A stretch of 64,000 nt of DNA, from the IMG/VR virus record IMGVR_UViG_3300048919_000175, positions 11,900 through 75,899 of that record; one strand, given 5' to 3'. This stretch comes from a virus. The notes beneath the pieces are model-generated. The model made no database searches. It saw only the letters and a list, made by a program, of their open reading frames with translations, and had not been told where the DNA came from. This document shows positions 1-64,000 of the stretch, piece after piece. The position numbers and the translations under genes were made by a program. Positions within the stretch are counted from its first letter, which is position 1. Each line of letters begins with the position of its first letter.

Positions 1-290
1 ACGGTCGCCAAGCCCGTCGGCACAAACCTTCAGGTGCTTCCTTCGTGGGCGGTCGAACAGATCACCATGGCTGATGGCATGCTGATAGTCGACAAGGTGC
101 TGCCTCGTTTTTTAGGGGAGGAGGAAAAGTAGTCAAGGCCGTAGAGGAATATCGGTTCTATTCCTCTATAACTGACGACCTTTCCACCGTCACCATAAAG
201 AAGCTGGCGCTGCGCTTACGACATTTTCACGAGATAAACGCTCGTGAGATTAAGTTCCGAGCAGCGCTGGTCGGCGCTAAGTTGAAGTGA
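1..290 (+). CDS. Tail assembly chaperone G/GT (5' truncated) with programmed -1 frameshift
   Basis: Frame-1 ORF ends TAG at 130-132. Slippery heptamer T TTT TTA at 108-114. The -1 frame stays open (RGGGKVVKAVEEYRFY...GAKLK) to TGA 288-290, directly before the tape measure gene. Confidence 0.75.
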
Positions 291-297
291 GGCTTCC

Positions 298-2778
298 TTG
301 GTCGATTACGTAGAAAAGGCGACACTGCAACTTGTTGACCAGACCTCTGGCAAAGTCAACAAGATCAATGCCGCATTGCGTAGTCTGCGCAAGGAAGCCA
401 CTGCAACGCAGAAGGCGCTTGCCGGACTTGGCAAAGGCGCTAGCCCGGCAAACCTGAACAAGACGGCAGCGGCGCTCAACAACATCGCCAAAGCCTCGAA
501 GAAAATCCCGAAGCGCATTACCACGAACATTGAAGTCAAGGGCGCGAAGTCCAGCGACATCAAGAAGATGGCTGATGCGCTCGGCCAGTTCAAGAAGGCC
601 AATAAGGGCCTGACCGGACTGCTCGGCAGTCAGGGCAAAACACCGAATTTCGCTGGGCTTGACACACTGGTCTCCAAGCTGGTGCGGGTTGCGCGTGCGG
701 CCAATCTCGCACAGATGGCGCTCGCCAAGGTCAAGAATAATATTCCGACAAACGCTGGTCAGGGCGGCGGGCGTGGCGGCGGTAGGACCAGAAACCCCGG
801 TCAGAGCCTTAATCCTCCGACGCCTCGCAATATTGGCCTCTCGATCCAGCCGCTGAAGTCGTTCTTGCGCTCGTGGCTCGTCGATATGGGCCACACGATC
901 GTTAATTCGATCAAGCAGGGCTTCGCTGAAGGTATCAAGGGCTTCGACGTAGCCTCGAACAAATTCCAGCAGCAGCGGTTCACGCCTGAACAGCAAGCCG
1001 AACTGGCTGCAAGGGCGCGCACAAATTCGCAGGCAAATCCACTGATCAGATATGATCAGCGTATGGACCTTTACGCCGAAGTTGCTTCCAACTTTAAAGA
1101 CCCTCTAGACGCAACGCGCCTTGATCCTAGTCTTGACCGCGCAGTCAAAGTTTCGGTTCAGCAAGGCCAGTCGGCAGCGGAAGCGATCACTGGCGTCGCC
1201 ACGTTCATTCGCGGCTTGGGTCAGGCTGGATATCTACAGGACAGCAAGGGGAACTTTGACCCCAACGTAATCAAGTACATTGACGCTTTCACTTCCGCAA
1301 AGGTGTCGGAAGGCGCACAGATCAATTTCAATGACGCCTTCCAGTTGCTCAAGAACTCCAAGACCTCCGGTCAGTCGTTGACGCCGGAAGGCTTCTTCAT
1401 GCAGCTCCTTGCCGCTGCTGACGTCGGGGCCTCTACCCAAGGCGTTCAGCTCAATATGGCAACGAAGACCTTTGCCGGTGAGACCACCAAGAAGGCGATC
1501 CAGGCTCAGGAAGACGCCGGCCTGCGCGAGAAGGGGCGGCTAGTCAAGTCCGGCGCGGTCGGCAAGAAAACGACTTATAGCTATGAAGCGGGCGCGCTGA
1601 AGGACGAGGAACTCTTCCGAGAAAATCCTGCAGACTGGATCAGGAAATACATCCTCGGCAAGGGCGGCTTTCTTGACCAGAAAGGTGTTAACGGTTCTAA
1701 CGCTGCTGCTGTGATCTCGGCCCTCGATCCGCTTTCAGGCAACCGCAACTCCGATGACTTCCTTGCTAAGGCGGTCTTGCAGTTCCAGGAAGCGCTGATC
1801 AAGAATGAAAAGTATTTCCAAAATCCGATAACGGACAAGGAACTGAACAACATCGACCTCACGTCGTCTTGGGTGCAGCTCCAAGAGACGACTAACCAGT
1901 TGGTCGGCCTCTTTGGCCTCCTTGGGGACAAGCTCGAAGGTCTTTTTATTCCTGTAATCGACAAGATCGGTGCGGCAGCAGATTACCTTACGGGCATAAT
2001 CGATGGTCGCTCCAAAGGGCAGATGCAGGACTACGCCCTCCTTGGTGCGGCCACGGCTGGCGCTGGCGTCGTTGGATATGGCGCGACCAAAGGTTTGCAA
2101 GCCCTTTGGGGCTTTGGCCTTCCCGCCGCCGCATCTTCTCTTCAGCTCGCAGCGACGATGTTGCAGGGAGCCGCAACGAAGCTTGGCTTTGGCAGTGCAG
2201 CCGGAACCGTGGCGGCTGGCGGCGGTGCAGCGGCGGCAGCGACGACGGCTGGTGGCGCGGCAGCGGTAGGCTGGAGTACAGTTCTTAGATATGCCGGTCT
2301 CGGCTTCTTGGCTTCGCAGACGCTCGGCCTTGGCAGCGTTAGGCACGACCCCGCCGTTGCCAAGATGTTTGAGGAACAGCAGAAATATTATCGGGAACAA
2401 AATGCCGCGAAAGAAGCCAATAGGCGGGACCCCAATAGTCTGTCTGGAAGGATAGATGCGCAAATTGCCGATCAAGCGATGCGCGATCGCAAAGACGCAG
2501 ATCAGTCCGTAATAAACCTGCAATCCAGTTTTCAGGATGGTGCTACTCAGCTACAATCGGCATTTGAAACAGGCACCGGAACATTGGTCGGCGGCGCTGT
2601 TCAGTTCGGCTCAGAAGCTGGCGCTAGCATCCTCGGCGTGGCTTCTCAGTTTGGCTCGGCGGCAGGTGCAGCGATGCGCGCGGCCATCGGCCAACTTAAC
2701 CTGAACGTGAACGGTCCAGCGGCAGCTCCGGCAGCGCCGAACACCGGGACTAACACGAACATTCAGAGTGGTGGCTAA
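298..2778 (+). CDS. Tape measure protein
   Basis: 826 aa, Ala/Gly-rich with hydrophobic stretches; lies between the chaperone and Mu-like baseplate genes. Confidence 0.85.
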   Translation: MVDYVEKATLQLVDQTSGKVNKINAALRSLRKEATATQKALAGLGKGASPANLNKTAAALNNIAKASKKIPKRITTNIEVKGAKSSDIKKMADALGQFKKANKGLTGLLGSQGKTPNFAGLDTLVSKLVRVARAANLAQMALAKVKNNIPTNAGQGGGRGGGRTRNPGQSLNPPTPRNIGLSIQPLKSFLRSWLVDMGHTIVNSIKQGFAEGIKGFDVASNKFQQQRFTPEQQAELAARARTNSQANPLIRYDQRMDLYAEVASNFKDPLDATRLDPSLDRAVKVSVQQGQSAAEAITGVATFIRGLGQAGYLQDSKGNFDPNVIKYIDAFTSAKVSEGAQINFNDAFQLLKNSKTSGQSLTPEGFFMQLLAAADVGASTQGVQLNMATKTFAGETTKKAIQAQEDAGLREKGRLVKSGAVGKKTTYSYEAGALKDEELFRENPADWIRKYILGKGGFLDQKGVNGSNAAAVISALDPLSGNRNSDDFLAKAVLQFQEALIKNEKYFQNPITDKELNNIDLTSSWVQLQETTNQLVGLFGLLGDKLEGLFIPVIDKIGAAADYLTGIIDGRSKGQMQDYALLGAATAGAGVVGYGATKGLQALWGFGLPAAASSLQLAATMLQGAATKLGFGSAAGTVAAGGGAAAAATTAGGAAAVGWSTVLRYAGLGFLASQTLGLGSVRHDPAVAKMFEEQQKYYREQNAAKEANRRDPNSLSGRIDAQIADQAMRDRKDADQSVINLQSSFQDGATQLQSAFETGTGTLVGGAVQFGSEAGASILGVASQFGSAAGAAMRAAIGQLNLNVNGPAAAPAAPNTGTNTNIQSGG

Positions 2779-3965
2779 TGGCCGAAGCCTGTTACAAAGA
2801 CCCTTATCTTCCGGCCAGCTATAAGGGCGTCCCGTTCGAAGCGCTGGAAGTCAATAGCCAGCACGGGCGGCGCGGCGCTGAGGGCGAGTTCCCGTTTGGC
2901 GAGGAGACTGCTTATGCTGATATGGGCAGATCAATACGTACTTATTCTATTAGCGGTCGTTTTGCTACTAACGATCATGTTCTCCGTGCGGCAGCTCTGA
3001 TCGCAGTTGTGGAGCTGCCCGGACCGGGTCCGCTTGTGCATCCTACGCGCGGCGTGATCATGGCGGCATGCAAGCAGCTCCGCGTGCGCGACAATCCCAC
3101 CGAGGAGCAGGGCGTCACTTATTTCGACATGGACATGGTCGAGGCAAACGTCTGGCCTAACGGTTTGAGCCTAGTCGGCTTCGTCTTGGGGCTCGCACTC
3201 GCTCCGCTTATCGAGGGACTAAATGACAGTTTCGATGAACAGTATCATCCGGAAGAGGCTACGTTCTATGACCGTGGCGCTGTCCTTGGGACTGCATCAA
3301 CCTCCGTTAATTCGATTTACACCGGCTATGTCCAAGCCGCCAAGAACGAGAATAACATCAAGGTTTATCGGTCATTCGCGGCGTTCCAGACCCTTTCTTC
3401 TGATCCTGGACTACTCGCGAAACCGAACACAATGAAGCAAGCCATGTCTGACGGGATGGCACTCATTGACAAGTATGGTACGAGCGTTCAGAAGCAGCAG
3501 CTATTCCGGGAAATTATCAACCAGAATGGCGGCTCCATCTTGGTTGGACGTACCGGCAGAGCCTCCGTTAACGCAGTGCAGAGCTACACTCGCCTGCTTG
3601 CGGCTGGCTACATGGCCAAGGCATTCCTTGAAGTCACGCCAGCCGACATGAACGAAGCCTTCACGCAATATGATCGCGTCGTCGCCGTGTTTGAGGAAGA
3701 ACTGAAGATCATTAACGAGGCATGCGACAGCAAGTTGTATGTCCGCCTTTCCCGGTTCTTTGAGGACCTGAAAGGCAAGTTGCTAAATCGCGCCTACAAC
3801 TCGCCGCCGCTGATCGCATTTCAGTTTGGCTCGGCAGTACCGTCAGTCGTCGCTGCGTACGAAATCTATACGGACGCCACACAGTTCCTCGATCTTGAGA
3901 AGAAGAACCCGTATGGCTTCCCGTGGATGATCGGACCAACCGTAATTGGAGCGCGACCGAATTGA
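2778..3965 (+). CDS. Mu gpN-like DNA circularization / tail tube initiator protein
   Basis: N-terminal ASYKGVPF...GRR...EFPF...DMGRSIRTYSISG and GPGPLVHPTRG motifs typical of the DNA_circ_N family. Confidence 0.8.
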   Translation: MAEACYKDPYLPASYKGVPFEALEVNSQHGRRGAEGEFPFGEETAYADMGRSIRTYSISGRFATNDHVLRAAALIAVVELPGPGPLVHPTRGVIMAACKQLRVRDNPTEEQGVTYFDMDMVEANVWPNGLSLVGFVLGLALAPLIEGLNDSFDEQYHPEEATFYDRGAVLGTASTSVNSIYTGYVQAAKNENNIKVYRSFAAFQTLSSDPGLLAKPNTMKQAMSDGMALIDKYGTSVQKQQLFREIINQNGGSILVGRTGRASVNAVQSYTRLLAAGYMAKAFLEVTPADMNEAFTQYDRVVAVFEEELKIINEACDSKLYVRLSRFFEDLKGKLLNRAYNSPPLIAFQFGSAVPSVVAAYEIYTDATQFLDLEKKNPYGFPWMIGPTVIGARPN

Positions 3966-5197
3966 AGCCGGTAGTGATCTTAATTGACGGACAGGAGCTG
4001 ACCCAATACACGGGCATGAAATTGTCGCGCCAGAAGAAAGATCTCACCGGTTCTTTCAGCGCTGAAGTATTCTTCAACTACATGCCCTCCAAGCCGGTCC
4101 TCGTCAACGCGATGCGCAGCAAGCCAGTGACCGTCTATATCGGCGGGCAGCTCGCTTTCTTTGGGTCGATGGACCGCCGCAAAGGCAAAAGCGAGACCAA
4201 GGAAGACAGCCTAACAGAAGTCACCTCTTCGATAGAGCCGAATGCATATTCGGTATCGTTGAGCGCTCGCGGTCGGACCAAGGTCCTGATCGACAGTTCG
4301 CATCAGCACAAAACCGGGACCATCCTTCAGCCTTCCACTCGGCAGGCAGTGGAGGCCCTCACCAAGGATTTCAAGGTCGAGCTGGACTGGCAGTCAGATG
4401 ACGTCAAGCTCGAACGAGTTTGCTTCAGAGATGGCTGCAATGTTCTATACGAGCTTCAACGCCTTGGCAACGAAAACGGTCACTACTTCTATGAAACGCG
4501 GGATGGCAAGCTCCGCTTTCAGGACGCCCCGGCCGAGTTCGGCGACGATCTTATTCTTGGCAAGAATGTTCTCTCGTTCTCAGCGGACCAGTCCGACGAT
4601 CACGACAAGTCGCGCATTGTGGTTAAAGGTCAGCGCACTAAGCGGACTGTTTGGGGCGAAGAAGCCGCGCTGAATGTCCTCAAGTCAGCCAAGAAAAATA
4701 AGGACGGCGACGATACTCCGTACATCGTCCAGCACTACGGAGACGCCACTCCGGAAGCGCTCGATCGTCGCGTACAGTTCGAGGCTGACAAGCGCAATGC
4801 GCAGTCGCTCCAGTGCACTGTCGAAGTGTTCCATGTCATGACGCCATCGGGCGATCCGTGGGATATCGGCAAGCTTCATTACGTTGAAATTCCGCCGGAA
4901 GGTATCTTCAATGTCCTGGAGTGCATCGCCCTGGACTATACCGTTGACGCCCAAGGCACACTGAAAACAACATTGACGCTAGCGCCGCCTCCGCAGAAGA
5001 AGGATGCAGCCCCGAGCGAGAAGGCTGGTATCGGGAAGCAACGGAAGGCCCAACTTGGGGTCAATTCTCCGGACATCTGGCAACCTTCTGATCTCGACTT
5101 CTCGCCTAGCTTCTCTGAAGCGCCCGTGGTACAACAGCCTGACTTCCTTGGTGGCATTCAGATTAACCAGCCGCCGCTCAAACTTCCATCAACCTAG
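3962..5197 (+). CDS. Baseplate hub (Mu gp44/gpP-like)
   Basis: Synteny and size; motifs ETRDGKL, LILGKNVLS, SRIVVKGQ. TTG start overlapping the upstream stop is inferred. Confidence 0.75.
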   Translation: MKPVVILIDGQELTQYTGMKLSRQKKDLTGSFSAEVFFNYMPSKPVLVNAMRSKPVTVYIGGQLAFFGSMDRRKGKSETKEDSLTEVTSSIEPNAYSVSLSARGRTKVLIDSSHQHKTGTILQPSTRQAVEALTKDFKVELDWQSDDVKLERVCFRDGCNVLYELQRLGNENGHYFYETRDGKLRFQDAPAEFGDDLILGKNVLSFSADQSDDHDKSRIVVKGQRTKRTVWGEEAALNVLKSAKKNKDGDDTPYIVQHYGDATPEALDRRVQFEADKRNAQSLQCTVEVFHVMTPSGDPWDIGKLHYVEIPPEGIFNVLECIALDYTVDAQGTLKTTLTLAPPPQKKDAAPSEKAGIGKQRKAQLGVNSPDIWQPSDLDFSPSFSEAPVVQQPDFLGGIQINQPPLKLPST

Positions 5198-5208
5198 AGG
5201 GAACCGCC

Positions 5209-5721
5209 ATGACCTCCTTTGAAAGTTTTCCTACCAGAAACCGCGACGCACAGGACGGCGTCGAACGCCACGTCTTCGGAGAGATATTTTTCGACAAAGA
5301 CAATGGCGCATACCTGACGGTGCGCGGCAACGGCACGGAAGACGAGGAAGTACCGGTAATTAATATCGGCATTGGTCAAGCGTTCAAGAAGAATACCAAC
5401 ACCGAAGTTCTGCTATTTGCTTCTGGCTCGGATACGGGCCTTAAGTTCGGATTGATCACGATCCCAAGGAACAAACAGCGGCAGTGGAAGGAAGGAGCCA
5501 GCGGTGTCCAGAATGCTGAAGACCCGGAGAAAGCTCTTGAGTTCAACCAGAAACGCGCGTGGATTACCGATAATCTCGCAGTCCTTGCGGGCATGCTTGA
5601 AGTCAAGGACGGGGAAGTCTTCATCAGAGGAACCCTCAAGGCTCAGCAGGTCGAAGCCGGAAATTTCGTAGGGCCGATCCCCTCGGGGTCCATGTCCCCC
5701 ATACCGCCGTTCGAGGAATAA
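5209..5721 (+). CDS. Baseplate spike (Mu gp45-like)
   Basis: Position after the hub; beta-rich 170 aa. Confidence 0.6.
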   Translation: MTSFESFPTRNRDAQDGVERHVFGEIFFDKDNGAYLTVRGNGTEDEEVPVINIGIGQAFKKNTNTEVLLFASGSDTGLKFGLITIPRNKQRQWKEGASGVQNAEDPEKALEFNQKRAWITDNLAVLAGMLEVKDGEVFIRGTLKAQQVEAGNFVGPIPSGSMSPIPPFEE

Positions 5722-5722
5722 T

Positions 5723-6262
5723 ATGGCCGAGTGCGTCATCCCAATCGAAGGCCGTCGCCGCATCTTCTGGACGACCCAGATCGATGCTTGCGGCGTCAAA
5801 CAAGAATGCCAGTCCGATTGCGGCTCCTCTGGCCTCAAGCTGCTATCCAAGCCGGGCGGTCGTACGTTCGCCAACAACAATTTCGTGACCGGCCTCGCAC
5901 TGAATATCCTACTGACCAAAGGTCGCAAGGCAGACAGCTTTTGTGGCTTCCGTCCGGGTGCGCGCGGCGGGCATTGGGCCGACACTTTCCGGGACGACAA
6001 CCAGACCTCCGGCTCTGCCCTTTGGGATTTGCCGACGCAGTATTCCGTAGCCGAAAGCATCAAGCTTGTTAAGGCATTGATGCAATCTGCGCTGCAGAAA
6101 CTCGTGGTCTATGGCGTTGCTCTGAGTGTCGAAGTTACTGTAACATACGCTGGCGGCAACACCTTTAACGCTGTCGTTGACATTCAAGGTAGCGACGGAA
6201 ATAACTCGCGCGTCGGCATTACCGGCAGTCGCTTGGAAAATTCCTGGGTCTGGAGATCGTAA
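5723..6262 (+). CDS. Baseplate wedge protein (Mu gp46-like)
   Basis: RGGHWADTF...GSALW...ALQKLV motif of the gp46 family. Confidence 0.75.
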   Translation: MAECVIPIEGRRRIFWTTQIDACGVKQECQSDCGSSGLKLLSKPGGRTFANNNFVTGLALNILLTKGRKADSFCGFRPGARGGHWADTFRDDNQTSGSALWDLPTQYSVAESIKLVKALMQSALQKLVVYGVALSVEVTVTYAGGNTFNAVVDIQGSDGNNSRVGITGSRLENSWVWRS

Positions 6263-6265
6263 TAC

Positions 6266-7459
6266 ATGGCATGTTTGATCGAGCGGCCAGACCCGCGCAC
6301 GCTGTTTGAGAGCCTCAAGACGATGTTCTCTACGAACGTGCTTGGCGGCGCGAACGTGATCCCTGAAAGCAACGAATGGTACGTCGTCTCGAACGACTAT
6401 GCCACTGCCGAGCAGTTCTTTTCGATCGGCGAGCAGCAATGGAAAGAGCGCGATCCGCGCTACGCATGCTGCGACAATCTCATTGACATGGCGGCTATTG
6501 ACGGCGTCTACCCGCGCCCGGCCATGTTCGCAGAAGGTTATATCCAGATTACGGGTGCGCCGCTATCTTCTCTGGCCAGCTCCATCGAAGCTACCATCGG
6601 CGGCAACGCCTATATCTCAATCGGCTCAGTCCCTGCCTCGCTGGATACCAGCGGCAATGCTGTGCTGCGCATGCGCGCGCTAGAGCCGGGTCCAGACAGC
6701 AACCTTAAGGCCGGAACGACAACTGGCACGCTCACCACGCAAATGACAGGCGTCAATAGCACGGTGACAGTGTACGGCGGTCAGTTTTGCGGCGGTGCAA
6801 TCGCGGAAGAATGCGAACCGTTCCGCATCCGCTATCTGGAACGTCTGCGCTACAAGCCAAAGAAAGACCTCGCTTGGGTCAAGGAAAAACTCCTGGAATG
6901 GCCATGCGTGACTTCCGTGTGCGAACGTGCCGGTTCGTGCTGCTATCCGGAAGATGTCAAGGATTGGGAAACCGGCATCGACTGCAACCGCCCGATCAGG
7001 CTCTACGCGATGTTCGACAGCACGTTCCCGTGCGGTGCGGCTCCGCAGAACATCATCGACGACATTGACGAATGGATGTTCGGACTTATCCAAGGTATCG
7101 GCCAAGGCGAAGCCCCAATTGGGGTCGTCGGCAAAATCTATTCGTTCAAGGGCGCTTATGTCAATATCAAACTAGACGGTCTGGTCTGCACGACCCCGGC
7201 CATCGCGAATGAAATCAGGGAGCGCCTGACCGAATACGTCGCTCGGATTTGCCCGTCGCAGACCTTGCTCATGCAGGACCTGAAGGCCATTGTCGCGCAG
7301 CTGATGCTCGGCACTGGCAACTTCGAAGTCGTCATCGAGAAAGCTGATCCGAACTACGAACACATCATGATCAACTATTGCGGCGATGCGGAGCCGGATT
7401 GCGACTATCGCATCTGCCTGAATACGATCGAGTTCGTAAACCCTGAAGGCGGCGTATGA
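6266..7459 (+). CDS. Baseplate J-like protein (Mu gp47-like), Cys-rich
   Basis: RPAMFAEG, GGAIAEECEPFRIRYLERLR, APIGV motifs; 16 Cys. Confidence 0.85.
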   Translation: MACLIERPDPRTLFESLKTMFSTNVLGGANVIPESNEWYVVSNDYATAEQFFSIGEQQWKERDPRYACCDNLIDMAAIDGVYPRPAMFAEGYIQITGAPLSSLASSIEATIGGNAYISIGSVPASLDTSGNAVLRMRALEPGPDSNLKAGTTTGTLTTQMTGVNSTVTVYGGQFCGGAIAEECEPFRIRYLERLRYKPKKDLAWVKEKLLEWPCVTSVCERAGSCCYPEDVKDWETGIDCNRPIRLYAMFDSTFPCGAAPQNIIDDIDEWMFGLIQGIGQGEAPIGVVGKIYSFKGAYVNIKLDGLVCTTPAIANEIRERLTEYVARICPSQTLLMQDLKAIVAQLMLGTGNFEVVIEKADPNYEHIMINYCGDAEPDCDYRICLNTIEFVNPEGGV

Positions 7460-8319
7460 GCTATATCTTCAAGAATGGTATCGATGGTGCAGTGCCGGTC
7501 GGGGAACTTCCCTCCGATGGCTGCTGCCCGCCCGATATCTGCTCTATCGACCCTGACGGGCTGAAATGCTCGATGGTCAGCTTGCTGCCTTCCGGCCCGC
7601 TATGGGACGAGACCAAGCAGCTCGGCGTTCAGAATTGCGATACGTGCGAGCCGTGCGAAGAGCCGTTCATGGACGAGCAATGCGCCAGCCTCGTCTTGCA
7701 TGCGCACTACAAAGGCGCGCTCCTCTATTACTATATCATGGCTATCCTCTGGCCAGCCCTGCGCGAGGCTAATCCGGCCACCGCATGGTCGACAATGGAC
7801 GAATGGCTCGATAGGCTCGGATGGGCTGATTGCTACAACACCTATTGCCGCGACCCAGACTTGGGGCCAATCACGCCTTACGAGATCGTCACGGAATGCT
7901 CGGACCATGAATATTGCCCGCCGGTATTCGGAGAGGAACTAACCCGCATTTACAAGCGCGGAGTTATCCTCGCCCTCTGGCGCATGCGCCATGGTTCTGT
8001 TGAAAATCTTGCAGCGATCAATTTCATCATCTCGTCGCTATACGCCGAAGTGGTCCCCCAAACCGATGCTTTCGGTAAGGTCTGCTTGATCCTTCGACCC
8101 ACTCAGGATTATGCTCCGGTCGTGTTGCCGACGCCTTGTCCTGAAACTGAAAGCACTATACTCCAAGCACAAAAGCAGGTTAAACTCTACCTGACACCCG
8201 GAAACGGATTGTGCATTGGTGGCCCCGACAGAGCCTATCCGCTCGTGCTGGCAGCGCATTGCATCGTCCGTTCGCTGCTACCGATTTGCTGCAATATTTG
8301 TCTGAAGAGACAGCCATAA
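7456..8319 (+). CDS. Baseplate wedge protein (Mu gp48/DUF2313-like), Cys-rich
   Basis: LLPSGPLW and EANPATA..MDEW...LG motifs; 19 Cys in 287 aa. Confidence 0.75.
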   Translation: MSYIFKNGIDGAVPVGELPSDGCCPPDICSIDPDGLKCSMVSLLPSGPLWDETKQLGVQNCDTCEPCEEPFMDEQCASLVLHAHYKGALLYYYIMAILWPALREANPATAWSTMDEWLDRLGWADCYNTYCRDPDLGPITPYEIVTECSDHEYCPPVFGEELTRIYKRGVILALWRMRHGSVENLAAINFIISSLYAEVVPQTDAFGKVCLILRPTQDYAPVVLPTPCPETESTILQAQKQVKLYLTPGNGLCIGGPDRAYPLVLAAHCIVRSLLPICCNICLKRQP

Positions 8320-8328
8320 GAGGACACC

Positions 8329-9177
8329 ATGGCGGGCATTTTCCCACAAGCTGGAACGCAGGCCGAAAACGCTCAGAACGCGCAGGTCGGCGTCAAGACG
8401 GTTGCGAATTGCGACCCGCTATTCTATCGCACCAATTGCGCGGTGCGGTTCGATCCGGTCTCCACGAACGCGCTCATTTCTGAAATCGCCAATGCGGTTA
8501 ACGCAGCGGACAAGGACTATGATTGCTCGCGCCTGGACAACCTCGCGCTTGCGATCAAGGAGCTGGCCAACCTTTGCCGACTGGCAGGGGTGCAGGCCGA
8601 CGCAGACGATCTGATCGCAGGTTGCTATGACGGCCAGCAGGGACTTGCATCCGTTCGCCAGCTCCTTAATTTGGCACCGGCAATCTTCGACGTAGGACCG
8701 ATTACCGCCAACGACTATATCGGCTTCCTCGATAGCGAGACCGGTATCGACAAGAAGATCACATATCAGAACCTGAAGAACACTCTGTTCGAAGGCGGCG
8801 GCGGTGCGCCCATCATCATTCCGAATGGTCCGATTGTCAGTGCATTCGGCACCGACAAAGACGGCAATTTCAGCATGGCCGGACAAAATGCTGGTGTCGT
8901 TTATTGGCATACCGGGACCGGCGCTGACGTGCGCATCGGCGCGATCACACTTGTCGCGCCTAACGGTTTCGGCGGTTTGCAGCCGACCACTTGGGGTCAA
9001 GCGCAAGGATCGGCAGTCTCTGGCGGCGACCTGACTGGTATTTTCTCCATGGTGAGAAAGAACGGGTCGTGGTACGTCGTGCAGAACGGCGTCGGCATGT
9101 TGTGCGGCGGCGACGCTCTTGACTATTCGTTCCACGGTAGCGGCACTCTGTCGATTATGGCCGGACTTATCCTTTAG
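8329..9177 (+). CDS. Tail spike/fibre protein
   Basis: Follows the baseplate. N-terminus (MAGIFP...NALISEI...DCSRLDNL) is paralogous to the next ORF. Confidence 0.6.
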   Translation: MAGIFPQAGTQAENAQNAQVGVKTVANCDPLFYRTNCAVRFDPVSTNALISEIANAVNAADKDYDCSRLDNLALAIKELANLCRLAGVQADADDLIAGCYDGQQGLASVRQLLNLAPAIFDVGPITANDYIGFLDSETGIDKKITYQNLKNTLFEGGGGAPIIIPNGPIVSAFGTDKDGNFSMAGQNAGVVYWHTGTGADVRIGAITLVAPNGFGGLQPTTWGQAQGSAVSGGDLTGIFSMVRKNGSWYVVQNGVGMLCGGDALDYSFHGSGTLSIMAGLIL

Positions 9178-9185
9178 GAGCTGAC

Positions 9186-11339
9186 ATGCCGGGAATTTTT
9201 CCTGATCCGTCCAAAGGCGGACTTATCGTCCGCAACCCGACAACCGGCCTGCCTATCGCACAGCCGAACGTATTCAACGCCGCCGTGCCACCGCTACCGT
9301 TCGGTCTCACGTGCGACCTCACTGCTATGCCGGAGGACTGCAATGTTCGTCCGTCCAATTCGCAGATCAATGCAATTGTCTCCGAAATCATCAATTTCTT
9401 CGTCGGCCTTTCGCCCGGTCGCGAATGGGATTGCACCGCACTCGATAACCTTCAGCTAGCCCTTGGGGACTTTGTCGCAAATCTTGCAGGCAGCGGGGAA
9501 GGATCGCTCGTTTGCTCCTCGGCCGTCGGCGATGGCTCTGAGGGCGGCGCGGCACTGCTTTACTGCGATGGCGCTATCGTCAAGAAGCTGCTGATCACGG
9601 GGGAAGGTTCGCTCAAGGAATTGGTCAGTGCGCAATTGTGCAGTGCTGAGGAACAAGCTCCGAACACCAATGACGACTATATGTTGTTCTGCCGGAACGG
9701 CGTCGTCAACAAGACTTCGGCCGTAACGTTCCAATGGTTCACAGGCGAATGGGTGCAGGGGCGCTCGTACACGACAAACCATATGGTGCGCAAGAACGGC
9801 AGGCTGTATTCGCCGAATGCTGCCATTCCGCCGAACACTCCTTTTGTGATCGGTACGTCCCTCGCGACGTGGTACGAAGTCAGCCCGAGCGGCGCTTCCC
9901 TGCCTTACGATCCGGCCAACGCTTACTCTGTTGATACGATCGTCAGCAAGGATGGAAAGTTCTATGCCGCCAACGATGATATTCCGGCCAATACGCCTTT
10001 CGTCGTCGGTACTACCGGCGCGACGTGGCGGGAAGTCAAGCTTAACGAGGCATTCATTAACGATTGGAACGCGTCGCTCTACTATGGCAAAAACTCCGTC
10101 GTCGTAAAGGATGGCGTTATCTGGCGTGCCAATCAGCCCACCGCGCCCGGCACATGGTCGGCTGCGCAGTGGGACCAGATCGGCGGCGAGCGCAACATCT
10201 ACCGTGGCCCATGGGCCATCGGCAATCCATACAATATCTTCGATCTCGTGCGGCGCAACAATCGCCTGTACGAAGCCAATGCGGCCATTCCGGCAAACAC
10301 GCCATTTGTGATCGGCCAGACCGGTGCAACATGGCGTGAGGTTTCCCCGTCGATCGGTACTGAGTACGACAATGACAGCACGTATGTATCTGGCAATATT
10401 GTCAGCTATAATGGCCAGTTCTTCGTGGCCAACGGAGCCATTCCGGTCAACACTCCGCCAACGGGCAGCGGTCTCGGCCTTACGGGCGCGACATGGCGTC
10501 CATTCAGCGTTTCGCAACTGATCCTCAAGCAGTACGTCGATACCGACGCGTATCTCGGTAACGAGCTGTTTGAATATCATACAGAAATTCCAGGACAGCG
10601 CGCCCTGTTCCGGACCGTTGCGGCAGGCAAGCAGCCTTCCATCTTCGGTTATCAATATGCAGACGTCATCGGCGAACGCAACAAGTTCCGCGACGACTGG
10701 TCTGTAGACGGCAACTACAAATCAGGCGACGTGGTCTTTGCGCCACCCGCCGCGAGCTTGTTCGCCTTTGCCTTGGTGCGCGCGAACTCCGACATGCCAC
10801 CCGGCACTTCGTTTGTGATCGGCACGGGCGCGCTGCAATGGACGATCATCAATAGCTCCGACCTCTCGTCGCTGCTTTACGATCAGGCCAAAGCCTATGC
10901 TGCCGGTCAGCTGGTCATCACCCCTTGGGGCATCTTCCGCGCCAACAATGACATTCCCTCTGGTACTTCCTTCCACGAGGCCAATATCGGCGGCGTAACA
11001 TGGAAGTCGATGAACAAGCGACGCCCCACGCTGGCGATCGCCGACGCTTCGTCATTTGCGGTTGGGGATCACCTCGATCGGCACTTGGCATTCACCGCCG
11101 CAGGTGCTAAGACCTATACCATTAATGATCTCAATTTCCAGGATGGCGATATGCTCACGGGCTACTCCATCAATGGACAGCTGACTTTCGCATTCGGAAA
11201 TGGCAACGTCATGCACTCACCGGAGACATTTTCGCTGCGCAACGTAGACTACGCAACTTTCGTCATTCACTGCATCGGTCCCGGTGCAATCGGCAGCCCC
11301 AAGGAATTCGTCCTTTCGGGGGACCTTCTCGCAATCTGA
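9186..11339 (+). CDS. Tail fibre with repeated CBM5/12-like aromatic carbohydrate-binding modules
   Basis: About 8 repeats of W/Y..Y....V...G..Y.AN..IP.NTPF..G..GATW.EV. Confidence 0.75.
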   Translation: MPGIFPDPSKGGLIVRNPTTGLPIAQPNVFNAAVPPLPFGLTCDLTAMPEDCNVRPSNSQINAIVSEIINFFVGLSPGREWDCTALDNLQLALGDFVANLAGSGEGSLVCSSAVGDGSEGGAALLYCDGAIVKKLLITGEGSLKELVSAQLCSAEEQAPNTNDDYMLFCRNGVVNKTSAVTFQWFTGEWVQGRSYTTNHMVRKNGRLYSPNAAIPPNTPFVIGTSLATWYEVSPSGASLPYDPANAYSVDTIVSKDGKFYAANDDIPANTPFVVGTTGATWREVKLNEAFINDWNASLYYGKNSVVVKDGVIWRANQPTAPGTWSAAQWDQIGGERNIYRGPWAIGNPYNIFDLVRRNNRLYEANAAIPANTPFVIGQTGATWREVSPSIGTEYDNDSTYVSGNIVSYNGQFFVANGAIPVNTPPTGSGLGLTGATWRPFSVSQLILKQYVDTDAYLGNELFEYHTEIPGQRALFRTVAAGKQPSIFGYQYADVIGERNKFRDDWSVDGNYKSGDVVFAPPAASLFAFALVRANSDMPPGTSFVIGTGALQWTIINSSDLSSLLYDQAKAYAAGQLVITPWGIFRANNDIPSGTSFHEANIGGVTWKSMNKRRPTLAIADASSFAVGDHLDRHLAFTAAGAKTYTINDLNFQDGDMLTGYSINGQLTFAFGNGNVMHSPETFSLRNVDYATFVIHCIGPGAIGSPKEFVLSGDLLAI

Positions 11340-11346
11340 GGTTACT

Positions 11347-12456
11347 ATGTCTCTTTCGGCACAAGAGCAGCTTCTCGTCGGTAAGTATGCATCGCAGCGT
11401 GGAGTATCCCTCAACGCCTGCCTTGCATTCATGAAGGTCGAGACCGGCATGCAGACTGGCACCATTATCAATGGTGTCTTGAAAGCAATCATCCGTTGGG
11501 AAGGCCATTATTTCGATCGGCTTATCCCTCCTGCCCTGCAAGCGAAAGCCCGTGCGCTCAAGCTGGCCAGCCCCAAGGTTGGCGGCATTGCTAACCCGGC
11601 TTCACAAGTGGCACGATACCTGATCCTAGACGAGGGCAAGAAGCTCGACGTCACTGCCGCCATTAGCTCCTGCTCGTGGGGCGTTGGTCAAGTCATGGGC
11701 GCGCACTGGAAGAAGCTCGGCTTCCCTTCCGCCGAAGAATTTGAACGCACGGCTCAGTCTGGCTTTAGCGGGCAGCTTGCCATCATGTTCGCGTTCATGG
11801 ACGTGAGCGGCGTGATCCAGCATCTGCGCCGCCTTGATTGGTCGGCCGTTGCGCGCATCTGGAACGGTGCAGCCTACGCCAAGAACAAATACGACGTAAA
11901 GATGAAGGAAGCCTATGAAGCGCTGGAAGGTGCCAAGGCTCCGGCTCCGGCGTCGGCTGGCATGATCCGCGTCGGCTCCAAGGGCGCAAAGGTCCGCGAG
12001 CTACAGGGCTTGCTGGTCCGCGCTGGCTATGCGGTCACGGTGGATGGCGACTACGGCGGCTCTACAGAGCGCGCAGTGCGTTCGTTCCAAGCAAGAAATC
12101 ACCTCGACGTTGACGGCGTTGCCGGGCCGCAAACCATGCAACTCCTCGCGACGTTCAAGTCTGCACCAGAGGAGAAAGTCGGTCAGCTCAAGCCGCTCGA
12201 CACTCCGGAAGTCAAGCAGGGTCTGTTCTCCGCTATCGGCGCGGCAGGCGGCACGGGCGCGGTCAAGTCGACCATCGACCAAGCCAAGGATCAGCTCACG
12301 CCATATGTCGGCAATGCCTTTGTCGACAATATCATGACGTACCTGACCGTTGCTGGTGTCGTCGTGCTTATGGGCGGTCTGGCCTATGCCGGTTACGGTC
12401 TCTGGAAAAAGCGGCACTCCTCGTTGGGGATCGAAGACAAGGTTGCAATGGCATGA
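11347..12456 (+). CDS. Endolysin: N-acetylmuramidase (DUF3380-like) + peptidoglycan-binding domain + C-terminal TM helix
   Basis: VE...IRWEGHYF, SCSWGVGQVMG.HW, WNG..Y..N.Y motifs; PG_binding_1 VDGDYG...FQ...LDVDGVAG; hydrophobic C-terminus. Confidence 0.9.
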   Translation: MSLSAQEQLLVGKYASQRGVSLNACLAFMKVETGMQTGTIINGVLKAIIRWEGHYFDRLIPPALQAKARALKLASPKVGGIANPASQVARYLILDEGKKLDVTAAISSCSWGVGQVMGAHWKKLGFPSAEEFERTAQSGFSGQLAIMFAFMDVSGVIQHLRRLDWSAVARIWNGAAYAKNKYDVKMKEAYEALEGAKAPAPASAGMIRVGSKGAKVRELQGLLVRAGYAVTVDGDYGGSTERAVRSFQARNHLDVDGVAGPQTMQLLATFKSAPEEKVGQLKPLDTPEVKQGLFSAIGAAGGTGAVKSTIDQAKDQLTPYVGNAFVDNIMTYLTVAGVVVLMGGLAYAGYGLWKKRHSSLGIEDKVAMA

Positions 12457-12701
12457 CCATTTCCAGCTACATAAAGATCGGCCTTGGTTTGTTCGCGTTG
12501 CTCATCATGGCTTACGTCATCCACAACGTATTCAACTACGGGCGCGACACAGCCCTTGAAGGTGTGAGGAAGAACAATGAACGTCTCGGCACGGAGGCTG
12601 ACAAGGCTGCTCTCGATTACGACGACTGCATGCGTGCTAACCGCATGTGGGACTGGCGGAACAATCGATGTGGCGGCAATGCGCCGAACGGTGGGAACTG
12701 A
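12453..12701 (+). CDS. i-spanin (Rz-like)
   Basis: N-terminal TM helix; directly after the endolysin. Confidence 0.7.
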   Translation: MTISSYIKIGLGLFALLIMAYVIHNVFNYGRDTALEGVRKNNERLGTEADKAALDYDDCMRANRMWDWRNNRCGGNAPNGGN

Positions 12702-12843
12702 CCTGATTGGGGTCAAGGGAGCTACCGTTGAAGATCAAAATAACATTAACAGAACTGTGGTCCGCCTTGGTGCAGCAAAGATATATACCGCTGGAGAGCT
12801 CGCTGCCCATGGCGAGCGCCTTGCTGCCCGGCAGGCAAAATAA
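12577..12843 (+). CDS. o-spanin (Rz1-like lipoprotein)
   Basis: Overlaps the i-spanin in another frame; lipobox VLTA-C. Confidence 0.7.
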   Translation: MNVSARRLTRLLSITTTACVLTACGTGGTIDVAAMRRTVGTDLIGVKGATVEDQNNINRTVVRLGAAKIYTAGELAAHGERLAARQAK

Positions 12844-12874
12844 AGAGGCCCTAGAATTAAAATCTAGGGCCTCT
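12844..12874. terminator. Inverted repeat between convergent late and replication operons
   Basis: AGAGGCCCTAGA-N7-TCTAGGGCCTCT. Confidence 0.6.
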
Positions 12875-12919
12875 GGAAGCGTTTCTAGCCATGGCGGCTA
12901 GGGTAGTAGCCTAGCGGCC

Positions 12920-13312
12920 TTACTGCTTGCCCTTGGCCAACTGTGCGCCGTGCGCATGGGCCAAGCCCTGGAGCGCCAGAACGGTCGAATGGTGCTGCAA
13001 CTGGCCGAGCTCGGTCATGTGGTGATAGAGGTCGGCATAAGCCTGCTCGATCTCGCGAGAAATCTTCTGCACGAGAGCCTGCTTGTCCTTGATGGCTGCG
13101 TCGATCTGCACCTTCTCGTTCATGGTATTCTCCATGGTTTTCATGGAAATGTCTGCCGGGGTCACAGGGACCTTCGTCATTACCGGCTGCGTGACCGGGC
13201 GTTGCGATGGCGGAATGGTGTTCGCCTTCGCTTCACGCGCATCAGCCGCAGCCAATACTTCGCGAATACCGCCGTCCAATGTTTCGCCGACCTTCTCTGG
13301 AATTGCATTCAT
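12920..13312 (-). CDS. Hypothetical coiled-coil protein
   Basis: ORF with AGGAG RBS. Confidence 0.6.
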   Translation of the reverse strand: MNAIPEKVGETLDGGIREVLAAADAREAKANTIPPSQRPVTQPVMTKVPVTPADISMKTMENTMNEKVQIDAAIKDKQALVQKISREIEQAYADLYHHMTELGQLQHHSTVLALQGLAHAHGAQLAKGKQ

Positions 13313-13506
13313 GTTACGCTCCTGTTTGATTTTCGTTATAGTTACGCTGCGACCTTTTCACGCTTTACTGTCACAACGATGATCTGCTGGCCCGCAAACA
13401 TCTTGCGGACCTCATTTGCAGCAGATTGGGGATCGGAAGCGAGGACCGATCTATAGTCGATCACGCCGCTTGCGCGATGTTCGAATTTTACTTTGAATTT
13501 GACCAC

Positions 13507-13815
13507 TTATGCTGGCTCCCTCGCCCACGACCCAACGAGCTTGGCATAGTCCCCGCGAATTGTAAAGGCCAGTTTATTACCCCTTCCAATCATATGGTTA
13601 CTAGAGAGGGTTAACTGCACATATGTCATTTTACGCTCAAGGTCACGCAGGCATGCGCCCACGCCCGAACGGAAGTTGATCAACGTGTCGTCGGGGTCGA
13701 GCTCGGCTTTCACCAGCTCGCAAATCTCGTCCAGCTCGATCACGGTTTTGCCCTGTTTCTGCAGGGACGCGATCGCTTCCAGGATTACCATTTGCTTATT
13801 AGAAAATCGTAGCAT
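13507..13815 (-). CDS. Putative winged-helix DNA-binding protein
   Basis: KQMVILEAI...LDEICELV pattern; start inferred. Confidence 0.4.
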   Translation of the reverse strand: MLRFSNKQMVILEAIASLQKQGKTVIELDEICELVKAELDPDDTLINFRSGVGACLRDLERKMTYVQLTLSSNHMIGRGNKLAFTIRGDYAKLVGSWAREPA

Positions 13816-15565
13816 TGCCTGCCTCGTGTAGCATCTTGCGAATATCATCAAGCACCAAGGTTGAGAACTCTTTCTTCTGGCGCAAGTTAGCCAGAATACC
13901 AGTATCAACGGTGCGGCTTGCGATTAGATCGAGGAAGTGGCAGGCCTCCTTCGTCCCAATGCGGTGAATGCGGTCCTCACTCTGCCAGCGGTGCACGGCA
14001 TTGAAGGAGTTAGAGTAATAGATTGCATGGGTGCAAAGCCCCTGCAGATTAAGTCCAGTCCCACCAGCGGCAGGGTTGGAAATTAGAATATCCTTACCTG
14101 AGTTAGCGTCGAGGAACAAGCGTTTATTAATCGCACGCTGGTCGTCGGGCGTAGGGCCAATGTAGTCGACGGCCCGCGCACCGAACTTGCGCATGAGGAC
14201 ATTTGCGTCGTGCTGGAACCGGCACCAGATGATCTTCTTGCGCTCGAAGCCGATCAGCTCGTCCAGTTCCTCCACGAGCTCAAGCCTTGGGTTCTTCGTA
14301 AACTCGTGCGTCGTGCCATCGTCCAGCTTCATGAAGCCACACGTAATCTGCTGGAGGCGCAGGATCATGGTAGCGGCATGCTCGACCGAAATCACGCGTT
14401 CGTTCAGCACGGTGTACTGTTCGCCAGTAACTTCGCTCGTGACAATTTCTTCCGCTTGATCAAGCCGATAGAGGAAATCCTCCTTAAGCTTTTCATAAGC
14501 ATCCCGCTGCTCGTTGGTCAGCTTGAACGCCTTGCGCTCATAGACCTTCTCCGGTAGGTCAAGCTCATCCTTGGTGGCACGGAAAGTCACCTTGTCAATG
14601 CGCTGGTAGAACTTTTCCAAGTTCTTATGGCCCATGACCTTCTTGCCTTCGAAGCCGCCCATGCGGCAGTAATCCTTGCGGAACGAAGACTTGTACTCTT
14701 CCCCAATTATGTCGGCATCAAGGAAGAAGAACTGACCCCAAACGTCCTCCAAGTTCTTGGTGATTGGGGTCCCGCTCAGGATCGATCGGTAAGCAATGAA
14801 CGGCTTCAGCTTGAGCAATGTCTGGGCGCGATTGGTCTCTGGGTCCTTGGCCTCTTGGCTCTCGTCAACAACGCCATAGACCCGGCCCTGGAATGCCCGC
14901 AGGAACTTGACGAAGGCGGCATAGCCTTTCTTATTCCAGATGGCATCCATGTTAATCGAAAATACGATAAGCTTATCCTTAACGCGGGTGAGCCGGTCGA
15001 TTGCTTCCAGCTCACGTTTGGTATTGCCGCCTTCCCACGCGAGCCCTACGTAAGGGATCGAGGAATGGATATGTTCGACGATCTGCTCATCGACCCACTG
15101 CTCATGGACGCCCTTCTTGGTGATTACAAACAGCACGTCAATTTCGTACTTGCACCAAAGGTAGACGGCCTTGTCGATCGTGACCTTAGTCTTGCCGGTG
15201 CCGGTCTCCATAAACAGGGCGGAGCATTCCAAGTCCTTGGTCATTGCAAACGCGCGGTCCTGATGATTGTAACCGGGCATGGCGGTCTGGAACGGCGGGC
15301 GTTCCTTACGATCAATCATCAAGAAATCGTTGTTGAGGTTTAGCACGCGGCTCTTCTGGCGCTCGTCCTCGAACTCGCATTCTTCAAAAATCTCCAGCCA
15401 ATTTTCGATATTTCGCTGGCTCGTCTCAAACCAATAAGTTTTGCCGTCCTTCAGGAACTTTTTGCGCCCTGAAACCTTTAGCAGAAAACGGGTCAGCCGT
15501 GTGCCGTAAACCTCACCCTTATCGATGGTGACGCGGCATCCTTCGTTCGTTGCTGTAAGCTTCAT
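13799..15565 (-). CDS. SNF2-family helicase
   Basis: METGTGKT, VVDESQ, LSGTPI, GGTGLNLQ, QSEDRIHRIG. Confidence 0.92.
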   Translation of the reverse strand: MKLTATNEGCRVTIDKGEVYGTRLTRFLLKVSGRKKFLKDGKTYWFETSQRNIENWLEIFEECEFEDERQKSRVLNLNNDFLMIDRKERPPFQTAMPGYNHQDRAFAMTKDLECSALFMETGTGKTKVTIDKAVYLWCKYEIDVLFVITKKGVHEQWVDEQIVEHIHSSIPYVGLAWEGGNTKRELEAIDRLTRVKDKLIVFSINMDAIWNKKGYAAFVKFLRAFQGRVYGVVDESQEAKDPETNRAQTLLKLKPFIAYRSILSGTPITKNLEDVWGQFFFLDADIIGEEYKSSFRKDYCRMGGFEGKKVMGHKNLEKFYQRIDKVTFRATKDELDLPEKVYERKAFKLTNEQRDAYEKLKEDFLYRLDQAEEIVTSEVTGEQYTVLNERVISVEHAATMILRLQQITCGFMKLDDGTTHEFTKNPRLELVEELDELIGFERKKIIWCRFQHDANVLMRKFGARAVDYIGPTPDDQRAINKRLFLDANSGKDILISNPAAGGTGLNLQGLCTHAIYYSNSFNAVHRWQSEDRIHRIGTKEACHFLDLIASRTVDTGILANLRQKKEFSTLVLDDIRKMLHEAGNATIF

Positions 15566-15573
15566 GTGATTTC

Positions 15574-17790
15574 CTACATTACGCCACTGACCTGCATGCC
15601 TGCTAGGTCAGCTGGAAACTTGATATTGTCGCGGATCAGGTCGGTAATCATACGGTCGTTCTGCTCCGGCTCGTCGAACAAGGCTTTGTATTCCTCGTAC
15701 AACGCCGGGCTGACCAGAACGTATTGCAGATTACCAGCAATGCGGATGCGTTTGATATGGGCGAACATGCCCTCGTTGATCATTGCTTTGCGCAGGTCAT
15801 GTGCCGTGCTAAAGGACTTCCCCTTAGCCTCGCGCATGGCCCATAGCTCCAGCTCTCGCGTCGTAATGCAGACCTTCATGCCTTCAAAGATAATACGCTC
15901 GGCCAGCTCGGCGGCGCGCACTTCTTCTGGCGTGCGGCTGGCAGCGATCATCTCTTTCTTCTTCTTGGTCATTGGGGCCGGTTCGCCCTTAGACACGTAT
16001 TCGCCGTAGTGCTGCGCCCAATTGAGGATGATCCCCAAGCCGCCAGCATCAATCCAGCTGTTGAAGTCCTTGAACTTCTTGGCGGGCCATGCTACCTCTG
16101 TGCATTCGGGGCACAGCCAACGGCGGTCGGTGTCTTCTATCTTCATCGCCTTGACCGAGTTGGAGCAGCAGCAATAGTGCGACCAATTCTCGATCTTGTA
16201 GCGGCGCTGGTTCTTCTCGTTGACCATGATATCTTCGTCAGTGATATAGGTCTTGAGTTTGTTGTAGGCTTTCCACGAATGGCCAGAGTAGATTTCCGAA
16301 ACGACTACCAGTCGCTTGTTGGCCATCCATGAATTGAACTGGCTTTCAACAATGTCTGTTTCCGTGGGGAAGCCGACGTTGTTCATGCCGACTAGCGGTG
16401 CAAGGATGCGGTTGGTCAGCGTTGACTTACCGACGCCCTGCCGCTCGGAGACCAGCAACAGTCCGTACATCATACGGATTTCCGGCTTTGCAATCAGGGT
16501 TGCGCACCAACGCAGCACATCGTCGAGCTCTTCCGGGTTCACGAACAGATAGCGCATGAACTCAAGGAATGGCGTTGGGTCACCGGCAATCGGCCGAATT
16601 TGCGGCGGCACGTACATGTTAATCGCCGATGTGCTGTCGTCCGTTACCTTGCGCCCTTGCACGTCAGGCCGGTAGGTCAGGCGGCTCAAGCGACCGGAAT
16701 ACTTCTTCAGGATCAGCTTGCAGGTGTCGGAGGTATTGGAGAAACTGGACAACACGCTGTTGATGATTTTGTCGGACCCTTGAATATGCGGGCGTTCCAG
16801 ATTGACGAACATGTCGGCATTGTCGACGTAGAACCATTCGTCGGTAACGTGAGGGCGAAGAATAACAATGGGCTTCCCCTTGGGCTGCTTGACTTCGTCG
16901 GTCATCCACGTTGCAGGATGGATGCAGCTTTCGAACGCAGGCCCGACGTAAATCTGCTTACCTTCAATGGCGCTGAACATCTTCTTCGGGAACGGGTCGG
17001 CAAGGTCGAACGCCGCTGGCCATTCGTCCGTGAACTGCAGATGAAAAGTCTGCATGCGCAACATCTGCGAGATTGGGGCCACGGCCTCGCGACCGGGCTT
17101 GTCGTTGTCCGAAACAATGTAGGCACGCCGCATGCCCATTTCGTTCAGTACATTCCAGTTTGTACGGCGCGGCACGAATGCGCCACCGGCCCAACCTACA
17201 TGCGCCCCGGCCCGTAGCTCCTCCAACCATGGATGGGAACCATTTGCCTCGATTAAGCGTTGTACTGCACGCGCAGCTTTAGCCCCTTCATGAATGAAGA
17301 CTGTCGTGTGCGCCCCAATCTTGTCCAGACCGTACAGCGGCAGGCCGAACGGCGGCTCAGCGCGTCGCCATTTATTGTCTGACCAGAACGTATAAGGAAC
17401 GTAACGCTTTTCAGCCTCGTCGGTCTTCGGGTCCAGACGCAGTTGGAGCATCGCAATGTTGCCCCATTGGTCTTTGAACTCGAACACGCTATCAGCGTCA
17501 GCCTCTTCCAGCTCCTTCGGCAGGTTGGTCGGGCGTGCTGGCTTGACATACTCTGGAAACTGGCCCACGGGCCATGTCGCCATAATGTCTTGCTTTTCCT
17601 GATCGGTCGGCTCGTAGCCTTCGGTCGCTTTGGGCTCCCCGGTCTCCGGGTCAAACTCGATGCGGGCCTTATCGATGTTATAAGCGCCGCGCTTTTCCTG
17701 GACTACTGCAGAATAAAGTCCTCGTGTTTCAGCTTTAAATCGCCGAAGGTAGCGGGCTACATCCGGGATTTCATAAAGATCTGAGATCAT
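15574..17790 (-). CDS. Primase-helicase (TOPRIM + SF3/DUF5906-type NTPase)
   Basis: PLYGL, HEGAKAA, SDNDKPG (TOPRIM); QGVGKST Walker A; CCSN, DTDRRW. Confidence 0.85.
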   Translation of the reverse strand: MISDLYEIPDVARYLRRFKAETRGLYSAVVQEKRGAYNIDKARIEFDPETGEPKATEGYEPTDQEKQDIMATWPVGQFPEYVKPARPTNLPKELEEADADSVFEFKDQWGNIAMLQLRLDPKTDEAEKRYVPYTFWSDNKWRRAEPPFGLPLYGLDKIGAHTTVFIHEGAKAARAVQRLIEANGSHPWLEELRAGAHVGWAGGAFVPRRTNWNVLNEMGMRRAYIVSDNDKPGREAVAPISQMLRMQTFHLQFTDEWPAAFDLADPFPKKMFSAIEGKQIYVGPAFESCIHPATWMTDEVKQPKGKPIVILRPHVTDEWFYVDNADMFVNLERPHIQGSDKIINSVLSSFSNTSDTCKLILKKYSGRLSRLTYRPDVQGRKVTDDSTSAINMYVPPQIRPIAGDPTPFLEFMRYLFVNPEELDDVLRWCATLIAKPEIRMMYGLLLVSERQGVGKSTLTNRILAPLVGMNNVGFPTETDIVESQFNSWMANKRLVVVSEIYSGHSWKAYNKLKTYITDEDIMVNEKNQRRYKIENWSHYCCCSNSVKAMKIEDTDRRWLCPECTEVAWPAKKFKDFNSWIDAGGLGIILNWAQHYGEYVSKGEPAPMTKKKKEMIAASRTPEEVRAAELAERIIFEGMKVCITTRELELWAMREAKGKSFSTAHDLRKAMINEGMFAHIKRIRIAGNLQYVLVSPALYEEYKALFDEPEQNDRMITDLIRDNIKFPADLAGMQVSGVM

Positions 17791-17993
17791 TCTCTGTTAC
17801 CGCCCAATAGTAATTCAATATTCTTGGAAGCTTCTTTAAGCTCCCGCTGCCACTTCATTAGTTGATCCCGGCTCACCGGTCGTTTCACTTCCAGCGCTAG
17901 CGAGGTTTGCCCGGCTATAGCTCCCGTAACTGTTAGGATTTCCTCCAGTATTGGCCCGGCTCGCGTTGGCTTCTGCACTTGCTTGATCCTCAT
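17787..17993 (-). CDS. Small hypothetical protein overlapping the dnaE 3' end
   Basis: MRIKQVQK...; its stop overlaps the primase ATG (ATGA). Confidence 0.5.
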   Translation of the reverse strand: MRIKQVQKPTRAGPILEEILTVTGAIAGQTSLALEVKRPVSRDQLMKWQRELKEASKNIELLLGGNRE

Positions 17994-20832
17994 GTTTCGG
18001 GTCGATATCCCCAATGTATCGAACCAGCTTAATGTTGATCATTCTAAAATCGCGCGGTACTGTTCCCTTGATGGCGTATAGGGCCTTCAGCGGTCGACCA
18101 CGGTTGATGATCGGCTTAGCGATCGTCTCGTAGTCGAACCGGTTGACTTTGGCATATACGTTATCGCTGTCGTCGGCCAGATGTAAGCCGAGCGAAAGGT
18201 GCGGGCCGGAATACTTGTAGCCGCGCTTCATCACGTTGATGTCTTCGTTCTCATCTTTGGGGTTGATCTTCGCCATGACGACGAATACAAGGACATCATA
18301 CTCTTCTCCTGTAACCTGTACGTCGATGAGGCGCGTGGGCGGAGTGTTTATGTTCCGCTCGCGAGGGTCGGGCATGACCCTCCGGAAGGCGTCTGCAATC
18401 GGAGACAGGCTATCAATTTTTGTTGTCGGATTAGCAAGTAGCTTAGCCGCACGGCTGCTCAAAGGCAAGCCCATTGCGCGTGCGGTCATGATCTCCTGAA
18501 CAATTTTTGGACCAATTCCCTTAACGTTTTGAACGGGTCCTACCAGTAACCGCTCACCATCGATGGTCGCCACGCGCCACTTGTCCGTTGAGTGCTCAGG
18601 GTGGACGGAAATATAGCGGACGCCTTCGTCCAACATTTCACGGAGCGTCGCAAGCTGGCTCTCGACTTTGTCTTTATGCGTAAGCGTAGCAGCCGCGAAT
18701 TCAAGAGGGTAGTGAGCCTTGAGGTACGCGCACTGATACGAGATAATTCCATAAGCGACCGCGTGGGATTTATTGAAGCACCAAGCGCCGAAGGCACAGA
18801 GACTATCCCAAACTGTAAAGGCAACCGCTTCCGGTACGCCCTTTTTCTTACACTCAGCTTTGAAAGGATCGCCAAATCTGTCAAAGTATTCTCGGCCCAA
18901 GCTTTTCGACATGGCCTTGCGCAGATTAGATGTATCCTCCCAAGAAAGGCCACCGACCTCGCGAACAATAGACATGATCTGTTCTTGATAAACAACGACC
19001 CCAAAGGTATCAAGGAGGTAGGGCTCGAAAATCTCGTGCGGGATATCGACTGCCTCCTTTTGGTTCTTTCGCTTGATCCAGTGCGCGGTCGATCCGGATG
19101 AAAGCGGTCCCGGACGCGCGAGCGCGGTGAGACTAACAATGTCGTCAAGGCAGGTGATATTGATTTCCTTGGCCACACGTTGCAGTGCTTGCCCTTCAAA
19201 TTGGAATATGCCCGAATACTTTCTGTCATTGAGAACCTCAAAAGCTTCGGGGTCGTCCAGAGGGATCGTGTCAAGCCATGTATGCGGCTTGTCGATCATT
19301 GCCAAACAATCCTCGAAAATGGAAAGCTGCGTCAGACCGAGCGCGTCGATCTTGAGCAGGTTAAGGTCTTCAGCATCCTTCTTGTTACAGTAGGTGCCGC
19401 CCGTCATGCTATCGACCGCCACGTACTCCTTGATTGGGAGCTCGGTGACGATGACCCCTGCCGCGTGCTGCGACTTGTTGGCCGGGTGGCCTTCCATCCG
19501 GGTTGCAATGTGCATTTCCGGATAGTCCAGCAACAGCCGTTGCCCGGCAGGGGTCAGCTTGAACGTGTCTTCGATGGCGCGCAATGCTCGCGCGTCACCA
19601 GAGGAAGTTTCAATCATACTTTCCAGAACTGGCGTGGTCTTCCATCCCGGAATATTGAGCGAGGCGGCAGCTTCCTTAATAACCGACTTCGGCTTGTACA
19701 GCGAAACCGTGCCAAGGCGAGCGGTACGTTCCTTGCCATAGAGCTGCTCCATATGGGTGAATACCATATGGCGCTTCTGATCCGAGAAGTCGATGTCGAT
19801 ATCCGGCAGGTCGAGGCGGTTGATATCGATAAAGCGTTCGAACAGGAGGTTGTATGGTATGGGATCGACCATCGTGATCCCCAAAAGGTAGCATACCAGA
19901 CTGCCCGACGACGAGCCTCGTCCAGGACCGACCATCATATGTTGCTTGGACCATTGGATCATTTCAGAAACGATATAGAAGTAGTCGCCGAAACCCTTCT
20001 CTTCGATCAGGGTAAGCTCACGGTCAAGGCGCGCGCTATAAATCGGGTCCGTGAGGTTGCACCCAAGGCGAAGGGCACCTTCCTCACAAAGTTCTCGGAG
20101 AGACTTCTCTTTGTGTGGTGAGAGCAGTGTGCCGGTCGGGAGATCAGCTGTGCAGCCTTGGACGACCTTGGCGACGTTAGCCCATGCGCCAGCAATGTCC
20201 GCTTCCGTAGCCTCAGATTTTGCAATGGCCATGCGCCATTGATCTGGGTCAAGAATAAACTGCGCATAGCTCTGCGTTGACTTATTGCGGCCCATAATAG
20301 TTTCGTATAGAAACCGGTCGCCGTCATTGGTGTAGCGGTTTTCGCTGCTGGCAATAAACTGAAAGCCGCGCTCCTTGGCCGCACGGAAATACCCAGGATA
20401 GACGGCTGGCGAGAGCGCAACAAAGACGTGTTCTGCCGGAGCGAGATGTTCGAAGTTAGCACGATGTCCGGCGATAACATATACGCCCTCAGCATTGGCG
20501 ACTTGTTCGTAGGTAAGCAGTGGCGTATAACGAAATTGATTTGTTGCAAGTTCAATGAGGTCGTGGATTGCCGAGACCTTTTCCCGCGCATAGAACGTAA
20601 ATTCGCAAGTTGCGGGGCGCTTATCGTGGATGCCTGTGGTGACATTGATCGTCACTCCATAGATAGGCTTCAACTCCTTCTTCTTGGCCAGCTTGCGCCA
20701 CTGGACGAAGCCAAAGGTTGAGCAAAAGTCTGAGATAGGGGCGGCAGGATAGCCGCACGCCACTAGGCGGTCCATCACTTCTTCAATGTGGCCGACGGAG
20801 TGGTTGTACGAATATCCGGTCATTACCTTCAT
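17836..20832 (-). CDS. dnaE: DNA polymerase III alpha subunit (family C)
   Basis: GPGRGSSSGSLVCY, LLFERF, PDIDIDF, HAAGV, KIDALGL, FNKSHAVAY. Confidence 0.95.
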   Translation of the reverse strand: MKVMTGYSYNHSVGHIEEVMDRLVACGYPAAPISDFCSTFGFVQWRKLAKKKELKPIYGVTINVTTGIHDKRPATCEFTFYAREKVSAIHDLIELATNQFRYTPLLTYEQVANAEGVYVIAGHRANFEHLAPAEHVFVALSPAVYPGYFRAAKERGFQFIASSENRYTNDGDRFLYETIMGRNKSTQSYAQFILDPDQWRMAIAKSEATEADIAGAWANVAKVVQGCTADLPTGTLLSPHKEKSLRELCEEGALRLGCNLTDPIYSARLDRELTLIEEKGFGDYFYIVSEMIQWSKQHMMVGPGRGSSSGSLVCYLLGITMVDPIPYNLLFERFIDINRLDLPDIDIDFSDQKRHMVFTHMEQLYGKERTARLGTVSLYKPKSVIKEAAASLNIPGWKTTPVLESMIETSSGDARALRAIEDTFKLTPAGQRLLLDYPEMHIATRMEGHPANKSQHAAGVIVTELPIKEYVAVDSMTGGTYCNKKDAEDLNLLKIDALGLTQLSIFEDCLAMIDKPHTWLDTIPLDDPEAFEVLNDRKYSGIFQFEGQALQRVAKEINITCLDDIVSLTALARPGPLSSGSTAHWIKRKNQKEAVDIPHEIFEPYLLDTFGVVVYQEQIMSIVREVGGLSWEDTSNLRKAMSKSLGREYFDRFGDPFKAECKKKGVPEAVAFTVWDSLCAFGAWCFNKSHAVAYGIISYQCAYLKAHYPLEFAAATLTHKDKVESQLATLREMLDEGVRYISVHPEHSTDKWRVATIDGERLLVGPVQNVKGIGPKIVQEIMTARAMGLPLSSRAAKLLANPTTKIDSLSPIADAFRRVMPDPRERNINTPPTRLIDVQVTGEEYDVLVFVVMAKINPKDENEDINVMKRGYKYSGPHLSLGLHLADDSDNVYAKVNRFDYETIAKPIINRGRPLKALYAIKGTVPRDFRMINIKLVRYIGDIDPKHEDQASAEANASRANTGGNPNSYGSYSRANLASAGSETTGEPGSTNEVAAGA

Positions 20833-21242
20833 GCTGCTAGCTCCGCTCTGCTGTTCATTATCTCGATTGATTTCTTGAGCGCGTCCATGTAATAGTCCTG
20901 CAGATGTAGCGGGACGTTTTCATATAGCGCATGGACCATGGCCCATTTGCCACGGAGCCGGTCGATGGTGTCTTCGTTCAGCGGAATATAACTGATGTTG
21001 AAGCCAAGGCCCTGCTTGGTGCCGTTGTTCCCTAAACTGACCTGCGCCAGATGCGCAGAGAACAAAGCCGGGTAGCCTAGTGCCTGCATGGCGTGGCCAG
21101 CGCGGCTCACCATTTCACGAAGATGCTCACTGTCGACGATGAAGATATGCTCCTTGGGGCCACCGGCCTCGAACGCCTTGATGCATTCGTTTATCTTGAG
21201 CATATGCTGGTTGGGTCCGCGCTTCCTGCTGGAGTTGATCAT
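20829..21242 (-). CDS. Hypothetical protein
   Basis: Translationally coupled ORF. Confidence 0.55.
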   Translation of the reverse strand: MINSSRKRGPNQHMLKINECIKAFEAGGPKEHIFIVDSEHLREMVSRAGHAMQALGYPALFSAHLAQVSLGNNGTKQGLGFNISYIPLNEDTIDRLRGKWAMVHALYENVPLHLQDYYMDALKKSIEIMNSRAELAA

Positions 21243-21790
21243 AGTATTCCCCTGTTGATTAGCTCTATATAGCATTTGGCGAGAGCTCGTGTGTCTGGCT
21301 CCGCTCTGTGATGGTCGGCAAAGTCAAAGCCGAACAACTCTGTGTGCAATGCCCCAAGGTTTAGTCGGTATCCCTTGAGCCATTCGGTCCCTTCAATGGT
21401 GCAGATTACCTCCGGCCATTCAATGGTCTGGTCGACGCGACGCATGTCGAAGTTGGTCATGTCCACGTCGTAGCCCGCATTGTGCGCCACGACGCGATCA
21501 TGCGCCTCAATTGTCTCTTTGACTTTAGGAGCGAAGTGCCGGAACTCCGGCACGTTCTTGAGCAGGTCTGGCGTAATGCCAGTGATGCGGGTCGTCTCTG
21601 CCGTAATGGCGAATGGCGGTCGGCAGAGAAAGCTCAGCGTCGGGGCTGTCTCAAGGTAGCCCGGCTCATTCATCAGGTCATGGTCAACCGTGATCCCAAA
21701 GAATTCAATGATGTAGGGTTGGTCCTTGAGCGGACGACCAATGTTCTCGATGAGATTGGTCGTTTCCGTATCCCATACGAATGATTTCAT
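21239..21790 (-). CDS. DEDDh 3'-5' exonuclease (epsilon-like)
   Basis: DTETT, VAHNAGYD, HRAEPD. Confidence 0.9.
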   Translation of the reverse strand: MKSFVWDTETTNLIENIGRPLKDQPYIIEFFGITVDHDLMNEPGYLETAPTLSFLCRPPFAITAETTRITGITPDLLKNVPEFRHFAPKVKETIEAHDRVVAHNAGYDVDMTNFDMRRVDQTIEWPEVICTIEGTEWLKGYRLNLGALHTELFGFDFADHHRAEPDTRALAKCYIELINRGIL

Positions 21791-22293
21791 TACAGCACCG
21801 TCGGCGGTACGACCTTGCCTTCGGGCGCTTCCGGCAACAACTCGGGCGGCGGCGGAGGCTCTTCTGCGGTCAGCGCCAGCTCACTATCGTCAAAGACTAA
21901 CGGCTTGCCCGGCACGATCGGATTTACCGGGAACGTGTAGGTGCTGGCCTCAGGTTCCTTGGGGAACATGTCTGCCGTAGCTTCGTCCAAGGCTGCACGC
22001 TCTTCGCTGTCCAGTTCCTGGAGCATCTGCGTGTACACGGTCATATCGTCGAGGCTGTCCGGATGCCCGCCCTTTGCGAAATTCTCGCAATAGCGCGTCA
22101 GCTTGGCGACCACTTGGGTCAGGATGCCGAACCGATTATGGTCGGCACGGTCTTGCAGTTCGACGCCAGCCGGAAACAGGGCGTTCATGACTTCACCATG
22201 GCGCTTGTAATTGTCGCCATAGAGCTTGTTGCGTTCTTCATAGATACCGGCTGCATCGCGCAGGGCTTGCGGTACTGATTTAATCTCGGTCAT
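21790..22293 (-). CDS. Nucleotide-modification-associated (Nmad1/DUF6378-like) protein
   Basis: ERNKLYGD...KLTRY...DSLDDMTVY pattern. Confidence 0.6.
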   Translation of the reverse strand: MTEIKSVPQALRDAAGIYEERNKLYGDNYKRHGEVMNALFPAGVELQDRADHNRFGILTQVVAKLTRYCENFAKGGHPDSLDDMTVYTQMLQELDSEERAALDEATADMFPKEPEASTYTFPVNPIVPGKPLVFDDSELALTAEEPPPPPELLPEAPEGKVVPPTVL

Positions 22294-22733
22294 CCCAGAA
22301 CTCCATTGCGGACCTGCCAGCATTCAACGCCAGCGTTGCGATAAGCCTCGACCACATCGTCCTTGTGGTCAAGTGCGAGGTAGTGACCGTCGCCATAATT
22401 GCGACGTATCTCTTCAAGATACTGCATCTTCAGTATCGGCTCCTTCGTCTTGGGGATATCGTACTTGTCACGATACATCACCCAATCTGGGTAAATCCCA
22501 TACTTGCCGAGCCAAGCATTCGTCTGGAATTCCCACTGCTGGTAGCGCACAGTTACGATGACGAAGCGATATTCTTCGTGCATCAATAGCCGGACTGCCG
22601 AAACCGTATTCTGGAACGGGAGGTCGTCTACACACGCGGCCTCGTATTCGTCCCAAAGCCCGGCCTTGAACAAATGCTGGCGGTGGGAATTGTCCGCCAG
22701 CACGCCTTCGAGACTTGCGATGACTACCAACAT
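22290..22733 (-). CDS. PNKP-type HAD phosphatase-like protein, degenerate active site
   Basis: SLEGVLADNSHR.H, TVR, T.AWL, MYR, VVEAYR.AG..CWQV. Confidence 0.7.
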   Translation of the reverse strand: MLVVIASLEGVLADNSHRQHLFKAGLWDEYEAACVDDLPFQNTVSAVRLLMHEEYRFVIVTVRYQQWEFQTNAWLGKYGIYPDWVMYRDKYDIPKTKEPILKMQYLEEIRRNYGDGHYLALDHKDDVVEAYRNAGVECWQVRNGVLG

Positions 22734-23293
22734 TATTCGGTAGCCTCAGCTTTGGCGCTCACACCGATAATATAACGCAGCCAAGCGGCCCATCCTAGAA
22801 CACTGACGCTAGGGTCCCGCTGCGCTGCACGGAAAGCATCCATGCATTTCGAAAATCCGAACTGCATATCGGCAATTGTCTGGAAGTGCATATCGGTCGC
22901 TTCCGACAACATGACGTTCGAGCCATGACCAAAGCCGCTGAACGTAATGATAGGGCCGGTCCAGTCGTCATGGTCCTCGCGAGCGCGGCGCTGGTGAACC
23001 ATGAAGCCAAGCTCGAATGCCGTGCCAGTGTCGCGGTCATCGATGCAAGCGATGATCCCGAAGCTTTCTTCCATAGCGTCGACGTTGCGGGTGTAAATCT
23101 CGCTGGTATGGCGAGCGCGCATCTCGGGAGCCATGTCGACAAGCACAGGGCTCAGGTCGCGCGGGTCGCACACGGCAAACCCGCTCGTTTCCAGAAAGCT
23201 CTTGGCGGTGTCCATAGTGCGCTTTTGCTGGTCGTTGAAGAACGGACCGGCGAGGTAGAAATCGTACTTGTAACCTTCGCAGATGAGGGCCAT
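22733..23293 (-). CDS. Nucleoside 2-deoxyribosyltransferase / DNPH1-like N-glycosidase
   Basis: FYLAGPFF, DTGTAFELGF, NVML. Confidence 0.85.
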   Translation of the reverse strand: MALICEGYKYDFYLAGPFFNDQQKRTMDTAKSFLETSGFAVCDPRDLSPVLVDMAPEMRARHTSEIYTRNVDAMEESFGIIACIDDRDTGTAFELGFMVHQRRAREDHDDWTGPIITFSGFGHGSNVMLSEATDMHFQTIADMQFGFSKCMDAFRAAQRDPSVSVLGWAAWLRYIIGVSAKAEATE

Positions 23294-23295
23294 GA

Positions 23296-24423
23296 TTATG
23301 CTCCTTGGTCCGGGGTGTATTGCAGATAAGCCTGTTGCCAGAAATGATTGGTGATCGGCCTGTGCTGCATATACCTGAGGATTTCAACGCGCTGCTCGGC
23401 CGATGGCTCAATGCCCTCTTGGCTGAGCCAGATCGGGCACGGCGGAGCCGGGTCCTTGCCTTCCTGACGCAACATGTTGTCGCGCCCTACCGGGCAGCTG
23501 ATGCAGGTGTCGCACGGTAGCGGCACGCCGACCTGTTCGTATTCCGTTTCGAACAGGGTGTTCAGCCGCTGGATGATCGGCGACCAGAGGTCCTCCTGCG
23601 CGATCCAGCAATTGCGCTTGCGCACCATGCTGAACGCAACCTCGCGGGTCATCATGAGTTGCATGTCGACCAAGGAGTTGATTGGCTTGCACATGTCATA
23701 ATAGTTGAGATAGCGGTGTAGCGTGTCGAACATCAGCACCGGCCGATGGCGCGTGACCTGCGCTCGCAACGCAATCGGAACTTGGGGCACGTCAACGATT
23801 ACGAAATGGCCTGAGAAGCCTCCGTTGCTCGCGTGCGTGTATTTCGGCAGGAGTTCCATTGCGCCGTAGTGATCAATCTTCAGCTTGCCGTATGGCGTAT
23901 AATCGATCGCTCGTTTCAACTCCCGGCTCATTTCCCAGAACGGGCTGCTCTCCAGCTGTGACATGCTCGACGCCAGACGATCCAATGCGGCACAGAACCG
24001 CATCAGGGTCCTTGCCGACAACTTGATCGTGAAGCCGGTAATGTAGCAGAGCGGCAAAAGCAGTCGGAAATGATCCTGCAATCCAGATAACCGGGCCTCC
24101 AGCATCTGCGCATGGGCCTTGATCACAAGTTGTTCGTCCTGCCAGAGCGGGTGCACCGGCCAATCGTTCAGGTTGTCCACCCGACTTGTCCTCGCCCATG
24201 CCACATGGTCCCTGATCGTGAAAAACATTTCCCGAATGATGATCGGGCAGCGGATTTCGAGAATGAAATCCTCGAGCTCGTTGACTGGCACATCGACCTT
24301 CAGCACGTCCATCAGGTCAATAATGTCTTCGTTGGGGCGCGAGTGGCCCCAAGCTTTCGCCGTAATGACGCCATCCGGTGACCGAATGACCTTCACACTG
24401 ATTGGTTCTCCGTAAACTGCCAT
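23296..24423 (-). CDS. Divergent ThyX-like flavin-dependent thymidylate synthase (tandem domains)
   Basis: IIIRE...RDHVAWARTSR, FRLLLPL, second RAQVTRHR, RKRNCW.AQ. Confidence 0.6.
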   Translation of the reverse strand: MAVYGEPISVKVIRSPDGVITAKAWGHSRPNEDIIDLMDVLKVDVPVNELEDFILEIRCPIIIREMFFTIRDHVAWARTSRVDNLNDWPVHPLWQDEQLVIKAHAQMLEARLSGLQDHFRLLLPLCYITGFTIKLSARTLMRFCAALDRLASSMSQLESSPFWEMSRELKRAIDYTPYGKLKIDHYGAMELLPKYTHASNGGFSGHFVIVDVPQVPIALRAQVTRHRPVLMFDTLHRYLNYYDMCKPINSLVDMQLMMTREVAFSMVRKRNCWIAQEDLWSPIIQRLNTLFETEYEQVGVPLPCDTCISCPVGRDNMLRQEGKDPAPPCPIWLSQEGIEPSAEQRVEILRYMQHRPITNHFWQQAYLQYTPDQGA

Positions 24424-24428
24424 TGTTC

Positions 24429-25076
24429 TTATAGTCCCCTGAAAAATGCGCCGAATGTAATATCGCCGCGCCGGGACTGGAGCAGGATATCATGCAGCTC
24501 TGTGACGACCGGATGCAGACAAGTTCCCTTGAGTGCCCAATCGAGTTTGGTTATTTCGCCCATGATCTCTTCAGAGACGCGGATGAAAGACTTGTTGCCG
24601 TACATAGCAACCTCGGTCATCGTTTTGTAGACAACCGCCGCCATGTCTGCCACCTTTAGGATGAGACCCTCAAGGCTATCGTCCTTGGCATTCTCCCAGT
24701 CATACATGATGCTGATGTCTAGGAGTTCTTCGATTTTGCTGATGGCGAGCCGGCCATAGGCGTCAATGCCTTCCTTGACTTCCGGGCTGCAATACTTGGT
24801 CTTGCGAGAAACATCGCCCGTGATCGTTTCCTCAAGGTCATGCAACGTGGCGCGGATGATCAGCCTGCCGACGTCGATCCCAACGCCCTGCTCCAGCAAC
24901 CGGGCCGAGATGATCAGGCAAAACAGCGCGGAGAAGCCAATATGCTCCAACACGCTTTCTTCCTTGACCATGAAGTCGCGGGAGTAGCGCCGCACATTGC
25001 TGAGCTGCGCTATAATCTCCAACGTGTTTTGGACCGCCCTGTCGGGCAGCTTGTGCCGTTCGAGGATGTTCTGCAT
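24429..25076 (-). CDS. HD-domain 5'-deoxynucleotidase (YfbR/DatZ-like)
   Basis: VRRY, ESVLEH, LHDLEE.ITGD, KVAD. Confidence 0.85.
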   Translation of the reverse strand: MQNILERHKLPDRAVQNTLEIIAQLSNVRRYSRDFMVKEESVLEHIGFSALFCLIISARLLEQGVGIDVGRLIIRATLHDLEETITGDVSRKTKYCSPEVKEGIDAYGRLAISKIEELLDISIMYDWENAKDDSLEGLILKVADMAAVVYKTMTEVAMYGNKSFIRVSEEIMGEITKLDWALKGTCLHPVVTELHDILLQSRRGDITFGAFFRGL

Positions 25077-25762
25077 TATAGGTCCTCGATCTTGACGGCT
25101 TTCAGCTTCTTGCCATCTTCCCCAAAGAATTCGAACTTGGCAATGTCGCCGGTAGCGAGGCCAAGCTTGGCGAAGTCGGTCTCCTTGCCCTTCTTCAGGC
25201 GCTCGCGGCCAAAGGCTTGCAAGGACTGCGCATGCACGGTCTCCTTGAGAATAGGCTCAAGGTCCTCCGGCTCATAGGTGCCGCCAGCGGCTTCTACGTC
25301 GGCTCGCATTTCCTTCTGGATTTGCTTGATGGTATCGACCATGACGCCCATGACCGCCTGCGCGACGTTATGCATGGTCTTGGGGAAGTCGCACTCGACC
25401 GTGGCCTTGATCAGGTTGCCGCCGTCGATTTCCTGCAGGTACTGGATTGCCTGCTCTTTGTCAAATTCGTCCTTCGGCAATGAGCCGGAGACGTACTGAT
25501 CGAGCTTAACCTTGATGCGACCATCAACGGTTTCGTATTTGCCGGTCTCGGAAGCCTTCATGATTTCCGGGAGTTCGTACTGCTTGATCCGATTAAAGCG
25601 GCCGATGCGAACCTTGAGCAGCTCGACCACTTCTCGAATTTCTTCCTGCAAGCCGCCAGCCTCTTTGACCAGCTCCTTGAGACGATCGAGCTTGTCGGAG
25701 GAGGCTTTTGCGGCCTCCTCCTGCTCGACCTTGGCAGCAATTGCTTCCATAAGGTCTGACAT
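25076..25762 (-). CDS. Hypothetical replication-region protein
   Basis: Coiled coil, LPEIM, VHAQSLQAF motif. Confidence 0.6.
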   Translation of the reverse strand: MSDLMEAIAAKVEQEEAAKASSDKLDRLKELVKEAGGLQEEIREVVELLKVRIGRFNRIKQYELPEIMKASETGKYETVDGRIKVKLDQYVSGSLPKDEFDKEQAIQYLQEIDGGNLIKATVECDFPKTMHNVAQAVMGVMVDTIKQIQKEMRADVEAAGGTYEPEDLEPILKETVHAQSLQAFGRERLKKGKETDFAKLGLATGDIAKFEFFGEDGKKLKAVKIEDL

Positions 25763-25767
25763 GGTCG

Positions 25768-26601
25768 TTACATCTCCTGTCCGGTGTCGGCTTCGCCGCG
25801 TTTGGAACGACCGCCGCCACCGGTCTGCTCTTCTTCGAGCGTGGAAGTATCGACCTTGGCCTTGCCCTGCTCGACCAGCTCGCGGAGCGACATGGCCTTT
25901 TCGAACAGCCGTTTGGCTGCTGCCGGGTTCTTTTCCTCATATTCGGGAATAGAGAGGCCGCGTTCGATGGTCCAGCCGATCCAGTTGCCCTTGGCATTGC
26001 TTTCCGGGACCGAGCCGAGTTTATAGGCACGATACCAAAGCGGAGCCTGGAAGAACGAGCCGTCCGGACGCGCGATTTCCTCGGAGGTCGCGAGGGTCAG
26101 CATGTGCTTGCCCTTCTTGATCTGCGTGGAGGCGAACGAAATGAACGTCGGGCGCAACTGCGCTTCGAGGTTCAGGCCGATGAACTGCTTCGTTTCCACG
26201 ATGTAGTTCCCGTTCGGCAGGGCGTCACGACCAGTGGCGTCTTGCTCGGTCTGCTCCATAATGTCATCGGTTTCGAAGACGTTCTGGAGACCCTTGCCGC
26301 TGTCACGCGGTGCCCATTCCAGCCACAAGTTCTGAAAGAACACGGGCAGGAAGCGGATGCCTTCCTTGAAAACTTCGCCAACGCCGGTATCGAAAATCTG
26401 GCCGGGGCGAAAAGCCTCGTTGAATTTCGCATGGCCCATTGTGCATTGGGGCGAGTTAGACTGAAGGATCGTAAGGCGCGGGATAAGGAGGTCGGAACTC
26501 TTGACATCCTCAAGACCTGTCTTCCCTGTGTCGAACATAGACGCAGAGAACATCGTCGAAGGAACCTGAGGCTCCTCAGTTTTTGCTACAGCTTTTGACA
26601 T
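25768..26601 (-). CDS. Putative ssDNA-binding protein
   Basis: DLLIPRLTILQSNSPQ; acidic C-terminal tail; first gene of the replication operon. Confidence 0.5.
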   Translation of the reverse strand: MSKAVAKTEEPQVPSTMFSASMFDTGKTGLEDVKSSDLLIPRLTILQSNSPQCTMGHAKFNEAFRPGQIFDTGVGEVFKEGIRFLPVFFQNLWLEWAPRDSGKGLQNVFETDDIMEQTEQDATGRDALPNGNYIVETKQFIGLNLEAQLRPTFISFASTQIKKGKHMLTLATSEEIARPDGSFFQAPLWYRAYKLGSVPESNAKGNWIGWTIERGLSIPEYEEKNPAAAKRLFEKAMSLRELVEQGKAKVDTSTLEEEQTGGGGRSKRGEADTGQEM

Positions 26602-26746
26602 TGTTTACCTGTTGTGAGAGCGCTTGAGAACGGCCTTTCCGTTCACATTTTGGCTCATTTACCATGTTTACCGTAACGGGCACGCGGCGCAACTTTAAAA
26701 AGTTTTATTTTTTTAAGACATTGTTTTTGTTAGGAAATTTTGTGTA

Positions 26747-26765
26747 TAAACTACCTTGCATTTTA
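26747..26765 (+). promoter_or_regulatory. 19-bp quasi-palindromic operator/promoter element (copy 1 of 5)
   Basis: TAAACTACCTTGCATTTTA; contains -35-like TTGCAT. Confidence 0.6.
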
Positions 26766-26809
26766 TTTTGCCACATGCCACTTTAAGCCACGGCAAGGGA
26801 GTTAATTGC

Positions 26810-27109
26810 ATGGCGGCGGTCACTAACAAACTAAAGTTGCAGCTATTTGAGCGGACCTACAGACAGGTCTGGGAAAACATACTAGAGACGCATCCGCAAT
26901 ACGAGCTTAATCAACGAGCAGCTCTGGACGAGGGTCTCATTCGTCGGTTTATGGCGCATATCGAGTTATACGGCGTCCGGGAAATCCCGACAGACCAACA
27001 AGGCTTCGCGCGGCTCACGTACATATTCATGGCGGCTGTGCTTGATATCCCCAACACGACCTTCGGTTGGGACAATTGGTTCAAAGGGAAAACGGGCACA
27101 CTGCTATGA
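26810..27109 (+). CDS. Hypothetical protein
   Basis: GGAG RBS; first gene of the rightward arm. Confidence 0.55.
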   Translation: MAAVTNKLKLQLFERTYRQVWENILETHPQYELNQRAALDEGLIRRFMAHIELYGVREIPTDQQGFARLTYIFMAAVLDIPNTTFGWDNWFKGKTGTLL

Positions 27110-27384
27110 GCATAGAGTTCATTACGCCAGACGGCGAGCGCATATACGAAATACTGAAGGAGAAGGGGCACTCGCCCGCGCTGACGGACGAATATGAAAA
27201 TGAAGACGGCTCCTTGACCTTTGACATGTTCTACCTATCTGTAGACTTGCATAACGGGCCGGGTTGCTCCGTATGTCACTTCTCTTTCTGTCATCATTGC
27301 TGGAGCGGCAACGCCGACGACATTCCAGAGTGCGACAGCCCCATTATTTGCGTGGAGGTAACTCGTGCTATTAGCTCTTCTTGA
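27106..27384 (+). CDS. Hypothetical Cys/His-rich (Zn-binding?) protein
   Basis: CSVC...CHHC. Confidence 0.5.
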   Translation: MSIEFITPDGERIYEILKEKGHSPALTDEYENEDGSLTFDMFYLSVDLHNGPGCSVCHFSFCHHCWSGNADDIPECDSPIICVEVTRAISSS

Positions 27385-27501
27385 ATTCTTCTTCCAGGAC
27401 ATTCCCCACTGGCTAGGCGGCTTGATCTACATATGGTCATTCGCGCTTTGCTTCGGCATGGCGTTAGGGCTCATTGCTGAGATATTCACGAGGAAGAAGT
27501 A

Positions 27502-28269
27502 ATGGGCGATATTGTTTACACGGCACTGCACAAGCTAGATTGGTCCAAGGTGCCTGCCAAGACTAAAGACCTTTATCTGAACAGAGCCGCCAAGTATTTC
27601 GTTGATGACGATGTGGTGCAAGTCATCACTCGTGGCGATGCATGGAAGTCCATCAAGGCTCTGGTCGACGCCAATCTGCTCAAGCTGCCGTTCAATCCGC
27701 TTATGATTGAATACAGTGCCACCGGCAAGTTCCGCTGGTTCATCGTCCTTGAAGACCTCGGTGACGAGTTCCGGGCGCAAGCAATCTTCCGTCACATGGA
27801 AACGGACGTGACCTATTACAGCTCGCGCGACGTGCGCGTTACGCTGACCAATACTCAATTTCAGTGCGACGGCGTGCGCACTGACCAAGACGCCAATGCG
27901 ATTGTCTGTGCCATTTGCATGGCACTGTTGTTCTTGAACACCAAGGGGATCGAGAAGCAGGTGCGTCAGCATGACGGCCTGAACAAGGCACGCGCCAAGA
28001 GGGGCAAGCCGACCGTTCAGCCTTATACGACAATTCGCATTGGCACCGTTTACGACCGCGACGGCAAGGGGACCAAGATAGCGGAAGGGACCGGGCGCAC
28101 TATGCCTGTTCATCTGCGCTCCGCGTATACTCGCGCTCAGCACTTCGGCCCCAACAATTCCGAAGTTAAGCAGGTCTACATTGAAGCCTGCATCGTTAAC
28201 TACCGGCCGGAAAGCGGGGCTGACATGCCATCGCTCGTCGCCAAGGTAGCACGCAAGGTGAAGATGTGA
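27502..28269 (+). CDS. Hypothetical protein
   Basis: 255-aa ORF with C-terminal PVHLRSAYTR motif. Confidence 0.65.
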   Translation: MGDIVYTALHKLDWSKVPAKTKDLYLNRAAKYFVDDDVVQVITRGDAWKSIKALVDANLLKLPFNPLMIEYSATGKFRWFIVLEDLGDEFRAQAIFRHMETDVTYYSSRDVRVTLTNTQFQCDGVRTDQDANAIVCAICMALLFLNTKGIEKQVRQHDGLNKARAKRGKPTVQPYTTIRIGTVYDRDGKGTKIAEGTGRTMPVHLRSAYTRAQHFGPNNSEVKQVYIEACIVNYRPESGADMPSLVAKVARKVKM

Positions 28270-29184
28270 ACTGGTTTAAAAGACTATTCGGGTTTGGTGT
28301 ACCTGACGTACCGACAAAATTCTGGCATGCGCCGGAAAACTACCGCTTGCCCGATCATTCCACCAAGGAGCATCCATGGTGCTTTCCGCCCGGCAGGCCG
28401 TATCAGGTGTACGATGGTCCGCATGGCGGCGTCAAGGGCAAGATGCAAGTGTGGACTTCCGAGCGGGAGCTGCCGGGCTATGATCTTATTGAAGACCATT
28501 ATTCAGATCGTCTGTATCATGTGTGGAGAGGGGAATGATCTACGACTACATCGAGCGAGCCTACGGCAAAAGGTTCTGGTCAGGGCAGCGCGTCAAATTC
28601 GAAGAGGCTCGCGATAAGCGCGACACCCTATCTCGTGAAGGCACGGTCAAGGACCCGGACCCGAGCTACGGGCTGCACTACGTCATGGTTCAATTCGACG
28701 GCGAGAAGTGGCCGTTGCCCTGCCATCCGGGATCACTAGTATGAGCGACAACTTTCTGATCAATGACCAAGAGCGGGTCAACAATATCTGCAGGATCGGC
28801 CAGCGTGAGAAATGCTGCCGCTACCTTGGGGCTGGCGCACAAGGCTTCGAGTGCTTCAAGCATCAGCCTGACCTGAAGCGGCAAGTTGATTGGCGCGCGG
28901 CCCACGGCACAATGACCGCCAGAGCTGACAACTGCGAAGGCGTGGTATGAACGAGTTCCGCACTGAGCAAGTAAAGCGTATCATGCGGCAATTCAGCAAG
29001 GATACATTCACAACGGAGCTGCGCCCGAACATGGCGCGCTACACAACGGACGACATAAACTTTGCTGAGCGTGCTGGCTATATCCAGCGGCACCCCGGCA
29101 TTCTTGGGTCACGCTGTTCATACTACCGGACTGCCAAGGGCGAGGCATTCTGGAAAGAAATGCGCCCAGATCAAGGAGAATGAA

Positions 29185-29823
29185 ATGGATTACAATATAG
29201 AGATCGACAAGTTCGCCGCCGCCATGAAGGAAGCCATGTACGAGGCCGACCAGAACGGCAAGTACGGTTGGGACGATCAGGAAGAGTTTCCGACTTCAAT
29301 GGCAACGCAGAGCTTCCTGCGCAACATCACCAAGGGCCGTCCGGTCGACGCCGCCAACTACCTGATGATGATCCATGCGCGCGGGCACGATCTGCAGGTT
29401 CACGTCGACGAGCAGGATACGGTCATGGCCCGTGGCCTCGCCATGCTGACCAAGTATTGCCATGAAGCCAGCTACAACGCGGGCTGGTGGCATGTCCGCC
29501 TGCCGGATGGCTCACAGGTAGACATGAAGAACTCTCCTGACCATCCGTTCTACCCGTACTTCATCGCTACCAAGATGATGCTCGGCGTCTCGGAAACTGC
29601 CGAAGGCATGGAAGGGTTCCGCAAGAGCTTGGCTGACGACAAGCTGCCGCAATTCACCATGGAGGAATGCGAGGCGGCGGATGAACTTATCCGTCTGTTT
29701 GACCGTTGCGGCGCTCGCGGCTACCGGATCATCGAGGCGTTCTTCGCCAAGACCTCGTTCAACACCGTGCGACCGGACCACAAGCCGGAAGCGCGGCAAG
29801 GCGTCGGCGGAAAGAAGTTCTGA
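29185..29823 (+). CDS. MazG-like NTP pyrophosphohydrolase, two-domain
   Basis: C-terminal SETAEGMEGFRK...ECEAADELIRLFD; N-terminal FAAAMKE...GW...PVDAANY domain. Confidence 0.7.
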   Translation: MDYNIEIDKFAAAMKEAMYEADQNGKYGWDDQEEFPTSMATQSFLRNITKGRPVDAANYLMMIHARGHDLQVHVDEQDTVMARGLAMLTKYCHEASYNAGWWHVRLPDGSQVDMKNSPDHPFYPYFIATKMMLGVSETAEGMEGFRKSLADDKLPQFTMEECEAADELIRLFDRCGARGYRIIEAFFAKTSFNTVRPDHKPEARQGVGGKKF

Positions 29824-30248
29824 TGGACATTACCTTCCCGACGCAAGACGAGGAGGAAGGGTTCCATGCAGAGCTCACCTACCATCGCGACAACATCATT
29901 ATCCTACGCAACAAGGCGTTGATGCAGAACAACTTTGAATGGGCTGTCGCGCTCAGTCATACGATAGCGTTCCTGAGCGGCATGCAGAGGGCTCCGACCG
30001 AGCTGCCGCCGGACGACCCCAATTATAGCCCGTTCTCAATGGATGCGAACCATGACGGAGTTATTTCTGCCCTGCTTGGGGTCCGCACGGCGATCATCAA
30101 TGCCCCAAAGGATATTTTGACGGATACGTTCTGGATGCCAGAGATGCCCGAGGAATATGCCATGAAGGGCGCAACTGTGGTCGATTACATCGATCATTAT
30201 TTGCCGGAGAGCCTACGCCGGGCCGCTGAGGAAGCGCAGGAGACCTAG
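29823..30248 (+). CDS. Hypothetical protein
   Basis: Coupled ORF. Confidence 0.5.
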   Translation: MDITFPTQDEEEGFHAELTYHRDNIIILRNKALMQNNFEWAVALSHTIAFLSGMQRAPTELPPDDPNYSPFSMDANHDGVISALLGVRTAIINAPKDILTDTFWMPEMPEEYAMKGATVVDYIDHYLPESLRRAAEEAQET

Positions 30249-30267
30249 TAAAAGACCTTGCATTTTA
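30249..30267 (+). promoter_or_regulatory. 19-bp operator/promoter element (copy 2)
   Basis: TAAAAGACCTTGCATTTTA. Confidence 0.6.
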
Positions 30268-30309
30268 CTGCAAGAAATGCCATTGTGAAGCCGGTAAAAG
30301 GAAGGCAAT

Positions 30310-30618
30310 ATGGACACGAAAGCAAACGCTTATGCAGTTTTGGAACTGTGCCAGAATGATCCAAACTACAGCAATATGTCGCTGGACACGGACATTTCCC
30401 GGCACATCCGGAACCACATGGGCATTGTTGATTGGCCTACTTGGCGACCGCTCTACGAGCATATCGGCTTCACAGATGAGCAGGGCCGCGAGCTGTGGTA
30501 TCTGCTAGACGATGAGGAGCTTTCCAAGGAGAACGCGCTGTTCCAGTTCGAACGAATGATCGAACAGCAGCACGGTACTCTTGAAGGCATGTTCCCTGTT
30601 GCAAGGAGACTTCTGTGA
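30310..30618 (+). CDS. Hypothetical protein
   Basis: ORF after the promoter, AGGAAGG RBS. Confidence 0.55.
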   Translation: MDTKANAYAVLELCQNDPNYSNMSLDTDISRHIRNHMGIVDWPTWRPLYEHIGFTDEQGRELWYLLDDEELSKENALFQFERMIEQQHGTLEGMFPVARRLL

Positions 30619-30944
30619 GCAAGGGTGGCGTTAAGCCGATCTATAAAAAGCCCTTTGATAGGCAGACTATTACCCGCGTACTGACTTGTCGGAACAAGGG
30701 AATGCAGCCCAAGGAGATCGCATACGAGCTTAACCTAAAGCAGCATGCGGTCTATCAAATCTTGAAGGACGCGGGCCGACCGGCCTCTGGCCGTGGTGCC
30801 AAGCTGGTTGACCGTATCAACGCAAGGCTCGACGCCGATTGCGCAGAGCGCGTTCGCCAGTATTGCGCGCGCGAGAACAAATCAATAACCGTGGCTCTGA
30901 ACGATTTCATCAGAGCTGCCCCCAAAGAGGTCATGCGAGCATGA
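30615..30944 (+). CDS. HTH DNA-binding protein (possible C-terminal ribbon-helix-helix)
   Basis: GMQPKEIAYELNLKQHAVYQIL. Confidence 0.65.
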   Translation: MSKGGVKPIYKKPFDRQTITRVLTCRNKGMQPKEIAYELNLKQHAVYQILKDAGRPASGRGAKLVDRINARLDADCAERVRQYCARENKSITVALNDFIRAAPKEVMRA

Positions 30945-31092
30945 TGATCGCTATCTTCAACAACTTGCCCGAGATGCTCCTTGGGATTGTCTATACCTAC
31001 ACGGTCTTCCGTGTGGGCCGCTGGTCAGCAAATCGCTGGCCTTCTAAGAAAACCGTAGCTTGACCGGTTAAGTCAAGGAATTCAACAGGAGA

Positions 31093-31572
31093 ATGAATAT
31101 GTTTGGTTTTGGTAAGAAGAAATCGATCCTTGGCGCGGCTGCATCGGCTGCCTTCAAGGAAATGAATGCCGGTCAGCAGGAGAACCTTGACTTCCTGGAA
31201 GCCGCTGCTTCTGGCACGGCACTGGTCGCTACGGTCGACGGCAATGCTGACAGCGCCGAGCGCAACAAGGCGATCTCGGTGATCACCAAGAACAAGATAC
31301 TCGGCCCGATCTTCAGCCAGCAGCAGGTCGAGGGCATGGTCAATGCCTACATCGACAAGGCTTCCGACAGCGCCGGTAAGAACGAACTGGTCAACGAGCT
31401 CAAGGACCTGAAGAACCACGAGAAGGGCGGCGAGTACGCCAAGCAGGTCTATCTGATGGCGAAGGACGTTGCCAATGCCGACGGCGGTATCGGCGACCGT
31501 GAGCAGAAGGCGCTGGACATCCTCGCCGGTATCCTCGGCGTCAATCCGCAGGACTTCGCGTTCGACTTCTGA
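31093..31572 (+). CDS. TerB-like (tellurite resistance family) protein
   Basis: LEAAASGTALVATVDG.ADSAER...VANADGGIG..EQ.AL..LA..LGV. Confidence 0.8.
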   Translation: MNMFGFGKKKSILGAAASAAFKEMNAGQQENLDFLEAAASGTALVATVDGNADSAERNKAISVITKNKILGPIFSQQQVEGMVNAYIDKASDSAGKNELVNELKDLKNHEKGGEYAKQVYLMAKDVANADGGIGDREQKALDILAGILGVNPQDFAFDF

Positions 31573-31626
31573 TCCGCAACACTAACTGACCTTGGGGCGC
31601 AATCCCCAAGGTCTAGGGAGAACAGC

Positions 31627-31896
31627 ATGCCACCTGAAGACATCGTGGAACGTCCGGTCAAGTCGCTGAACGAAATCAATACAGCCTGCACGGCAGCGGT
31701 CGACAAGACCGTCGAAACCGCAAAGGCTGGTATGATCCAGTTCGTTACGGACGTCAAGGAAATTTGCCTTGATCTGGAACGCCTGCCAGAGGCCGAAAAG
31801 AAGGCTGGTTGGGCAATCTTGACCATGGCTTTCGCTCGCTTCAGTCGGGAGCAGGACGAACTTAACAAGATCGCCGAAGCCGAGTTCAACAAATGA
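31627..31896 (+). CDS. Hypothetical protein
   Basis: GGAG RBS. Confidence 0.5.
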   Translation: MPPEDIVERPVKSLNEINTACTAAVDKTVETAKAGMIQFVTDVKEICLDLERLPEAEKKAGWAILTMAFARFSREQDELNKIAEAEFNK

Positions 31897-32031
31897 TGAA
31901 GAAACGAGCGGAATATTGGTGCACGCTTTGCGGCATGACATTCCGCTCGTACGGAGCAGAGGCGCGGCATCGGCACAACGCGCCTCTGCTCTGCAAGACA
32001 AATAAGAAAAAGCTGCCGAAGGAGAATAAAG

Positions 32032-32334
32032 ATGGCAACGTGCATAAAGACCGGGGCTCAGATTTATCTTAGCCAGTATGGAGCATATGTCTATGGCGAT
32101 CTTCATCAAGTTTCCGAGGACGTATTCGTCATGCGCACCAGCGGGCCACGACGGTTCGAGCCGTTCAACGGCAGTAATATTGTCCATGGGCTCGTCGCCG
32201 ATATCTACGAGTGGTGGGAAGAAAGCGCTTACCCTGCCACCTATGGCACGCTCATTATCACGCAGATGCAATACCTTGGCTACGAAGGCGTTGAGCTTGT
32301 TCCGGCCAAACCCCATTCTCCAAGTCCAGCATGA
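32032..32334 (+). CDS. Hypothetical protein
   Basis: AAGGAG RBS. Confidence 0.5.
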   Translation: MATCIKTGAQIYLSQYGAYVYGDLHQVSEDVFVMRTSGPRRFEPFNGSNIVHGLVADIYEWWEESAYPATYGTLIITQMQYLGYEGVELVPAKPHSPSPA

Positions 32335-32575
32335 GCGCGCCCGTAGGCAGCGCCAGCCCGGCGCGGTAGTGTATTGCTCAACCGGAGTAATAGTAGAATG
32401 CCATCCTGGAGCCAGTCATTCCGAATTTGGCGACGACGCAACTATTCTGAGGTCGGTTGCCTCACTGTCTTTGCTTGGATTTTCGTAATATTCTTTGTCG
32501 TCATGGTCGGTGCTTGCGTTTTCGATCCCTACCGCAAGCCAGATATCACACATGTAGGGAAACACGAGGAATGAA

Positions 32576-32872
32576 ATGGGCTTCTTTCAGCAGGTTGAGG
32601 GCGTGGCGTGCGTTTTATCACAGAACGGCGGCTTCACACAAAACGATATCTACAAGCGGGACGGATATCTTTACGCTAAGTCTGGCAATGTCTTTATTCG
32701 TCTGAACCGCGACGGCTCAACGACCAAGCCAAAGGTCCGCCTGGACCATATGACTTTTGACGATGAGCTTTACAGTGACGCCATGGGCCGATTGTGCACG
32801 GCAGAAGTCAAGACAGCCAAGCCGCTCGATCACAAAGTGGCCAATCAGCTGTTGCTTGGGGTCGATGCATGA
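32576..32872 (+). CDS. Hypothetical protein
   Basis: GAGG RBS. Confidence 0.5.
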   Translation: MGFFQQVEGVACVLSQNGGFTQNDIYKRDGYLYAKSGNVFIRLNRDGSTTKPKVRLDHMTFDDELYSDAMGRLCTAEVKTAKPLDHKVANQLLLGVDA

Positions 32873-33666
32873 AAGAGACCGGTTACGTCAACGTCAGGGA
32901 GATGTTCCGGCAAGCAGACGAAATTGACCTTTACGAAGGCAGGCTCGCTTATTCCAGATACCGGGAGATGATGGCCCGGTTCGCCGCCGAATACAGCCAC
33001 GACATTAGGGAAGTGACCGCCGCCTTTGTGGCGCTGTCGCCTAACAATGATTACCTTGGCAATCTGCGCTCGCTGAAGACCTTGCTGGAAGCTGACCGGC
33101 AGGGCATACCAGTTGAGCATGCTTCTGTGTCGACCTATATTGCATGTCGGACCAGAGCCTGGAAATATCTGCAGAAGGCTGACGATTTTCTGCTCACGGC
33201 CCGTGGCCCCAAGACGCGCGCCTTCTATCATAATATTCTGTGGCCGAACAATCCGGATTACGTCACCATTGACGGCCACATGGTTGCCATCTTCATGAAT
33301 AATGAGGGCACCATGAAAGAAAACATCATCAAGAATGAGACGATGTACAACCGTGTCGCAGCCGCCGTAAAGCGTTGCGCCCGTATCAATTCTATGCTGC
33401 CGAACCAGATGCAGGCGACCTTGTGGTACACCCGCAAGCGACTTCTGCGCGTGAAGTTCGAGGCACAGTTCCAGTTGTTCGGCGACCCAACCGATCGTTG
33501 GGGTGCGTCCATGGACATTAATGAAATTAAGCCTTACGAATTCAAGGCCAAGAAAAAGAGCGAGGTCGCACTCGCCAAAGAAAGAATAGATCAAGAACAG
33601 GAGAAAATGCATGAGCTACGGCAGCAAAGAGGAGAGGCTGAATGGCATCGCGAAAGCGCTCTATGA
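32869..33666 (+). CDS. DUF7178-like protein (HhH DNA-glycosylase-like fold)
   Basis: AALSP-like FVALSP, GPKTRAFYHNI, VTIDGHM, PNQMQATLW. Confidence 0.55.
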   Translation: MKETGYVNVREMFRQADEIDLYEGRLAYSRYREMMARFAAEYSHDIREVTAAFVALSPNNDYLGNLRSLKTLLEADRQGIPVEHASVSTYIACRTRAWKYLQKADDFLLTARGPKTRAFYHNILWPNNPDYVTIDGHMVAIFMNNEGTMKENIIKNETMYNRVAAAVKRCARINSMLPNQMQATLWYTRKRLLRVKFEAQFQLFGDPTDRWGASMDINEIKPYEFKAKKKSEVALAKERIDQEQEKMHELRQQRGEAEWHRESAL

Positions 33667-34039
33667 GTACCGGCCGATCATCGAGCAGGAAATCGATACG
33701 CTGGATGGATCGCCGAAAGGTCCAGCCGTCACAATTTCTTGGGAGGAAGTCACGAGTGACTATCCTGCCACGTACGAAGCCATTATCGAAATGGCAACAG
33801 TCGCAGCCAAGTATCTCGATAATGGAGGAAGCCTTCCGCATAACGCCTATACCGGAATTGGTAGCGAGAATATTAAGCAGGGCAGCAAAGTCATCAAGTA
33901 CGAGCTCGGCGCGTACACGGGCAAAGTCGACGAGCTCTACGAAGTCGACGGCAAAACCCTCGCGTCGATCGTCTGGGACGAAGGCTGCGTCACGGACGAC
34001 ATCGAAGTAACCGATCTCGTTCTTGCGGAGGAGGGCTGA
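33611..34039 (+). CDS. Hypothetical protein
   Basis: GGAG RBS. Confidence 0.5.
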   Translation: MSYGSKEERLNGIAKALYEYRPIIEQEIDTLDGSPKGPAVTISWEEVTSDYPATYEAIIEMATVAAKYLDNGGSLPHNAYTGIGSENIKQGSKVIKYELGAYTGKVDELYEVDGKTLASIVWDEGCVTDDIEVTDLVLAEEG

Positions 34040-34040
34040 C

Positions 34041-34544
34041 ATGGCGCTGCTAGCATATATTGAAATAGACTACTACACTGCACAGCGCCACAAAATCGCA
34101 GCTATGGACCGGGAGACCTATGAGCGAGTGCGCCAAGACATTCCTGCGCTGAACCTTTCAGAATGGCAGGAAGGCAAGAACGAAGCGCCTACGTGGTATG
34201 GCATCGGCAGCAACGCCATGATTGATCTTGAGACCGACGGCAAGGTTATTGCCGAGTTAGGGATTGACTTCAAGGTCAAGCGTTTCAAGGGCGCTTATTT
34301 CGCCGGTCAGCCGGTCGGCAGATATCAAACCGAGATCAAGGGCAGCGCTGAGATGAACGTCGGCACGCTCATTCAAGTGTCAATCCCAGATCTTGCGTTG
34401 CTACATATCACCGAGGTCAAGGTCCTGGAAGATTGCTGCACGGACAGTCTGAACGACGAGCTGGAGGCTGGCTGGCGGATCATCGCAGTTTGCCCGCCGA
34501 ACTCGCAACGTCGGCCGGATTACGTGTTGGGGCGGCGCACGTGA
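34041..34544 (+). CDS. Hypothetical protein
   Basis: C-terminal DCCTD.L..EL..GWRIIAVCP...RRPDYVLGR motif. Confidence 0.6.
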   Translation: MALLAYIEIDYYTAQRHKIAAMDRETYERVRQDIPALNLSEWQEGKNEAPTWYGIGSNAMIDLETDGKVIAELGIDFKVKRFKGAYFAGQPVGRYQTEIKGSAEMNVGTLIQVSIPDLALLHITEVKVLEDCCTDSLNDELEAGWRIIAVCPPNSQRRPDYVLGRRT

Positions 34545-34810
34545 TCTATGAATGTTTCTTGGTCGCTGCCGCAATCTCGATCCTTGTGGGACTTGCCTGA
34601 TGGATATCGAAGACCTCAAGACGGAGAATATCCGTTTACGAAAAGCTCTCACCTTGGCCGAGCTGAGCAACGGCGGGTTGCTGGCCAAGGTGCGGGCGCT
34701 GGAGCATCGCTCCAAGAGGCGCATGAAGACGATAAACGATCTTAAGCGCAAATATCAACAGGCCAAGAAAGATTTGCTCTTGGTCAAAGCATTATGGGAC
34801 GGCGGAAGTC

Positions 34811-35449
34811 ATGAACAGAAATAGACCTACGATCTACATCGCCAGCAAGGCGCACCACGGGGCGAAGTGGAAGGAGCTGATCGATCATTGGGAGCGCTCC
34901 GAACACGAGTATAAGCCGCAGTTCATCATGACGTGGATACACGAAAGCGAGCCCGGCGAAACGTCAGACTGGACAAGGCTCTGGTCCGGTTGCATCTATG
35001 AAGCCGGTGCAGCCGATTACTTCATCGCCTACTTCGAGGAAGGCGAAACTCACTCTGGTCTGTTCGTCGAGCTCGGCGCAGCGCTGGCCGAAGGCAGACA
35101 GGTCTACGCCGTCAATATGCCGAACTACAAGATCGGCAAATACGCCATGATCAATCACGTCCAGGACATGGGCCAAGCCGTCGGCGCAATCCTCGGGGAT
35201 TGGCGCACTCGCATAATGACCGCAGACCCTGTCACGCGGTTCAGTCTTACGGTGTCGATCCCCAACGAGGAGTTGCCGCCCGTGCCGATCTGCCAGAAGC
35301 TGATCAACTTTGCGGAACGCTCCCTGCGCGCTGAGCTGATCGCAACGGCGCTGAAGTATAAGCTGGAAGCCGTGACCCAAGTCCAGACGCAGCTCGGCAA
35401 TGAATACGCGACCATTCAGGCTAACCTGAGCGCCGCTGCCGAAACCTGA
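34811..35449 (+). CDS. Second nucleoside 2-deoxyribosyltransferase-like protein
   Basis: IYIAS...G..VELGAALA.G..VY. Confidence 0.55.
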   Translation: MNRNRPTIYIASKAHHGAKWKELIDHWERSEHEYKPQFIMTWIHESEPGETSDWTRLWSGCIYEAGAADYFIAYFEEGETHSGLFVELGAALAEGRQVYAVNMPNYKIGKYAMINHVQDMGQAVGAILGDWRTRIMTADPVTRFSLTVSIPNEELPPVPICQKLINFAERSLRAELIATALKYKLEAVTQVQTQLGNEYATIQANLSAAAET

Positions 35450-35464
35450 ATTTCTGCAAAATAA

Positions 35465-35520
35465 AATGGCCGGTCCGATTTTGTCGATAGACAATGGCCG
35501 GTCTGATTTTGCCGATAGAC
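35465..35520 (+). repeat. Tandem 28-bp direct repeat (2 copies, 2 mismatches)
   Basis: AATGGCCGGTCYGATTTTGYCGATAGAC x2. Confidence 0.9.
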
Positions 35521-35841
35521 GAATTAGTAACGCAAGAAAGGCAGGTGATTAATTTTGGTGACACGGTCATATGCTACTCCCATATGACCAAGATGTTCAA
35601 GCCGCTTTGCTAGGCCCGTCGATCTGCGTTGCAACGCCCTTGGTCTCGTTCCTTGGGTAACGTCCGGTCGGCGGGCTTTATCGTTTAACGCCTTATATCT
35701 ACCCAGCGCTTTTGGACAACGCGCGCGACCAGCCCCAGCCCCTGCCGCCCGCCGAGTGCCCGCGCCGCAGCCGCGCCCTCGCGCCACGCGCGCTCGCGAG
35801 GGGCAGAACCGCTAAAGTTTTATTAAACATTTATGCACATT

Positions 35842-35877
35842 TTAATCAATTTTTAATAAAGTTTAACGAAAAATTAA
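35842..35877. promoter_or_regulatory. Two TTAA-N7-TTAA CtrA-like boxes in an AT-rich tract
   Basis: 35842-35856 and 35863-35877. Confidence 0.55.
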
Positions 35878-36181
35878 AACAAATTATCATCAAATTTTAA
35901 TTAAATGCCGGATAAATTTTAGATTGATTTTATTAAAAGTTTCATAAAACTGTAATCATCGCTCTCACGTATATATAGAGTGTAGCGCCGACCGGCTGCC
36001 TTAAGGGCAATAGCCCAAACGGGCTAGGAGGAAAGTTATTTGCTAATGAAAACAATGGCTTAGAGATTTTATTGCGAAAGGCTGCATTTTTCGTTTGCAT
36101 TGTCTCGAGGAACGTTTATAAGAGAATTCATCGGCGGCAACCAAGCACGCCGCTTAGTTCAACCCAACTGGAGTAATCGGC

Positions 36182-37093
36182 ATGACCAACACTGAAACCG
36201 CTGCAAACAACGAAGCCAACACCGACGTCGCCAAGACGGAAGTTGTTCCGGCATACTACATGACGTTCGACGGCAAGGAGCTGCGTGCTACCCTCGACCG
36301 TGCTTCGTTCGACGAAAAGTTCCCGGGCGTCGAGCCCATTACGACCCTTCAGGGTATCATCGACAGCGACGCCATTCCGCTCGCCGCCATCGTTGCATCC
36401 TACAACAAGATTTCGGCCAAGAAGACCAGCGGCTTCAAGGACCGCAAGCTCGGCGCAACGGCGCTGGATGGCGTCCTCCGCGAAGCCGCAAAGCAGATGG
36501 CCAATGCACCGAAGGAAGCTTCGGAAAAGGAAAAGCTGGCCAGCGCCCTCAAGCCGAAGAAGGCTGCCAAGGAAAAGTCCGGCGGCACCAAGTCCGGCGA
36601 AGGTCGCTCGTCCCCGCTCTCCGGCAAGTTCTGGGCGCGGTCCGGCAACGCAATCAAGGGTCGCCGTCTCGACGGCTCTGGCGTCGGTATCAAGGCGTTG
36701 CAGTACATCATCGCAAACCCCGGTTGCTCGACCGAGGACTACATTGCCAACTCCGGCGGCGGTCGCTTCGTTGACCTCCAGTACGATCTGGAATACAGCA
36801 ACATCGTATTCCTGACCGGTGCTACCCCGGAAGAGCGTGCCGCCGAAATCGCCAAGCTCGACGAGGCCCGCGTCGGTGCCGAAGCCAAGGCTCAGGCCGA
36901 CAAGGAAGCCAAGGAAAAGGAAGCCGCCGACAAGAAGGCCAAGGCCGAAGCCGACAAGAAGGCCAAGGCCGAAGCCAAGCAGAAGGAGCTCGCCGACAAG
37001 AAGGCTGCTGCCGACAAGGCCAAGGCCGACGAAAAGGCTGCTGCCGAAGCCAAGACCAAGGCCGAAGCGGAAGCCAAGACCGAAACCAAGTAA
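36182..37093 (+). CDS. Protein with Ala/Lys/Glu-rich (TolA/histone-H1-like) C-terminal repeats
   Basis: Own promoter (TTGCAT 36095, TATAAG 36117), GGAG RBS, strong codon bias, ADKKAKAE repeats. Confidence 0.75.
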   Translation: MTNTETAANNEANTDVAKTEVVPAYYMTFDGKELRATLDRASFDEKFPGVEPITTLQGIIDSDAIPLAAIVASYNKISAKKTSGFKDRKLGATALDGVLREAAKQMANAPKEASEKEKLASALKPKKAAKEKSGGTKSGEGRSSPLSGKFWARSGNAIKGRRLDGSGVGIKALQYIIANPGCSTEDYIANSGGGRFVDLQYDLEYSNIVFLTGATPEERAAEIAKLDEARVGAEAKAQADKEAKEKEAADKKAKAEADKKAKAEAKQKELADKKAAADKAKADEKAAAEAKTKAEAEAKTETK

Positions 37094-37108
37094 TTTCCAG
37101 CTTGCAGG

Positions 37109-37137
37109 AAGGCCCGGTTAACAGCCGGGCTTTTCTT
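37109..37137 (+). terminator. Rho-independent terminator
   Basis: GCCCGG-ttaacag-CCGGGC-TTTT. Confidence 0.8.
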
Positions 37138-37143
37138 GGCTTG

Positions 37144-37162
37144 TAAAATACCTTGTATTTTA
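37144..37162 (+). promoter_or_regulatory. 19-bp operator element (copy 3, perfect inverted arms)
   Basis: TAAAATAC-CTT-GTATTTTA. Confidence 0.65.
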
Positions 37163-37548
37163 GTAGGCTGGCGGCAGTCCATAGGAGAGAAACTTGGAAA
37201 ACGAAAAATCGTATAAGATGCTCGGCGTATGCCAAGAGCTCAGCCCTACCGGCGCGGCGCAAGCCGGGTTCGCGCGGATGTACAACGCATTGCGGGCTGA
37301 CGGAATTTCAGAGGACGAGGTAATTAACCAGCTGATTTGTGCGCTGGCAGACGGAAGACTTTACGGCAATTGGCCGGGTGCAGCACAACCGGCCACGGGC
37401 AGCAGCAACAACTAGCCCGACGAGCCGTCCCCGCCCTAGAGACCGCCGTGGAGTGGCTTTAGGGCGGCTGGCTAGGGCAATATACCGGCCAGCCCTTGCC
37501 GCACGCCAGAGGGCAGCTCCGTGGCTTTCTGCACTGCATATGGAATTG

Positions 37549-37567
37549 TTAACTTGTCATTAACCAT
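37549..37567 (+). promoter_or_regulatory. CtrA box
   Basis: TTAA-CTTGTCA-TTAACCAT upstream of the DUF932 gene. Confidence 0.75.
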
Positions 37568-37669
37568 TCTGCATTTAGTTCCAGAAAGTGGCTTGCATTA
37601 TTGGACCGAACCATTATGTTGCTCTCATCGGCAACGGAACTGAGACGGTTCCAAAAAGGAGTAATGAAA

Positions 37670-38644
37670 ATGACAGCAGCAGTTGAAAGCATGGCATACG
37701 TTGGTGCGACCCCGTGGCACGGTCTCGGCGCAAAGCTGGAAGGCATTGTCGGCGTTGACGAAATGACGAAGGCCGCTGGCCTCGACTGGCAGGTTTCGCA
37801 GCATCCAATGTTCTGCCAGATCGGCGACGAGCAGGTTGCGATCCCCAACAAGGTTGCGGTAACACGCGACACCGACAAGAAAATTCTCTCGGTCTCTTCC
37901 GACGCATGGAAGCCGCTGCAGAACCGCGACCTGATGGAGTTCTTCCGCGAATATGTGGATGCAGGCGCGGCAACGCTGGAAACGGCTGGCTCGCTCCGCG
38001 ACGGGAAGATCATTTGGGGTCTGGCCAACATCAACAAGGGCTTTACCCTGAAAGGCCGCGACAAGGTTGACGGCTATATCCTGCTCAGCAACAGCCACGA
38101 GCCGGGCTCTTCCATCCGCGTCATGACCACGATGGTCCGCGTGGTTTGCCAGAACACGCTGAGCCTTGCTCATAGCCGTGGCAAGGACGAATATCGCCAG
38201 TCGCACGTCAAGGACTTTGACGTAAGCGCCGCAAAGCAGACGATCGAGCTGGCCCGCGAAGCCGTGGACCTGCACAAGGAAGAGGCCATTGCGCTTTCCA
38301 AGCTGGAGCTCAGCGCCTTCGACGCCATGAAGGTACTTGCCAAGCACTTCCAGCCGGAAATGGCCGAGGACGATCTGGACGTGAAACTGCTGATGCAGGT
38401 TCCGGCCGCACAAAGCCCGGTCCTTTCGGACGTGCTGTACTCGGTTGTCTCAGCGCCCGGCGCACTGCCTGAAAGCGCTTGGGGCTTGCTGAACGGCGTG
38501 ACCCACTACTTCGACCACGTTGCCGGTCGTTCGCCGACGCAGCGCCTGATTAATGGCACGTTTGGCAAGAACTCGCAGGTCAAGTTGGACGTGCGCAAGG
38601 ACCTGCTGGAAATGGCAAACTACGACATGGCCCGCGCCGCATGA
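37670..38644 (+). CDS. DUF932 (TIGR03299-like) phage/plasmid protein
   Basis: MAYVGATPWHGLG, AAGLDWQV, QN, ETAGSL..G, RVVCQNTL, AWGLLNGVT. Confidence 0.85.
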   Translation: MTAAVESMAYVGATPWHGLGAKLEGIVGVDEMTKAAGLDWQVSQHPMFCQIGDEQVAIPNKVAVTRDTDKKILSVSSDAWKPLQNRDLMEFFREYVDAGAATLETAGSLRDGKIIWGLANINKGFTLKGRDKVDGYILLSNSHEPGSSIRVMTTMVRVVCQNTLSLAHSRGKDEYRQSHVKDFDVSAAKQTIELAREAVDLHKEEAIALSKLELSAFDAMKVLAKHFQPEMAEDDLDVKLLMQVPAAQSPVLSDVLYSVVSAPGALPESAWGLLNGVTHYFDHVAGRSPTQRLINGTFGKNSQVKLDVRKDLLEMANYDMARAA

Positions 38645-39055
38645 GCAAGGGTAGATCACATAATCGCAACTCGCGCCGTCTAGCTTTGCTGGCGGCGCGT
38701 GAGGCGTTTTGGAAGCGGGAAGCCGGATACTATCCGCCGGGCAGCACGGGCAAGCCGCCCGTATGGACCCGACTATGGCTCCAGCGGCGCGGCTACCGGC
38801 CATTGCCGAAGGGCTTCAGATTGCCCAAGAATGGCTCCAGAATGCGTTTCGTGGGCGCTGGCTACCATCCTAGCTTTCCAGCGCTGGAGCCGCCAGAGCA
38901 GCCCGTGAGCCGCCTGCATAGATCGGGCGCTAAACCGCCAGTGATCAAATTCATCGAGGCCCCAATCGACGACCATGTCCTTTGGGTCCGCGAAAAGAAA
39001 ATCGAAGAAATATCAAAGTATTTCTTGGTGCCAGACCATTTACTAGGGAAGTGAT

Positions 39056-39484
39056 ATGCTGACGCATTTGCGAATTATATTTCCGATCGAGGCCGATATC
39101 CCCAATCTGTTGCGGTTGGACCGAGACCCCAACTGGCCAATACTTGCGAAAGTCTGGCATAAGTGCCTCCATTGGAATGAAGACGGTGTGCCTAACTACT
39201 TGCCAGACATGGACATCCATGTAGGCGTGGAGCGCAAGCCGGAGACGAGTTTCTTCGGCAAGCTGGAAGTGCCGCCCGCGCAAGGCTTGATCCGTGGCGA
39301 ATATGTGCGGTTTGAGCGTTCGGTCAACGGAACGGCTTGGGGCTGGCTGACCTTTGCGCCGCGCTACGACATGCAAGAAGGCCCGGAGATATGGGCTGGA
39401 GACTGGCACCAAACGTTGCACGGGGAAGAGCCGGGCAGTGCGCTATTCTGCTATAAACTGGAAATTAACCTTGAGAGCGAATAG
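39056..39484 (+). CDS. Hypothetical protein
   Basis: ORF. Confidence 0.5.
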   Translation: MLTHLRIIFPIEADIPNLLRLDRDPNWPILAKVWHKCLHWNEDGVPNYLPDMDIHVGVERKPETSFFGKLEVPPAQGLIRGEYVRFERSVNGTAWGWLTFAPRYDMQEGPEIWAGDWHQTLHGEEPGSALFCYKLEINLESE

Positions 39485-40804
39485 CCCTTGCGCACGCTGA
39501 TAGGTCCATTAAAAGGATTATCAGTCAACAAGGAGAACGCAAATGACTGCAGAATTTCTCAAGCGCAAGGCGATGGCCACCATTGCGCTCATGCATCCGG
39601 AAAGCTTCCGCCCTGAACAGGTGGAGCAGGCGGCTTCGTGGGTTCTGGATAACGTGGCCACAAACGAAGACCTGCCGTTGCGCGATGCGGCGGCACGGTT
39701 CTTCGACGACAACGTGGAGCGATTATATGCGTAAGATGGCATGCTTTACGGTCCAGCTGGAGAACGGGCGCACATGGCGCTCCTGCCTCTATGCCGTCGA
39801 CCAAGCTGAGCGGGTGGCGCGACTGTTGCGCCACCTTGCGCCCGGCGCGATCATACAGTACGCGACGGAGGAATTCAACATTTTCAACACGGCTGGCGGG
39901 GTCATTGACGACTTTGGCCGCTGGCGCATGGAGGACGGAAATGCTCAGGGTCCATTGGGTCAAGACTGACGCAGAGGCTAGGGTTTGGGCGCGCGAAAAT
40001 GCCGGGCAGTTCATGTCGGCGTTGCGTCACCCCTTGGACAACCACGAGGTTATCCGTGGCATGAAAACCGGACGGTTTACCGCCGTTGCGGTATGCATGA
40101 ACATGGCGACCGGCTGGCGCATTGAGCCGAACGAAGCGGAAGTCACCTTTGCGGACGACTTCCCGGACGATGGCCCATGGCGCATTCAGGCGGCGGCGCG
40201 TGTACAGGTTCCAGTGCAGGGCGTCAGGCTTAACAAGGAGCTGATCCCAAGGCAGGTGGAGGCCCCCGACGATGGAGGCGAATAGGTGCAAACTTTGCAA
40301 CCGCATCTTGGCTACAGAAGAAAGCGCAGGTCTTGCGCGGGACTGTGGCGGCGATTGTTGGGGTTGCATCGGCGAAATTGAGGCAGATATGGGCTATGCC
40401 CCGAGCGTGGCCAAGTACAATCTTGAAGTTGAGCAGGGCTTGCGCCATGGCCCGAAGAAAGGTGTATATGATGGCGGGGAGTAGATGCATATACTTGAAC
40501 GTGCCGCCCGACGCCGACGGGGTCAAGCGTGTGCGTTCCAATTGGGCTTACAGGTGCGAATTCCCCGTTCCTGAATACCCATTGCCGGTAAGCGTTACGC
40601 GATACTACGATTTCAAGTGGCCTCCTATCAAGTCCCAAGTGATAGCGCCCGAGTGCCAGAAATGCCCGTGCTTCACTGCGAAGGCGGAACCCGTCGGGGA
40701 TTGGTTGCTGTGAAGCATTAACCATAACCCGAATAGGCTATTGCGCTTCGAAATGGATCGTGTACTGTGAACGCATAAATAAACAAGCGTTCAGGAGAAC
40801 GAAC

Positions 40805-41497
40805 ATGAGCAAGGTGAATGTTGAGAAGTTGAAGCGGAAGATCGCTGCCCTCCTTGCGAAGGCGGGCGGCACTGACAATCAGATTGAAGCGGAAGCATTT
40901 GCTGCCAAGGCGCAAGCATTGCTGACCGAGCATCAGCTGGAAATTGGCGACGTGGTCAAGACCGACCCGATCGAGCGGACCGTGATCTTTGTTGGCCCCA
41001 AAACCAAGAAGGACTGGCACGGCCTGCTGCCGAACGCGATCGCCAAATATTACGGCTGCAAGTGCGTTGCGTTCCACGAGCAGGGCATTATTGCTTACAC
41101 GGCGGTAGGCCGCGAGAGCGGTCGCGTCATGGCGGCGGAAATGTTCCCGTTCCTGCTGGAGCAGGTACGCCTGAAAGCGCTGGAATACCAGAAAGTTACG
41201 CTGTTCAGCCGCAAGCGTTGCATGAACGACATTGTGCATGCTTTCGTGTTGCGCCTTCAGACCCTGATCAAGGCTCAGGAGACCACGGCGGCGGCAACTG
41301 GCGGGCATAGCCGGGCGCTTGTGCTGGTAGACGAGGCCGAAGCGTGGATGAAGGAACACATTAACGACCTGACGCCCGGCAAACGGACCACGTTGCAAGT
41401 CAACGGGCTTTCGGAAAAGCTGGCGGGCGAAATTTCGCTGGCAGGCCAGATTACCGACGGCGACGACGGCAAGCCGCTGGCCTTGGAACACCATTAA
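40805..41497 (+). CDS. DUF2786-domain protein
   Basis: KIAALLAKA...EAEAFAAKAQALL..H. Confidence 0.75.
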   Translation: MSKVNVEKLKRKIAALLAKAGGTDNQIEAEAFAAKAQALLTEHQLEIGDVVKTDPIERTVIFVGPKTKKDWHGLLPNAIAKYYGCKCVAFHEQGIIAYTAVGRESGRVMAAEMFPFLLEQVRLKALEYQKVTLFSRKRCMNDIVHAFVLRLQTLIKAQETTAAATGGHSRALVLVDEAEAWMKEHINDLTPGKRTTLQVNGLSEKLAGEISLAGQITDGDDGKPLALEHH

Positions 41498-41502
41498 CAG
41501 AA

Positions 41503-41632
41503 TAGGGCAGGTATTCAACTCTCCTGCCCTAACTGCCTTGGGGACTTAGCCCTGACCCCGCAAACCGACCCAAGGCATGGCTTCCGCCCGTGGATGTAAC
41601 AAATCATCCTTCCACGGGCGGAAGAGCCGTTT
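41503..41632 (+). ncRNA. Three-hairpin intergenic structured RNA / attenuator candidate
   Basis: Stems 41503-11/41523-31, 41534-42/41569-77, 41581-94/41611-24. Confidence 0.4.
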
Positions 41633-41650
41633 TGCAACCGTGGAGCGAAA

Positions 41651-42304
41651 ATGAGCGATATTGATAAAATTAAGCGCGTGCTAATGGAGCAGCACGGCGC
41701 GGACCAATTCAACAGCTTCGAGTTTGTCGGCGGACCGGGCAATACGCTGGTCAAGTTCGACACCTTGGGCGATTGCTGCATTGCGCTGGTCGACCCCGCT
41801 TGCCGCGTGATTTGGGCGCACTCGCTGGCCTGCCGATATGAGGGAGCCGCCGCGCCGAAAAAGTACATGCATGAGCTGTTCGAGGAAGAAGAGCAACGCA
41901 TGGTTGATGCAGCCCGCGTGCGCCCGGTAACGCTTGGCGAAGTGAAATTCCATCTTGGCTTGCCGCCGAGCAGTAACCCGACGCTTATGGCAGCAGTACA
42001 GAAAGCCACAGAGCAGCCCGTGGAAGCGCTTGCACCTAGCTTGGCTAGTGAGGTACTGGCAGAGGCCTTGGACGCGCTGGACGGCTACAGAAAAGGCGAG
42101 CAGGAGGGGTTCATTACCCCTGAGGCCATGCGGTTGCTGACCGACTGCCACGGCTACGATTTCAAGCTGAACGTGCGCGGTGACGAGGCCCTGTTCTGGC
42201 GCGGCGGCGAGTATATCTGCAAGCTGCCGTATGTCAAAGGTTGCGGGTTTGAAATATCCGTTGCTTCCGAGTTCCTCGACGGAGAGCGCATTGTCGTACA
42301 ATAG
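41651..42304 (+). CDS. Hypothetical protein
   Basis: GGAG RBS. Confidence 0.55.
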   Translation: MSDIDKIKRVLMEQHGADQFNSFEFVGGPGNTLVKFDTLGDCCIALVDPACRVIWAHSLACRYEGAAAPKKYMHELFEEEEQRMVDAARVRPVTLGEVKFHLGLPPSSNPTLMAAVQKATEQPVEALAPSLASEVLAEALDALDGYRKGEQEGFITPEAMRLLTDCHGYDFKLNVRGDEALFWRGGEYICKLPYVKGCGFEISVASEFLDGERIVVQ

Positions 42305-44387
42305 GCGCACTGTACTTGAAAACAACTTGCTGCGCCGCCTTGATAAACTTAAGGCGGCAAAGCTGTTCTTGGACCATTGCTATATCCTCCGACGGCAGGG
42401 CAAGCCGCAACGCATTGTTGAGGCCAAGAACGATATTCTATTCTGGAAGCGGCAGGCGGACAACGCCGCACGCGATTTGCTGAGGGACATCGATAGTGAC
42501 CAAAAATCTGCAGGTTCTCGTTAACCGTAATCGCACCGAGCTGAATTTACTGATTGCCCGGCGCGAGGAAATGGATAGGCTGATCCGCGAAAAGGTGGAA
42601 CACTTGAACCGGCTCAAGGCCCTTGGCTACGAGCGCGGCGAGGAGGCAGTATGACGCTTGCACAATTTCTCAATGCCGAAGCTACCCCGGCGAACATTGC
42701 CGCCATTCTGGCCACGGCTGAGCGCGAAATGGACGTGCTGTACGCGAATGGCGGTCACGTGCTGGATGCAAACCATGTGCCGATTTTCGATCGATCCGAC
42801 GTAGAGCTGAGTTGCAGCTACGGCGGCGGCACAACCGTCATGGTTGAATACGGCAGGCGCAAGGCCCGTCGCCGGAGACCATACCGGATTTATTGGGTGG
42901 CTGATGAAGGCCGATGGCACATGGCCAGCGACAACGGCGACCCCGTTGTTATCGCTTACAATCTCTGGTCACTCGTTGACATGGCCCATGGGCACCCACG
43001 GTTTACGGATTAATCAGCCATGATCGAAACAATATTCTGCATTGCATTCTTCTACTGGTTCATCGCTGGCACGTTAACCGGCAGTACCGACCCGCGCGTG
43101 CAAGTGCGCGAGACGATAGAGTGGCTGATGAAGGACCCGAGAGGTAAAGATTAACCATGCCGGGAAAACCGCCAAGAGAAGGCTTGCCAGACACTGGATT
43201 TTCTGGGATACCGGGATGGCTAAGGATTTTCATTTTCGTTGCGGTCTGTGCCACGGGCGGCATAGGCGGCGCGATGATAGCCGGAAAGGTGATACCGACG
43301 ATGAAACCAATTTTGCTGGCATTCGTGCTGCTGCACAACACGCCGACCGGGCAGGACGAGGTCATGCGCCTTGTGGTCCCGGAAGAGCAGTGCTTGCGCA
43401 TGGAAAAGCAAGTATGGGCCATTGATTGGCCCGTGGTAGCCTATCCCCAAGGGATGCAAGCTTTGGGCGAAGATGGCAAGCCGGAAGAGATACCGGTAAC
43501 GGATGCGGCGTGCTTGCCCTTGGGGCAGGGACATATCACGAAAGGACCAGTGCAGTGACGATTTTCCAGATGGACGACGGCTGGACCGACCACAGTTCGG
43601 AAGGCCCGTGCCTTGAGAATTACCAGAAGGCCGGTTACACGGTCTTCAAGGGCATTGGCGACAAGGAGACGCGGATTATCACCCCAAAGGAGCGCGAATT
43701 TGCGCGGTGCGGCAGTACGGAAGTCGCGCGGGCCATCGTGGACAGTCTGGTAATTGTGGACGAGCTGGCAAAGACCAAGGGCAAGCCGAAAGTAAGGTTC
43801 ACTGTCGTCAAACAAAGGCAATGGAACCCGCGCGTGTTGCGGCATGACGTTGTAGACAATCAACTGCAGATGGAGGTCTTTCACTGGTATGGTGAGACCG
43901 GCAAAGCCAAGTGCGAGGCAGTCGCCGCCGCGCTAAACGCCTTGGGGCATGAAAGGGATTAGCTATGAAAACCGAATACCATGTTCTTGGGTGGCTAACC
44001 ATTAGGCAGTTCGCAGACGCCATTCGCGGGCTCGGCGATGGCTGGCGGCTCATTGCCCAAGGCAAGACGCCCGGCTCTTCCGGCGATGAGCATTTCGACT
44101 GGCTGCTATGCCGCGAGGAGCCAGAGCCGGTTGAGGCCATTGTCTACGAAATGCGTTTGGAGAACGTGTTCATGCACCATCACGAAAAGGTGGAGCAGCT
44201 CGCGGCGGATGGCTGGCATGTGGTTAGCTCATTGTCCGTTGTAGACAGCGGCAGTCCGCGCCACAACGTCCTGATGCAGCGCCGCAAACCGCCCGGTTGC
44301 GACCACGACTGGGAAGACGGATTTAGCATGAATGGGCCGACACGGACGTGCCGCAAGTGTGGCAAGTGGGAGAGAGATTGACACAGA

Positions 44388-44422
44388 AAAGCCCGGCTCG
44401 CTAGGGATCGAGCCGGGCTTTC
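44388..44422. terminator. Bidirectional terminator
   Basis: AAAGCCCGGCTCG-N8-CGAGCCGGGCTTT. Confidence 0.8.
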
Positions 44423-44577
44423 AGCCTATTGGGAGGAGGCCAGTCGCCGTGGAGCGCAAGTGGACCATAGCACGGCCAGCGCGCCGCGCAACAGGATTTG
44501 TTAACCATATTGGTGACTTGCCCTTGCAACCGGGCAGGTAATCAGTATTGTTGATTTCAGTCAACAAGGAGAACGTT

Positions 44578-44796
44578 ATGTCGTACCTAATCAAGCGCCA
44601 ACAGGCCCTTGCCGCAATCCTCAAGGCCCTTGGCCCGCATGCCGAAAATGTTGCTATTGGCATTTCTGTCAATGGCGTTAATGGCGTGGTCCGCAATATG
44701 GGCAAAACCGACTTGCAGGCAATTGCAAACCTTTCTGGCATGCCAGCGCACGTTTACCCCGCCTTGGGGCTTATCGAGTGGCAGGTGGACCCCTAA
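44578..44796 (+). CDS. Small early protein
   Basis: AAGGAG RBS after cassette promoter. Confidence 0.6.
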   Translation: MSYLIKRQQALAAILKALGPHAENVAIGISVNGVNGVVRNMGKTDLQAIANLSGMPAHVYPALGLIEWQVDP

Positions 44797-46026
44797 TGGC
44801 AGTCCGCAAAGGCGACCACGTTTACGTGATGGACAAGGGCGCTCGCTATTATGTGACGCGCCAAGGCCGCGTGCACCTGCCGCGCTGCTATACGGATGTC
44901 ACGGCAAAGCTTACCGAACGGGAACGGTTGCGCATACGCTACCGAGCGATGAAGAAGTGGAGCAAAGCATGAACAGTCTGGCATTACTGAACAAGGCCCG
45001 GCAGTTGCGCCGGGCGACCGTTGTCGCGTTTGATTGCGACGGATGCATGGCCCATGACCACAAGCTGAAATGGATTGGCCATGTGGTCAGCGTCGGTCCG
45101 GGACTGGAAGGCGTACATGTGCGCGTCATCAAGGAGCCTGCACGCGGGCCGATGGACGCCCGGGACACCGACCTTGGGACAAAGCGGTTGGCAGTTGAGG
45201 ACACTTCCCTGCAATGGGTCGCGCCCGGCCTTTTCTTCTGGTATAGGTGACCGATGCGCAAATTCTTCGTGCGGCTGCTGGTAGCGGCTAACGTTTTCTC
45301 TGCAGCCGTGGCGGCGCTGCTTATAGCGCTGACGTACCTGCCATGAGTGGGCGTAAGTGGCGTTTGCGCAGTTCTCAGCGCTACCAAACATGGACCGGCT
45401 CGTGGGTCGTGACCGCCTACCATACCGGCGCGGTCGTGTTCCCTTGGGCGCTGGAGCTCAGCTGGAAGAACGAGAAGATTACCGGCTTCCGCACGCTTAA
45501 GGCTGCTCAGACCGAAGGCGCACGGCTGCTGGAAGAAAAGGAATGGGAAGGCGCTGGTCGTTAACCGCTTGTTAACAGATTGGCGCTATGGTGCGCTCAG
45601 TCAACAAGGAGCAACGCACATGGAAACGGTTATCGTAGTTTACACGGTCGTGGTCGCGCTGGTAGTCGGCGGCGGCATGTGGTTCACGCGCGGGATGAAG
45701 CTGTGAAGCTGGAAGATGTTAAGGACATAGACCTGCTACGGGCAGGGCTGGTTTCTATTGACGAGCTTGAGCATGATGGCGCGGTAATCGCTGCCTTCGA
45801 ATGCGGCTTGATCGCGCCCGTACACGATTGGTCCAAAACCCTTGGGGACTTGGCCGACGAGCCGCCTTACCAGTTCTGCAGGGATTGCGGGACCGTGCGT
45901 CGCAGCCCATGGCCGATGGACCCCAACCAACGGAAATTAAGCGGTCGTTAACCATACGCCGACAAGCCGGTTGCGCCTGTCGTGGAAATCAGTAGAGTGA
46001 TCTCAGGTTAAACGGAGAACACGGCA

Positions 46027-46221
46027 ATGAAGACTTACACCCTTGAAATTTCCTACCTGAACGGCGACATGGCCCGCAGCAGCCAGACCTGCAAGTACCT
46101 TGGCGTGCTGATAAACAACGCCGAGCGCAAGGTTGCGGAAGTTATGCAGTCTAACAGCAAAGCAGCGTTGAAGCGCGAGGCCGCGACCTTTGGCGATTTC
46201 GACCTGCTGGACAAGGCTTGA
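46027..46221 (+). CDS. Small early protein
   Basis: GGAG RBS after cassette promoter. Confidence 0.6.
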   Translation: MKTYTLEISYLNGDMARSSQTCKYLGVLINNAERKVAEVMQSNSKAALKREAATFGDFDLLDKA

Positions 46222-46329
46222 CGCCGACTATTAACCGGTCGTTAACCATAGCCGAACAGGCCCCAAGTTTGGGGCTTGCATGGCGCGTGGAAATCAGTAG
46301 AGTGAAGTCACCAACAAGGAGTGACGCAC

Positions 46330-46524
46330 ATGACCAAGTTTATCGTAGTTCTCATGTTCAAGAACGCCAAGCGCCCGGCTTACGATGCGGGCGTCTATCC
46401 GGCCGTGCACGCCAAGAAGTACGCCGACCGCTACGACAGCCGCGAGGCCGCTGAGCGCGTTGCCAACCGGTGGGAGCGCTCGTGGTTGCAGCCGCGCACG
46501 ACGATTGAAGAGGTAGCCGAGTAA
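46330..46524 (+). CDS. Small early protein
   Basis: AAGGAG RBS after cassette promoter. Confidence 0.6.
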   Translation: MTKFIVVLMFKNAKRPAYDAGVYPAVHAKKYADRYDSREAAERVANRWERSWLQPRTTIEEVAE

Positions 46525-46700
46525 TGGAAAAGGTTGTTGCCGCATTTGCCGCCAATCCGGCGCTTGAGACCGCCCTGAGAGTGCACGCGCACTTGGCAAA
46601 GCACCCTATGGCCGAATGCATGGCCACGGACGCTCAGCGGGCTTTGATTTACCGTGCGCGGCTGATCGCCGCTGGCCGAGACCCCAAGGAGGTTATGTAA

Positions 46701-46913
46701 ATGTTTAATTTTCGTAGCGCCAAGCATGGCGGCATCTGGTTCCTCTCGTTCGGACGCCTGAATATCTCGTTCAGCGTGACCAGCCGCGCCACCTATGAGC
46801 GCCGCCAAGCCGAGCAGCTGGAGGCCCGCATCGCGGCAATCATGGCGGCTGATCTGGCCGAGGCCCGACGCGTGGACCTGTTTGCGGCCGAGCTGCTGAA
46901 AGCCTGCCGTTAA
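46701..46913 (+). CDS. Small early protein
   Basis: AAGGAGG RBS. Confidence 0.55.
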   Translation: MFNFRSAKHGGIWFLSFGRLNISFSVTSRATYERRQAEQLEARIAAIMAADLAEARRVDLFAAELLKACR

Positions 46914-47030
46914 CTCGCCGTTAACTATAAGTGGATAAGCGGGTCTGGGAGGGGTTTACCTTCCCGGAGAAATCAGTATTGTGATCTCCATGAGCAACGG
47001 CGCTGAGGCGCAAACCTGATGGAGATTAAA

Positions 47031-47243
47031 ATGGCTGCTGCAAACTTCAACCGCGAATTCACGATCGAAGCCCCGAAGACCTATGCCACCAAGGAAAACA
47101 GCCAGAAGGCAGTTGCGAAGAAGCAGATGGAAGGCTACCGCCATTTCCATATGCAGAACGCTGAGGGCCGCTGGTTCCCGGTCTTCGTTGGCATGGAAGC
47201 GATGCAGAACGGTATTCACTTTCACTTCAACGTTGTGGCCTGA
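47031..47243 (+). CDS. Small early protein
   Basis: GGAG RBS, strong codon bias. Confidence 0.65.
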   Translation: MAAANFNREFTIEAPKTYATKENSQKAVAKKQMEGYRHFHMQNAEGRWFPVFVGMEAMQNGIHFHFNVVA

Positions 47244-47304
47244 GGCCAAGGCGGAAAGTGCCTCCCTGCTGACGCAGGGAGGGCCGCTGAGGGCGCTGAC
47301 GCGC

Positions 47305-47814
47305 CTAGAGAATAGAGCGGGCTTGCTTGGCTTGCAGCGCCACGACCTGATCATGGGTCATGGTAATGCGGCGCTGCGTGACCGTAAGCTTGCCTTCCGC
47401 GTCGTACGTCTCGTCCTCTTTGATGCGGTAGTAACCGCCATTACCGTCCTGATAAATGAAGCTCTCGCGCTCCTGCTTGAGCTGCGCTTGCCGTTCGGTA
47501 TTCTTGCGATTGAAATGTTCCCGCCGCGCTTGGTCAACTGAGCGCAGACCGGCCTTCCAGCCGCCGTATCCGCGCGCCGTGTAGTCTGCATCCACCATGC
47601 GGAAGTCAACCCGTATGGCCTCAAGGAAGGCCTCTACCTTGGCCTTGTCGGCGTTATGGTGGCGTGCCAGTAGCAGGAAATTCTTTTCCATTAGATCGAT
47701 CAGGGCGGTCGTTGCTGCCTTGGTGCGGTCGTATTGTGCTTGGATTTGTCCCATAAGCTCATCTGCCTCATGCGGCGGGTTCTGCCTATACGGGTGATAT
47801 GTTGTATTAACCAT
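47305..47814 (-). CDS. Hypothetical protein
   Basis: AGGAG RBS; coupled to the upstream ORF. Confidence 0.55.
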   Translation of the reverse strand: MVNTTYHPYRQNPPHEADELMGQIQAQYDRTKAATTALIDLMEKNFLLLARHHNADKAKVEAFLEAIRVDFRMVDADYTARGYGGWKAGLRSVDQARREHFNRKNTERQAQLKQERESFIYQDGNGGYYRIKEDETYDAEGKLTVTQRRITMTHDQVVALQAKQARSIL

Positions 47815-48110
47815 TACTTTCTCCTGTTACGTTCTCGTAGTTCTTGGTAGTAAGCATATCGCCCGGTCTGGTCGCGCTTGGGCTTTGGCGTGCCCTTAAT
47901 GCGCTTGTTGACCATGCTTACGGTATCCGCAACGCTATCACGAATTTCCACGTTCCACTTGCGCATCTGCTGGTAGCGCGGCCATACGTCGTCAGGCGCG
48001 CCGGTCACGGCTAGAAGGGCATGCCGGGCTGTTGCCGTCCGCCATGACTGGAGGGCATCCAGCACGTCTTGGTAGGCGTTTTCCATGGCATCAAAATCGT
48101 CTTGGCTCAC
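47814..48110 (-). CDS. Hypothetical protein
   Basis: GGGAG RBS, GTG start. Confidence 0.5.
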   Translation of the reverse strand: MSQDDFDAMENAYQDVLDALQSWRTATARHALLAVTGAPDDVWPRYQQMRKWNVEIRDSVADTVSMVNKRIKGTPKPKRDQTGRYAYYQELRERNRRK

Positions 48111-49010
48111 TGATTATCTCCCATGGCCCGTGGGCCTTTTGGTATGGTTTTGTGGCGAGTTCACATTGGACAGCTTGTATTTTGTGAGGCCGCTGGCAAA
48201 TTATTACAATATTAATAACCTAGTAGCAAGGCGGAAGACCATGGGCTAGTTGTAAGTCATTGCATTGATAATGGGCAAAGGTTGGGTTTGTAAGGAAAGT
48301 AAACCAAGGTGCATGGATGGCTGTTTTGCGACCTTGGCCCATTGGCCCCAACAAAAACAAGGAGTTGCGGAGCGAAATGTAGATCACAAAGCATTACCGT
48401 TTATATACTTGCTTTGTTATGAGGCTGTAAAATTTTTTTAGCCATTAGGAATTAATTATTATAAAAAGTAGTAGTTAAAATAGTAGTATAGGACAAACCA
48501 AGGTCGTGAGCGGTAATGGTTTGTACTTGCCGCACGCCCGGCATTTCCGAATTCTACTGTCGCGGCTGGCCAATATACGATTTTCCAGACCCGCTTAGAG
48601 AACTGCCTGTTTTGGGAATTTGGTTTAACCTTTCGTCGCTGAGGCCGGTAGGCTGGCCAATACTTGGGCGGCACCCGCACCTCTCCCTCTCATTCTCGGC
48701 ATTTAGACGACCGTCCTTTTGTACATACTGACTAAAACATGTACTTAGTACACTTTTGCCCTGCACCATGGGCCTAGCGCCCTGCACCTTGCCAGCCTAG
48801 ACATGCGCACACTGCCACAGAGACAGTCAAGGAGCGCAATGGGCCATGGCCCTAGTACCATGCACCCGCCAGCGTGCTAACGCGCTGTACGGCCTGCTCC
48901 GTGGCAAACAAACATTCAAGGAACGCTATGTAGTTCCATAATGCATGTTATGCAACAACAGCAAAAGCTAATATAACCCCTGCCGCTGGCCCTCGGCACC
49001 CTAGACATGC

Positions 49011-49026
49011 TTAACAGATCGTTAAC
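49011..49026 (+). promoter_or_regulatory. CtrA box
   Basis: TTAA-CAGATCG-TTAAC. Confidence 0.65.
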
Positions 49027-49220
49027 GCATACAATTTAATTAAAATGCCACCAAATCGATCTACTCCTAGCGACGATCTAGTGCCCCGCTGCGTCGCGTC
49101 TCCGTGTCTTTTAAATTCCACCAGAATTCTTTTCAACGAAAGGTTGTACGTTTTAAAACCATGCCGGTTGGGAATTGGCCATGGACGATTTGCAGAAAAC
49201 AGTTTTCCAATTTCCATGGT

Positions 49221-49258
49221 AAAAACACCTTGTATTTTAGCCAGTCCTCCCTTATACC
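49221..49258 (+). promoter_or_regulatory. Operator copy 4 + sigma70-like promoter upstream of the Y-RNA-like gene
   Basis: AAAAACACCTTGTATTTTA; TTGTAT-N17-TATACC. Confidence 0.6.
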
Positions 49259-49370
49259 TACCCCATGCGCCATGGGCGATCGGAGAAGGCACCGGGCCGA
49301 CAGCCCGTGCGATGGTATCCTTTCGTTTGTCAAACTTGGCGCTAACTCGATGGCCCGCCGAATAAAGCGA

Positions 49371-49493
49371 TAGCCATCACATGACGAAGTGCGATATGCG
49401 AAGGTCGGCGGTTCGAGCCCGCCCATGCCCGGAAGGCCGTGTAATCTCAGCTGGTAGAGGGTCACATACCGCACGTGCCGTCTGCAGCGGCTA
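49371..49493 (+). ncRNA. YrlA/Y-RNA-like circularly permuted tRNA mimic
   Basis: GACGAAG motif, long stem, AGGTC, T-arm GGCGG-TTCGAGC-CCGCC, acceptor stem closed by GGAA, D-arm TCTC-AGCTGGTA-GAGG. Confidence 0.8.
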
Positions 49494-49501
49494 GTCTCTC
49501 A

Positions 49502-49533
49502 AGGCCCATGGCAACCGGAGCCATGGGCCTTTT
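49502..49533 (+). terminator. Rho-independent terminator of the Y-RNA-like gene
   Basis: AGGCCCATGGC-N7-GCCATGGGCCT-TTT. Confidence 0.8.
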
Positions 49534-49561
49534 GCATTTACAGAACGATCAGGAGCAAACA

Positions 49562-49948
49562 ATGAGCGATAACTACCAAGCAATCTACGACGCAGTGCGA
49601 TCGAGGTTCAGCAATGTCGACGCCAACCAGATCATTCGCGAGCATGTCTCCATGCTGACCAACTCTGCCGGTCATGCCCTCGACATGGCCCGAGCCAATT
49701 TCGATAGCATGCTAGGGGAGCATCAGCGCCCTTCTGTGCTTTATCGGCCAACGCTGACGCAAGACGGCGATCACTGGCTCGCGATCTATGGTGATTTGCA
49801 ATCCGGCGTCGTTGGGGCCGGTCGCACTCCCGCTCAAGCCATGCAGGCGTTCGATCAAGCTTGGCACAAGCCCGCCGTGGCACCACCCAAGCTAAAGCCG
49901 AACAACTGGCGCGCTCCGCCTCCGCCGAAAGAAAGTTTCATACCATGA
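49562..49948 (+). CDS. Hypothetical protein
   Basis: AGGAG RBS; GVVGAGRTPAQAMQAFD. Confidence 0.65.
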   Translation: MSDNYQAIYDAVRSRFSNVDANQIIREHVSMLTNSAGHALDMARANFDSMLGEHQRPSVLYRPTLTQDGDHWLAIYGDLQSGVVGAGRTPAQAMQAFDQAWHKPAVAPPKLKPNNWRAPPPPKESFIP

Positions 49949-50503
49949 ACATGGACTATAACACACTAGGCGAGCTCGGCGCGGCAGGCTTCATGATTGG
50001 AGTGTTCCTGTTGTTCCTCCTATTCGCAATTTTCAAGTACGGACCTTAATTATGCCGATGAACGAAGACGAGCTTTACACTCTACTGGAAAAGTACATCC
50101 GCTGGGTCTATCTCTGCGAAGGCACAACATTCATCCACGACCACGGCTCAGAAGAATACTTCTCCAAGGAAGAGCTTGAACAGCTACTTCATTTCTACAA
50201 GAAGCTCAGGGAAGAGTAGCATGGACGCATTTACGATCATAACGCTTATAATCGGCTTGCTCTTGGACTGCATCATCATTGCCGCCTATTTAAAGTCGAA
50301 GCTGTGAAGGACATCCAATGCCCCACTTCACATTCTGGATTATCTTTCTGCCGATGCTGGCGTTTTGGCTCGGGTGTCTCAAGGCCCGTCGCTCAAGTCG
50401 TCGGAGTGAGGATTGCGAGGACTAAGTCATGACACCGCTTAACCCCTGCCAGTTTCGTGAGGTTAAAGCTTGTCAAATAGCTGCGTGGCAGGTAGCATTC
50501 TGA

Positions 50504-50600
50504 GGCACACTGAAATGTTATCCCCTTCCTCCCGGAAGTTTGCATATTCATTGTTCTCCTGAATTAGCCCGCTGTCGTACCCCGGCAGCGGGTCTTTTAT
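50504..50600 (+). ncRNA. Candidate anti-Shine-Dalgarno small RNA (~95 nt)
   Basis: TTGTCA-N17-TAGCAT promoter (50470-50498), CU-rich loops, terminator 50568-50598. Confidence 0.6.
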
Positions 50601-50607
50601 TTTCCAC

Positions 50608-50636
50608 TTGCCTTTGGTAAAATACCTTGTAGTTTA
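50608..50636 (+). promoter_or_regulatory. Promoter/operator copy 5 upstream of the large ncRNA
   Basis: TTGCCT-N16-TAGTTT overlapped by TAAAATACCTTGTAGTTTA. Confidence 0.55.
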
Positions 50637-50640
50637 GGTT

Positions 50641-51185
50641 CCACTCGCTGCACTGCCTTTGGGGTTCACGGATCCCTCAGTCTTGCAGCCGCGCAGGTGG
50701 TGCAGCGAGCCAGTCGGCAGGGCTGGGAAGTTCAGGCGTGACCCGCGCCTCAGTTTAAAACCGCAAGGTCTGAAAGATGTTGACATCAGGGTGGAGATTT
50801 ACGAGGGCCTTCGGGCCGCTGTGACATGGTCTTACGGCTTGAGCCATGTCCGGGAAAAGAGCGAGCCGTCCCGCGACCGTGACTATCGGTGTTAGGAAGC
50901 GGGTTAGTTTCAGAGATGCGACGTAGGGCTACCAAACCATACCGAGCATAGTAGCAGGTCCGGTTCATTTTACAGGATGGACCGGACCTGTTCGTTTCAG
51001 CGGCGGATTTCCACTCTCCGCCGCGTGGTTGGTATGGCCTCGTCAGCTGGACCAACTGCCCCACCCTCCGTGCCGCATGGAGGGAAGTCGCCGTCCGGGC
51101 TACCGCCTTTGTCCGGGAAAGAAGGTTGGGTCCGATCCTCGTCGGGCGAGAGCGCTGAGCGACCAGCACCCAACCGCGCTCCACT
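50641..51185 (+). ncRNA. Large (~540 nt) highly structured RNA of unassigned family
   Basis: More than 12 helices incl. long-range pairings, GCAA and UUCG tetraloops, G-U-containing stems; no credible ORF. Confidence 0.7.
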
Positions 51186-51201
51186 ATTGATGAGGGACAA
51201 T

Positions 51202-51645
51202 GTGTCTGAGAATAATCTATGGCTTGAGCCGCAAATCACAACAGAACCAATCGAGGGAGCTGATAGATTTATCACATCCCGCCCGCCTGCAGTAGATGAT
51301 TTGGTCTATCAGGCGTATACTAGAGGATACGCCAAGCAGGGTCTTCAGGACGCCATGCTTGAATATCAAGTGTGTGGCCCGAGCTATTGGTTCGATGAAG
51401 CCACGTCGCTTAATGCGTGGACCGAGGAATACATCACGGCCCGGCGCGTAGAAGATTTCCGCAAGCAGTATATGCAGGAATGGCCGGACGATCGCCCATG
51501 GCGCGAGGCCGAACGCGAATTCACGCGCATGATCGAGGGCGGCTACACGCGGACCCAAATCCGCAAGATTTTCCTGAATTACTATCCAACAATGACCAAC
51601 GTCGATGTCAATCGGATGCTGGCCAAATACGAGGAGGCCAAGTGA
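51202..51645 (+). CDS. Hypothetical protein
   Basis: GAGGGA RBS, GTG start inferred. Confidence 0.5.
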   Translation: MSENNLWLEPQITTEPIEGADRFITSRPPAVDDLVYQAYTRGYAKQGLQDAMLEYQVCGPSYWFDEATSLNAWTEEYITARRVEDFRKQYMQEWPDDRPWREAEREFTRMIEGGYTRTQIRKIFLNYYPTMTNVDVNRMLAKYEEAK

Positions 51646-51763
51646 TCAGGTACGTTATCAACAAGCGCGTTGGCGGCGGGATCATCATTCGCTGGACCCC
51701 GGCCACGTTCGGCGGCTGGCATAGCCGGTTCTGGCTGATCAACAGCCTAGAGGAATGGAGCGC

Positions 51764-52099
51764 ATGAGCTACGAGCTTGTCAACGAAAACGAGCGCGACC
51801 CCAACAAGGTCTCTGCAAAGGGGACTTTTCTGCTCTATTCTTCGTTAGAACGCGACTTTGGGGCCAATATCGACCTCGCGCCAGACCTTGCGCCGGATGT
51901 CTTTGGGCTCGGCGAGGCTACCCATTTCGACAGTGCCAAGGACCCCGGCTATGTCTGGGTCTGGTTTTCAAATGGCAACATGTTGCGGGTCCCGATCGAC
52001 ATGTTCAAGGATTTGCGCTTCAAACTCGACGAAAACATGCGCGATGGCGACCAATATGTCTTTCAATCGCGCGGGTTCACCAAAGGGATGCTCAAATGA
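51764..52099 (+). CDS. Hypothetical protein
   Basis: GGAG RBS. Confidence 0.5.
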   Translation: MSYELVNENERDPNKVSAKGTFLLYSSLERDFGANIDLAPDLAPDVFGLGEATHFDSAKDPGYVWVWFSNGNMLRVPIDMFKDLRFKLDENMRDGDQYVFQSRGFTKGMLK

Positions 52100-52386
52100 A
52101 GGTGAAAATGACCTTCACTGACAAGGTCGATTGCACAATTTTCGGCAATCTAGTCGGGTTGCGCCGCCAAGGTACCGAGAAAGCCTTCGTCGAAGCCAAG
52201 TTCGAGACCGGCGTAATTATGATTTTGCCGCTCACGCACTTCATGAAGTGCTATGTCACCATGACAGAGCGCGGTCGGGAACGCATGAAGCAGAACATTC
52301 ACGAATATCTTACTGAGGTGGAGGACGGGAAAGCAACTTTTATACCAACTGACGACGATCTTGAGTTCGCGAGGCAGTTTCTATGA
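52096..52386 (+). CDS. Hypothetical protein
   Basis: Coupled ORF. Confidence 0.5.
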   Translation: MKVKMTFTDKVDCTIFGNLVGLRRQGTEKAFVEAKFETGVIMILPLTHFMKCYVTMTERGRERMKQNIHEYLTEVEDGKATFIPTDDDLEFARQFL

Positions 52387-52549
52387 GCCATTTCCTAACT
52401 TTTGCTAGTTGGATATGCATTCTCAGCTCATTTTTCATGGTAGAAACCTACGATCGTGCGCGATCTAGGGCTTCGAACCTCCTATTGATCCCCGCGATGC
52501 GGTGCCTGTACGTTAGCGCGGCCTGCATGGGCGCAGAGAGGTTACTGTA

Positions 52550-53053
52550 ATGCCGAAGATGGCTAAAAGCTTTGATGACCTAGACAACGGCCCTTCGGTC
52601 AAGCTTAAACAGGACGAAATCGACTACAAGCGGTTCATTATCGACTGCTATCCGTTCTGGTCGTGCCCTTACGAACCCGGCTTGGGGTCGAAGACCGGCT
52701 ATCCGGACCTACAGTTGATGGAAGACCGCTCGAAACAGTTGCTACCAGTTGAACTCAAAGTTGGAGTTTTGAAAAATGGTCGCATTTTTCCGAGAGAGGT
52801 CAGACCCTCCCAAGTCACATGGCATTACGAATTCGCTAAGGCGGGTGGTCGCGCTTGTCTGCTTACTGGCACTAAGCTCAGTGGGCGTTGGGTCGGTTAT
52901 GCTGTTCCAGGTTTTTGGGCCGAACACTGGCGGTTGGGTTATCCTATCGCTGATTGCTTCTTCATGGATAGCGCTAACCCTGTGCGCGATCTTTGCGAAA
53001 TAGTTGATGTTTTCCTCAATCCGGAGGCTCATCGGCGCTTGCCTAGTGAGTAA
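52550..53053 (+). CDS. VRR-NUC / PD-(D/E)XK nuclease (resolvase-like)
   Basis: GYPDL...VELK...VRPSQ..WH....AGG. Confidence 0.75.
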   Translation: MPKMAKSFDDLDNGPSVKLKQDEIDYKRFIIDCYPFWSCPYEPGLGSKTGYPDLQLMEDRSKQLLPVELKVGVLKNGRIFPREVRPSQVTWHYEFAKAGGRACLLTGTKLSGRWVGYAVPGFWAEHWRLGYPIADCFFMDSANPVRDLCEIVDVFLNPEAHRRLPSE

Positions 53054-53095
53054 CGGCCCTATATAGTCAACTCCGGACACTCGGAGTAGCTATCA

Positions 53096-53665
53096 GTGGA
53101 CGACGTATCAACTATTGGTCTCAAAGACATCTTTGAAGCAGGCACCGCCATCGAAGTCAAGTTCGATGAGGGGCTGGCACGCCAATTTCTTGCGTACCTC
53201 GTCGACGGTATGTCCGAAAAGAACGCCATTGCTCAGGTAGATGGCCTCACCAGCTATCGGGTCAAGCAGTGGCGCGTCAGTCTCGAGCGCTTCGAGCAGA
53301 TGTATCAGTTCGCGCTGCGCGAGCGCTCGTATGCGCAGCTGGACGAAATCCTGGAAATTGCCGAAGACGCCACCGATGACGCCGTCATGGGCGCTACCGG
53401 TCCGACGATCAACGGCAAGGCCATCCGCCGCGCCGAACTGCAGATCAACGTCCGCAAATGGATGATGGGCAAGATGCTGCCCAAGGTCTTCGGTGACAAG
53501 TCGCAGATGGAACTCACCGGCGCGGATGGCAAGGACCTTGCCCCGGCTACCATCAATATCGGTCTGATCCCGACCGGCTCCTTCATCTCGGAGGATGCCG
53601 CACGGCAGCAGAACGATGCACTGAGAGATGATGACGATGCCCCGCCAGCGTCGTCCGAAGGTTGA
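53096..53665 (+). CDS. Terminase small subunit
   Basis: DEILEIAED...RRAELQINVRKWMMGKMLPKVFGDK..ELTGADG (Sf6/P22-like TerS pattern). Confidence 0.85.
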   Translation: MDDVSTIGLKDIFEAGTAIEVKFDEGLARQFLAYLVDGMSEKNAIAQVDGLTSYRVKQWRVSLERFEQMYQFALRERSYAQLDEILEIAEDATDDAVMGATGPTINGKAIRRAELQINVRKWMMGKMLPKVFGDKSQMELTGADGKDLAPATINIGLIPTGSFISEDAARQQNDALRDDDDAPPASSEG

Positions 53666-54281
53666 AGTCCAAGCTGCATTGCGCCAGCTCGGCGATCCCT
53701 CCCTACCGGACAAAGTGATAGACGCCCGCCCACCGAGCAACGTTTTGTTGGGGCCGGAGGTTGAAGATCGGCCTCCAGCCGCAGAAAAGTTCACACGCGC
53801 TCGTAATGTTCAGACTGGCTTCAAGGCCAACGCATATCCGCCACAAGAAGGTGGACTAGAATACTATCAAATCCCGGCTGGCGAAGATAATGACCGCAGA
53901 TGTCAGGATATATTCGACTTCGCGCAAAGAGCCTTGCAGCGCAGGACCATTGATGCTAGGGTTCAGCAAGCGTTGGACAGCCGGATAAAGCCGCCAGAAG
54001 ATATAACCGCTGCCGACATCATGTACACGCTCGCACTCTACGGCGGGCGGATCGAGGTCAAGAACTTCGGCACCTTCTACGTCAAGGAACTTCCCGGTTA
54101 TTGGAAGTTCACCAAGAACCAGAAGCAACAATACTTCGTCCCCGGCAGGCGCGTGGTCCAGTTCTTCCCTTCCGAAGTGCTGAAATCGTTGACTAACGAG
54201 GACTATTATAGCCAATCGATCAGTGAGCCTACTCCGAACAAATCATTCTTTGTGGAGCGGCGGAACATGATCCTAGAGTAG
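53628..54281 (+). CDS. HU/IHF-like DNA-binding protein with N-terminal extension
   Basis: GGRIEVKNFGTF.V...VPGRRVVQFFPS..LK. Confidence 0.7.
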   Translation: MMTMPRQRRPKVEVQAALRQLGDPSLPDKVIDARPPSNVLLGPEVEDRPPAAEKFTRARNVQTGFKANAYPPQEGGLEYYQIPAGEDNDRRCQDIFDFAQRALQRRTIDARVQQALDSRIKPPEDITAADIMYTLALYGGRIEVKNFGTFYVKELPGYWKFTKNQKQQYFVPGRRVVQFFPSEVLKSLTNEDYYSQSISEPTPNKSFFVERRNMILE

Positions 54282-54335
54282 GCTCGGGGCGTAATTGGCT
54301 GGCCCTTGCTCCGGGTCGATAATTTGGAGCGGGAT

Positions 54336-55985
54336 ATGGTAGCGATTGTCGGATGCAGACCGGTTTGTGAAGAGATCGAGCCGGTATCGCTACCGGGCAA
54401 CGACATGCCAGCCCCTCCCGGACCGTCCGGTAGCGGCAATAACATTCCCGACTTCGACCCTTCACAGAGCTATGACTTCCCAGAAGTCGTCGTGCACAAT
54501 GGCGTCATTTACCGAGCCTTGGGACCGATCGCCCCTGGACCATTTGACCCGGCCGATTGGGAAGCGCTGGACAATTCCGGCGGCGGCGCAACAGTCGTCA
54601 CAGAAGATACAGCGACCGCCACCATCGGCGGCGACGGCTCGGCCGGAGACCCACTGACCGTTGACGTCAATGTTCAGGCATTGACCAAGTGGGGCGCAGG
54701 GCAGCTCATCCACGTTGATGCAATTCGCGGTGTCGATGCGCTCACCCAAGATGCATCGATCTTCATGCCGTATCAGACGGTCGGCTTTGCGCTTGCGCAG
54801 GCGGAGACTTCTGACGTCATCCTGCTCGCGCCCGGCACCTATGTAGAAAACGTCGCATTTGTATCAGACGTCGTCGTGCAGGGCTTCGGCCCGAACGATG
54901 CCAACCCTGTGATCATTCGCGGTCATCACACGATCGGCGACGGCATTGCTCGCGTGCGGCTCAAGGACCTACAGCTAGTCGGCACGGCTGGAGCTCCGGC
55001 GCTGGTTGTCGCGAACTCGGCTGGATCGCATACGCTCGACAACGTCTCCATCAGCCATGCAGACGGACCAACGGCCACGGCTGTTCAGTTTACCGGCAAC
55101 AATCAGAGCTTCATGACGCTCAACGATGGTTCCATTGCCGGTGTCTTATCTCTGCAAGACCCGCTACAGGTCTCAGCGTTCGCGCTGATCTTGCGCGGTG
55201 GCTCAGAGCCAACGACAGTTCTGTTCAACAGCGCCCCGGTGCAGCTCTCTATCATCGATCACATCCGGCTCGGCAAGATCACGCACGGCGCTGGTCTGCT
55301 GTTGATCGACAGCATTGGCTATATCATCCAGAATGGCGGCGTCTCGCTCGTCTCGACCGCGAGCGCGGCCAATGGCGCACTGTTCATGAAGAACGTGACC
55401 ACTATCCAGCCGAACGGCAGCTATGGGGCGATCCAGAAGACCGGAACCGCCCCATATATGATGCTTGGGGTCAAGTCCGATCCGCTGGCTGCGGACTTTG
55501 CCGGGCTTAACTTGCTAGGAGATAATGCCAAGCATGTCCATGCTCAGTATCAGCCGGTCAACTACTTCCCGCTATCGGCTTCCGTGCGCGATCATTTAAA
55601 GGCGATCGATGAAGCGCTTCCGTTCAGCGCTGACGGGCGCACAGTCGTACATGAGATCGTGGTTTCGCGCCCCGGTCCAGTTCTGGAAGATCAAATAATC
55701 CTGGATTATGTTGCGTCGAAGCCGATCACGCTTAAAGCTAGTCTTCCCGACATTCAGTACAAGTTCCGTGGTACGGCAGGTCAATCGGTCACGCTCAACC
55801 TGTTCAGGAATGATGTTGCCATTGGTGACATTACGATCGACACAACTTCGATCAACATCAATTTCGCGGTTGATGTTGAGTTCCTCGTAGGAGACGTTTT
55901 CACTGTTTCCGCACTAGAGGATGCAGCATTTTCTAACGTAGCTTTGACGCTTCAGGGCTTGCGTCAACTGGACTTTGTAGCGTAG
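54336..55985 (+). CDS. Virion fibre protein (CBM-like N-terminus, pectin-lyase-like beta-helix)
   Basis: VVHNGVIYRA...W; PYQTV..AL..A...DVI.LAPGTYVE. Confidence 0.6.
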   Translation: MVAIVGCRPVCEEIEPVSLPGNDMPAPPGPSGSGNNIPDFDPSQSYDFPEVVVHNGVIYRALGPIAPGPFDPADWEALDNSGGGATVVTEDTATATIGGDGSAGDPLTVDVNVQALTKWGAGQLIHVDAIRGVDALTQDASIFMPYQTVGFALAQAETSDVILLAPGTYVENVAFVSDVVVQGFGPNDANPVIIRGHHTIGDGIARVRLKDLQLVGTAGAPALVVANSAGSHTLDNVSISHADGPTATAVQFTGNNQSFMTLNDGSIAGVLSLQDPLQVSAFALILRGGSEPTTVLFNSAPVQLSIIDHIRLGKITHGAGLLLIDSIGYIIQNGGVSLVSTASAANGALFMKNVTTIQPNGSYGAIQKTGTAPYMMLGVKSDPLAADFAGLNLLGDNAKHVHAQYQPVNYFPLSASVRDHLKAIDEALPFSADGRTVVHEIVVSRPGPVLEDQIILDYVASKPITLKASLPDIQYKFRGTAGQSVTLNLFRNDVAIGDITIDTTSININFAVDVEFLVGDVFTVSALEDAAFSNVALTLQGLRQLDFVA

Positions 55986-56026
55986 TATTGCGCAATTGGC
56001 GATGAGCCGTCAGAAAAGGAAACCAC

Positions 56027-56452
56027 ATGGTTACGAAAATCCGTAATTCGGCTGCTCGCGCTGCTTGCGACGCCATCAACGCACAGTTCGATCTCGGCTC
56101 TGCCGGTTCCGGTCACCTTCGCCTCTATTCCGGCGTCCGCCCGGCTTCGGTCGTGACTGCCATCACCACGCAGACGCTGCTGGTCGAGTTCATCAATCCA
56201 AATCCGCTGTTCGACCCTTCTGTGCAGGTTTCCGGCGGCGCGCAGGCTTCGGCCAATCTGCCGCCTGACGCGAACGCGCTCGCCACCGATGTTGCCACTT
56301 GGGGCCGCGTGTTCGATCGCGACAACAATGCCGTCGCCGATGTCGATGTGACCGATACCTCCGGCAGCGGCGATGTGAAGCTGGCCAATACCAGCCTCGT
56401 TCTCGGCGTTGCAGTCACGATCGTTTCCTGGGTCGCCACGCATTCGGAATAA
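56027..56452 (+). CDS. Small virion structural protein (paralog of 57983)
   Basis: LRLYSG.RP...T.Q..L...A.W.R shared with 57983..58399. Confidence 0.6.
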   Translation: MVTKIRNSAARAACDAINAQFDLGSAGSGHLRLYSGVRPASVVTAITTQTLLVEFINPNPLFDPSVQVSGGAQASANLPPDANALATDVATWGRVFDRDNNAVADVDVTDTSGSGDVKLANTSLVLGVAVTIVSWVATHSE

Positions 56453-56556
56453 GTCGAGCGATCAGACGGCACAGGGGTTCCGGGTCTAGCACACGGCTAT
56501 AGCGGGTAGACTTCAGTGTTCGTGTCGCCGACGTTTCAATTCAAAGGTGCGGAGCG

Positions 56557-57975
56557 ATGATTTCAGGTAATCCACGTTTGGCAGTATGGACTGCCAGTGA
56601 CAATACGCTCCGCATCTTCGAGCTCGCTAATGACGAGAGCTCGTTCCAGCAGGTTGGCGTCGCCACGATGACGCATTCCGGCTCTGCACCGGATAAACCA
56701 TTCCTTGCCTTCATCTCCGAAGGCACGCGGGTCGCGGGCTTCCACATCGTCAATCTTTCTTCGTTCGGCGGCTCCATCTCTTCGATGTGGGACCTCAGCG
56801 GCGTACTGATCCAGGACGCGAACGTACCGACCCTGAACAATGGTATCTTCAAGGGCGCTATCACTCCCGATAGCAATCTGTGGATCATCATGAATACGTT
56901 CAACACCATTCCCAATTCGATGAAGGCGGCTGAGCTCGGCTGGCAGAACCAGCAGAACATTGTCGGCAATGCGGATTTCTCCGTGGTCGCTGCCTCCGAA
57001 AAGAATTTGTTCTTGGGGCTGGCTGCTAACCAGTCAATGATCTATCATGCCGACAGCGTCAACCCGACCTATGGCACGCCGATCTTTACGCCTTCTGACG
57101 TCCTTGGCGACATGGCGATTAGACCAGATGTTGCCGCGTTCACGCCGAATGCACTGTGGCTGATCGCTGCTGAGGACACGACCATTGAAGTCTGGTCCGT
57201 TATTGACGAGACCTATGATATAGCCAGCCGCATCAATGAGCCCGGCGTCGGGAACGCAGTTGCGATTTCCATTCGATACGACAGCAAGTGGATTGCAATC
57301 AGCTTTAATAATGCGGGCGTCTATACGACTTGCGTCTACGAGCGCGTTGGCGGCTACCTGAAGAAGCGCCAAACGATCAACACTTTCGGCAAGACCCTGC
57401 AATGGACGGCTGATGGTCGCTATCTGCTCGACAGCGGGCAGAAAAAGGCCCGTTTGCGTGCCGAAGACGGCTCTTTCAGCAATGCCGACGCCATCATGAC
57501 CAACCTTCCGGCAACGATCATTGTTGACGCTGTTTCCGACCATGTGGCGCAGCCTGTACCCTTTGCCAACCTGTACAGCGCGGCTATACAGGCGTTCTCT
57601 TTGCAGACAGCTGACACAGCGGCCATGAAGCTTGCGCTTCTGGACAATACTTACGTCTTTGATGCGCAAGCGGGCTCGGCGGCGACCATCCTCGCGGCAG
57701 TTGAGGTTGACGGGAACAACTGGCCTGCCGGTGGCGTGCTGATGAGCAACGTCGCATATGCTGCCGGGCCGGGTGATCTAGCATCTATTACGTTCGACCC
57801 GGTCGAACAGATCGTGACGCAAGGCGGACTGACATATCAGTCGATCTTGATTTACGACGAAACCAATGACACGCCTCTGGTCTACGTCACATTTGGCGAA
57901 GATATTGTCGTGCCTTCCAATGTCACGGTGACCATCGCGAGCGCAGACGGCACCCTCCTGAAGTTCGTTACGTGA
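56557..57975 (+). CDS. Beta-propeller-containing virion protein
   Basis: WD40-like blades (AFTPNA.WL, WTADGRYL) + C-terminal MKLALL...ITFD domain. Confidence 0.55.
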   Translation: MISGNPRLAVWTASDNTLRIFELANDESSFQQVGVATMTHSGSAPDKPFLAFISEGTRVAGFHIVNLSSFGGSISSMWDLSGVLIQDANVPTLNNGIFKGAITPDSNLWIIMNTFNTIPNSMKAAELGWQNQQNIVGNADFSVVAASEKNLFLGLAANQSMIYHADSVNPTYGTPIFTPSDVLGDMAIRPDVAAFTPNALWLIAAEDTTIEVWSVIDETYDIASRINEPGVGNAVAISIRYDSKWIAISFNNAGVYTTCVYERVGGYLKKRQTINTFGKTLQWTADGRYLLDSGQKKARLRAEDGSFSNADAIMTNLPATIIVDAVSDHVAQPVPFANLYSAAIQAFSLQTADTAAMKLALLDNTYVFDAQAGSAATILAAVEVDGNNWPAGGVLMSNVAYAAGPGDLASITFDPVEQIVTQGGLTYQSILIYDETNDTPLVYVTFGEDIVVPSNVTVTIASADGTLLKFVT

Positions 57976-57982
57976 GGTCGCT

Positions 57983-58399
57983 ATGACAGTCATCCTTTCT
58001 CAGACCGACGCTCTGGCGATCGCCAACTATCTGGCCGATCTGCTCGATGGGGGCAAGTTCGAAATCTATAACGGCGCGCGTCCGGCAAATCCGCAAACCG
58101 CTGTTACGACGCAGACCAAGCTCGCCGAAGGCACCTTTCCAACTCCTGCTTTCGGCAATGCCGCCATGTCTGGCGTCGTCGCTGTTGCGACCGCAAATGC
58201 CATTGCCGATATCACGCCGATCGCGGCTGGAAATGCTGCTTGGGTCCGCGTCAAGGACAGTGGCGGTACGGTCCGCTTCGACGGCTCAGTCTCCGCGCCG
58301 GGCGGCGGCGGCGACATGACTATCACTTCGACAACAATTGCACTCGGTGTAACTTTGCTGGTTATCGGCTTCAACATCAGGGTTCCCACTGGCCAGTAA
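57983..58399 (+). CDS. Small virion structural protein
   Basis: Paralog of 56027..56452. Confidence 0.6.
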   Translation: MTVILSQTDALAIANYLADLLDGGKFEIYNGARPANPQTAVTTQTKLAEGTFPTPAFGNAAMSGVVAVATANAIADITPIAAGNAAWVRVKDSGGTVRFDGSVSAPGGGGDMTITSTTIALGVTLLVIGFNIRVPTGQ

Positions 58400-58408
58400 G
58401 GAGCCGAT

Positions 58409-61285
58409 ATGGCCCTCCCATACATCGAGCGGACAGTTGCAGCGGCAGTAAGCGGCCTCAACTTTGTTGGCGCTGGTATCTCTGATAGCGAACAATGGGT
58501 CGCACTTGGTGCGAACTCCGGTACGAGCTACATGCTCAAGCGTAGCGCTGCGGGCAACTATGATACTGCTGTTGCGATTTCTGGTGCTACCGGGCAATGC
58601 CTTGATATCACATTTGCAAACGATATCAAGGCATACGGATCGATCGGCTCAAACTTCTATCGTTTTGATTACACTGCACCGGGCGGCGTCGACACGTGGA
58701 CGGCCACGGCGATACCTGTCCTGGGCGGACAGGCGGTACGCGGTGTCAGCATATCTCCTGACGGGCAGCACATTGCGTGTGCGTTCCTGACTGCGTTTGT
58801 AGTTTACGATATCGCTTCAAATTCGATCATCAAAAACGTAGCCTGGACCAGCGGCGAAGACGTCAAGTATTCGCCCGATGGCAAGTATGTCGCTGTTGTA
58901 GACCGATTTGCTGGCGTCAGCGTCTATCAGCGCGCCGGGGCTGTTTACACGCTCATGACAATCGTTGGTGGATCGACGCCGACGAAAGGAAGCTGGCAAC
59001 TCAGCTGGCATCGCAATAGTAAGCGGTTCGTGGCTTCCGCCAATTCGAGCGGCACTGGCGCATATATCTACGCGCTGACAAGTTCTACGGATTGGACACC
59101 AACTACACTTATCTCTACCCCGGCGTCTGTCGCCGCTCTCTACACTTATTCTGGTGCTGATCTCGTAAACTTTTCGCCGGTCAGCACAGCCGCGCCGCAC
59201 GTTTTTCAGGACGACGTCACGTCCGTAACCGAACGACTTGATTTTTCGGTACTAGCTCAGCCGACTGGCGGATGCGGCGCAGGGGCCTCCCCCAAAACGG
59301 GTCTCGGTCGGACGGTTGTTCTGGCCGGTGTAACGAGTGGTGCGCGTATCTTCACGGCTCCTCTTGCGTTCAAGCAAAGAACTGTCACTGCTTCCCTGCC
59401 AGCGATCGAGTATTATGGCGTTGCTGTTTCTCCGGACGGTAAGTACGTTGCTTGCTGCCCGTCGACCGCAACCACGACCGTTAAAATTTTGGTCCGCAAC
59501 GACACGACCGGCGATTATGACAGCATGCAGACCGTTACCGGACTGCCGCTGGCGTCTAGTGCGATCGTTGACGCAGTGTTCGGTCCTAACTCCGACACTC
59601 TCTATGTGCCTGTCAATGACAAAGTTCATAGATGCACGCTCGTTGGTGGCGTCTGGACTTACGAAAAACAGTTTGCGGTCACACATGGCGGAGCAAACGG
59701 CATTGATATCGACAAGGATGAGCGTATCCTTTTGATCGGTGCCGCGAGCGGTGGGGCCACACTATGGAACGTGGTCAGCGACACGCTTGTCCAGAACATC
59801 GCTATCGCCGACACGATCCAGGACGCCAAATTTTCTTCTGATGGTCGCTACGCCGCCCTCGCCTGCCAGAGCCTCGGTCTGCGCGTTTACGATCGCGGGA
59901 CGCCACTTACCGACGTTTTCACCAGTATGCCGGTCACTGGTGGCGGCGCTGCCGTGGCCAATTGGGCTGTTCAGTTCAATGAAGCTGGCAATCGTATTAT
60001 TTCCGGCTCGATCTTCTCTGGTAATGCTTCCAGCGGCTTTACGCTCGATCCTACAGGTACGCCGACTTGGGTCGGTCAGACGTTGCAGGCTGCTCATAAC
60101 TCAGTCGGCGCTACTTACATCCTCGGCAAATATCCGTTCACGACCTCTAATAGTTCGGTAGTGCCTGACAATTGGGCCGACCCTAACTTCGTAGCTGACA
60201 AGAACAGTTTGCCCGCGATGGCGACGCACGCCTCCCGCGCCGGTCGCGGCACCGGCAATGGCTCTGGTGTCTTCGCCTTTGCCAGAACTTCCGGTAGCGG
60301 CGGCGGCGTGGTCATTTATACGGTTGACGTACCTGCTCCGGGCACTCTCGATCTTGCCGCAAGCTTCACTATGCCGATAATCGGTATGCTGGCAGAGCTT
60401 GGGGCCGAAGCCTCTATCGACGGCGAGTTCACTATCGCATTGATTGGCATGGACGGCATTCTTGCAAATGCTAACGGCGACATTGTCCCTGCTCTGCCGC
60501 AAGTGTTCCGAGCTCCGGCTATCGCGCTAGAAGCGGAAATGCTTACGGAAGAAACCGAATTCTTGCCGCTAGCACAGATCGAGTTCACCTATGGTGCGTA
60601 CTCGATGTTGCTCAATGCCGGTCTGTACGAGAATGCAGAAATCGAGTTCACCTATGGTGCGTACTCGATGGAAATCTTGGAAGGCATCAAGGCAGAGATT
60701 GAATTCACTTATGGCGCTTATGCGCTAGAAGCCGAAATGGATAGCCGCAACGCAGCTCATATTGCATGGAGCTATGGCGCATATTCCATGGAGATTGAAG
60801 GCTTCCAGCCGATCGGCATGATGGTCAATTTCACCTATGGCGCATACTCGATCGAAATTGACGCCGACGCACAGTTCGGTGCCGCCCTGACGTTTGGTTA
60901 CGGCGCATACGGCATGGAGCTCGACGCCGACGTTTCTATGCCAGCAAATATCGAGTTTACATATGGTGCCTATGATATCGTTATGACGGGCACTTCGCCT
61001 GTTGCTACAGATATCGAGTTTACCTATGGTGCTTACGACATGTCTGCTTCCATGTCGCAACCGAATTCGATCATCTTCTCCTACGGTGCCTATTCGATGG
61101 CGGTCGTAGCTTCTACGCCCGTTGTCCTTGACGCTCGCTTGACGTATGGTCACTACGGCATGGCGCTCACTGGCACCATGATCAAGGAAGCTGAGATTAA
61201 GTTCAGCTACGGCGCTTACGGAATGGAAGTCGTAGGTGAAGTCGTATCGAATAATGCGCTTACATTTATGATCATTCAGCCGTGA
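58409..61285 (+). CDS. Double WD40 beta-propeller protein with 11 C-terminal YGAY repeats (fibre?)
   Basis: SPDG..VA blades; (I)EF(T/S)YGAY.M repeats at 60578-61225. Confidence 0.7.
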   Translation: MALPYIERTVAAAVSGLNFVGAGISDSEQWVALGANSGTSYMLKRSAAGNYDTAVAISGATGQCLDITFANDIKAYGSIGSNFYRFDYTAPGGVDTWTATAIPVLGGQAVRGVSISPDGQHIACAFLTAFVVYDIASNSIIKNVAWTSGEDVKYSPDGKYVAVVDRFAGVSVYQRAGAVYTLMTIVGGSTPTKGSWQLSWHRNSKRFVASANSSGTGAYIYALTSSTDWTPTTLISTPASVAALYTYSGADLVNFSPVSTAAPHVFQDDVTSVTERLDFSVLAQPTGGCGAGASPKTGLGRTVVLAGVTSGARIFTAPLAFKQRTVTASLPAIEYYGVAVSPDGKYVACCPSTATTTVKILVRNDTTGDYDSMQTVTGLPLASSAIVDAVFGPNSDTLYVPVNDKVHRCTLVGGVWTYEKQFAVTHGGANGIDIDKDERILLIGAASGGATLWNVVSDTLVQNIAIADTIQDAKFSSDGRYAALACQSLGLRVYDRGTPLTDVFTSMPVTGGGAAVANWAVQFNEAGNRIISGSIFSGNASSGFTLDPTGTPTWVGQTLQAAHNSVGATYILGKYPFTTSNSSVVPDNWADPNFVADKNSLPAMATHASRAGRGTGNGSGVFAFARTSGSGGGVVIYTVDVPAPGTLDLAASFTMPIIGMLAELGAEASIDGEFTIALIGMDGILANANGDIVPALPQVFRAPAIALEAEMLTEETEFLPLAQIEFTYGAYSMLLNAGLYENAEIEFTYGAYSMEILEGIKAEIEFTYGAYALEAEMDSRNAAHIAWSYGAYSMEIEGFQPIGMMVNFTYGAYSIEIDADAQFGAALTFGYGAYGMELDADVSMPANIEFTYGAYDIVMTGTSPVATDIEFTYGAYDMSASMSQPNSIIFSYGAYSMAVVASTPVVLDARLTYGHYGMALTGTMIKEAEIKFSYGAYGMEVVGEVVSNNALTFMIIQP

Positions 61286-61291
61286 GGCCCA

Positions 61292-62272
61292 ATGCCACAT
61301 CCATGGAACAATTCAATGGACCTTATGGTCCACCCGAGCAATCGACTTGTCGATGACGGGTTCATTGTTCTAGGGAATGGCATTCATCGCCCGGTTGGCG
61401 TGATACCTCCGGAAGTGACCGAAGCGGTCCGCTACTCAGGCCGTCGCTTAATGCGCGGTCTGGCAATGCGCCCGTTCACGGGTCTGCTCGTCGCAGGGAA
61501 CAAAGACCCCGGTCAACCGTTCCTATACAGCACCGACTTTGGGGCCAATTGGCAGGTCGGCGTTGCTAATCCGAATGAGGGGTATCCCGCATATGTGTTC
61601 TGGGTTCCGGTCTGGAACAAGTTTATCGCTATTATGGAGGAAGGCTCGCGCTCGTGCGTTAGCATTTCCGCAAATGGCATAAACTGGACACAATATCCTG
61701 CTCGCGGTAATGTCATGCGTAAGGCCACCGGCTTTGCCGTGAACTTGACCGGAAACAGGGGTATCATTTCCGTAGAAGGAGATGATTATAACATGTATGC
61801 CGCTGATGCTGGCGGCGTCAACTGGTCTGCATTTCTGACCGGCATGCCGGGCGGAAGCTCGGTAGTCTGGGACGGCATTAATGGCAGGTTCCTCGCGTTC
61901 ATTGGCGGCAGCAATAATTGCTTTCGATCCAGCAATGGATTGAGTTGGATTACTGCCCCTAATGGACCCGACGTTGTCCAAGGCACATGGGCGGCGTATA
62001 GTGTGCGTTTCGGAGGTCGGATAATCCTGTTCGGCTCCACAGAGAACGTACTATTCACCGACAATGGAGGCGCATCCTGGGAAGCAGGTTCTGGGTTATC
62101 AGAAAATACCTCACCTGATAATCGAATTGTTGCAATAAATGGCGATACCTTGTACGTTGCATACAAGTCTGATTACAACGCTGGCTCAATTAGCTACGAT
62201 GCAGGCGAAACGTGGACAGACTGTGCACACCAATCGGGTAAACCACTCGGCATTGCAGTCCTATTGCAGTGA
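61292..62272 (+). CDS. BNR/Asp-box beta-propeller protein
   Basis: STDFGANW, SANGINW, SSNGLSW, TDNGGASW, SYDAGETW. Confidence 0.7.
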   Translation: MPHPWNNSMDLMVHPSNRLVDDGFIVLGNGIHRPVGVIPPEVTEAVRYSGRRLMRGLAMRPFTGLLVAGNKDPGQPFLYSTDFGANWQVGVANPNEGYPAYVFWVPVWNKFIAIMEEGSRSCVSISANGINWTQYPARGNVMRKATGFAVNLTGNRGIISVEGDDYNMYAADAGGVNWSAFLTGMPGGSSVVWDGINGRFLAFIGGSNNCFRSSNGLSWITAPNGPDVVQGTWAAYSVRFGGRIILFGSTENVLFTDNGGASWEAGSGLSENTSPDNRIVAINGDTLYVAYKSDYNAGSISYDAGETWTDCAHQSGKPLGIAVLLQ

Positions 62273-62300
62273 TCGCCAAGACAACAAGGAACCTTCCCGC

Positions 62301-62759
62301 ATGCGCTTGGAGCTCGACATGATCGTACTTCGCGTGGCACGCGGCATCAGACAGCACTGGCATATCCGAGCAACCGAATGGGTAATGATCTACCCTTCGT
62401 TTTTCCTGAGTTTCATTTTATTGTTTCAGGAAAACATGTTCGAGTTTCAAGGGTACGCGGTCGTGCGCACATGGGCAAATCAGCCAACGTGGGCATTCGC
62501 ACTACTTGTCTGCGTCGCAGTGCGGCTTGCTGCGCTCGTCGTGAACGGGACATTTGCTGCATTTAGGTACTCGCCCCATATGAGAGCTGCGGCCTCTTGG
62601 TGCGGTCTGATGTTTTGGGGAATTTACTGCTTGGGATTTGTCCAAGCTGCTTGGATGGGCATTGCTTCTTGGGCTGCACCGCTTGCCTTTTCAACCTTTG
62701 TTCTGATGGAATACCTGAATATCTATAGGTCACTGTCGGACGTCTTTAGGAACCACTAG
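62301..62759 (+). CDS. Four-TM membrane protein (holin candidate)
   Basis: Four hydrophobic segments. Confidence 0.5.
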   Translation: MRLELDMIVLRVARGIRQHWHIRATEWVMIYPSFFLSFILLFQENMFEFQGYAVVRTWANQPTWAFALLVCVAVRLAALVVNGTFAAFRYSPHMRAAASWCGLMFWGIYCLGFVQAAWMGIASWAAPLAFSTFVLMEYLNIYRSLSDVFRNH

Positions 62760-62760
62760 A

Positions 62761-63093
62761 ATGCAGTTCAGCCTTGAGGACGCTGCCACCGGTTTACTTG
62801 TTCTGATCGGTGGCGTTCTGTCGTGGTTCGGTATTCAGAACGGACGACGCGCATCTAAGCAGCCCGGCCAAGGCGGAGACTTCATTGAACTGGCCGGAGC
62901 AATCATCGACAAAGATCAGGCCAAGGAACTCATCGGCGCAGTTCGGGAAAATACCCGTGCATTACAGAACCAAGTCGGTGCTGTTGAGGCTTTTCAGGAA
63001 GACCTTCGCGAGGTAAAGTCCGAAGTGCGCGACGTACTCAGAGAACTTCGCTCTGAACTCAAGGAAACGGTTCGCGATCTTAGACAGAGGTAA
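62761..63093 (+). CDS. Single-TM coiled-coil protein
   Basis: N-terminal TM, C-terminal heptads. Confidence 0.55.
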   Translation: MQFSLEDAATGLLVLIGGVLSWFGIQNGRRASKQPGQGGDFIELAGAIIDKDQAKELIGAVRENTRALQNQVGAVEAFQEDLREVKSEVRDVLRELRSELKETVRDLRQR

Positions 63094-63097
63094 TCCT

Positions 63098-63355
63098 ATG
63101 GAAGTCGGCACAGCTTCTATCAAATTCGCAGATCAATACTCCGTAGTTCAGGCAGGCATGTCGGCGCTAACGGACGCTATCGCACTTCTCTCCGAGAAGG
63201 CACAACGGCGCGACCTCAGCAGAGCCGAGCGTCGGGCTATTACCTCGCAGATCAACGTGATCAAGCTGAAGCTCGCTCGCACGCAAGCTCGCATGAACGT
63301 TCTGCGCGCGAGCGCCGAGAAAGCCGGAGTGAACTTCGATGTTCTGGACACTTGA
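63098..63355 (+). CDS. Hypothetical protein
   Basis: GAGG RBS. Confidence 0.5.
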   Translation: MEVGTASIKFADQYSVVQAGMSALTDAIALLSEKAQRRDLSRAERRAITSQINVIKLKLARTQARMNVLRASAEKAGVNFDVLDT

Positions 63356-63642
63356 AAAGCAGATCACATATCGGCAGATGCAACTGCAACTCCGGATACG
63401 TGCCGCGCGGATCAACAAGCGCAGACGTGATTATGTACGCTCCTGGATTGACTGGATTTTCACCAAAGCACTGAACGGCTATGAGCTGCCCCACAATTCC
63501 CGGTGGTCGCTGTTCGCAGAAATGTTCTGGCTTGAGCCGTTCTGCCCCATCTGCTTTTTCTATCGCGGTGCGACATTCGGCTTCTTCCTCGGGCTATGGT
63601 TCGCCGCCATGGTCTATTTCATCATAGGTTAAGGAGACTAGA

Positions 63643-63831
63643 ATGGCTTGCTCTTCTTGCGGCGGTCGCGCTCGCTCGACTGTCACGACACCCGTCAATC
63701 GCAATGCTGGCGTTCAACGCAATGCACCGGTCTCGGCTGCTCGCGTCGTTGACAGTCAATCGATCACTTCGAAGCGCGTCAATACCCCGGTCGCGTCCAA
63801 CCCGAACTCGCCTTCCCGCACCAAGGTTTGA
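63643..63831 (+). CDS. Small CxxC protein (possible disulfide linking protein)
   Basis: MACSSCGG start, AAGGAG RBS. Confidence 0.5.
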   Translation: MACSSCGGRARSTVTTPVNRNAGVQRNAPVSAARVVDSQSITSKRVNTPVASNPNSPSRTKV

Positions 63832-63837
63832 TGCAGC

Positions 63838-64000
63838 ATGGGCGCGGCCCTCAATATCCAAATGGGTGCCGCGTTCGGCCCGCTGTTCCAGCCGTACGAC
63901 TATAAGGCGTTGTACGGCGGTCGCGGCTCGGGCAAATCATACGCCATGGCGACTGCGCTTGCGGCAATGTCAAGCAATCGCAGGCTCCGTATCGTATGCG
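63838..64000 (+). CDS. Terminase large subunit (3' truncated, PBSX-type)
   Basis: YKALYGGRGSGKS Walker A. Confidence 0.85.
   Translation, partial: MGAALNIQMGAAFGPLFQPYDYKALYGGRGSGKSYAMATALAAMSSNRRLRIVC

What the first reader, a model, noticed from the sequence alone, without database searches (positions are those of the whole stretch)
49200..51200. ncRNA island: three separately promoted RNAs, two sharing an operator
Within 2 kb lie the Y-RNA-like mimic (with extra 5' hairpins at 49274-49378), the anti-SD sRNA and the large structured RNA, interspersed with small ORFs, several of them hydrophobic. Two of the three promoters are overlapped by the same 19-bp operator, and a CtrA box sits at 49011. 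Large phage ncRNAs are often tRNA-adjacent; here the neighbour is a tRNA mimic. Inference: a co-regulated RNA-based host-takeover or anti-defence system.
Basis: inference. Interest (0 to 1): 0.8.

Follow-up and report, generated by a model that had tools for sequence, protein, structure and literature searches.

The report
Phage late-operon control region with ncRNAs
The stretch is the gene-poor switch region ahead of the packaging genes of an alphaproteobacterial phage. It holds a tRNA-shaped Y-RNA look-alike, a small CU-rich RNA and a ~550-base folded RNA, but these do not travel together in related phages, so they are not one dedicated RNA system.

Summary
None has expression data.

- **Y-RNA look-alike (49381-49487).** It has the YrlA layout, but it scores far below Rfam's cut-off (23.9 against 69 bits). 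The complete 75.9-kb phage has no Ro60, vWA_Ro60 or RtcB gene.
- **Small CU-rich RNA (about 50505-50600).** It has a sigma-70-type promoter and a terminator. The promoter spacing and a CCUCC motif recur in three relatives that I found.
- **Large region (about 50643-51185).** It has no conserved ORF. It folds far better than shuffles on the + strand only (z -5.4 against -1.1). Two relatives carry a comparably sized, structured, non-coding stretch, one in the same slot and one in the Y-RNA slot. Apart from short motifs, their sequences cannot be aligned, so homology and covariation are unproven.
- **The 19-bp palindrome.** It has five copies in the phage, and three of them precede protein operons. 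It is a phage-wide promoter/operator element, not an RNA-specific one.
- **Relatives.** The YrlA-like RNA is missing from both complete relatives. This meets the finding's own refutation criterion for a single "system".

My reading is a CtrA-linked late-operon control region that carries separate RNA units. Earlier notes of this scan report orphan YrlA-like RNAs in other phages; I did not check those notes. Interest is moderate and rests mainly on the large RNA.

The parts
49011..49026 (+). CtrA box (TTAA-N7-TTAAC) at the head of the rightward control region
   Evidence: 9 matches (6 distinct sites) in the window against 0.12 matches expected. Relatives R and S have CtrA boxes at the same place. 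This is a known trait of alphaproteobacterial phages (PMC9437464).
49030..49172 (+). Conserved non-coding block, probably the promoter-proximal leader of a CtrA-dependent rightward transcript
   Evidence: It is the only non-coding stretch here that blastn can align with relatives: 74% identity over 145 nt with S, and 67% over 120 nt with R (W 49010-49118).
49203..49240 (+). Promoter/operator copy 4 (19-bp palindrome at 49221-49239)
   Evidence: 38 nt at 79% identity to 50600-50637. One of 5 copies in the phage, all on the + strand.
49246..49380 (+). Predicted 5' part of the Y transcript (hairpins seen in the MFE fold only)
   Evidence: hairpins are present, but z is -0.93, so structure here is not supported.
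49381..49487 (+). Orphan YrlA-like RNA: Ro-type handle motif, variable loop, T arm, closed acceptor-like hairpin, D arm
   Evidence: RF02553, 23.9 bits, model positions 1-114. Features were read against PMC4201824 and against alphaproteobacterial YrlA loci.
49501..49541 (+). Intrinsic terminator T1 (12-bp stem plus a T run)
   Evidence: pair I13, 100% complementary.
49562..50504 (+). Protein genes between the RNAs: a 128-aa ORF, then five small ORFs, three of them hydrophobic
   Evidence: No Pfam or PHROG family. By my reading of the sequence, small hydrophobic ORFs recur upstream of the 167-aa gene homologue in R, S and T.
50470..50498 (+). Sigma-70-type promoter of the small RNA
   Evidence: By my count, the -35 hexamer and the 17-nt spacer recur in R, S and T (sequences).
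50505..50603 (+). Small CU-rich (anti-Shine-Dalgarno-like) RNA with terminator T2 (50567-50593)
   Evidence: 102 nt, z -4.99; terminator. R has the same build at L257 6115-6260 on the minus strand.
50600..50637 (+). Promoter/operator copy 5 (19-bp palindrome at 50618-50636; -35-like CTTGCC 17 nt before the -10-like hexamer)
   Evidence: R and S have a palindrome of the same build before their large structured regions.
50643..51185 (+). Large structured non-coding RNA or leader. No terminator separates it from the next gene.
   Evidence: z -5.44 on + and -1.08 on -; its windows rank 1st and 4th of 271 for GC-corrected MFE. No ORF is conserved with R, and the ORFs have no credible Pfam family. 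No Rfam hit at E up to 10.
51202..51645 (+). First gene after the large RNA (unknown function). It probably starts at GTG 51202, behind a GAGGGA ribosome-binding site.
   Evidence: its single homologue, P0002 (62% identity), starts MSEK, against MSEN if the gene is read from 51202.

Best explanation
The stretch 49.0-51.2 kb is the gene-poor control region between the leftward early genes and the rightward packaging and virion genes of a complete 75.9-kb myovirus-like phage of an alphaproteobacterium. It holds three predicted non-coding units.

1. Operator-type promoter (49203-49240), then a ~290-nt RNA whose last 107 nt form an orphan YrlA-type tRNA mimic, then terminator T1.
2. A sigma-70-type promoter (50470-50498), then a ~95-nt CU-rich RNA, then terminator T2.
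3. A second operator-type promoter (50600-50637), then a ~550-nt highly structured RNA that runs without a terminator into the gene at 51202 and on towards the small terminase.

The 19-bp palindrome belongs to a phage-wide promoter class. Five copies head five rightward units, three of them protein operons. The most likely binder is a phage-encoded dimeric DNA-binding protein that times these units.

Inferred functions:
- The Y-like RNA acts as a decoy or adaptor for a host Ro60/Rsr or for tRNA-binding enzymes.
- The CU-rich RNA masks Shine-Dalgarno sequences. It would act in trans in W and R, and in cis as a 5' leader in S and T.
- The large RNA is a 5' leader of the late operon (transcript stability, processing or read-through control), or a stable RNA cut from it.

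Shown: the sequence features, their copy numbers, and their presence or absence in relatives. Inferred: transcription, the binder, and all functions.
For: - **Phage context.** The record is complete with terminal repeats. It has baseplate, DnaE and primase genes and a small terminase at 53096.
- **CtrA boxes.** They are enriched about 75-fold. Large CtrA-rich intergenic gaps between divergent gene blocks are described for alphaproteobacterial phages (PMC9437464).
- **YrlA features.**
- **Small RNA.** Promoter and terminator, z -4.99. R has the same build, and all four phages have a CCUCC motif behind a promoter with a 17-nt spacer.
- **Large RNA.** Strand-specific folding excess in W, in R (z -5.0 against -1.75) and more weakly in S (-3.55 against -2.5). 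W and R share an exact 16-mer hairpin in collinear position. R and S have a palindrome of the same build just upstream of their structured regions.
- **Operator.** Five + strand copies within 2 mismatches of the consensus. One copy and its downstream flank are conserved in R.
Against:
- The large RNAs of W, R, S and T cannot be aligned by blastn or nhmmer, so there is no covariation test, and their predicted folds differ.
- A coding stretch at 60.9-62.3 kb has a GC-corrected folding excess almost as large.
- The Y element fails Rfam's gathering score, and its long stem is not the thermodynamic optimum.
- Only 20 of 201 sampled Hyphomicrobiales genomes carry a Ro60 vWA domain above the cut-off, so a host partner is not assured.
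- The predicted TerB-like target of the small RNA is absent from R, which keeps the small RNA.
Confidence: 0.5

Rival explanations
1. One reading: the three RNAs form one co-regulated RNA-based host-takeover or anti-defence system.
For: The three units lie within 2 kb. Two share a 38-nt promoter/operator region. A tRNA mimic could in principle act as a decoy for host tRNA-directed enzymes.
Against: YrlA is absent from the complete relatives R and S. The units differ in number and order between W, R, S and T. The operator also heads three protein operons. No partner protein or defence-related family was found among the neighbours.
Confidence: 0.12
2. The large region is not a functional RNA. 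It is a DNA-level element (packaging or replication site) or a fast-evolving spacer rich in hairpins. The 'small RNA' is only the 3' end and terminator of the small-ORF operon, or the antisense of a - strand 52-aa gene.
For: The large regions of W, R and S share no alignable sequence. The region lies about 2 kb upstream of the small terminase. The - strand ORF 50393-50551 has a perfect AGGAGA site at good spacing from its ATG. Another, coding, region folds almost as well.
Against: The folding excess is strand-specific in W and R, which points to selection on RNA rather than on DNA. The - strand ORF is not conserved in R. The promoter with 17-nt spacing ahead of the CU-rich segment recurs in four phages.
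Confidence: 0.2
3. The YrlA-like element is a decayed or rearranged tRNA remnant with no Y-RNA function.
For: It scores 23.9 bits, far below the gathering score of 69. The YrlA model gives sub-threshold hits in 13 of 14 control genomes. The element is absent from relatives. Its handle stem has mismatches.
Against: The T arm, a closed acceptor-like hairpin and the D arm stand in permuted order, with G15:C48 and the GNCGAA-type handle motif at the expected place. It lies between a promoter-like site and a strong terminator. The phage has no tRNA gene from which a remnant could derive.
Confidence: 0.1

Closest known systems
YrlA, the tRNA-mimicking bacterial and phage Y RNA bound by Ro60/Rsr (Rfam RF02553; PMC4201824)
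   Same: Permuted order of T arm, closed acceptor-like hairpin and D arm. G15:C48. A GNCGAA-type motif on the 5' strand of the handle. Ends in the position of the anticodon stem.
   Different: It scores 23.9 against 69 bits. It lacks the YUAY start of the variable region. About 135 nt of extra 5' sequence precede it if it is made from the operator promoter. The phage has no Ro60, vWA_Ro60 or RtcB gene, whereas the Rhizobium and Tropicibacter loci examined read Rsr-YrlA-RtcB.
CtrA-box-rich intergenic gap regions of alphaproteobacterial phages (PMC9437464)
   Same: A gap of more than 1 kb between divergently transcribed blocks (48110-49560), with strongly enriched CtrA boxes that are also present in relatives.
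   Different: As far as I read that paper, it does not describe structured RNAs or a palindromic phage operator in the gap.
Large ornate RNAs GOLLD and ROOL (Rfam; PMC12286853)
   Same: Several hundred nucleotides long, phage-borne, highly structured, function unknown.
   Different: No match to either Rfam model at E up to 10. No tRNA genes nearby. Only three or four divergent examples exist, with no proven common fold.
Anti-Shine-Dalgarno sRNAs of Rhizobiales (AbcR / alpha-r families; named from my own knowledge)
   Same: A short terminated RNA with CU-rich motifs exposed in or near hairpin loops.
   Different: No Rfam family matches. The target is unknown. In S and T the motif lies in a 5' leader rather than in a separate RNA.
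Lambda late control (pR' - 6S RNA - tR'; named from my own knowledge)
   Same: A promoter, a short non-coding transcript and a terminator placed ahead of the late and packaging genes.
   Different: No Q-like or NusG-like gene is present in W, R or S. This is an analogy of layout only.

Membership tests
YrlA (RF02553) | [quoted passage not shown] | tested here: met
   The motif is present at 49383-49389. The feature is defined in PMC4201824.
YrlA (RF02553) | tRNA-like T arm, then an acceptor-like stem-loop, then a D arm | tested here: met
   alignment: T arm 49407-49423, hairpin 49424-49441 (one C-C mismatch), D arm 49445-49460.
YrlA (RF02553) | Levitt pair 15:48 can form | tested here: met
   G15 in the D loop and C48 at the end of the variable loop, read.
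YrlA (RF02553) | Score at or above Rfam's gathering threshold (69 bits) | tested here: not met
   23.9 bits.
YrlA (RF02553) | Encoded within about 4 kb of a Ro60/Rsr gene on the same strand | tested here: not met
   The whole phage has no TROVE, vWA_Ro60, RtcB or Rhizobium Rsr homologue.
YrlA (RF02553) | Binds Rsr and carries tRNA-type modifications | not testable with these tools
   Needs pull-down and modification mapping.
GOLLD / ROOL | Match to the family covariance model | tested here: not met
   No hit at E up to 10 in 48500-51700, and none at gathering score in the window.
GOLLD / ROOL | Usually next to tRNA genes | tested here: not met
   No tRNA gene in the window.
CtrA-box gap region of alphaproteobacterial phages (PMC9437464) | CtrA boxes enriched and concentrated in an intergenic gap between divergent blocks | tested here: met
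   (9 matches against 0.12 expected; sites at 45.5-49.0 kb). R and S show the same.
Rfam anti-SD sRNA families (alpha-r, AbcR) | Match to a family model | tested here: not met
   One search lists no such family.
Candidate new large-RNA class (W, R, S, T) | Common secondary structure supported by covariation | tested here: inconclusive
   The sequences cannot be aligned. Only short shared motifs were found. The folds differ.

The most novel reading that the evidence does not exclude
The 550-700-nt structured, non-coding stretches of W, R and S (with a partial one in T) would be a new class of large phage RNA. Each follows a palindromic promoter/operator ahead of the packaging genes. The class would keep its fold and a few motifs while its sequence drifts, and would act as a stable RNA in late gene control or packaging.
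Probability: 0.22. Interest if true: 0.7.

Novelty: new variant of a known kind. Interest (0 to 1): 0.45.

Why it matters
If transcripts are confirmed, this phage group would offer a compact case of three things. A host cell-cycle regulator (CtrA), a phage operator and three kinds of non-coding RNA would meet at the switch to late genes. A Y-RNA-type tRNA mimic would work without a phage Ro60. A large structured RNA unlike any curated family would be present. As it stands, the value is a corrected map of the region, three related phage sequences for comparison, and evidence that the RNAs are separable modules rather than one system.

Tried and rejected
The 14.6-kb Logan contig that encodes the only homologue of the gene after the large RNA (P0002) could therefore not be fetched.

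**Searches that found nothing useful**
- blastn of the island against 50,697 GenBank phages: no match.
- Protein-anchored scans with the 151-aa protein alone or as alignment A1: nothing in IMG/VR or JGI metagenomes.
- The protein at 54306-55985, which I first took for the large terminase, is tail-fibre-like. Its kin are only about 30% identical.
- blastn of 50430-51200 against 401 Hyphomicrobiales genomes: chance-level hits only.
- nhmmer among the large RNAs of W, R, S and T: no cross hits.
- A scan of IMG/VR for the 16-mer shared by W and R gave more than 120 unrelated contigs plus R itself. That motif alone is not diagnostic.
- NusG-type antiterminator: none in W, R or S.

**Readings tested and rejected**
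- Predicted pairing of the small RNA with the TerB-like gene start at 31086-31101: a 9+7-bp duplex is there. By my rough estimate, chance gives such a duplex about 0.02 times per genome. The gene is missing in R, so this is not a conserved target.
- Permuted tRNA-like elements in IMG/VR tRNA arrays: none of the 17 loci tested gave any YrlA hit at the gathering score.
- ORFs inside the large region: none is similar between W and R. Pfam gave only one sub-threshold hit, to MBF1.

**Not attempted**
- I did not build covariance models. Single-sequence folds of the large RNAs disagree too much to give a trustworthy seed structure.

Full report
**Context.** The window is bases 11900-75899 of a 75,899-bp IMG/VR virus record with terminal repeats, rated complete. 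It encodes baseplate hub and wedge proteins, a DnaE-type polymerase, a primase, a helicase and an endolysin, and a small terminase at 53096-53665. The nearest GenBank phages infect Agrobacterium and Rhizobium. They share only about 25-33% amino-acid identity in single virion proteins. Perfect CtrA boxes are strongly enriched (9 matches at 6 distinct sites, against 0.12 matches expected), so the host is an alphaproteobacterium. The finding lies in and just after a 1.4-kb gap between leftward genes that end at 48110 and rightward genes that start at 49562. CtrA-rich gaps of this kind are described for alphaproteobacterial phages (PMC9437464).

**The Y-RNA look-alike.** Rfam finds nothing in the window at gathering score and ARAGORN finds no tRNA. 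At relaxed threshold the only notable hit is YrlA at 49381-49487. It aligns over the full model at 23.9 bits against a gathering score of 69 (E 0.057 in 3.2 kb; E 3e-4 for the phage). I read the element against the defining paper (PMC4201824). It has these features:
- the GNCGAA-type handle motif at 49383-49389;
- a five-base variable loop ending in C48;
- a canonical T arm;
- an acceptor-like hairpin closed by a tetraloop, with one C-C mismatch;
- U8-A9;
- a D arm with G15 and G18-G19.

It lacks the YUAY start of the variable region, and its handle has mismatches. Thermodynamic folding does not recover the handle, but it does not recover the cloverleaf of a genuine Rhizobium YrlA either.

The alphaproteobacterial YrlA loci that I pulled from genomes have the same layout. 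The two I examined in detail, from Rhizobium and Tropicibacter, sit between an Rsr gene (vWA_Ro60 plus a weak TROVE match) and RtcB. The phage has no TROVE, vWA_Ro60 or RtcB gene and no homologue of the Rhizobium Rsr. The element is therefore an orphan, sub-threshold YrlA-like RNA. A host partner is possible but not assured: 20 of 201 sampled Hyphomicrobiales genomes carry the Ro60 vWA domain above the cut-off. Earlier notes of this scan report many orphan YrlA-like RNAs in other phages. I did not test those notes. They lower my estimate of the novelty of this part.

**The small RNA.** A TTGTCA-N17-TAGCAT site at 50470-50498 and a strong terminator at 50567-50593 bracket about 95 nt. The 102-nt stretch folds with z -4.99. 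It carries two CU-rich motifs, one in a hairpin loop. Two rival readings exist:
- a 24-aa ORF (50430-50504) overlaps the promoter;
- the - strand has a 52-aa ORF with a perfect ribosome-binding site, antisense to the second CU motif.

That gene is absent from relative R, which keeps the small RNA.

**The large RNA.** The stretch 50635-51200 has no credible ORF. It folds with z -5.44 on the + strand and -1.08 on the - strand. In a genome-wide scan of 560-nt windows corrected for G+C, its windows rank first and fourth of 271. A coding stretch at 60.9-62.3 kb comes close. No + strand terminator separates it from the next gene. That gene most likely starts at GTG 51202. No Rfam family matches at E up to 10.

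**The operator.** The 19-bp palindrome (consensus TAAAATACCTTGTATTTTA) has five copies within 2 mismatches of the consensus, all on the + strand. They lie at 26747, 30249, 37144 (perfect), 49221 and 50618. The last two sit inside a 38-nt stretch shared at 79% identity. The first three precede protein operons. One of these operons includes an HTH-like 109-aa protein, with sub-threshold Pfam hits. The motif is therefore a general promoter/operator element of the phage.

**Relatives.** A scan of IMG/VR for the perfect 19-mer found a 75,275-bp complete phage, R (G404). A scan with a small-terminase alignment added S (G409, 74,699 bp) and T, a 6.9-kb metagenome contig. blastn aligns only these parts: a 35-nt block (48922-48956, with R only), a conserved non-coding block just after the CtrA boxes (49010-49172), the 167-aa gene (with both R and S), and the terminase gene (with R).
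- **R** has the W layout. It has a small RNA with a TTGTCA-N17 promoter, a CCUCCC motif and a terminator. Next comes a palindrome of the same build. Then comes a ~660-nt non-coding region with z -5.0 against -1.75 on the other strand. That region shares an exact 16-mer hairpin with W in collinear position.
- **S** has one palindromic promoter directly after the conserved block. A ~700-nt structured region ending in a terminator follows (z -3.55 against -2.5). Then comes a CCUCC-bearing leader that runs into the next gene.
- **T** has a CCUCC-rich leader behind a TTGTCA-N17 promoter just before its terminase, and a NusG-domain gene.

Neither R nor S has any YrlA match. The inner bases of the palindrome differ between phages yet stay self-complementary. 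The large regions cannot be aligned by blastn or nhmmer, and their predicted folds differ. A common origin is therefore plausible but unproven.

**Reading.** The features are real, but they are modules of a late-operon control region and not a single RNA system. The CU-rich RNA unit is the best conserved: four phages keep the promoter spacing and the motif. A large structured RNA behind a palindromic promoter recurs in three phages, although its sequence is not conserved. The YrlA-like RNA is private to this phage. Co-regulation through the palindrome is likely, but it extends to protein operons. All functions remain inferred. 

Noticed in passing
window 49030-49172; L260:2677-2819; L259:6806-6925: This is the most conserved non-coding block of the region (74% identity with S). 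It starts right after the CtrA boxes with a shared ATCTACTCC start. It is possibly the leader of a CtrA-dependent rightward transcript.
   Followed up: partly
window 50618-50636; L257 about 6073-6090 (minus strand); L260 about 2885-2903: The inner bases of the promoter palindrome differ between W, R and S but remain self-complementary. This fits either co-evolving operator and repressor pairs or a hairpin-forming element.
   Followed up: partly
window 60900-62300 (+): This coding stretch (end of the 958-aa gene and the 326-aa gene) has a GC-corrected folding energy almost as extreme as the large RNA.
   Followed up: no
window 50393-50551 (-): A 52-aa ORF with a perfect AGGAGA site at good spacing lies antisense to the small RNA. 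Its start region resembles that of the TerB-like gene at 31093. It is not conserved in R.
   Followed up: partly
L267:2270-3028: The distant relative T encodes a NusG-domain protein (61 bits) directly before a CCUCC-rich leader and the small terminase. W, R and S have none.
   Followed up: partly
window 30615-30944: A 109-aa protein with weak helix-turn-helix matches lies in the operon behind operator copy 2. It is a candidate binder of the palindrome.
   Followed up: no
L259:7166-7255 and L260 about 3070-3085: R and S carry a GACGAATG motif near where W has its Y handle, but no T or D arms. The R stretch can form a bulged stem, but its z-score is 0. A Y-type handle with a swapped module is possible but unsupported.
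   Followed up: partly
L157:3176-4783; L146:4776-6473: The Pfam TROVE model barely detects alphaproteobacterial Rsr proteins (24-29 bits), while vWA_Ro60 detects them clearly. TROVE alone is a weak probe for Ro60 in this group.
   Followed up: yes
L018, L028, L032, L062, L090, L094 and others (IMG/VR): Closed-acceptor, permuted tRNA-like elements sit inside the tRNA arrays of large phages. None gave a YrlA hit at the gathering score.
   Followed up: partly
window 49945-50425; L257 5223-5408 (-); L260 about 4190-4265; L267 about 1675-1820: Small hydrophobic ORFs recur just upstream of the conserved 167-aa gene in all four phages.
   Followed up: no

Follow-up and report, generated by a model that had tools for sequence, protein, structure and literature searches.

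The window analysed here, a 64-kb stretch comprising bases 11900-75899 of a viral record, contains a ~830-nt region without any coding-like ORF (48730-49561), located between a cluster of small genes and the gene at 49562-49948. All ORFs across 49011-49561 appear non-coding by codon usage, and 49562-49948 appears coding; the RNA described below was therefore placed within a non-coding island. The RBS and ATG of gene 49562-49948 begin ~25 nt past a terminator. The following features were assigned to the island (window positions):

49221-39, + strand: promoter/operator-like motif of 19 bp, which contains a -35-like TTGTAT (49230-35)
49253-58, + strand: -10-like TATACC, 17 nt after TTGTAT
49264-49370, + strand: putative 5' leader, if transcription begins after the motif; non-coding in all frames by codon usage, with an ambiguous fold
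49371-75, + strand: 5' strand (TAGCC) of stem P0, read from the sequence; its partner is GGCTA at 49489-93, and this short pairing could be due to chance
49383-89, + strand: GACGAAG, which matches the YrlA Ro60-handle motif GNCGAAN0-1G and occupies the same Rfam model positions as the consensus ggCgaA
49383-86, + strand: 5' strand (GACG) of stem P1, 4 bp, paired with CGTC at 49479-82
49389-401, + strand: 5' strand of helix P2, which replaces the anticodon stem; its partner is 49462-74
49402-06, + strand: variable loop AGGTC (AGGUC in the RNA, A44-C48), with C48 able to form a Levitt pair with G15
49407-23, + strand: T arm GGCGG/TTCGAGC/CCGCC, with a 5-bp stem and the loop UUCGAGC
49424-41, + strand: acceptor-like stem CATGCCC/GGCCGTG with a GGAA tetraloop, 6/7 pairs, no free CCA end
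49424-30, + strand: 3' strand of the acceptor stem, C66-C72
49431-34, + strand: GGAA loop
49435-41, + strand: 5' strand of the acceptor stem, G1-G7
49442-44, + strand: linker U8-A9 and one extra A, which the Rfam alignment gives as a one-base insertion
49445-60, + strand: D arm TCTC/AGCTGGTA/GAGG (UCUC/AGCUGGUA/GAGG in the RNA), carrying A14, G15, G18, G19 and A21
49461, + strand: G26
49462-82, + strand: 3' strands of P2 (49462-74) and P1 (49479-82), with GUGC between them, opposite AA of the 5' side
49489-93, + strand: 3' strand (GGCTA) of P0
49501-37, + strand: intrinsic terminator, composed of a 12-bp GC-rich hairpin (49501-31) and a subsequent T-run

Within the RNA module (49383-49482, + strand) the elements of a tRNA occur in permuted order: variable loop, T arm, an acceptor stem closed by GGAA, UA(A), and D arm. 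The anticodon arm is absent and in its place a 13-position helix runs into P1, the two stems being separated by the AA/GUGC internal loop. The positions that a preliminary description had assigned to the variable loop, T arm, acceptor stem, D arm, P2, its extensions and GACGAAG were each recovered in the sequence, and its 13-bp stem with two mismatches replacing the anticodon arm corresponds to the 11/13 pairs formed by 49389-401 and 49462-74. All canonical tRNA tertiary-contact bases are retained: U8, A14, G15:C48, G18, G19, A21, G26.A44, U54-A58, U55, C56 and G53-C61, with G46 over C13-G22 and A9 over U12-A23 also in place. Three imperfections were noted in the head, namely a C.C mismatch in the acceptor stem (49428/49437, tRNA position 3:70), a U.G pair opening the D stem, and the extra A after A9; P2 is also mismatched.

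The T-loop/D-loop signature was found once in the window and in 0/100 shuffles, and in a fixed register only 0.1% of the window 13-mers pair equally well with the P2 5' strand (p ~1e-3). The GNCGAAN0-1G motif alone has a ~3% chance of occurring in a 30-nt span. The proposed fold of 49383-49482 (-31.6 kcal/mol) is 0.3 kcal/mol from the minimum free energy structure (-31.9 kcal/mol). Free folding of this 100-nt core recovered P1, P2 and the T arm, with ensemble probabilities of 0.98, 0.89 and 0.78, respectively, and of 0.24 for the acceptor stem and the D stem. Folding z-scores of the region were not significant and, with no homologue of the phage RNA, there is no covariation and no sign of selection. 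The support for the structure therefore comes from the tRNA/YrlA pattern of this single sequence, and not from stability or covariation.

No tRNA or tmRNA gene was found by ARAGORN in the window or in the whole genome, which also lacks a tRNA array, and the Rfam tRNA model (RF00005) gave no match in the RNA region at E values up to 10. A standard tRNA was rejected, since the RNA has neither an anticodon arm nor paired free acceptor ends; attP-remnant and tandem-tRNA readings were likewise rejected on anatomy. Alphaproteobacteria have permuted ssrA genes, and in these, as in the phage RNA, the T arm is followed by the 3' strand and then by the 5' strand of the acceptor stem. It is nevertheless hardly tenable that the locus is a circularly permuted tRNA gene or a two-piece tmRNA gene maturing to a translation-competent RNA: ARAGORN, which is able to detect permuted tmRNA, finds nothing, there is no anticodon loop and no encoded CCA, the ~40 nt between the D arm and the terminator leave no room for a tag reading frame, position 3:70 is C.C and not G.U, and the canonical D arm differs from that of tmRNA. 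Phage tRNAs can protect against defences that cleave tRNAs, and the preliminary description had proposed a decoy for nucleases of this kind. The closed 13-position helix that runs into P1 offers no anticodon loop to be recognised or cut, and it is for this reason very improbable that the RNA serves as a decoy substrate for anticodon nucleases of host defence.

The permuted order, the long basal stem, the tertiary contacts and the motif bear out the YrlA-type architecture proposed in the preliminary description. The YrlA family is represented by Rfam RF02553 (PMC4201824, Chen et al. 2014, where the Y RNA motif GNCGAAN0-1G was defined; structure in 10.1101/312249, Wang et al. 2018). Hallmarks of the family include a location at most ~4 kb from a Ro60/Rsr (TROVE) gene of the same orientation, binding by Rsr, for which GNCGAAN0-1G close to the 5' end is a proposed contact, and the modified bases pseudouridine-55 and dihydrouridine. 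At gathering thresholds, no Rfam match was obtained in the window. A search with the YrlA covariance model, which the preliminary description had called for, aligned the RNA over its full length (model positions 1-114) with a score of 23.9 bits, against a gathering cut-off of 69 bits (E = 0.012 in 701 nt and 3.2e-4 in the genome). In this alignment the motif, T arm, acceptor stem, UA and D arm all land at their places in the YrlA model.

For calibration, the model was applied to RNAs adjacent to TROVE genes. Their scores were 28-85 bits, almost all under the 69-bit cut-off: 38-46 bits for those of Kitasatospora, a Brevundimonas MAG and a planctomycete MAG, 28.7-85.3 bits in seven alphaproteobacteria, and 28-80 bits in twenty genomes from the order of the Brevundimonas MAG. 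Since TROVE-adjacent YrlAs mostly fail the cut-off too, a score of 23.9 bits does not exclude membership in the family, although it lies below every TROVE-adjacent YrlA collected and within the range of tandem tRNAs in Ro60-less control genomes.

A separate observation concerns the annotation of the family. The Rfam cut-off misses nearly all TROVE-adjacent YrlA-like RNAs (mostly 28-53 bits, five above 69 bits) of genomes G006, G008, G009, G075, G187, G282, G377, G378 and G398 and of the 20 genomes from the order of the Brevundimonas MAG. These RNAs often occur as 2-4 tandem paralogues and have at least two types of handle, GGCGAAUGC and GGUGGUGAAGAG. Because most Ro60-adjacent YrlAs are missed in this way, the YrlA family is badly under-annotated.

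The TROVE-adjacent YrlAs of alphaproteobacteria start with GGCGAAUGC and end with UUGUCGCC; the phage RNA starts with GACGAAGUGC and ends with GUGCCGUC. As read from these termini, the design of the phage handle is that of the classical alphaproteobacterial YrlAs, including the CG.C partner strand. A metagenome scan for CGAAG upstream of T/D loops yielded 71 non-tRNA modules, 62 of which read G.CGAAG. TROVE was found in 38/70 of these loci, usually ~0.5 kb downstream and on the same strand, and in most of the TROVE-less loci the flank is too short to tell. A recurring metagenomic sequence type (L290 1907-1982, L305 and L354) also fits the T/D-loop pattern, with no TROVE nearby; the L290 match falls within a 291-aa ORF.

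The phage RNA was further compared with 16 non-redundant TROVE-adjacent YrlAs, a set chosen with a pattern derived from the phage RNA and with flanks too heterogeneous to align. In this set the T and acceptor stems covary and the closing pair C66-G7, which the phage RNA shares, is invariant. The D stem GCUC/GAGC is near-invariant, its first pair being G-C in 15/16 and A-U in 1/16; the phage RNA departs from this with UCUC/GAGG, and has the linker UAA versus an exact UA. Of the family assignment made in the preliminary description, the layout and the handle have stood, whereas the sub-threshold score, the deviating D stem and the lack of Ro60 adjacency set the RNA apart. In architecture and ancestry, it in all likelihood belongs to or derives from the YrlA class, of which it is a minimal, divergent form. 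We infer this ancestry, as well as the transcription of the RNA and its folding in vivo.

The terminator that had been predicted downstream is present as the 12-bp hairpin and T-run. The promoter that had been placed upstream is more ambiguous: a sigma-70 scan gave no consensus promoter for the RNA, but a recurrent motif with TTGTAT, followed by TATACC, lies at 49221-39. This motif, TAAAATACCTTGTATTTTA, has five + strand copies with at most two mismatches (window 26747-65, 30249-67, 37144-62, 49221-39 and 50618-36), compared to 0 expected by chance. One copy is situated ahead of the tRNA mimic and another ahead of the non-coding stretch that follows, and for this reason TAAAATACCTTGTATTTTA probably acts as a phage-specific promoter or operator. 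Farther upstream, a 120-nt non-coding stretch (49053-49172) is 78% identical to a sequence of the related phage G001 (L011 1501-1618, - strand), and the sequences downstream of it are wholly different in the two phages. This stretch may be a conserved regulatory or RNA element heading a variable non-coding island.

The succession of a promoter-like motif, a ~270-nt leader, a terminator and, ~25 nt on, an RBS and ATG could also be read as a cis element of the downstream mRNA, acting as a tRNA-like processing (RNase P/Z) or stabilising signal or as an attenuator of read-through into 49562-49948. We consider this improbable, given that the L004 and L005 homologues of the downstream gene lack a leader of this kind (nor was the RNA found beside them), that no alternative antiterminator pairing was seen, and that all architectural elements of a trans-acting Y RNA are present in the module. 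The provirus record L004, which has the downstream gene, contains two other structured RNAs with scores above the Rfam cut-offs, an RT-15 RNA (7792-7981, 162.7 bits) and a Proteo-phage-1 RNA (1793-1872, 56.1 bits).

The source genome (75,899 bp, GC 55.4%) has 127-bp direct terminal repeats (DTR) and was estimated by CheckV to be 100% complete. It encodes a DnaE-type polymerase, a primase and a helicase, as well as a terminase, portal, protease, capsid and baseplate proteins. The preliminary description had reported no TROVE/Ro60 or RtcB gene in the 64 kb, and this was extended to the complete 75.9-kb genome: no TROVE/Ro60 was found by a six-frame Pfam search, none by tblastn with nine diverse TROVE proteins (best E value, 0.06), and RtcB was absent as well. 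The orphan status of the RNA, against which a Ro60 gene elsewhere in the genome would have counted, is thus upheld. Neither DUF7873 nor any other candidate partner was detected with Pfam among ~64 ORFs. A divergent Ro60 among the large unannotated ORFs was considered and rejected: the 559-aa protein encoded at window 54306-55985 has no Pfam or PHROG match, but is a tail-spike homologue (PDB 8fqc_P1, E = 5e-24; 9rkv_M, E = 3e-30), and the others are structural or replication proteins.

Neither the RNA nor TROVE is present in the three closest phages (G001-G003; DnaE 62-76% identical, all complete genomes). The syntenic place in G001 contains unrelated sequence, and only the stretch at 49053-49172 upstream is common to both phages. 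The exact T/D signature of the phage RNA had no further match in IMG/VR and metagenomes, a looser pattern in IMG/VR matched only two tandem-tRNA loci, and blastn-short of the RNA against ~400 fetched loci returned only tRNA T-arm matches and no donor-like sequence. The RNA is a singleton accessory element, and the lack of it in the three closest phages is in keeping with a host-specific accessory gene.

The same singleton status, with the absence from the closest phages and from the syntenic site of G001, would also be compatible with a recently captured YrlA copy, functionally neutral or undergoing decay, or with debris of a rearranged tRNA, neither of which would contribute to infection. The mismatches in the acceptor stem and P2, the U.G pair in the D stem, the extra A and the lowest Rfam score among the YrlA-like RNAs point in this direction. 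Useless DNA is rarely kept by phage genomes. As the tertiary-contact bases are all intact, the RNA is flanked by a recurring regulatory motif of the phage and by a strong terminator, and no donor-like sequence was found, we regard a neutral copy as unlikely.

The host of the phage was approached through regulatory sites and virion proteins. CtrA boxes (TTAA-N7-TTAAC) were observed nine times versus 0.12 expected, and because of this excess of an established CtrA site the host is very probably an alphaproteobacterium. The nine matches lie within window 37548-49026 (e.g., 45561-76, 46910-25 and 49011-26), mostly in the small-gene arm upstream of the RNA, and point to CtrA control of phage early genes. 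The homology of the tail spike to PDB 8fqc/9rkv was also counted toward an alphaproteobacterial host, and a virion protein of the phage has distant kin among Rhizobium and Agrobacterium phage proteins.

TROVE was found in 7/401 sampled genomes of Alphaproteobacteria, in 0/401 genomes of the order of Martelella alba, and in 21/301 genomes of the order of a Brevundimonas MAG. Owing to this rarity, a Ro60-positive host is possible but not the default, and the idea, put forward in the preliminary description, that the RNA hijacks or decoys host Ro60 is weakened. Capture of the RNA from a host would imply that this host possessed Rsr, and an origin in a Ro60-carrying phage would not require Rsr in the host.

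A pattern scan of IMG/VR, filtered with ARAGORN, identified 14 more viral loci with sealed-acceptor tRNA-like modules, a count that leaves out L203, whose spacer contains CCA and resembles a tandem tRNA. TROVE was searched for in 13 of these 14 loci and in L203 (L188 was left out), and was found in 6/14 of the records searched, L203 among the six. The 8/14 records without TROVE are mostly fragments, with the exception of L149, a complete 145-kb DTR genome. Four YrlA-like mimics in records lacking TROVE are situated within tRNA arrays of large phages: L144 4065-4119, L149 4305-4357, L169 225-275 and L218 8286-8331. The handle of the L149 mimic is CAGCAAAU, and not GNCGAA.

These data bear on a possible Ro60-independent function, in which the RNA would be a tRNA-elbow decoy or sponge: the head alone would work, the handle would be a leftover of YrlA ancestry, and the target to be titrated or recruited might be, e.g., PNPase, RNase P, a modification enzyme or a tRNA-sensing defence or stress protein. 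TROVE is rare or was not found in the likely host groups, YrlA-like modules without TROVE occur in other phage records, including the complete 145-kb L149, and several of these orphan modules sit in tRNA arrays. It has also been found by EMSA that Y-like RNAs of phage phiLo bind PNPase without Ro60 (PMC12135203), and an unknown factor was proposed to bind the conserved D and T stems of YrlA (10.1101/312249). On the other hand, the exact GNCGAAN0-1G and its partner strand are kept at the right place, no candidate partner was identified, and the D stem deviates from the conserved sequence of YrlA by which a factor of this kind would recognise the RNA. Taken together, such a decoy appears nearly as likely as a Ro60-dependent function.

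The reading that we favour, with a probability of roughly 0.35-0.4, is that of a trans-acting Y RNA whose function depends on Ro60, through host Rsr and an elbow-binding or PNPase-type effector. The phage encodes no Ro60, RtcB or known partner, and the RNA must therefore act on host proteins or without Ro60. The locus would represent a phage gene that stands alone and encodes a minimal Y RNA of the YrlA class, i.e., a tRNA mimic combined with a Ro60-type handle. Transcription would probably start from the motif at 49221-39 (or processing would generate an RNA of ~49371-49493) and end at the terminator 49501-37. The 100-nt core would adopt a tRNA-shaped head, made up of the T arm, the sealed acceptor stem and the D arm, would carry the long GACGAAG stem in place of the anticodon arm, and would have host proteins as its targets in trans. 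Where an alphaproteobacterial host encodes an Rsr/Ro60 ring, as a minority do, the handle could load onto it, and the tRNA-like head could engage a tRNA-elbow-binding factor or PNPase. Handle and head together would then gate or redirect Rsr-dependent RNA decay or repair of the host during infection. We infer every one of these binding partners.

It is conceivable, albeit doubtful, that the RNA belongs to a wider class of partner-less phage YrlA-type mimics without phage Ro60, which would either commandeer host Rsr-PNPase or serve as Ro60-independent tRNA-elbow decoys. The present RNA would then be the minimal example of this class, with a single head and a single handle, in a genome devoid of tRNA arrays.

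To date, the definition of Y RNAs has been tied to Ro60 as their partner, and a lone Y RNA carried by a phage would point two ways. The RNA half of the particle could serve as a weapon against, or a key to, the Rsr/PNPase decay and repair machinery of the host. Alternatively, the tRNA-like head may have a Ro60-independent target, which would correspond to the unknown factor proposed from the YrlA structure. With a well-delimited 100-nt RNA in a small, tRNA-free genome, the phage would provide a convenient object for partner pull-downs.

The phage RNA has in common with YrlA the permuted head (variable loop, T arm, sealed acceptor stem, UA, D arm), the tertiary-contact bases, the lack of a CCA end, GNCGAAN0-1G on the 5' strand, and paired 5' and 3' ends, which form the long stem replacing the anticodon arm. 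It differs from YrlA in lacking a Ro60/TROVE gene both within 4 kb and in the rest of its genome, in the absence of a V stem-loop and of the YUAY box (AUAU is found instead), in its single continuous 13-position P2, in the U.G pair with which the D stem begins, and in the extra A after A9.

Phage-borne modules of Ro60 and Y RNA have been described in mycobacteriophages, Caulobacter phage CcrColossus, Bacillus phage G and Thermus phage phiLo (PMC4201824, PMC12135203), and all phage Y RNAs that we found in the literature accompany a phage Ro60 (PMC4201824, PMC12135203, PMC7824862). Unlike these modules, which carry their own Ro60 beside the RNAs, the present phage has none. Together with a phage Ro60, Y-like RNAs of phages assemble into complexes with host PNPase (PMC12135203), and the modules were proposed to co-opt this host enzyme. 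What the present locus shares with them is a phage-encoded Y-like RNA with a CGAA-bearing handle.

Follow-up and report, generated by a model that had tools for sequence, protein, structure and literature searches.

A unit at positions 50470-50602 of the 64,000-nt stretch of phage DNA analysed here (the window) is probably an independent gene for a small non-coding RNA of ~95 nt. This reading is favoured since the same module is kept in a distantly related phage, in which the genes upstream of it differ and no open reading frame (ORF) of the unit is conserved.

In the mechanism that we propose, a host-type promoter (TTGTCA-N17-TAGCAT), preceded by a conserved box, would start transcription near 50505, and a strong intrinsic terminator would stop the transcript at ~50600, just ahead of a palindrome-carrying promoter. 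From its 5′ end, the RNA would comprise an imperfect hairpin with UCCUCCC, then a CU-rich linker that stays open (UUCUCCUGAAUUA), and finally the hairpin of the terminator. When extended into CAUAUUCAUUG, this linker mirrors the commonest ribosome-binding site (RBS) of the phage together with the start codon. The RNA could thereby pair with the start regions of a subset of the genes in the + strand arm at 26.8-50.4 kb, including the DUF2786, TerB-like and 128-aa genes and the AGGAGAAC cassettes, and perhaps also with host mRNAs, and such pairing would block the entry of ribosomes. The whole statement, an independent RNA unit with RBS occlusion included, is put forward tentatively. From the sequence features described below we infer transcription, accumulation of the RNA, its pairing in the cell, and the direction and timing of its effect.

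Genome context

The source record is a complete virus record of 75.9 kb from root metagenomes with terminal repeats of 127 bp, and the window comprises its bases 11900-75899. Among the sequencing runs listed for this sequence there was no RNA run, and DNA contigs from four runs were identical to the window and offered no variants. The phage of the window (G000) was compared with the relatives G001 and G002/L139. Its genes fall into a replication arm on the − strand (~12.9-26.5 kb), which includes a DnaE-type polymerase, a + strand arm with many small genes (26.8-50.4 kb), and a third arm of + strand genes from ~51.2 kb to the end of the window. The third arm contains the small terminase subunit (53096) and tail-fibre-like genes, and the latter had relatives only in Rhizobium and Agrobacterium phages in a phage database search, which indicates that the host is probably rhizobial.

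The place of the unit is precisely where the small-gene arm meets the arm that runs from ~51.2 kb onward, and coding sequence is sparse across the surrounding 3 kb (48110-51200). Immediately upstream lies a small-gene operon (49562-50425) that is headed by a gene for a protein of 128 aa. The elements of the unit and its flanks are as follows.

50432-50451, + strand: upstream box GACACCGCTTAACCCCTGCC, 54-73 nt ahead of the predicted start of transcription
50470-50498, + strand: promoter P1, TTGTCA-N17-TAGCAT, 9/12 match
50505-50602, + strand: predicted small RNA of ~95 nt, with its start taken from the −10 hexamer and its end in the U-tract
50523-50538, + strand: CU-rich motif 1, CCUUCCUCCC, a 5-bp hairpin CUUCC/GGAAG with loop UCCC
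50543-50566, + strand: linker mirroring translation start sites, CAUAUUCAUUGUUCUCCUGAAUUA, the reverse complement of the Shine-Dalgarno (SD) sequence CAGGAGAAC plus AUG
50567-50603, + strand: intrinsic terminator with an 11-bp stem (50567-50593, 8 GC) and loop UACCC, followed by CUUUUAUUUU
50609-50637, + strand: promoter P2, TTGCCT-N16-TAGTTT, with a 21-nt palindrome within its spacer

Transcription signals and fold of the predicted RNA

Both the promoter-like site and the terminator that the initial annotation had reported are present in the sequence. Promoter matches of the grade of P1 occur 14 times per 20 kb compared to 12.2 times in shuffled sequence, so that the match alone stands at chance level, and it is because the same site is kept in G001 that P1 is predicted to be a conserved promoter. 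Over 23 nt the upstream box shows 87% identity with the syntenic sequence of G001, with CCGCTTAACCsCTGCC common to the boxes of both phages, and its role could be that of a regulator site or a TTAAC half-site.

The stem of the terminator is directly followed by the U-tract CTTTTATTTT. Of the + strand terminators found downstream of 26 kb, only two have a stem of at least 10 bp, namely this one (50567-93) and another at 49501-31; the latter must be read through for expression of the 49562 operon. P2 begins an ORF-poor stretch that leads to the gene at ~51190/51202. The palindrome in its spacer, GTAAAATACCTTGTATTTTAG, is found in five copies in the window, three of which are placed 44-50 nt before start codons.

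The 99-nt fold has a free energy of −33.3 kcal/mol (z = −4.4 compared to shuffles), and the 5′ domain alone yields z = −2.4. Two hairpins exposing CU-rich loops had been proposed for this RNA. The CTTCC-TCCC-GGAAG hairpin was recovered at 50525-50538, and the ATTCA/TGAAT hairpin is absent from the minimum-energy fold, in which ACACUGAAAUG is the partner of CAUAUUCAUUG and UUCUCCUGAAUUA stays open. The mean unpaired probability of UUCUCCUGAAUUA is 0.71 in the short RNA and 0.34 in a read-through transcript, in which the CU-rich linker is predicted to pair with the upstream AUUCUGAGG. A defined 5′ end is thus favoured, since the linker is open in an RNA that begins at the predicted start and paired in the read-through form. 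The open linker contains the proposed seed sequence UUCUCCUG, and the CAUAUUCAUUG part, which contributes half of the long duplexes described below, is predicted to be buried in the 5′ hairpin.

Complementarity to translation starts

The 62-nt 5′ domain has at least eight contiguous bases complementary to 10 of the 97 predicted gene starts, a count that is reached by 0.18% of random 62-mers (P 0.0018) and by 1% of antisense copies of real gene starts. Nine of these ten matches are supplied by the linker segment, whose CATATTCATTGTTCTCCTGAATTA corresponds in reverse complement to the commonest RBS words (AGGAGAA, GGAGAAC and CAGGAGA) plus the start codon. Eight of the ten are of the RBS type, with GGAGAA-type words, and belong to genes between 31 and 47.8 kb, one of them (47305-47814) on the − strand; of the remaining two, one falls on the start-codon region of the 49562 gene and the other is an unrelated word at 23296-24396. 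Pairing of the UCCUCCC hairpin with gene starts shows no excess over chance. When the linker was slid over 32,000 windows on both strands, the three best non-self duplexes all fell on gene starts.

40787-40810, + strand: RBS and start of the DUF2786/DUF7168 gene (Pfam; start 40805), −21.9 kcal/mol, rank 1
31083-31102, + strand: RBS and start of the TerB-like gene (Pfam TerB; start 31099), −20.5 kcal/mol, rank 2
49549-49568, + strand: RBS and start of the 128-aa gene (start 49562), TCAGGAG-CA-AACAATGA, −19.7 kcal/mol, rank 3

The best predicted partners of the linker are accordingly placed at gene starts of the + strand arm at 26.8-50.4 kb. The pairings on which the initial annotation had built its proposal hold at the level of the letters: the duplex of CATATTCA/TTG/TTCTCCTG (50543-61) with the TerB-like start CAGGAGAATGAATATG (31086-31101) is real and consists of 8 + 8 bp with a 3-nt bulge, the 11 nt before the DUF2786 gene form a perfect match (40790-40800), and the AGGAGAAC RBS of the cassettes is present at 39531 and 44567. 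The duplex with the 128-aa gene consists of 7 + 8 bp with a 2-nt bulge.

The antisense of any good RBS will appear to target many gene starts. The complementarity statistic by itself cannot separate an RNA that mirrors gene starts from the antisense strand of an RBS, and it is for this reason that the coding tests and the comparison with relatives matter.

Conservation in related phages

G001 was found by an IMG/VR scan for the 21-nt palindrome, the matches of which were screened by tblastn and yielded this one true relative. It is complete (75,275 nt, with terminal repeats) and encodes homologues of 55 of the 97 window proteins at 30-76% identity. Its syntenic module presents the elements in the same order as the unit in the window.

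Upstream box: CCGCTTAACCgCTGCC, at the syntenic place
Promoter: TTGTCA-N17-TATGGT, sharing the spacer blocks AGCTGCG and TGGCA with P1
Predicted RNA: ~85 nt, ORF-poor, with UCCUCCC in the linker and CUCUCCUG in the terminator loop
Terminator: same position, sequence unrelated to that in the window, long U-tract
Next promoter: TTGCCC-N16-TATTTA, with the palindrome in its spacer

Global alignment of the two loci scored 110 compared to 59 ± 7 for shuffles (z = 7.2). Conservation is strongest in the promoter and flanks, and the transcribed part is poorly kept; MAFFT alignments of the two RNAs were unreliable. Both RNAs share the heptamer UCCUCCC and, as a second CU heptamer, UCUCCUG, a coincidence that is not significant alone (P 0.17, dinucleotide shuffles). 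The CUCUCCUG in the terminator loop of the G001 RNA has an unpaired probability of 0.75. Against its own gene starts the G001 RNA finds 8 of 108, which is weakly above chance (P 0.04), and it does not mirror the RBS consensus of its phage, AAGGAGC, as closely as the window RNA does.

Neither the 128-aa gene nor the small ORFs that follow it have homologues in the G001 region, and since the upstream genes thus differ, the unit does not appear to be the tail of one particular operon. With regard to the predicted partners, TerB and the 128-aa gene are without homologue in G001, and the DUF2786 orthologue there has a different start region.

In the third relative, G002/L139, the small terminase subunit is 63% identical. 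This phage has a palindrome-carrying promoter (TTGCCA-N18-TATTTA) and a long ORF-poor stretch, lacks the P1 unit, and a scan of G002 for a translocated copy found none. Further afield, the pattern of box plus promoter was found in IMG/VR in G001 only, and when the locus was searched by blastn in phage records and plasmids, either nothing or terminator-like scraps turned up. Three IMG/VR pattern-scan matches for the CU motifs were dismissed as chance occurrences inside coding regions, and four relatives of the 128-aa gene (L002, L003, L007 and L008) were set aside, being neither syntenic nor accompanied by a mirror partner. The 151-aa downstream gene has one Logan relative and scans with this gene found nothing, and a metagenome scan with the small terminase subunit returned only distant matches (at most 51% identity).

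Coding potential and alternative explanations

Three short ORFs touch the unit. On the + strand, mini-ORF 1 (50429-50503, 24 aa) and mini-ORF 2 (50515-50562, 15 aa) are preceded by the SD-like sites GAGGA-7-ATG and GAGG-9-ATG, respectively, and on the − strand an antisense ORF of 52 codons (50551 to 50393, MNMQTSG...) has an RBS and ATG that are the mirror of the linker. Coding windows of equal length score 0.26 ± 0.11 to 0.19 per codon. The mini-ORFs score −0.14 and −0.37 and the antisense ORF −0.10, the latter 3.2 sd below the coding windows. GC3 is 0.44 and 0.56 in the mini-ORFs and 0.57 in the antisense ORF, compared to 0.64-0.69 in neighbouring genes. At the syntenic G001 locus neither the mini-ORF frames nor the antisense RBS and ATG are kept. 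By these measures no ORF on either strand of the unit is predicted to be coding. The initial annotation had described ~95 nt free of any credible + strand ORF, which needs to be amended in that two mini-ORFs with SD-like sites exist, although both score as non-coding. Translation of the antisense ORF, which it had named as the finding that would speak against its proposal, is unlikely given the non-coding score, the lack of a credible homologue and the absence of the RBS and ATG in G001.

Two alternatives dispense with a function for the RNA itself. An insulating terminator could shield the regulated P2 from the small-gene operon, in which case the 140 nt before it would be an inert 3′ untranslated tail and the mirrored RBS a relic or an accident. 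The palindrome-bearing promoter (palindrome copy at 50617-37) indeed lies 24 nt after the terminator, the order of terminator and then palindrome recurs at 37110-37163, and insulation would also agree with the chance-level match of P1, the poor conservation of the transcribed part, and the predicted pairing of the linker in the read-through RNA. A passive tail is, however, not expected to keep a promoter, yet G001, with other genes upstream, has kept the −35 hexamer and the upstream box as well as the spacer blocks and the N17 spacing. Moreover, a 9-mer mirror of the consensus RBS is improbable in 7.9 kb of intergenic DNA (chance ~0.03), and the terminator at 37093 follows its stop codon by ~15 nt and not by 140. 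We regard insulation as unlikely. The other alternative is modelled on pR′-6S RNA-tR′ of phage lambda, a promoter with a short terminated transcript at the entry to the late genes. P1 would here be constantly active, transcription would stop at the terminator unless a phage antiterminator allowed it to read on into the structural genes, and the RNA would be a by-product. The unit resembles the lambda arrangement in its place at the junction before the small terminase subunit and the tail-fibre-like genes and in that G001 has preserved the promoter, the terminator and their position better than the body of the RNA, and the terminator at 49501-31, which also needs read-through, gives the impression that read-through control is used in this phage. 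It differs from lambda in having a second conserved promoter right after the terminator (in the window, G001 and L139), so that the downstream unit needs no P1; in addition, Pfam and PHROGs searches of neighbouring genes recognised neither a Q-like protein nor any other antiterminator, and G002 has P2 without the P1 unit. A terminated late leader is in our judgement quite unlikely.

The remaining alternatives assign the signals to proteins. If the mirrored RBS were a real RBS of the − strand, CAGGAGAAC-AATG would direct translation of a 52-codon gene, and the + strand RNA might regulate this gene in cis as an antisense RNA, in the manner of sar/ant of phage P22. The canonical phage-type RBS and ATG with a frame open for 52 codons speak for such a gene, as do − strand genes with the same RBS type only 2.6 kb away (47305-48110) and the one + strand TCTCCTG of L139, which lies antisense to the start of a genuine − strand gene; in principle a leftward promoter could make use of the palindrome at 50617-37. 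These points are outweighed by the codon score and GC3 given above and by the relatives and searches. G001 keeps the module without a start codon after CAGGAGAG and without any peptide similar to the antisense ORF, the antisense ORF has no credible homologue and is absent from the protein collection, and the HMMER matches proved to be an artefact (ten repeats of one weak 36-residue match to a giant repeat protein). Furthermore, no − strand promoter was found at 9/12, and all five palindromes share the same central CTT orientation on the + strand. An antisense gene is thus very improbable. Finally, the + strand could encode two more micro-proteins of the small-protein operon (24 aa and 15 aa), or a leader peptide acting by attenuation as a variant of this. 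Stops and starts do tile tightly from 49945 to 50562, the SD-like sites stand at correct distances, and the last stop codon is 4 nt ahead of the terminator. The codon scores and GC3 of both frames nevertheless depart from those of coding sequence, the peptides lack the hydrophobicity of the small ORFs next to them, and neither frame is kept in G001, which leaves coding on the + strand extremely doubtful. The independent small RNA gene remains the reading that we prefer.

Implications and comparison with known systems

Phage-encoded small RNAs are known mainly from enterobacterial prophages, in addition to the classics c4, sar and oop, and to our knowledge none has been described for phages of rhizobia. 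Should the RNA be real and work as proposed, the phage would control translation collectively, with the signature of its own gene starts serving as the address label. In its most far-reaching form, an anti-RBS RNA tuned to the phage's own CAGGAGAAC plus AUG would shut down translation of a set of genes in the small-gene arm at once, including the adjoining operon, and act as an RNA-based switch from early to late translation; we consider this form speculative and on balance unlikely. Host messages with the same signature might also be hit. If the unit is only a terminated leader, it would still mark a regulatory junction of this phage group, composed of the upstream box, P1, the terminator and the palindrome-carrying P2.

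Several features expected of trans-acting small RNAs in general are present, in part in the sequence itself (a putative promoter of its own and a terminator with a U-tail) and in part by prediction (no encoded protein, a seed that is accessible, at 0.71 unpaired, and complementarity to gene starts beyond chance). A translated gene on the opposite strand, which a cis-antisense RNA of the P22 sar/ant type would have, was found neither by codon score nor by conservation.

An Rfam scan of the whole window gave no family that reaches its threshold. The Cuckoo/ar14 family (RF02344, threshold 58.8) scored 14.7 bits (E 3.3) in the window and 16.5 bits (E 0.82) in G001, anti-hemB (RF02837, threshold 49.5) scored 16.3 bits (E 0.47), and a look for ar14 in the phage's own genome gave no match. 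These weak ar14 and anti-hemB matches reflect the CCUCCC motif and the terminator. Members of the cuckoo family have 2-4 hairpins next to each other, with helices of 6 bp or longer and CCUCCUCCC in each loop (PMC4615179). With scores below threshold and hairpins that depart from this definition, the unit was rejected as a member of the Cuckoo/alpha-r14/CcsR group, which includes NfeR1. A resemblance in style to rhizobial AbcR and cuckoo RNAs had been suggested in the initial annotation, and of this the CU-rich anti-SD motif stands, since CUUCCUCCC equals 8/9 of CCUCCUCCC, whereas family membership does not. The unit further resembles the cuckoo RNAs as a short predicted RNA ended by a terminator and likely residing in the same host group (Alphaproteobacteria). 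Unlike them it is phage-borne and has one partial motif, half of which lies inside a 5-bp stem, while its second CU motif, UCUCCUG, is placed in the linker and its terminator loop is UACCC. By analogy, the unit may work similarly to cuckoo small RNAs.

Among phage RNAs, c4 is cut out of the transcript that also carries its target, and it controls the antirepressor in immunity. In phages P1 and P7 this RNA blocks expression by pairing with an mRNA of the phage itself at the ribosome-binding region (PMC12197685). The unit differs from c4 in having its own promoter and predicted pairing with several dispersed gene starts, and shares no sequence similarity with it.

Pairing in cis, between the 3′-UTR and the 5′-UTR within one mRNA, is known from icaR of Staphylococcus aureus (PMC3868564). 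A comparable arrangement can be drawn here, as the CU-rich anti-SD stretch before the terminator (50548-62) could base-pair with the SD of the gene that heads the operon (49549-66). Unlike the situation in icaR, G001 has kept the RNA unit without the partner gene, and the linker is predicted to be paired locally in the read-through form. Judged by analogy of function, the nearest precedents of the unit would be the rhizobial anti-SD small RNAs, the c4 RNA of P1 and P7 and, as a cis variant, the 3′-UTR of icaR.

Repeated palindrome in promoter-like sites

The 21-nt palindrome GTAAAATACCTTGTATTTTAG occurs five times in the window and lies in the spacer of promoter-like sites, such as P2 (TTGCCT-N16-TAGTTT, 50609-50637, +), the first promoter after the terminator of the candidate small-RNA unit. 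Its central CTT is on the + strand in every one of the five copies, and start codons follow 44-50 nt downstream of three.

26746-66, 30248-68, 37143-63, 49220-40 and 50617-37, central CTT on +: 21-nt palindrome
L052 about 3560-3590, minus strand: related palindrome, equivalent promoter in a relative
L139 2841-2880: related palindrome, equivalent promoter in a further relative

The palindrome probably serves a phage regulator as its operator. In P1, the promoter of the candidate small-RNA unit itself, a perfect 7-nt inverted repeat (CCTGCCA/TGGCAGG, 50445-50451 and 50485-50491) flanks the -35 region on both sides; CTGCC and TGGCA, found within this repeat, likewise belong to the blocks that G001, a distant 75.3-kb relative, has kept.

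Conserved non-coding elements and an apparently modular gene arm

Non-coding patches in the ORF-poor island 48110-51200 are kept in distant relatives, and the island therefore holds further conserved non-coding elements.

48922-48956: 91% identity over 35 nt with G001
49053-49172: 77.5% identity over 120 nt with L139 2679-2796
50735-50750: 16/16 nt identical in G001
50644-51189: GC-rich, about 550 nt without convincing ORF, between P2 and the next gene

The last of these stretches had no match in Rfam, and its ORF-poor counterpart occurs in each of the two relatives; the gene after it probably starts at 51190 or 51202. Upstream, a second strong terminator (49501-49531, +) leaves just 30 nt ahead of the 128-aa gene (start at 49562), a gap too short for a promoter, and expression of the operon headed by this gene must therefore rely on terminator read-through or come from within the preceding non-coding stretch.

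The small-gene arm (26.8-50.4 kb, +) looks to have been constructed from duplicated promoter and RBS modules.

39521-39539, 44557-44575 and 45597-45615: gene-start cassette TCAGTCAACAAGGAGAACG, two identical copies and one variant
45936-46989: TTAA-N7-TTAAC box, three copies sharing a 25-nt downstream element

Three ORFs (49945, 31093 and, on the minus strand, 50551) start Met-Asn-Met (ATGAAYATG), and recombination at gene boundaries may be the source of these common starts.

Large virion-type genes and suggested host

In the phage database, all relatives of three large genes (54336-55985, 56557-57975 and 58409-61285) come from phages of Rhizobium and Agrobacterium, among them 7-7-1, Milano and RHEph12; the annotation given there is tail fibre or virion protein, with WD40-like repeats. 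The first gene does not encode a large terminase subunit. The kinship of all three genes with these phages suggests a host among the Rhizobiaceae.
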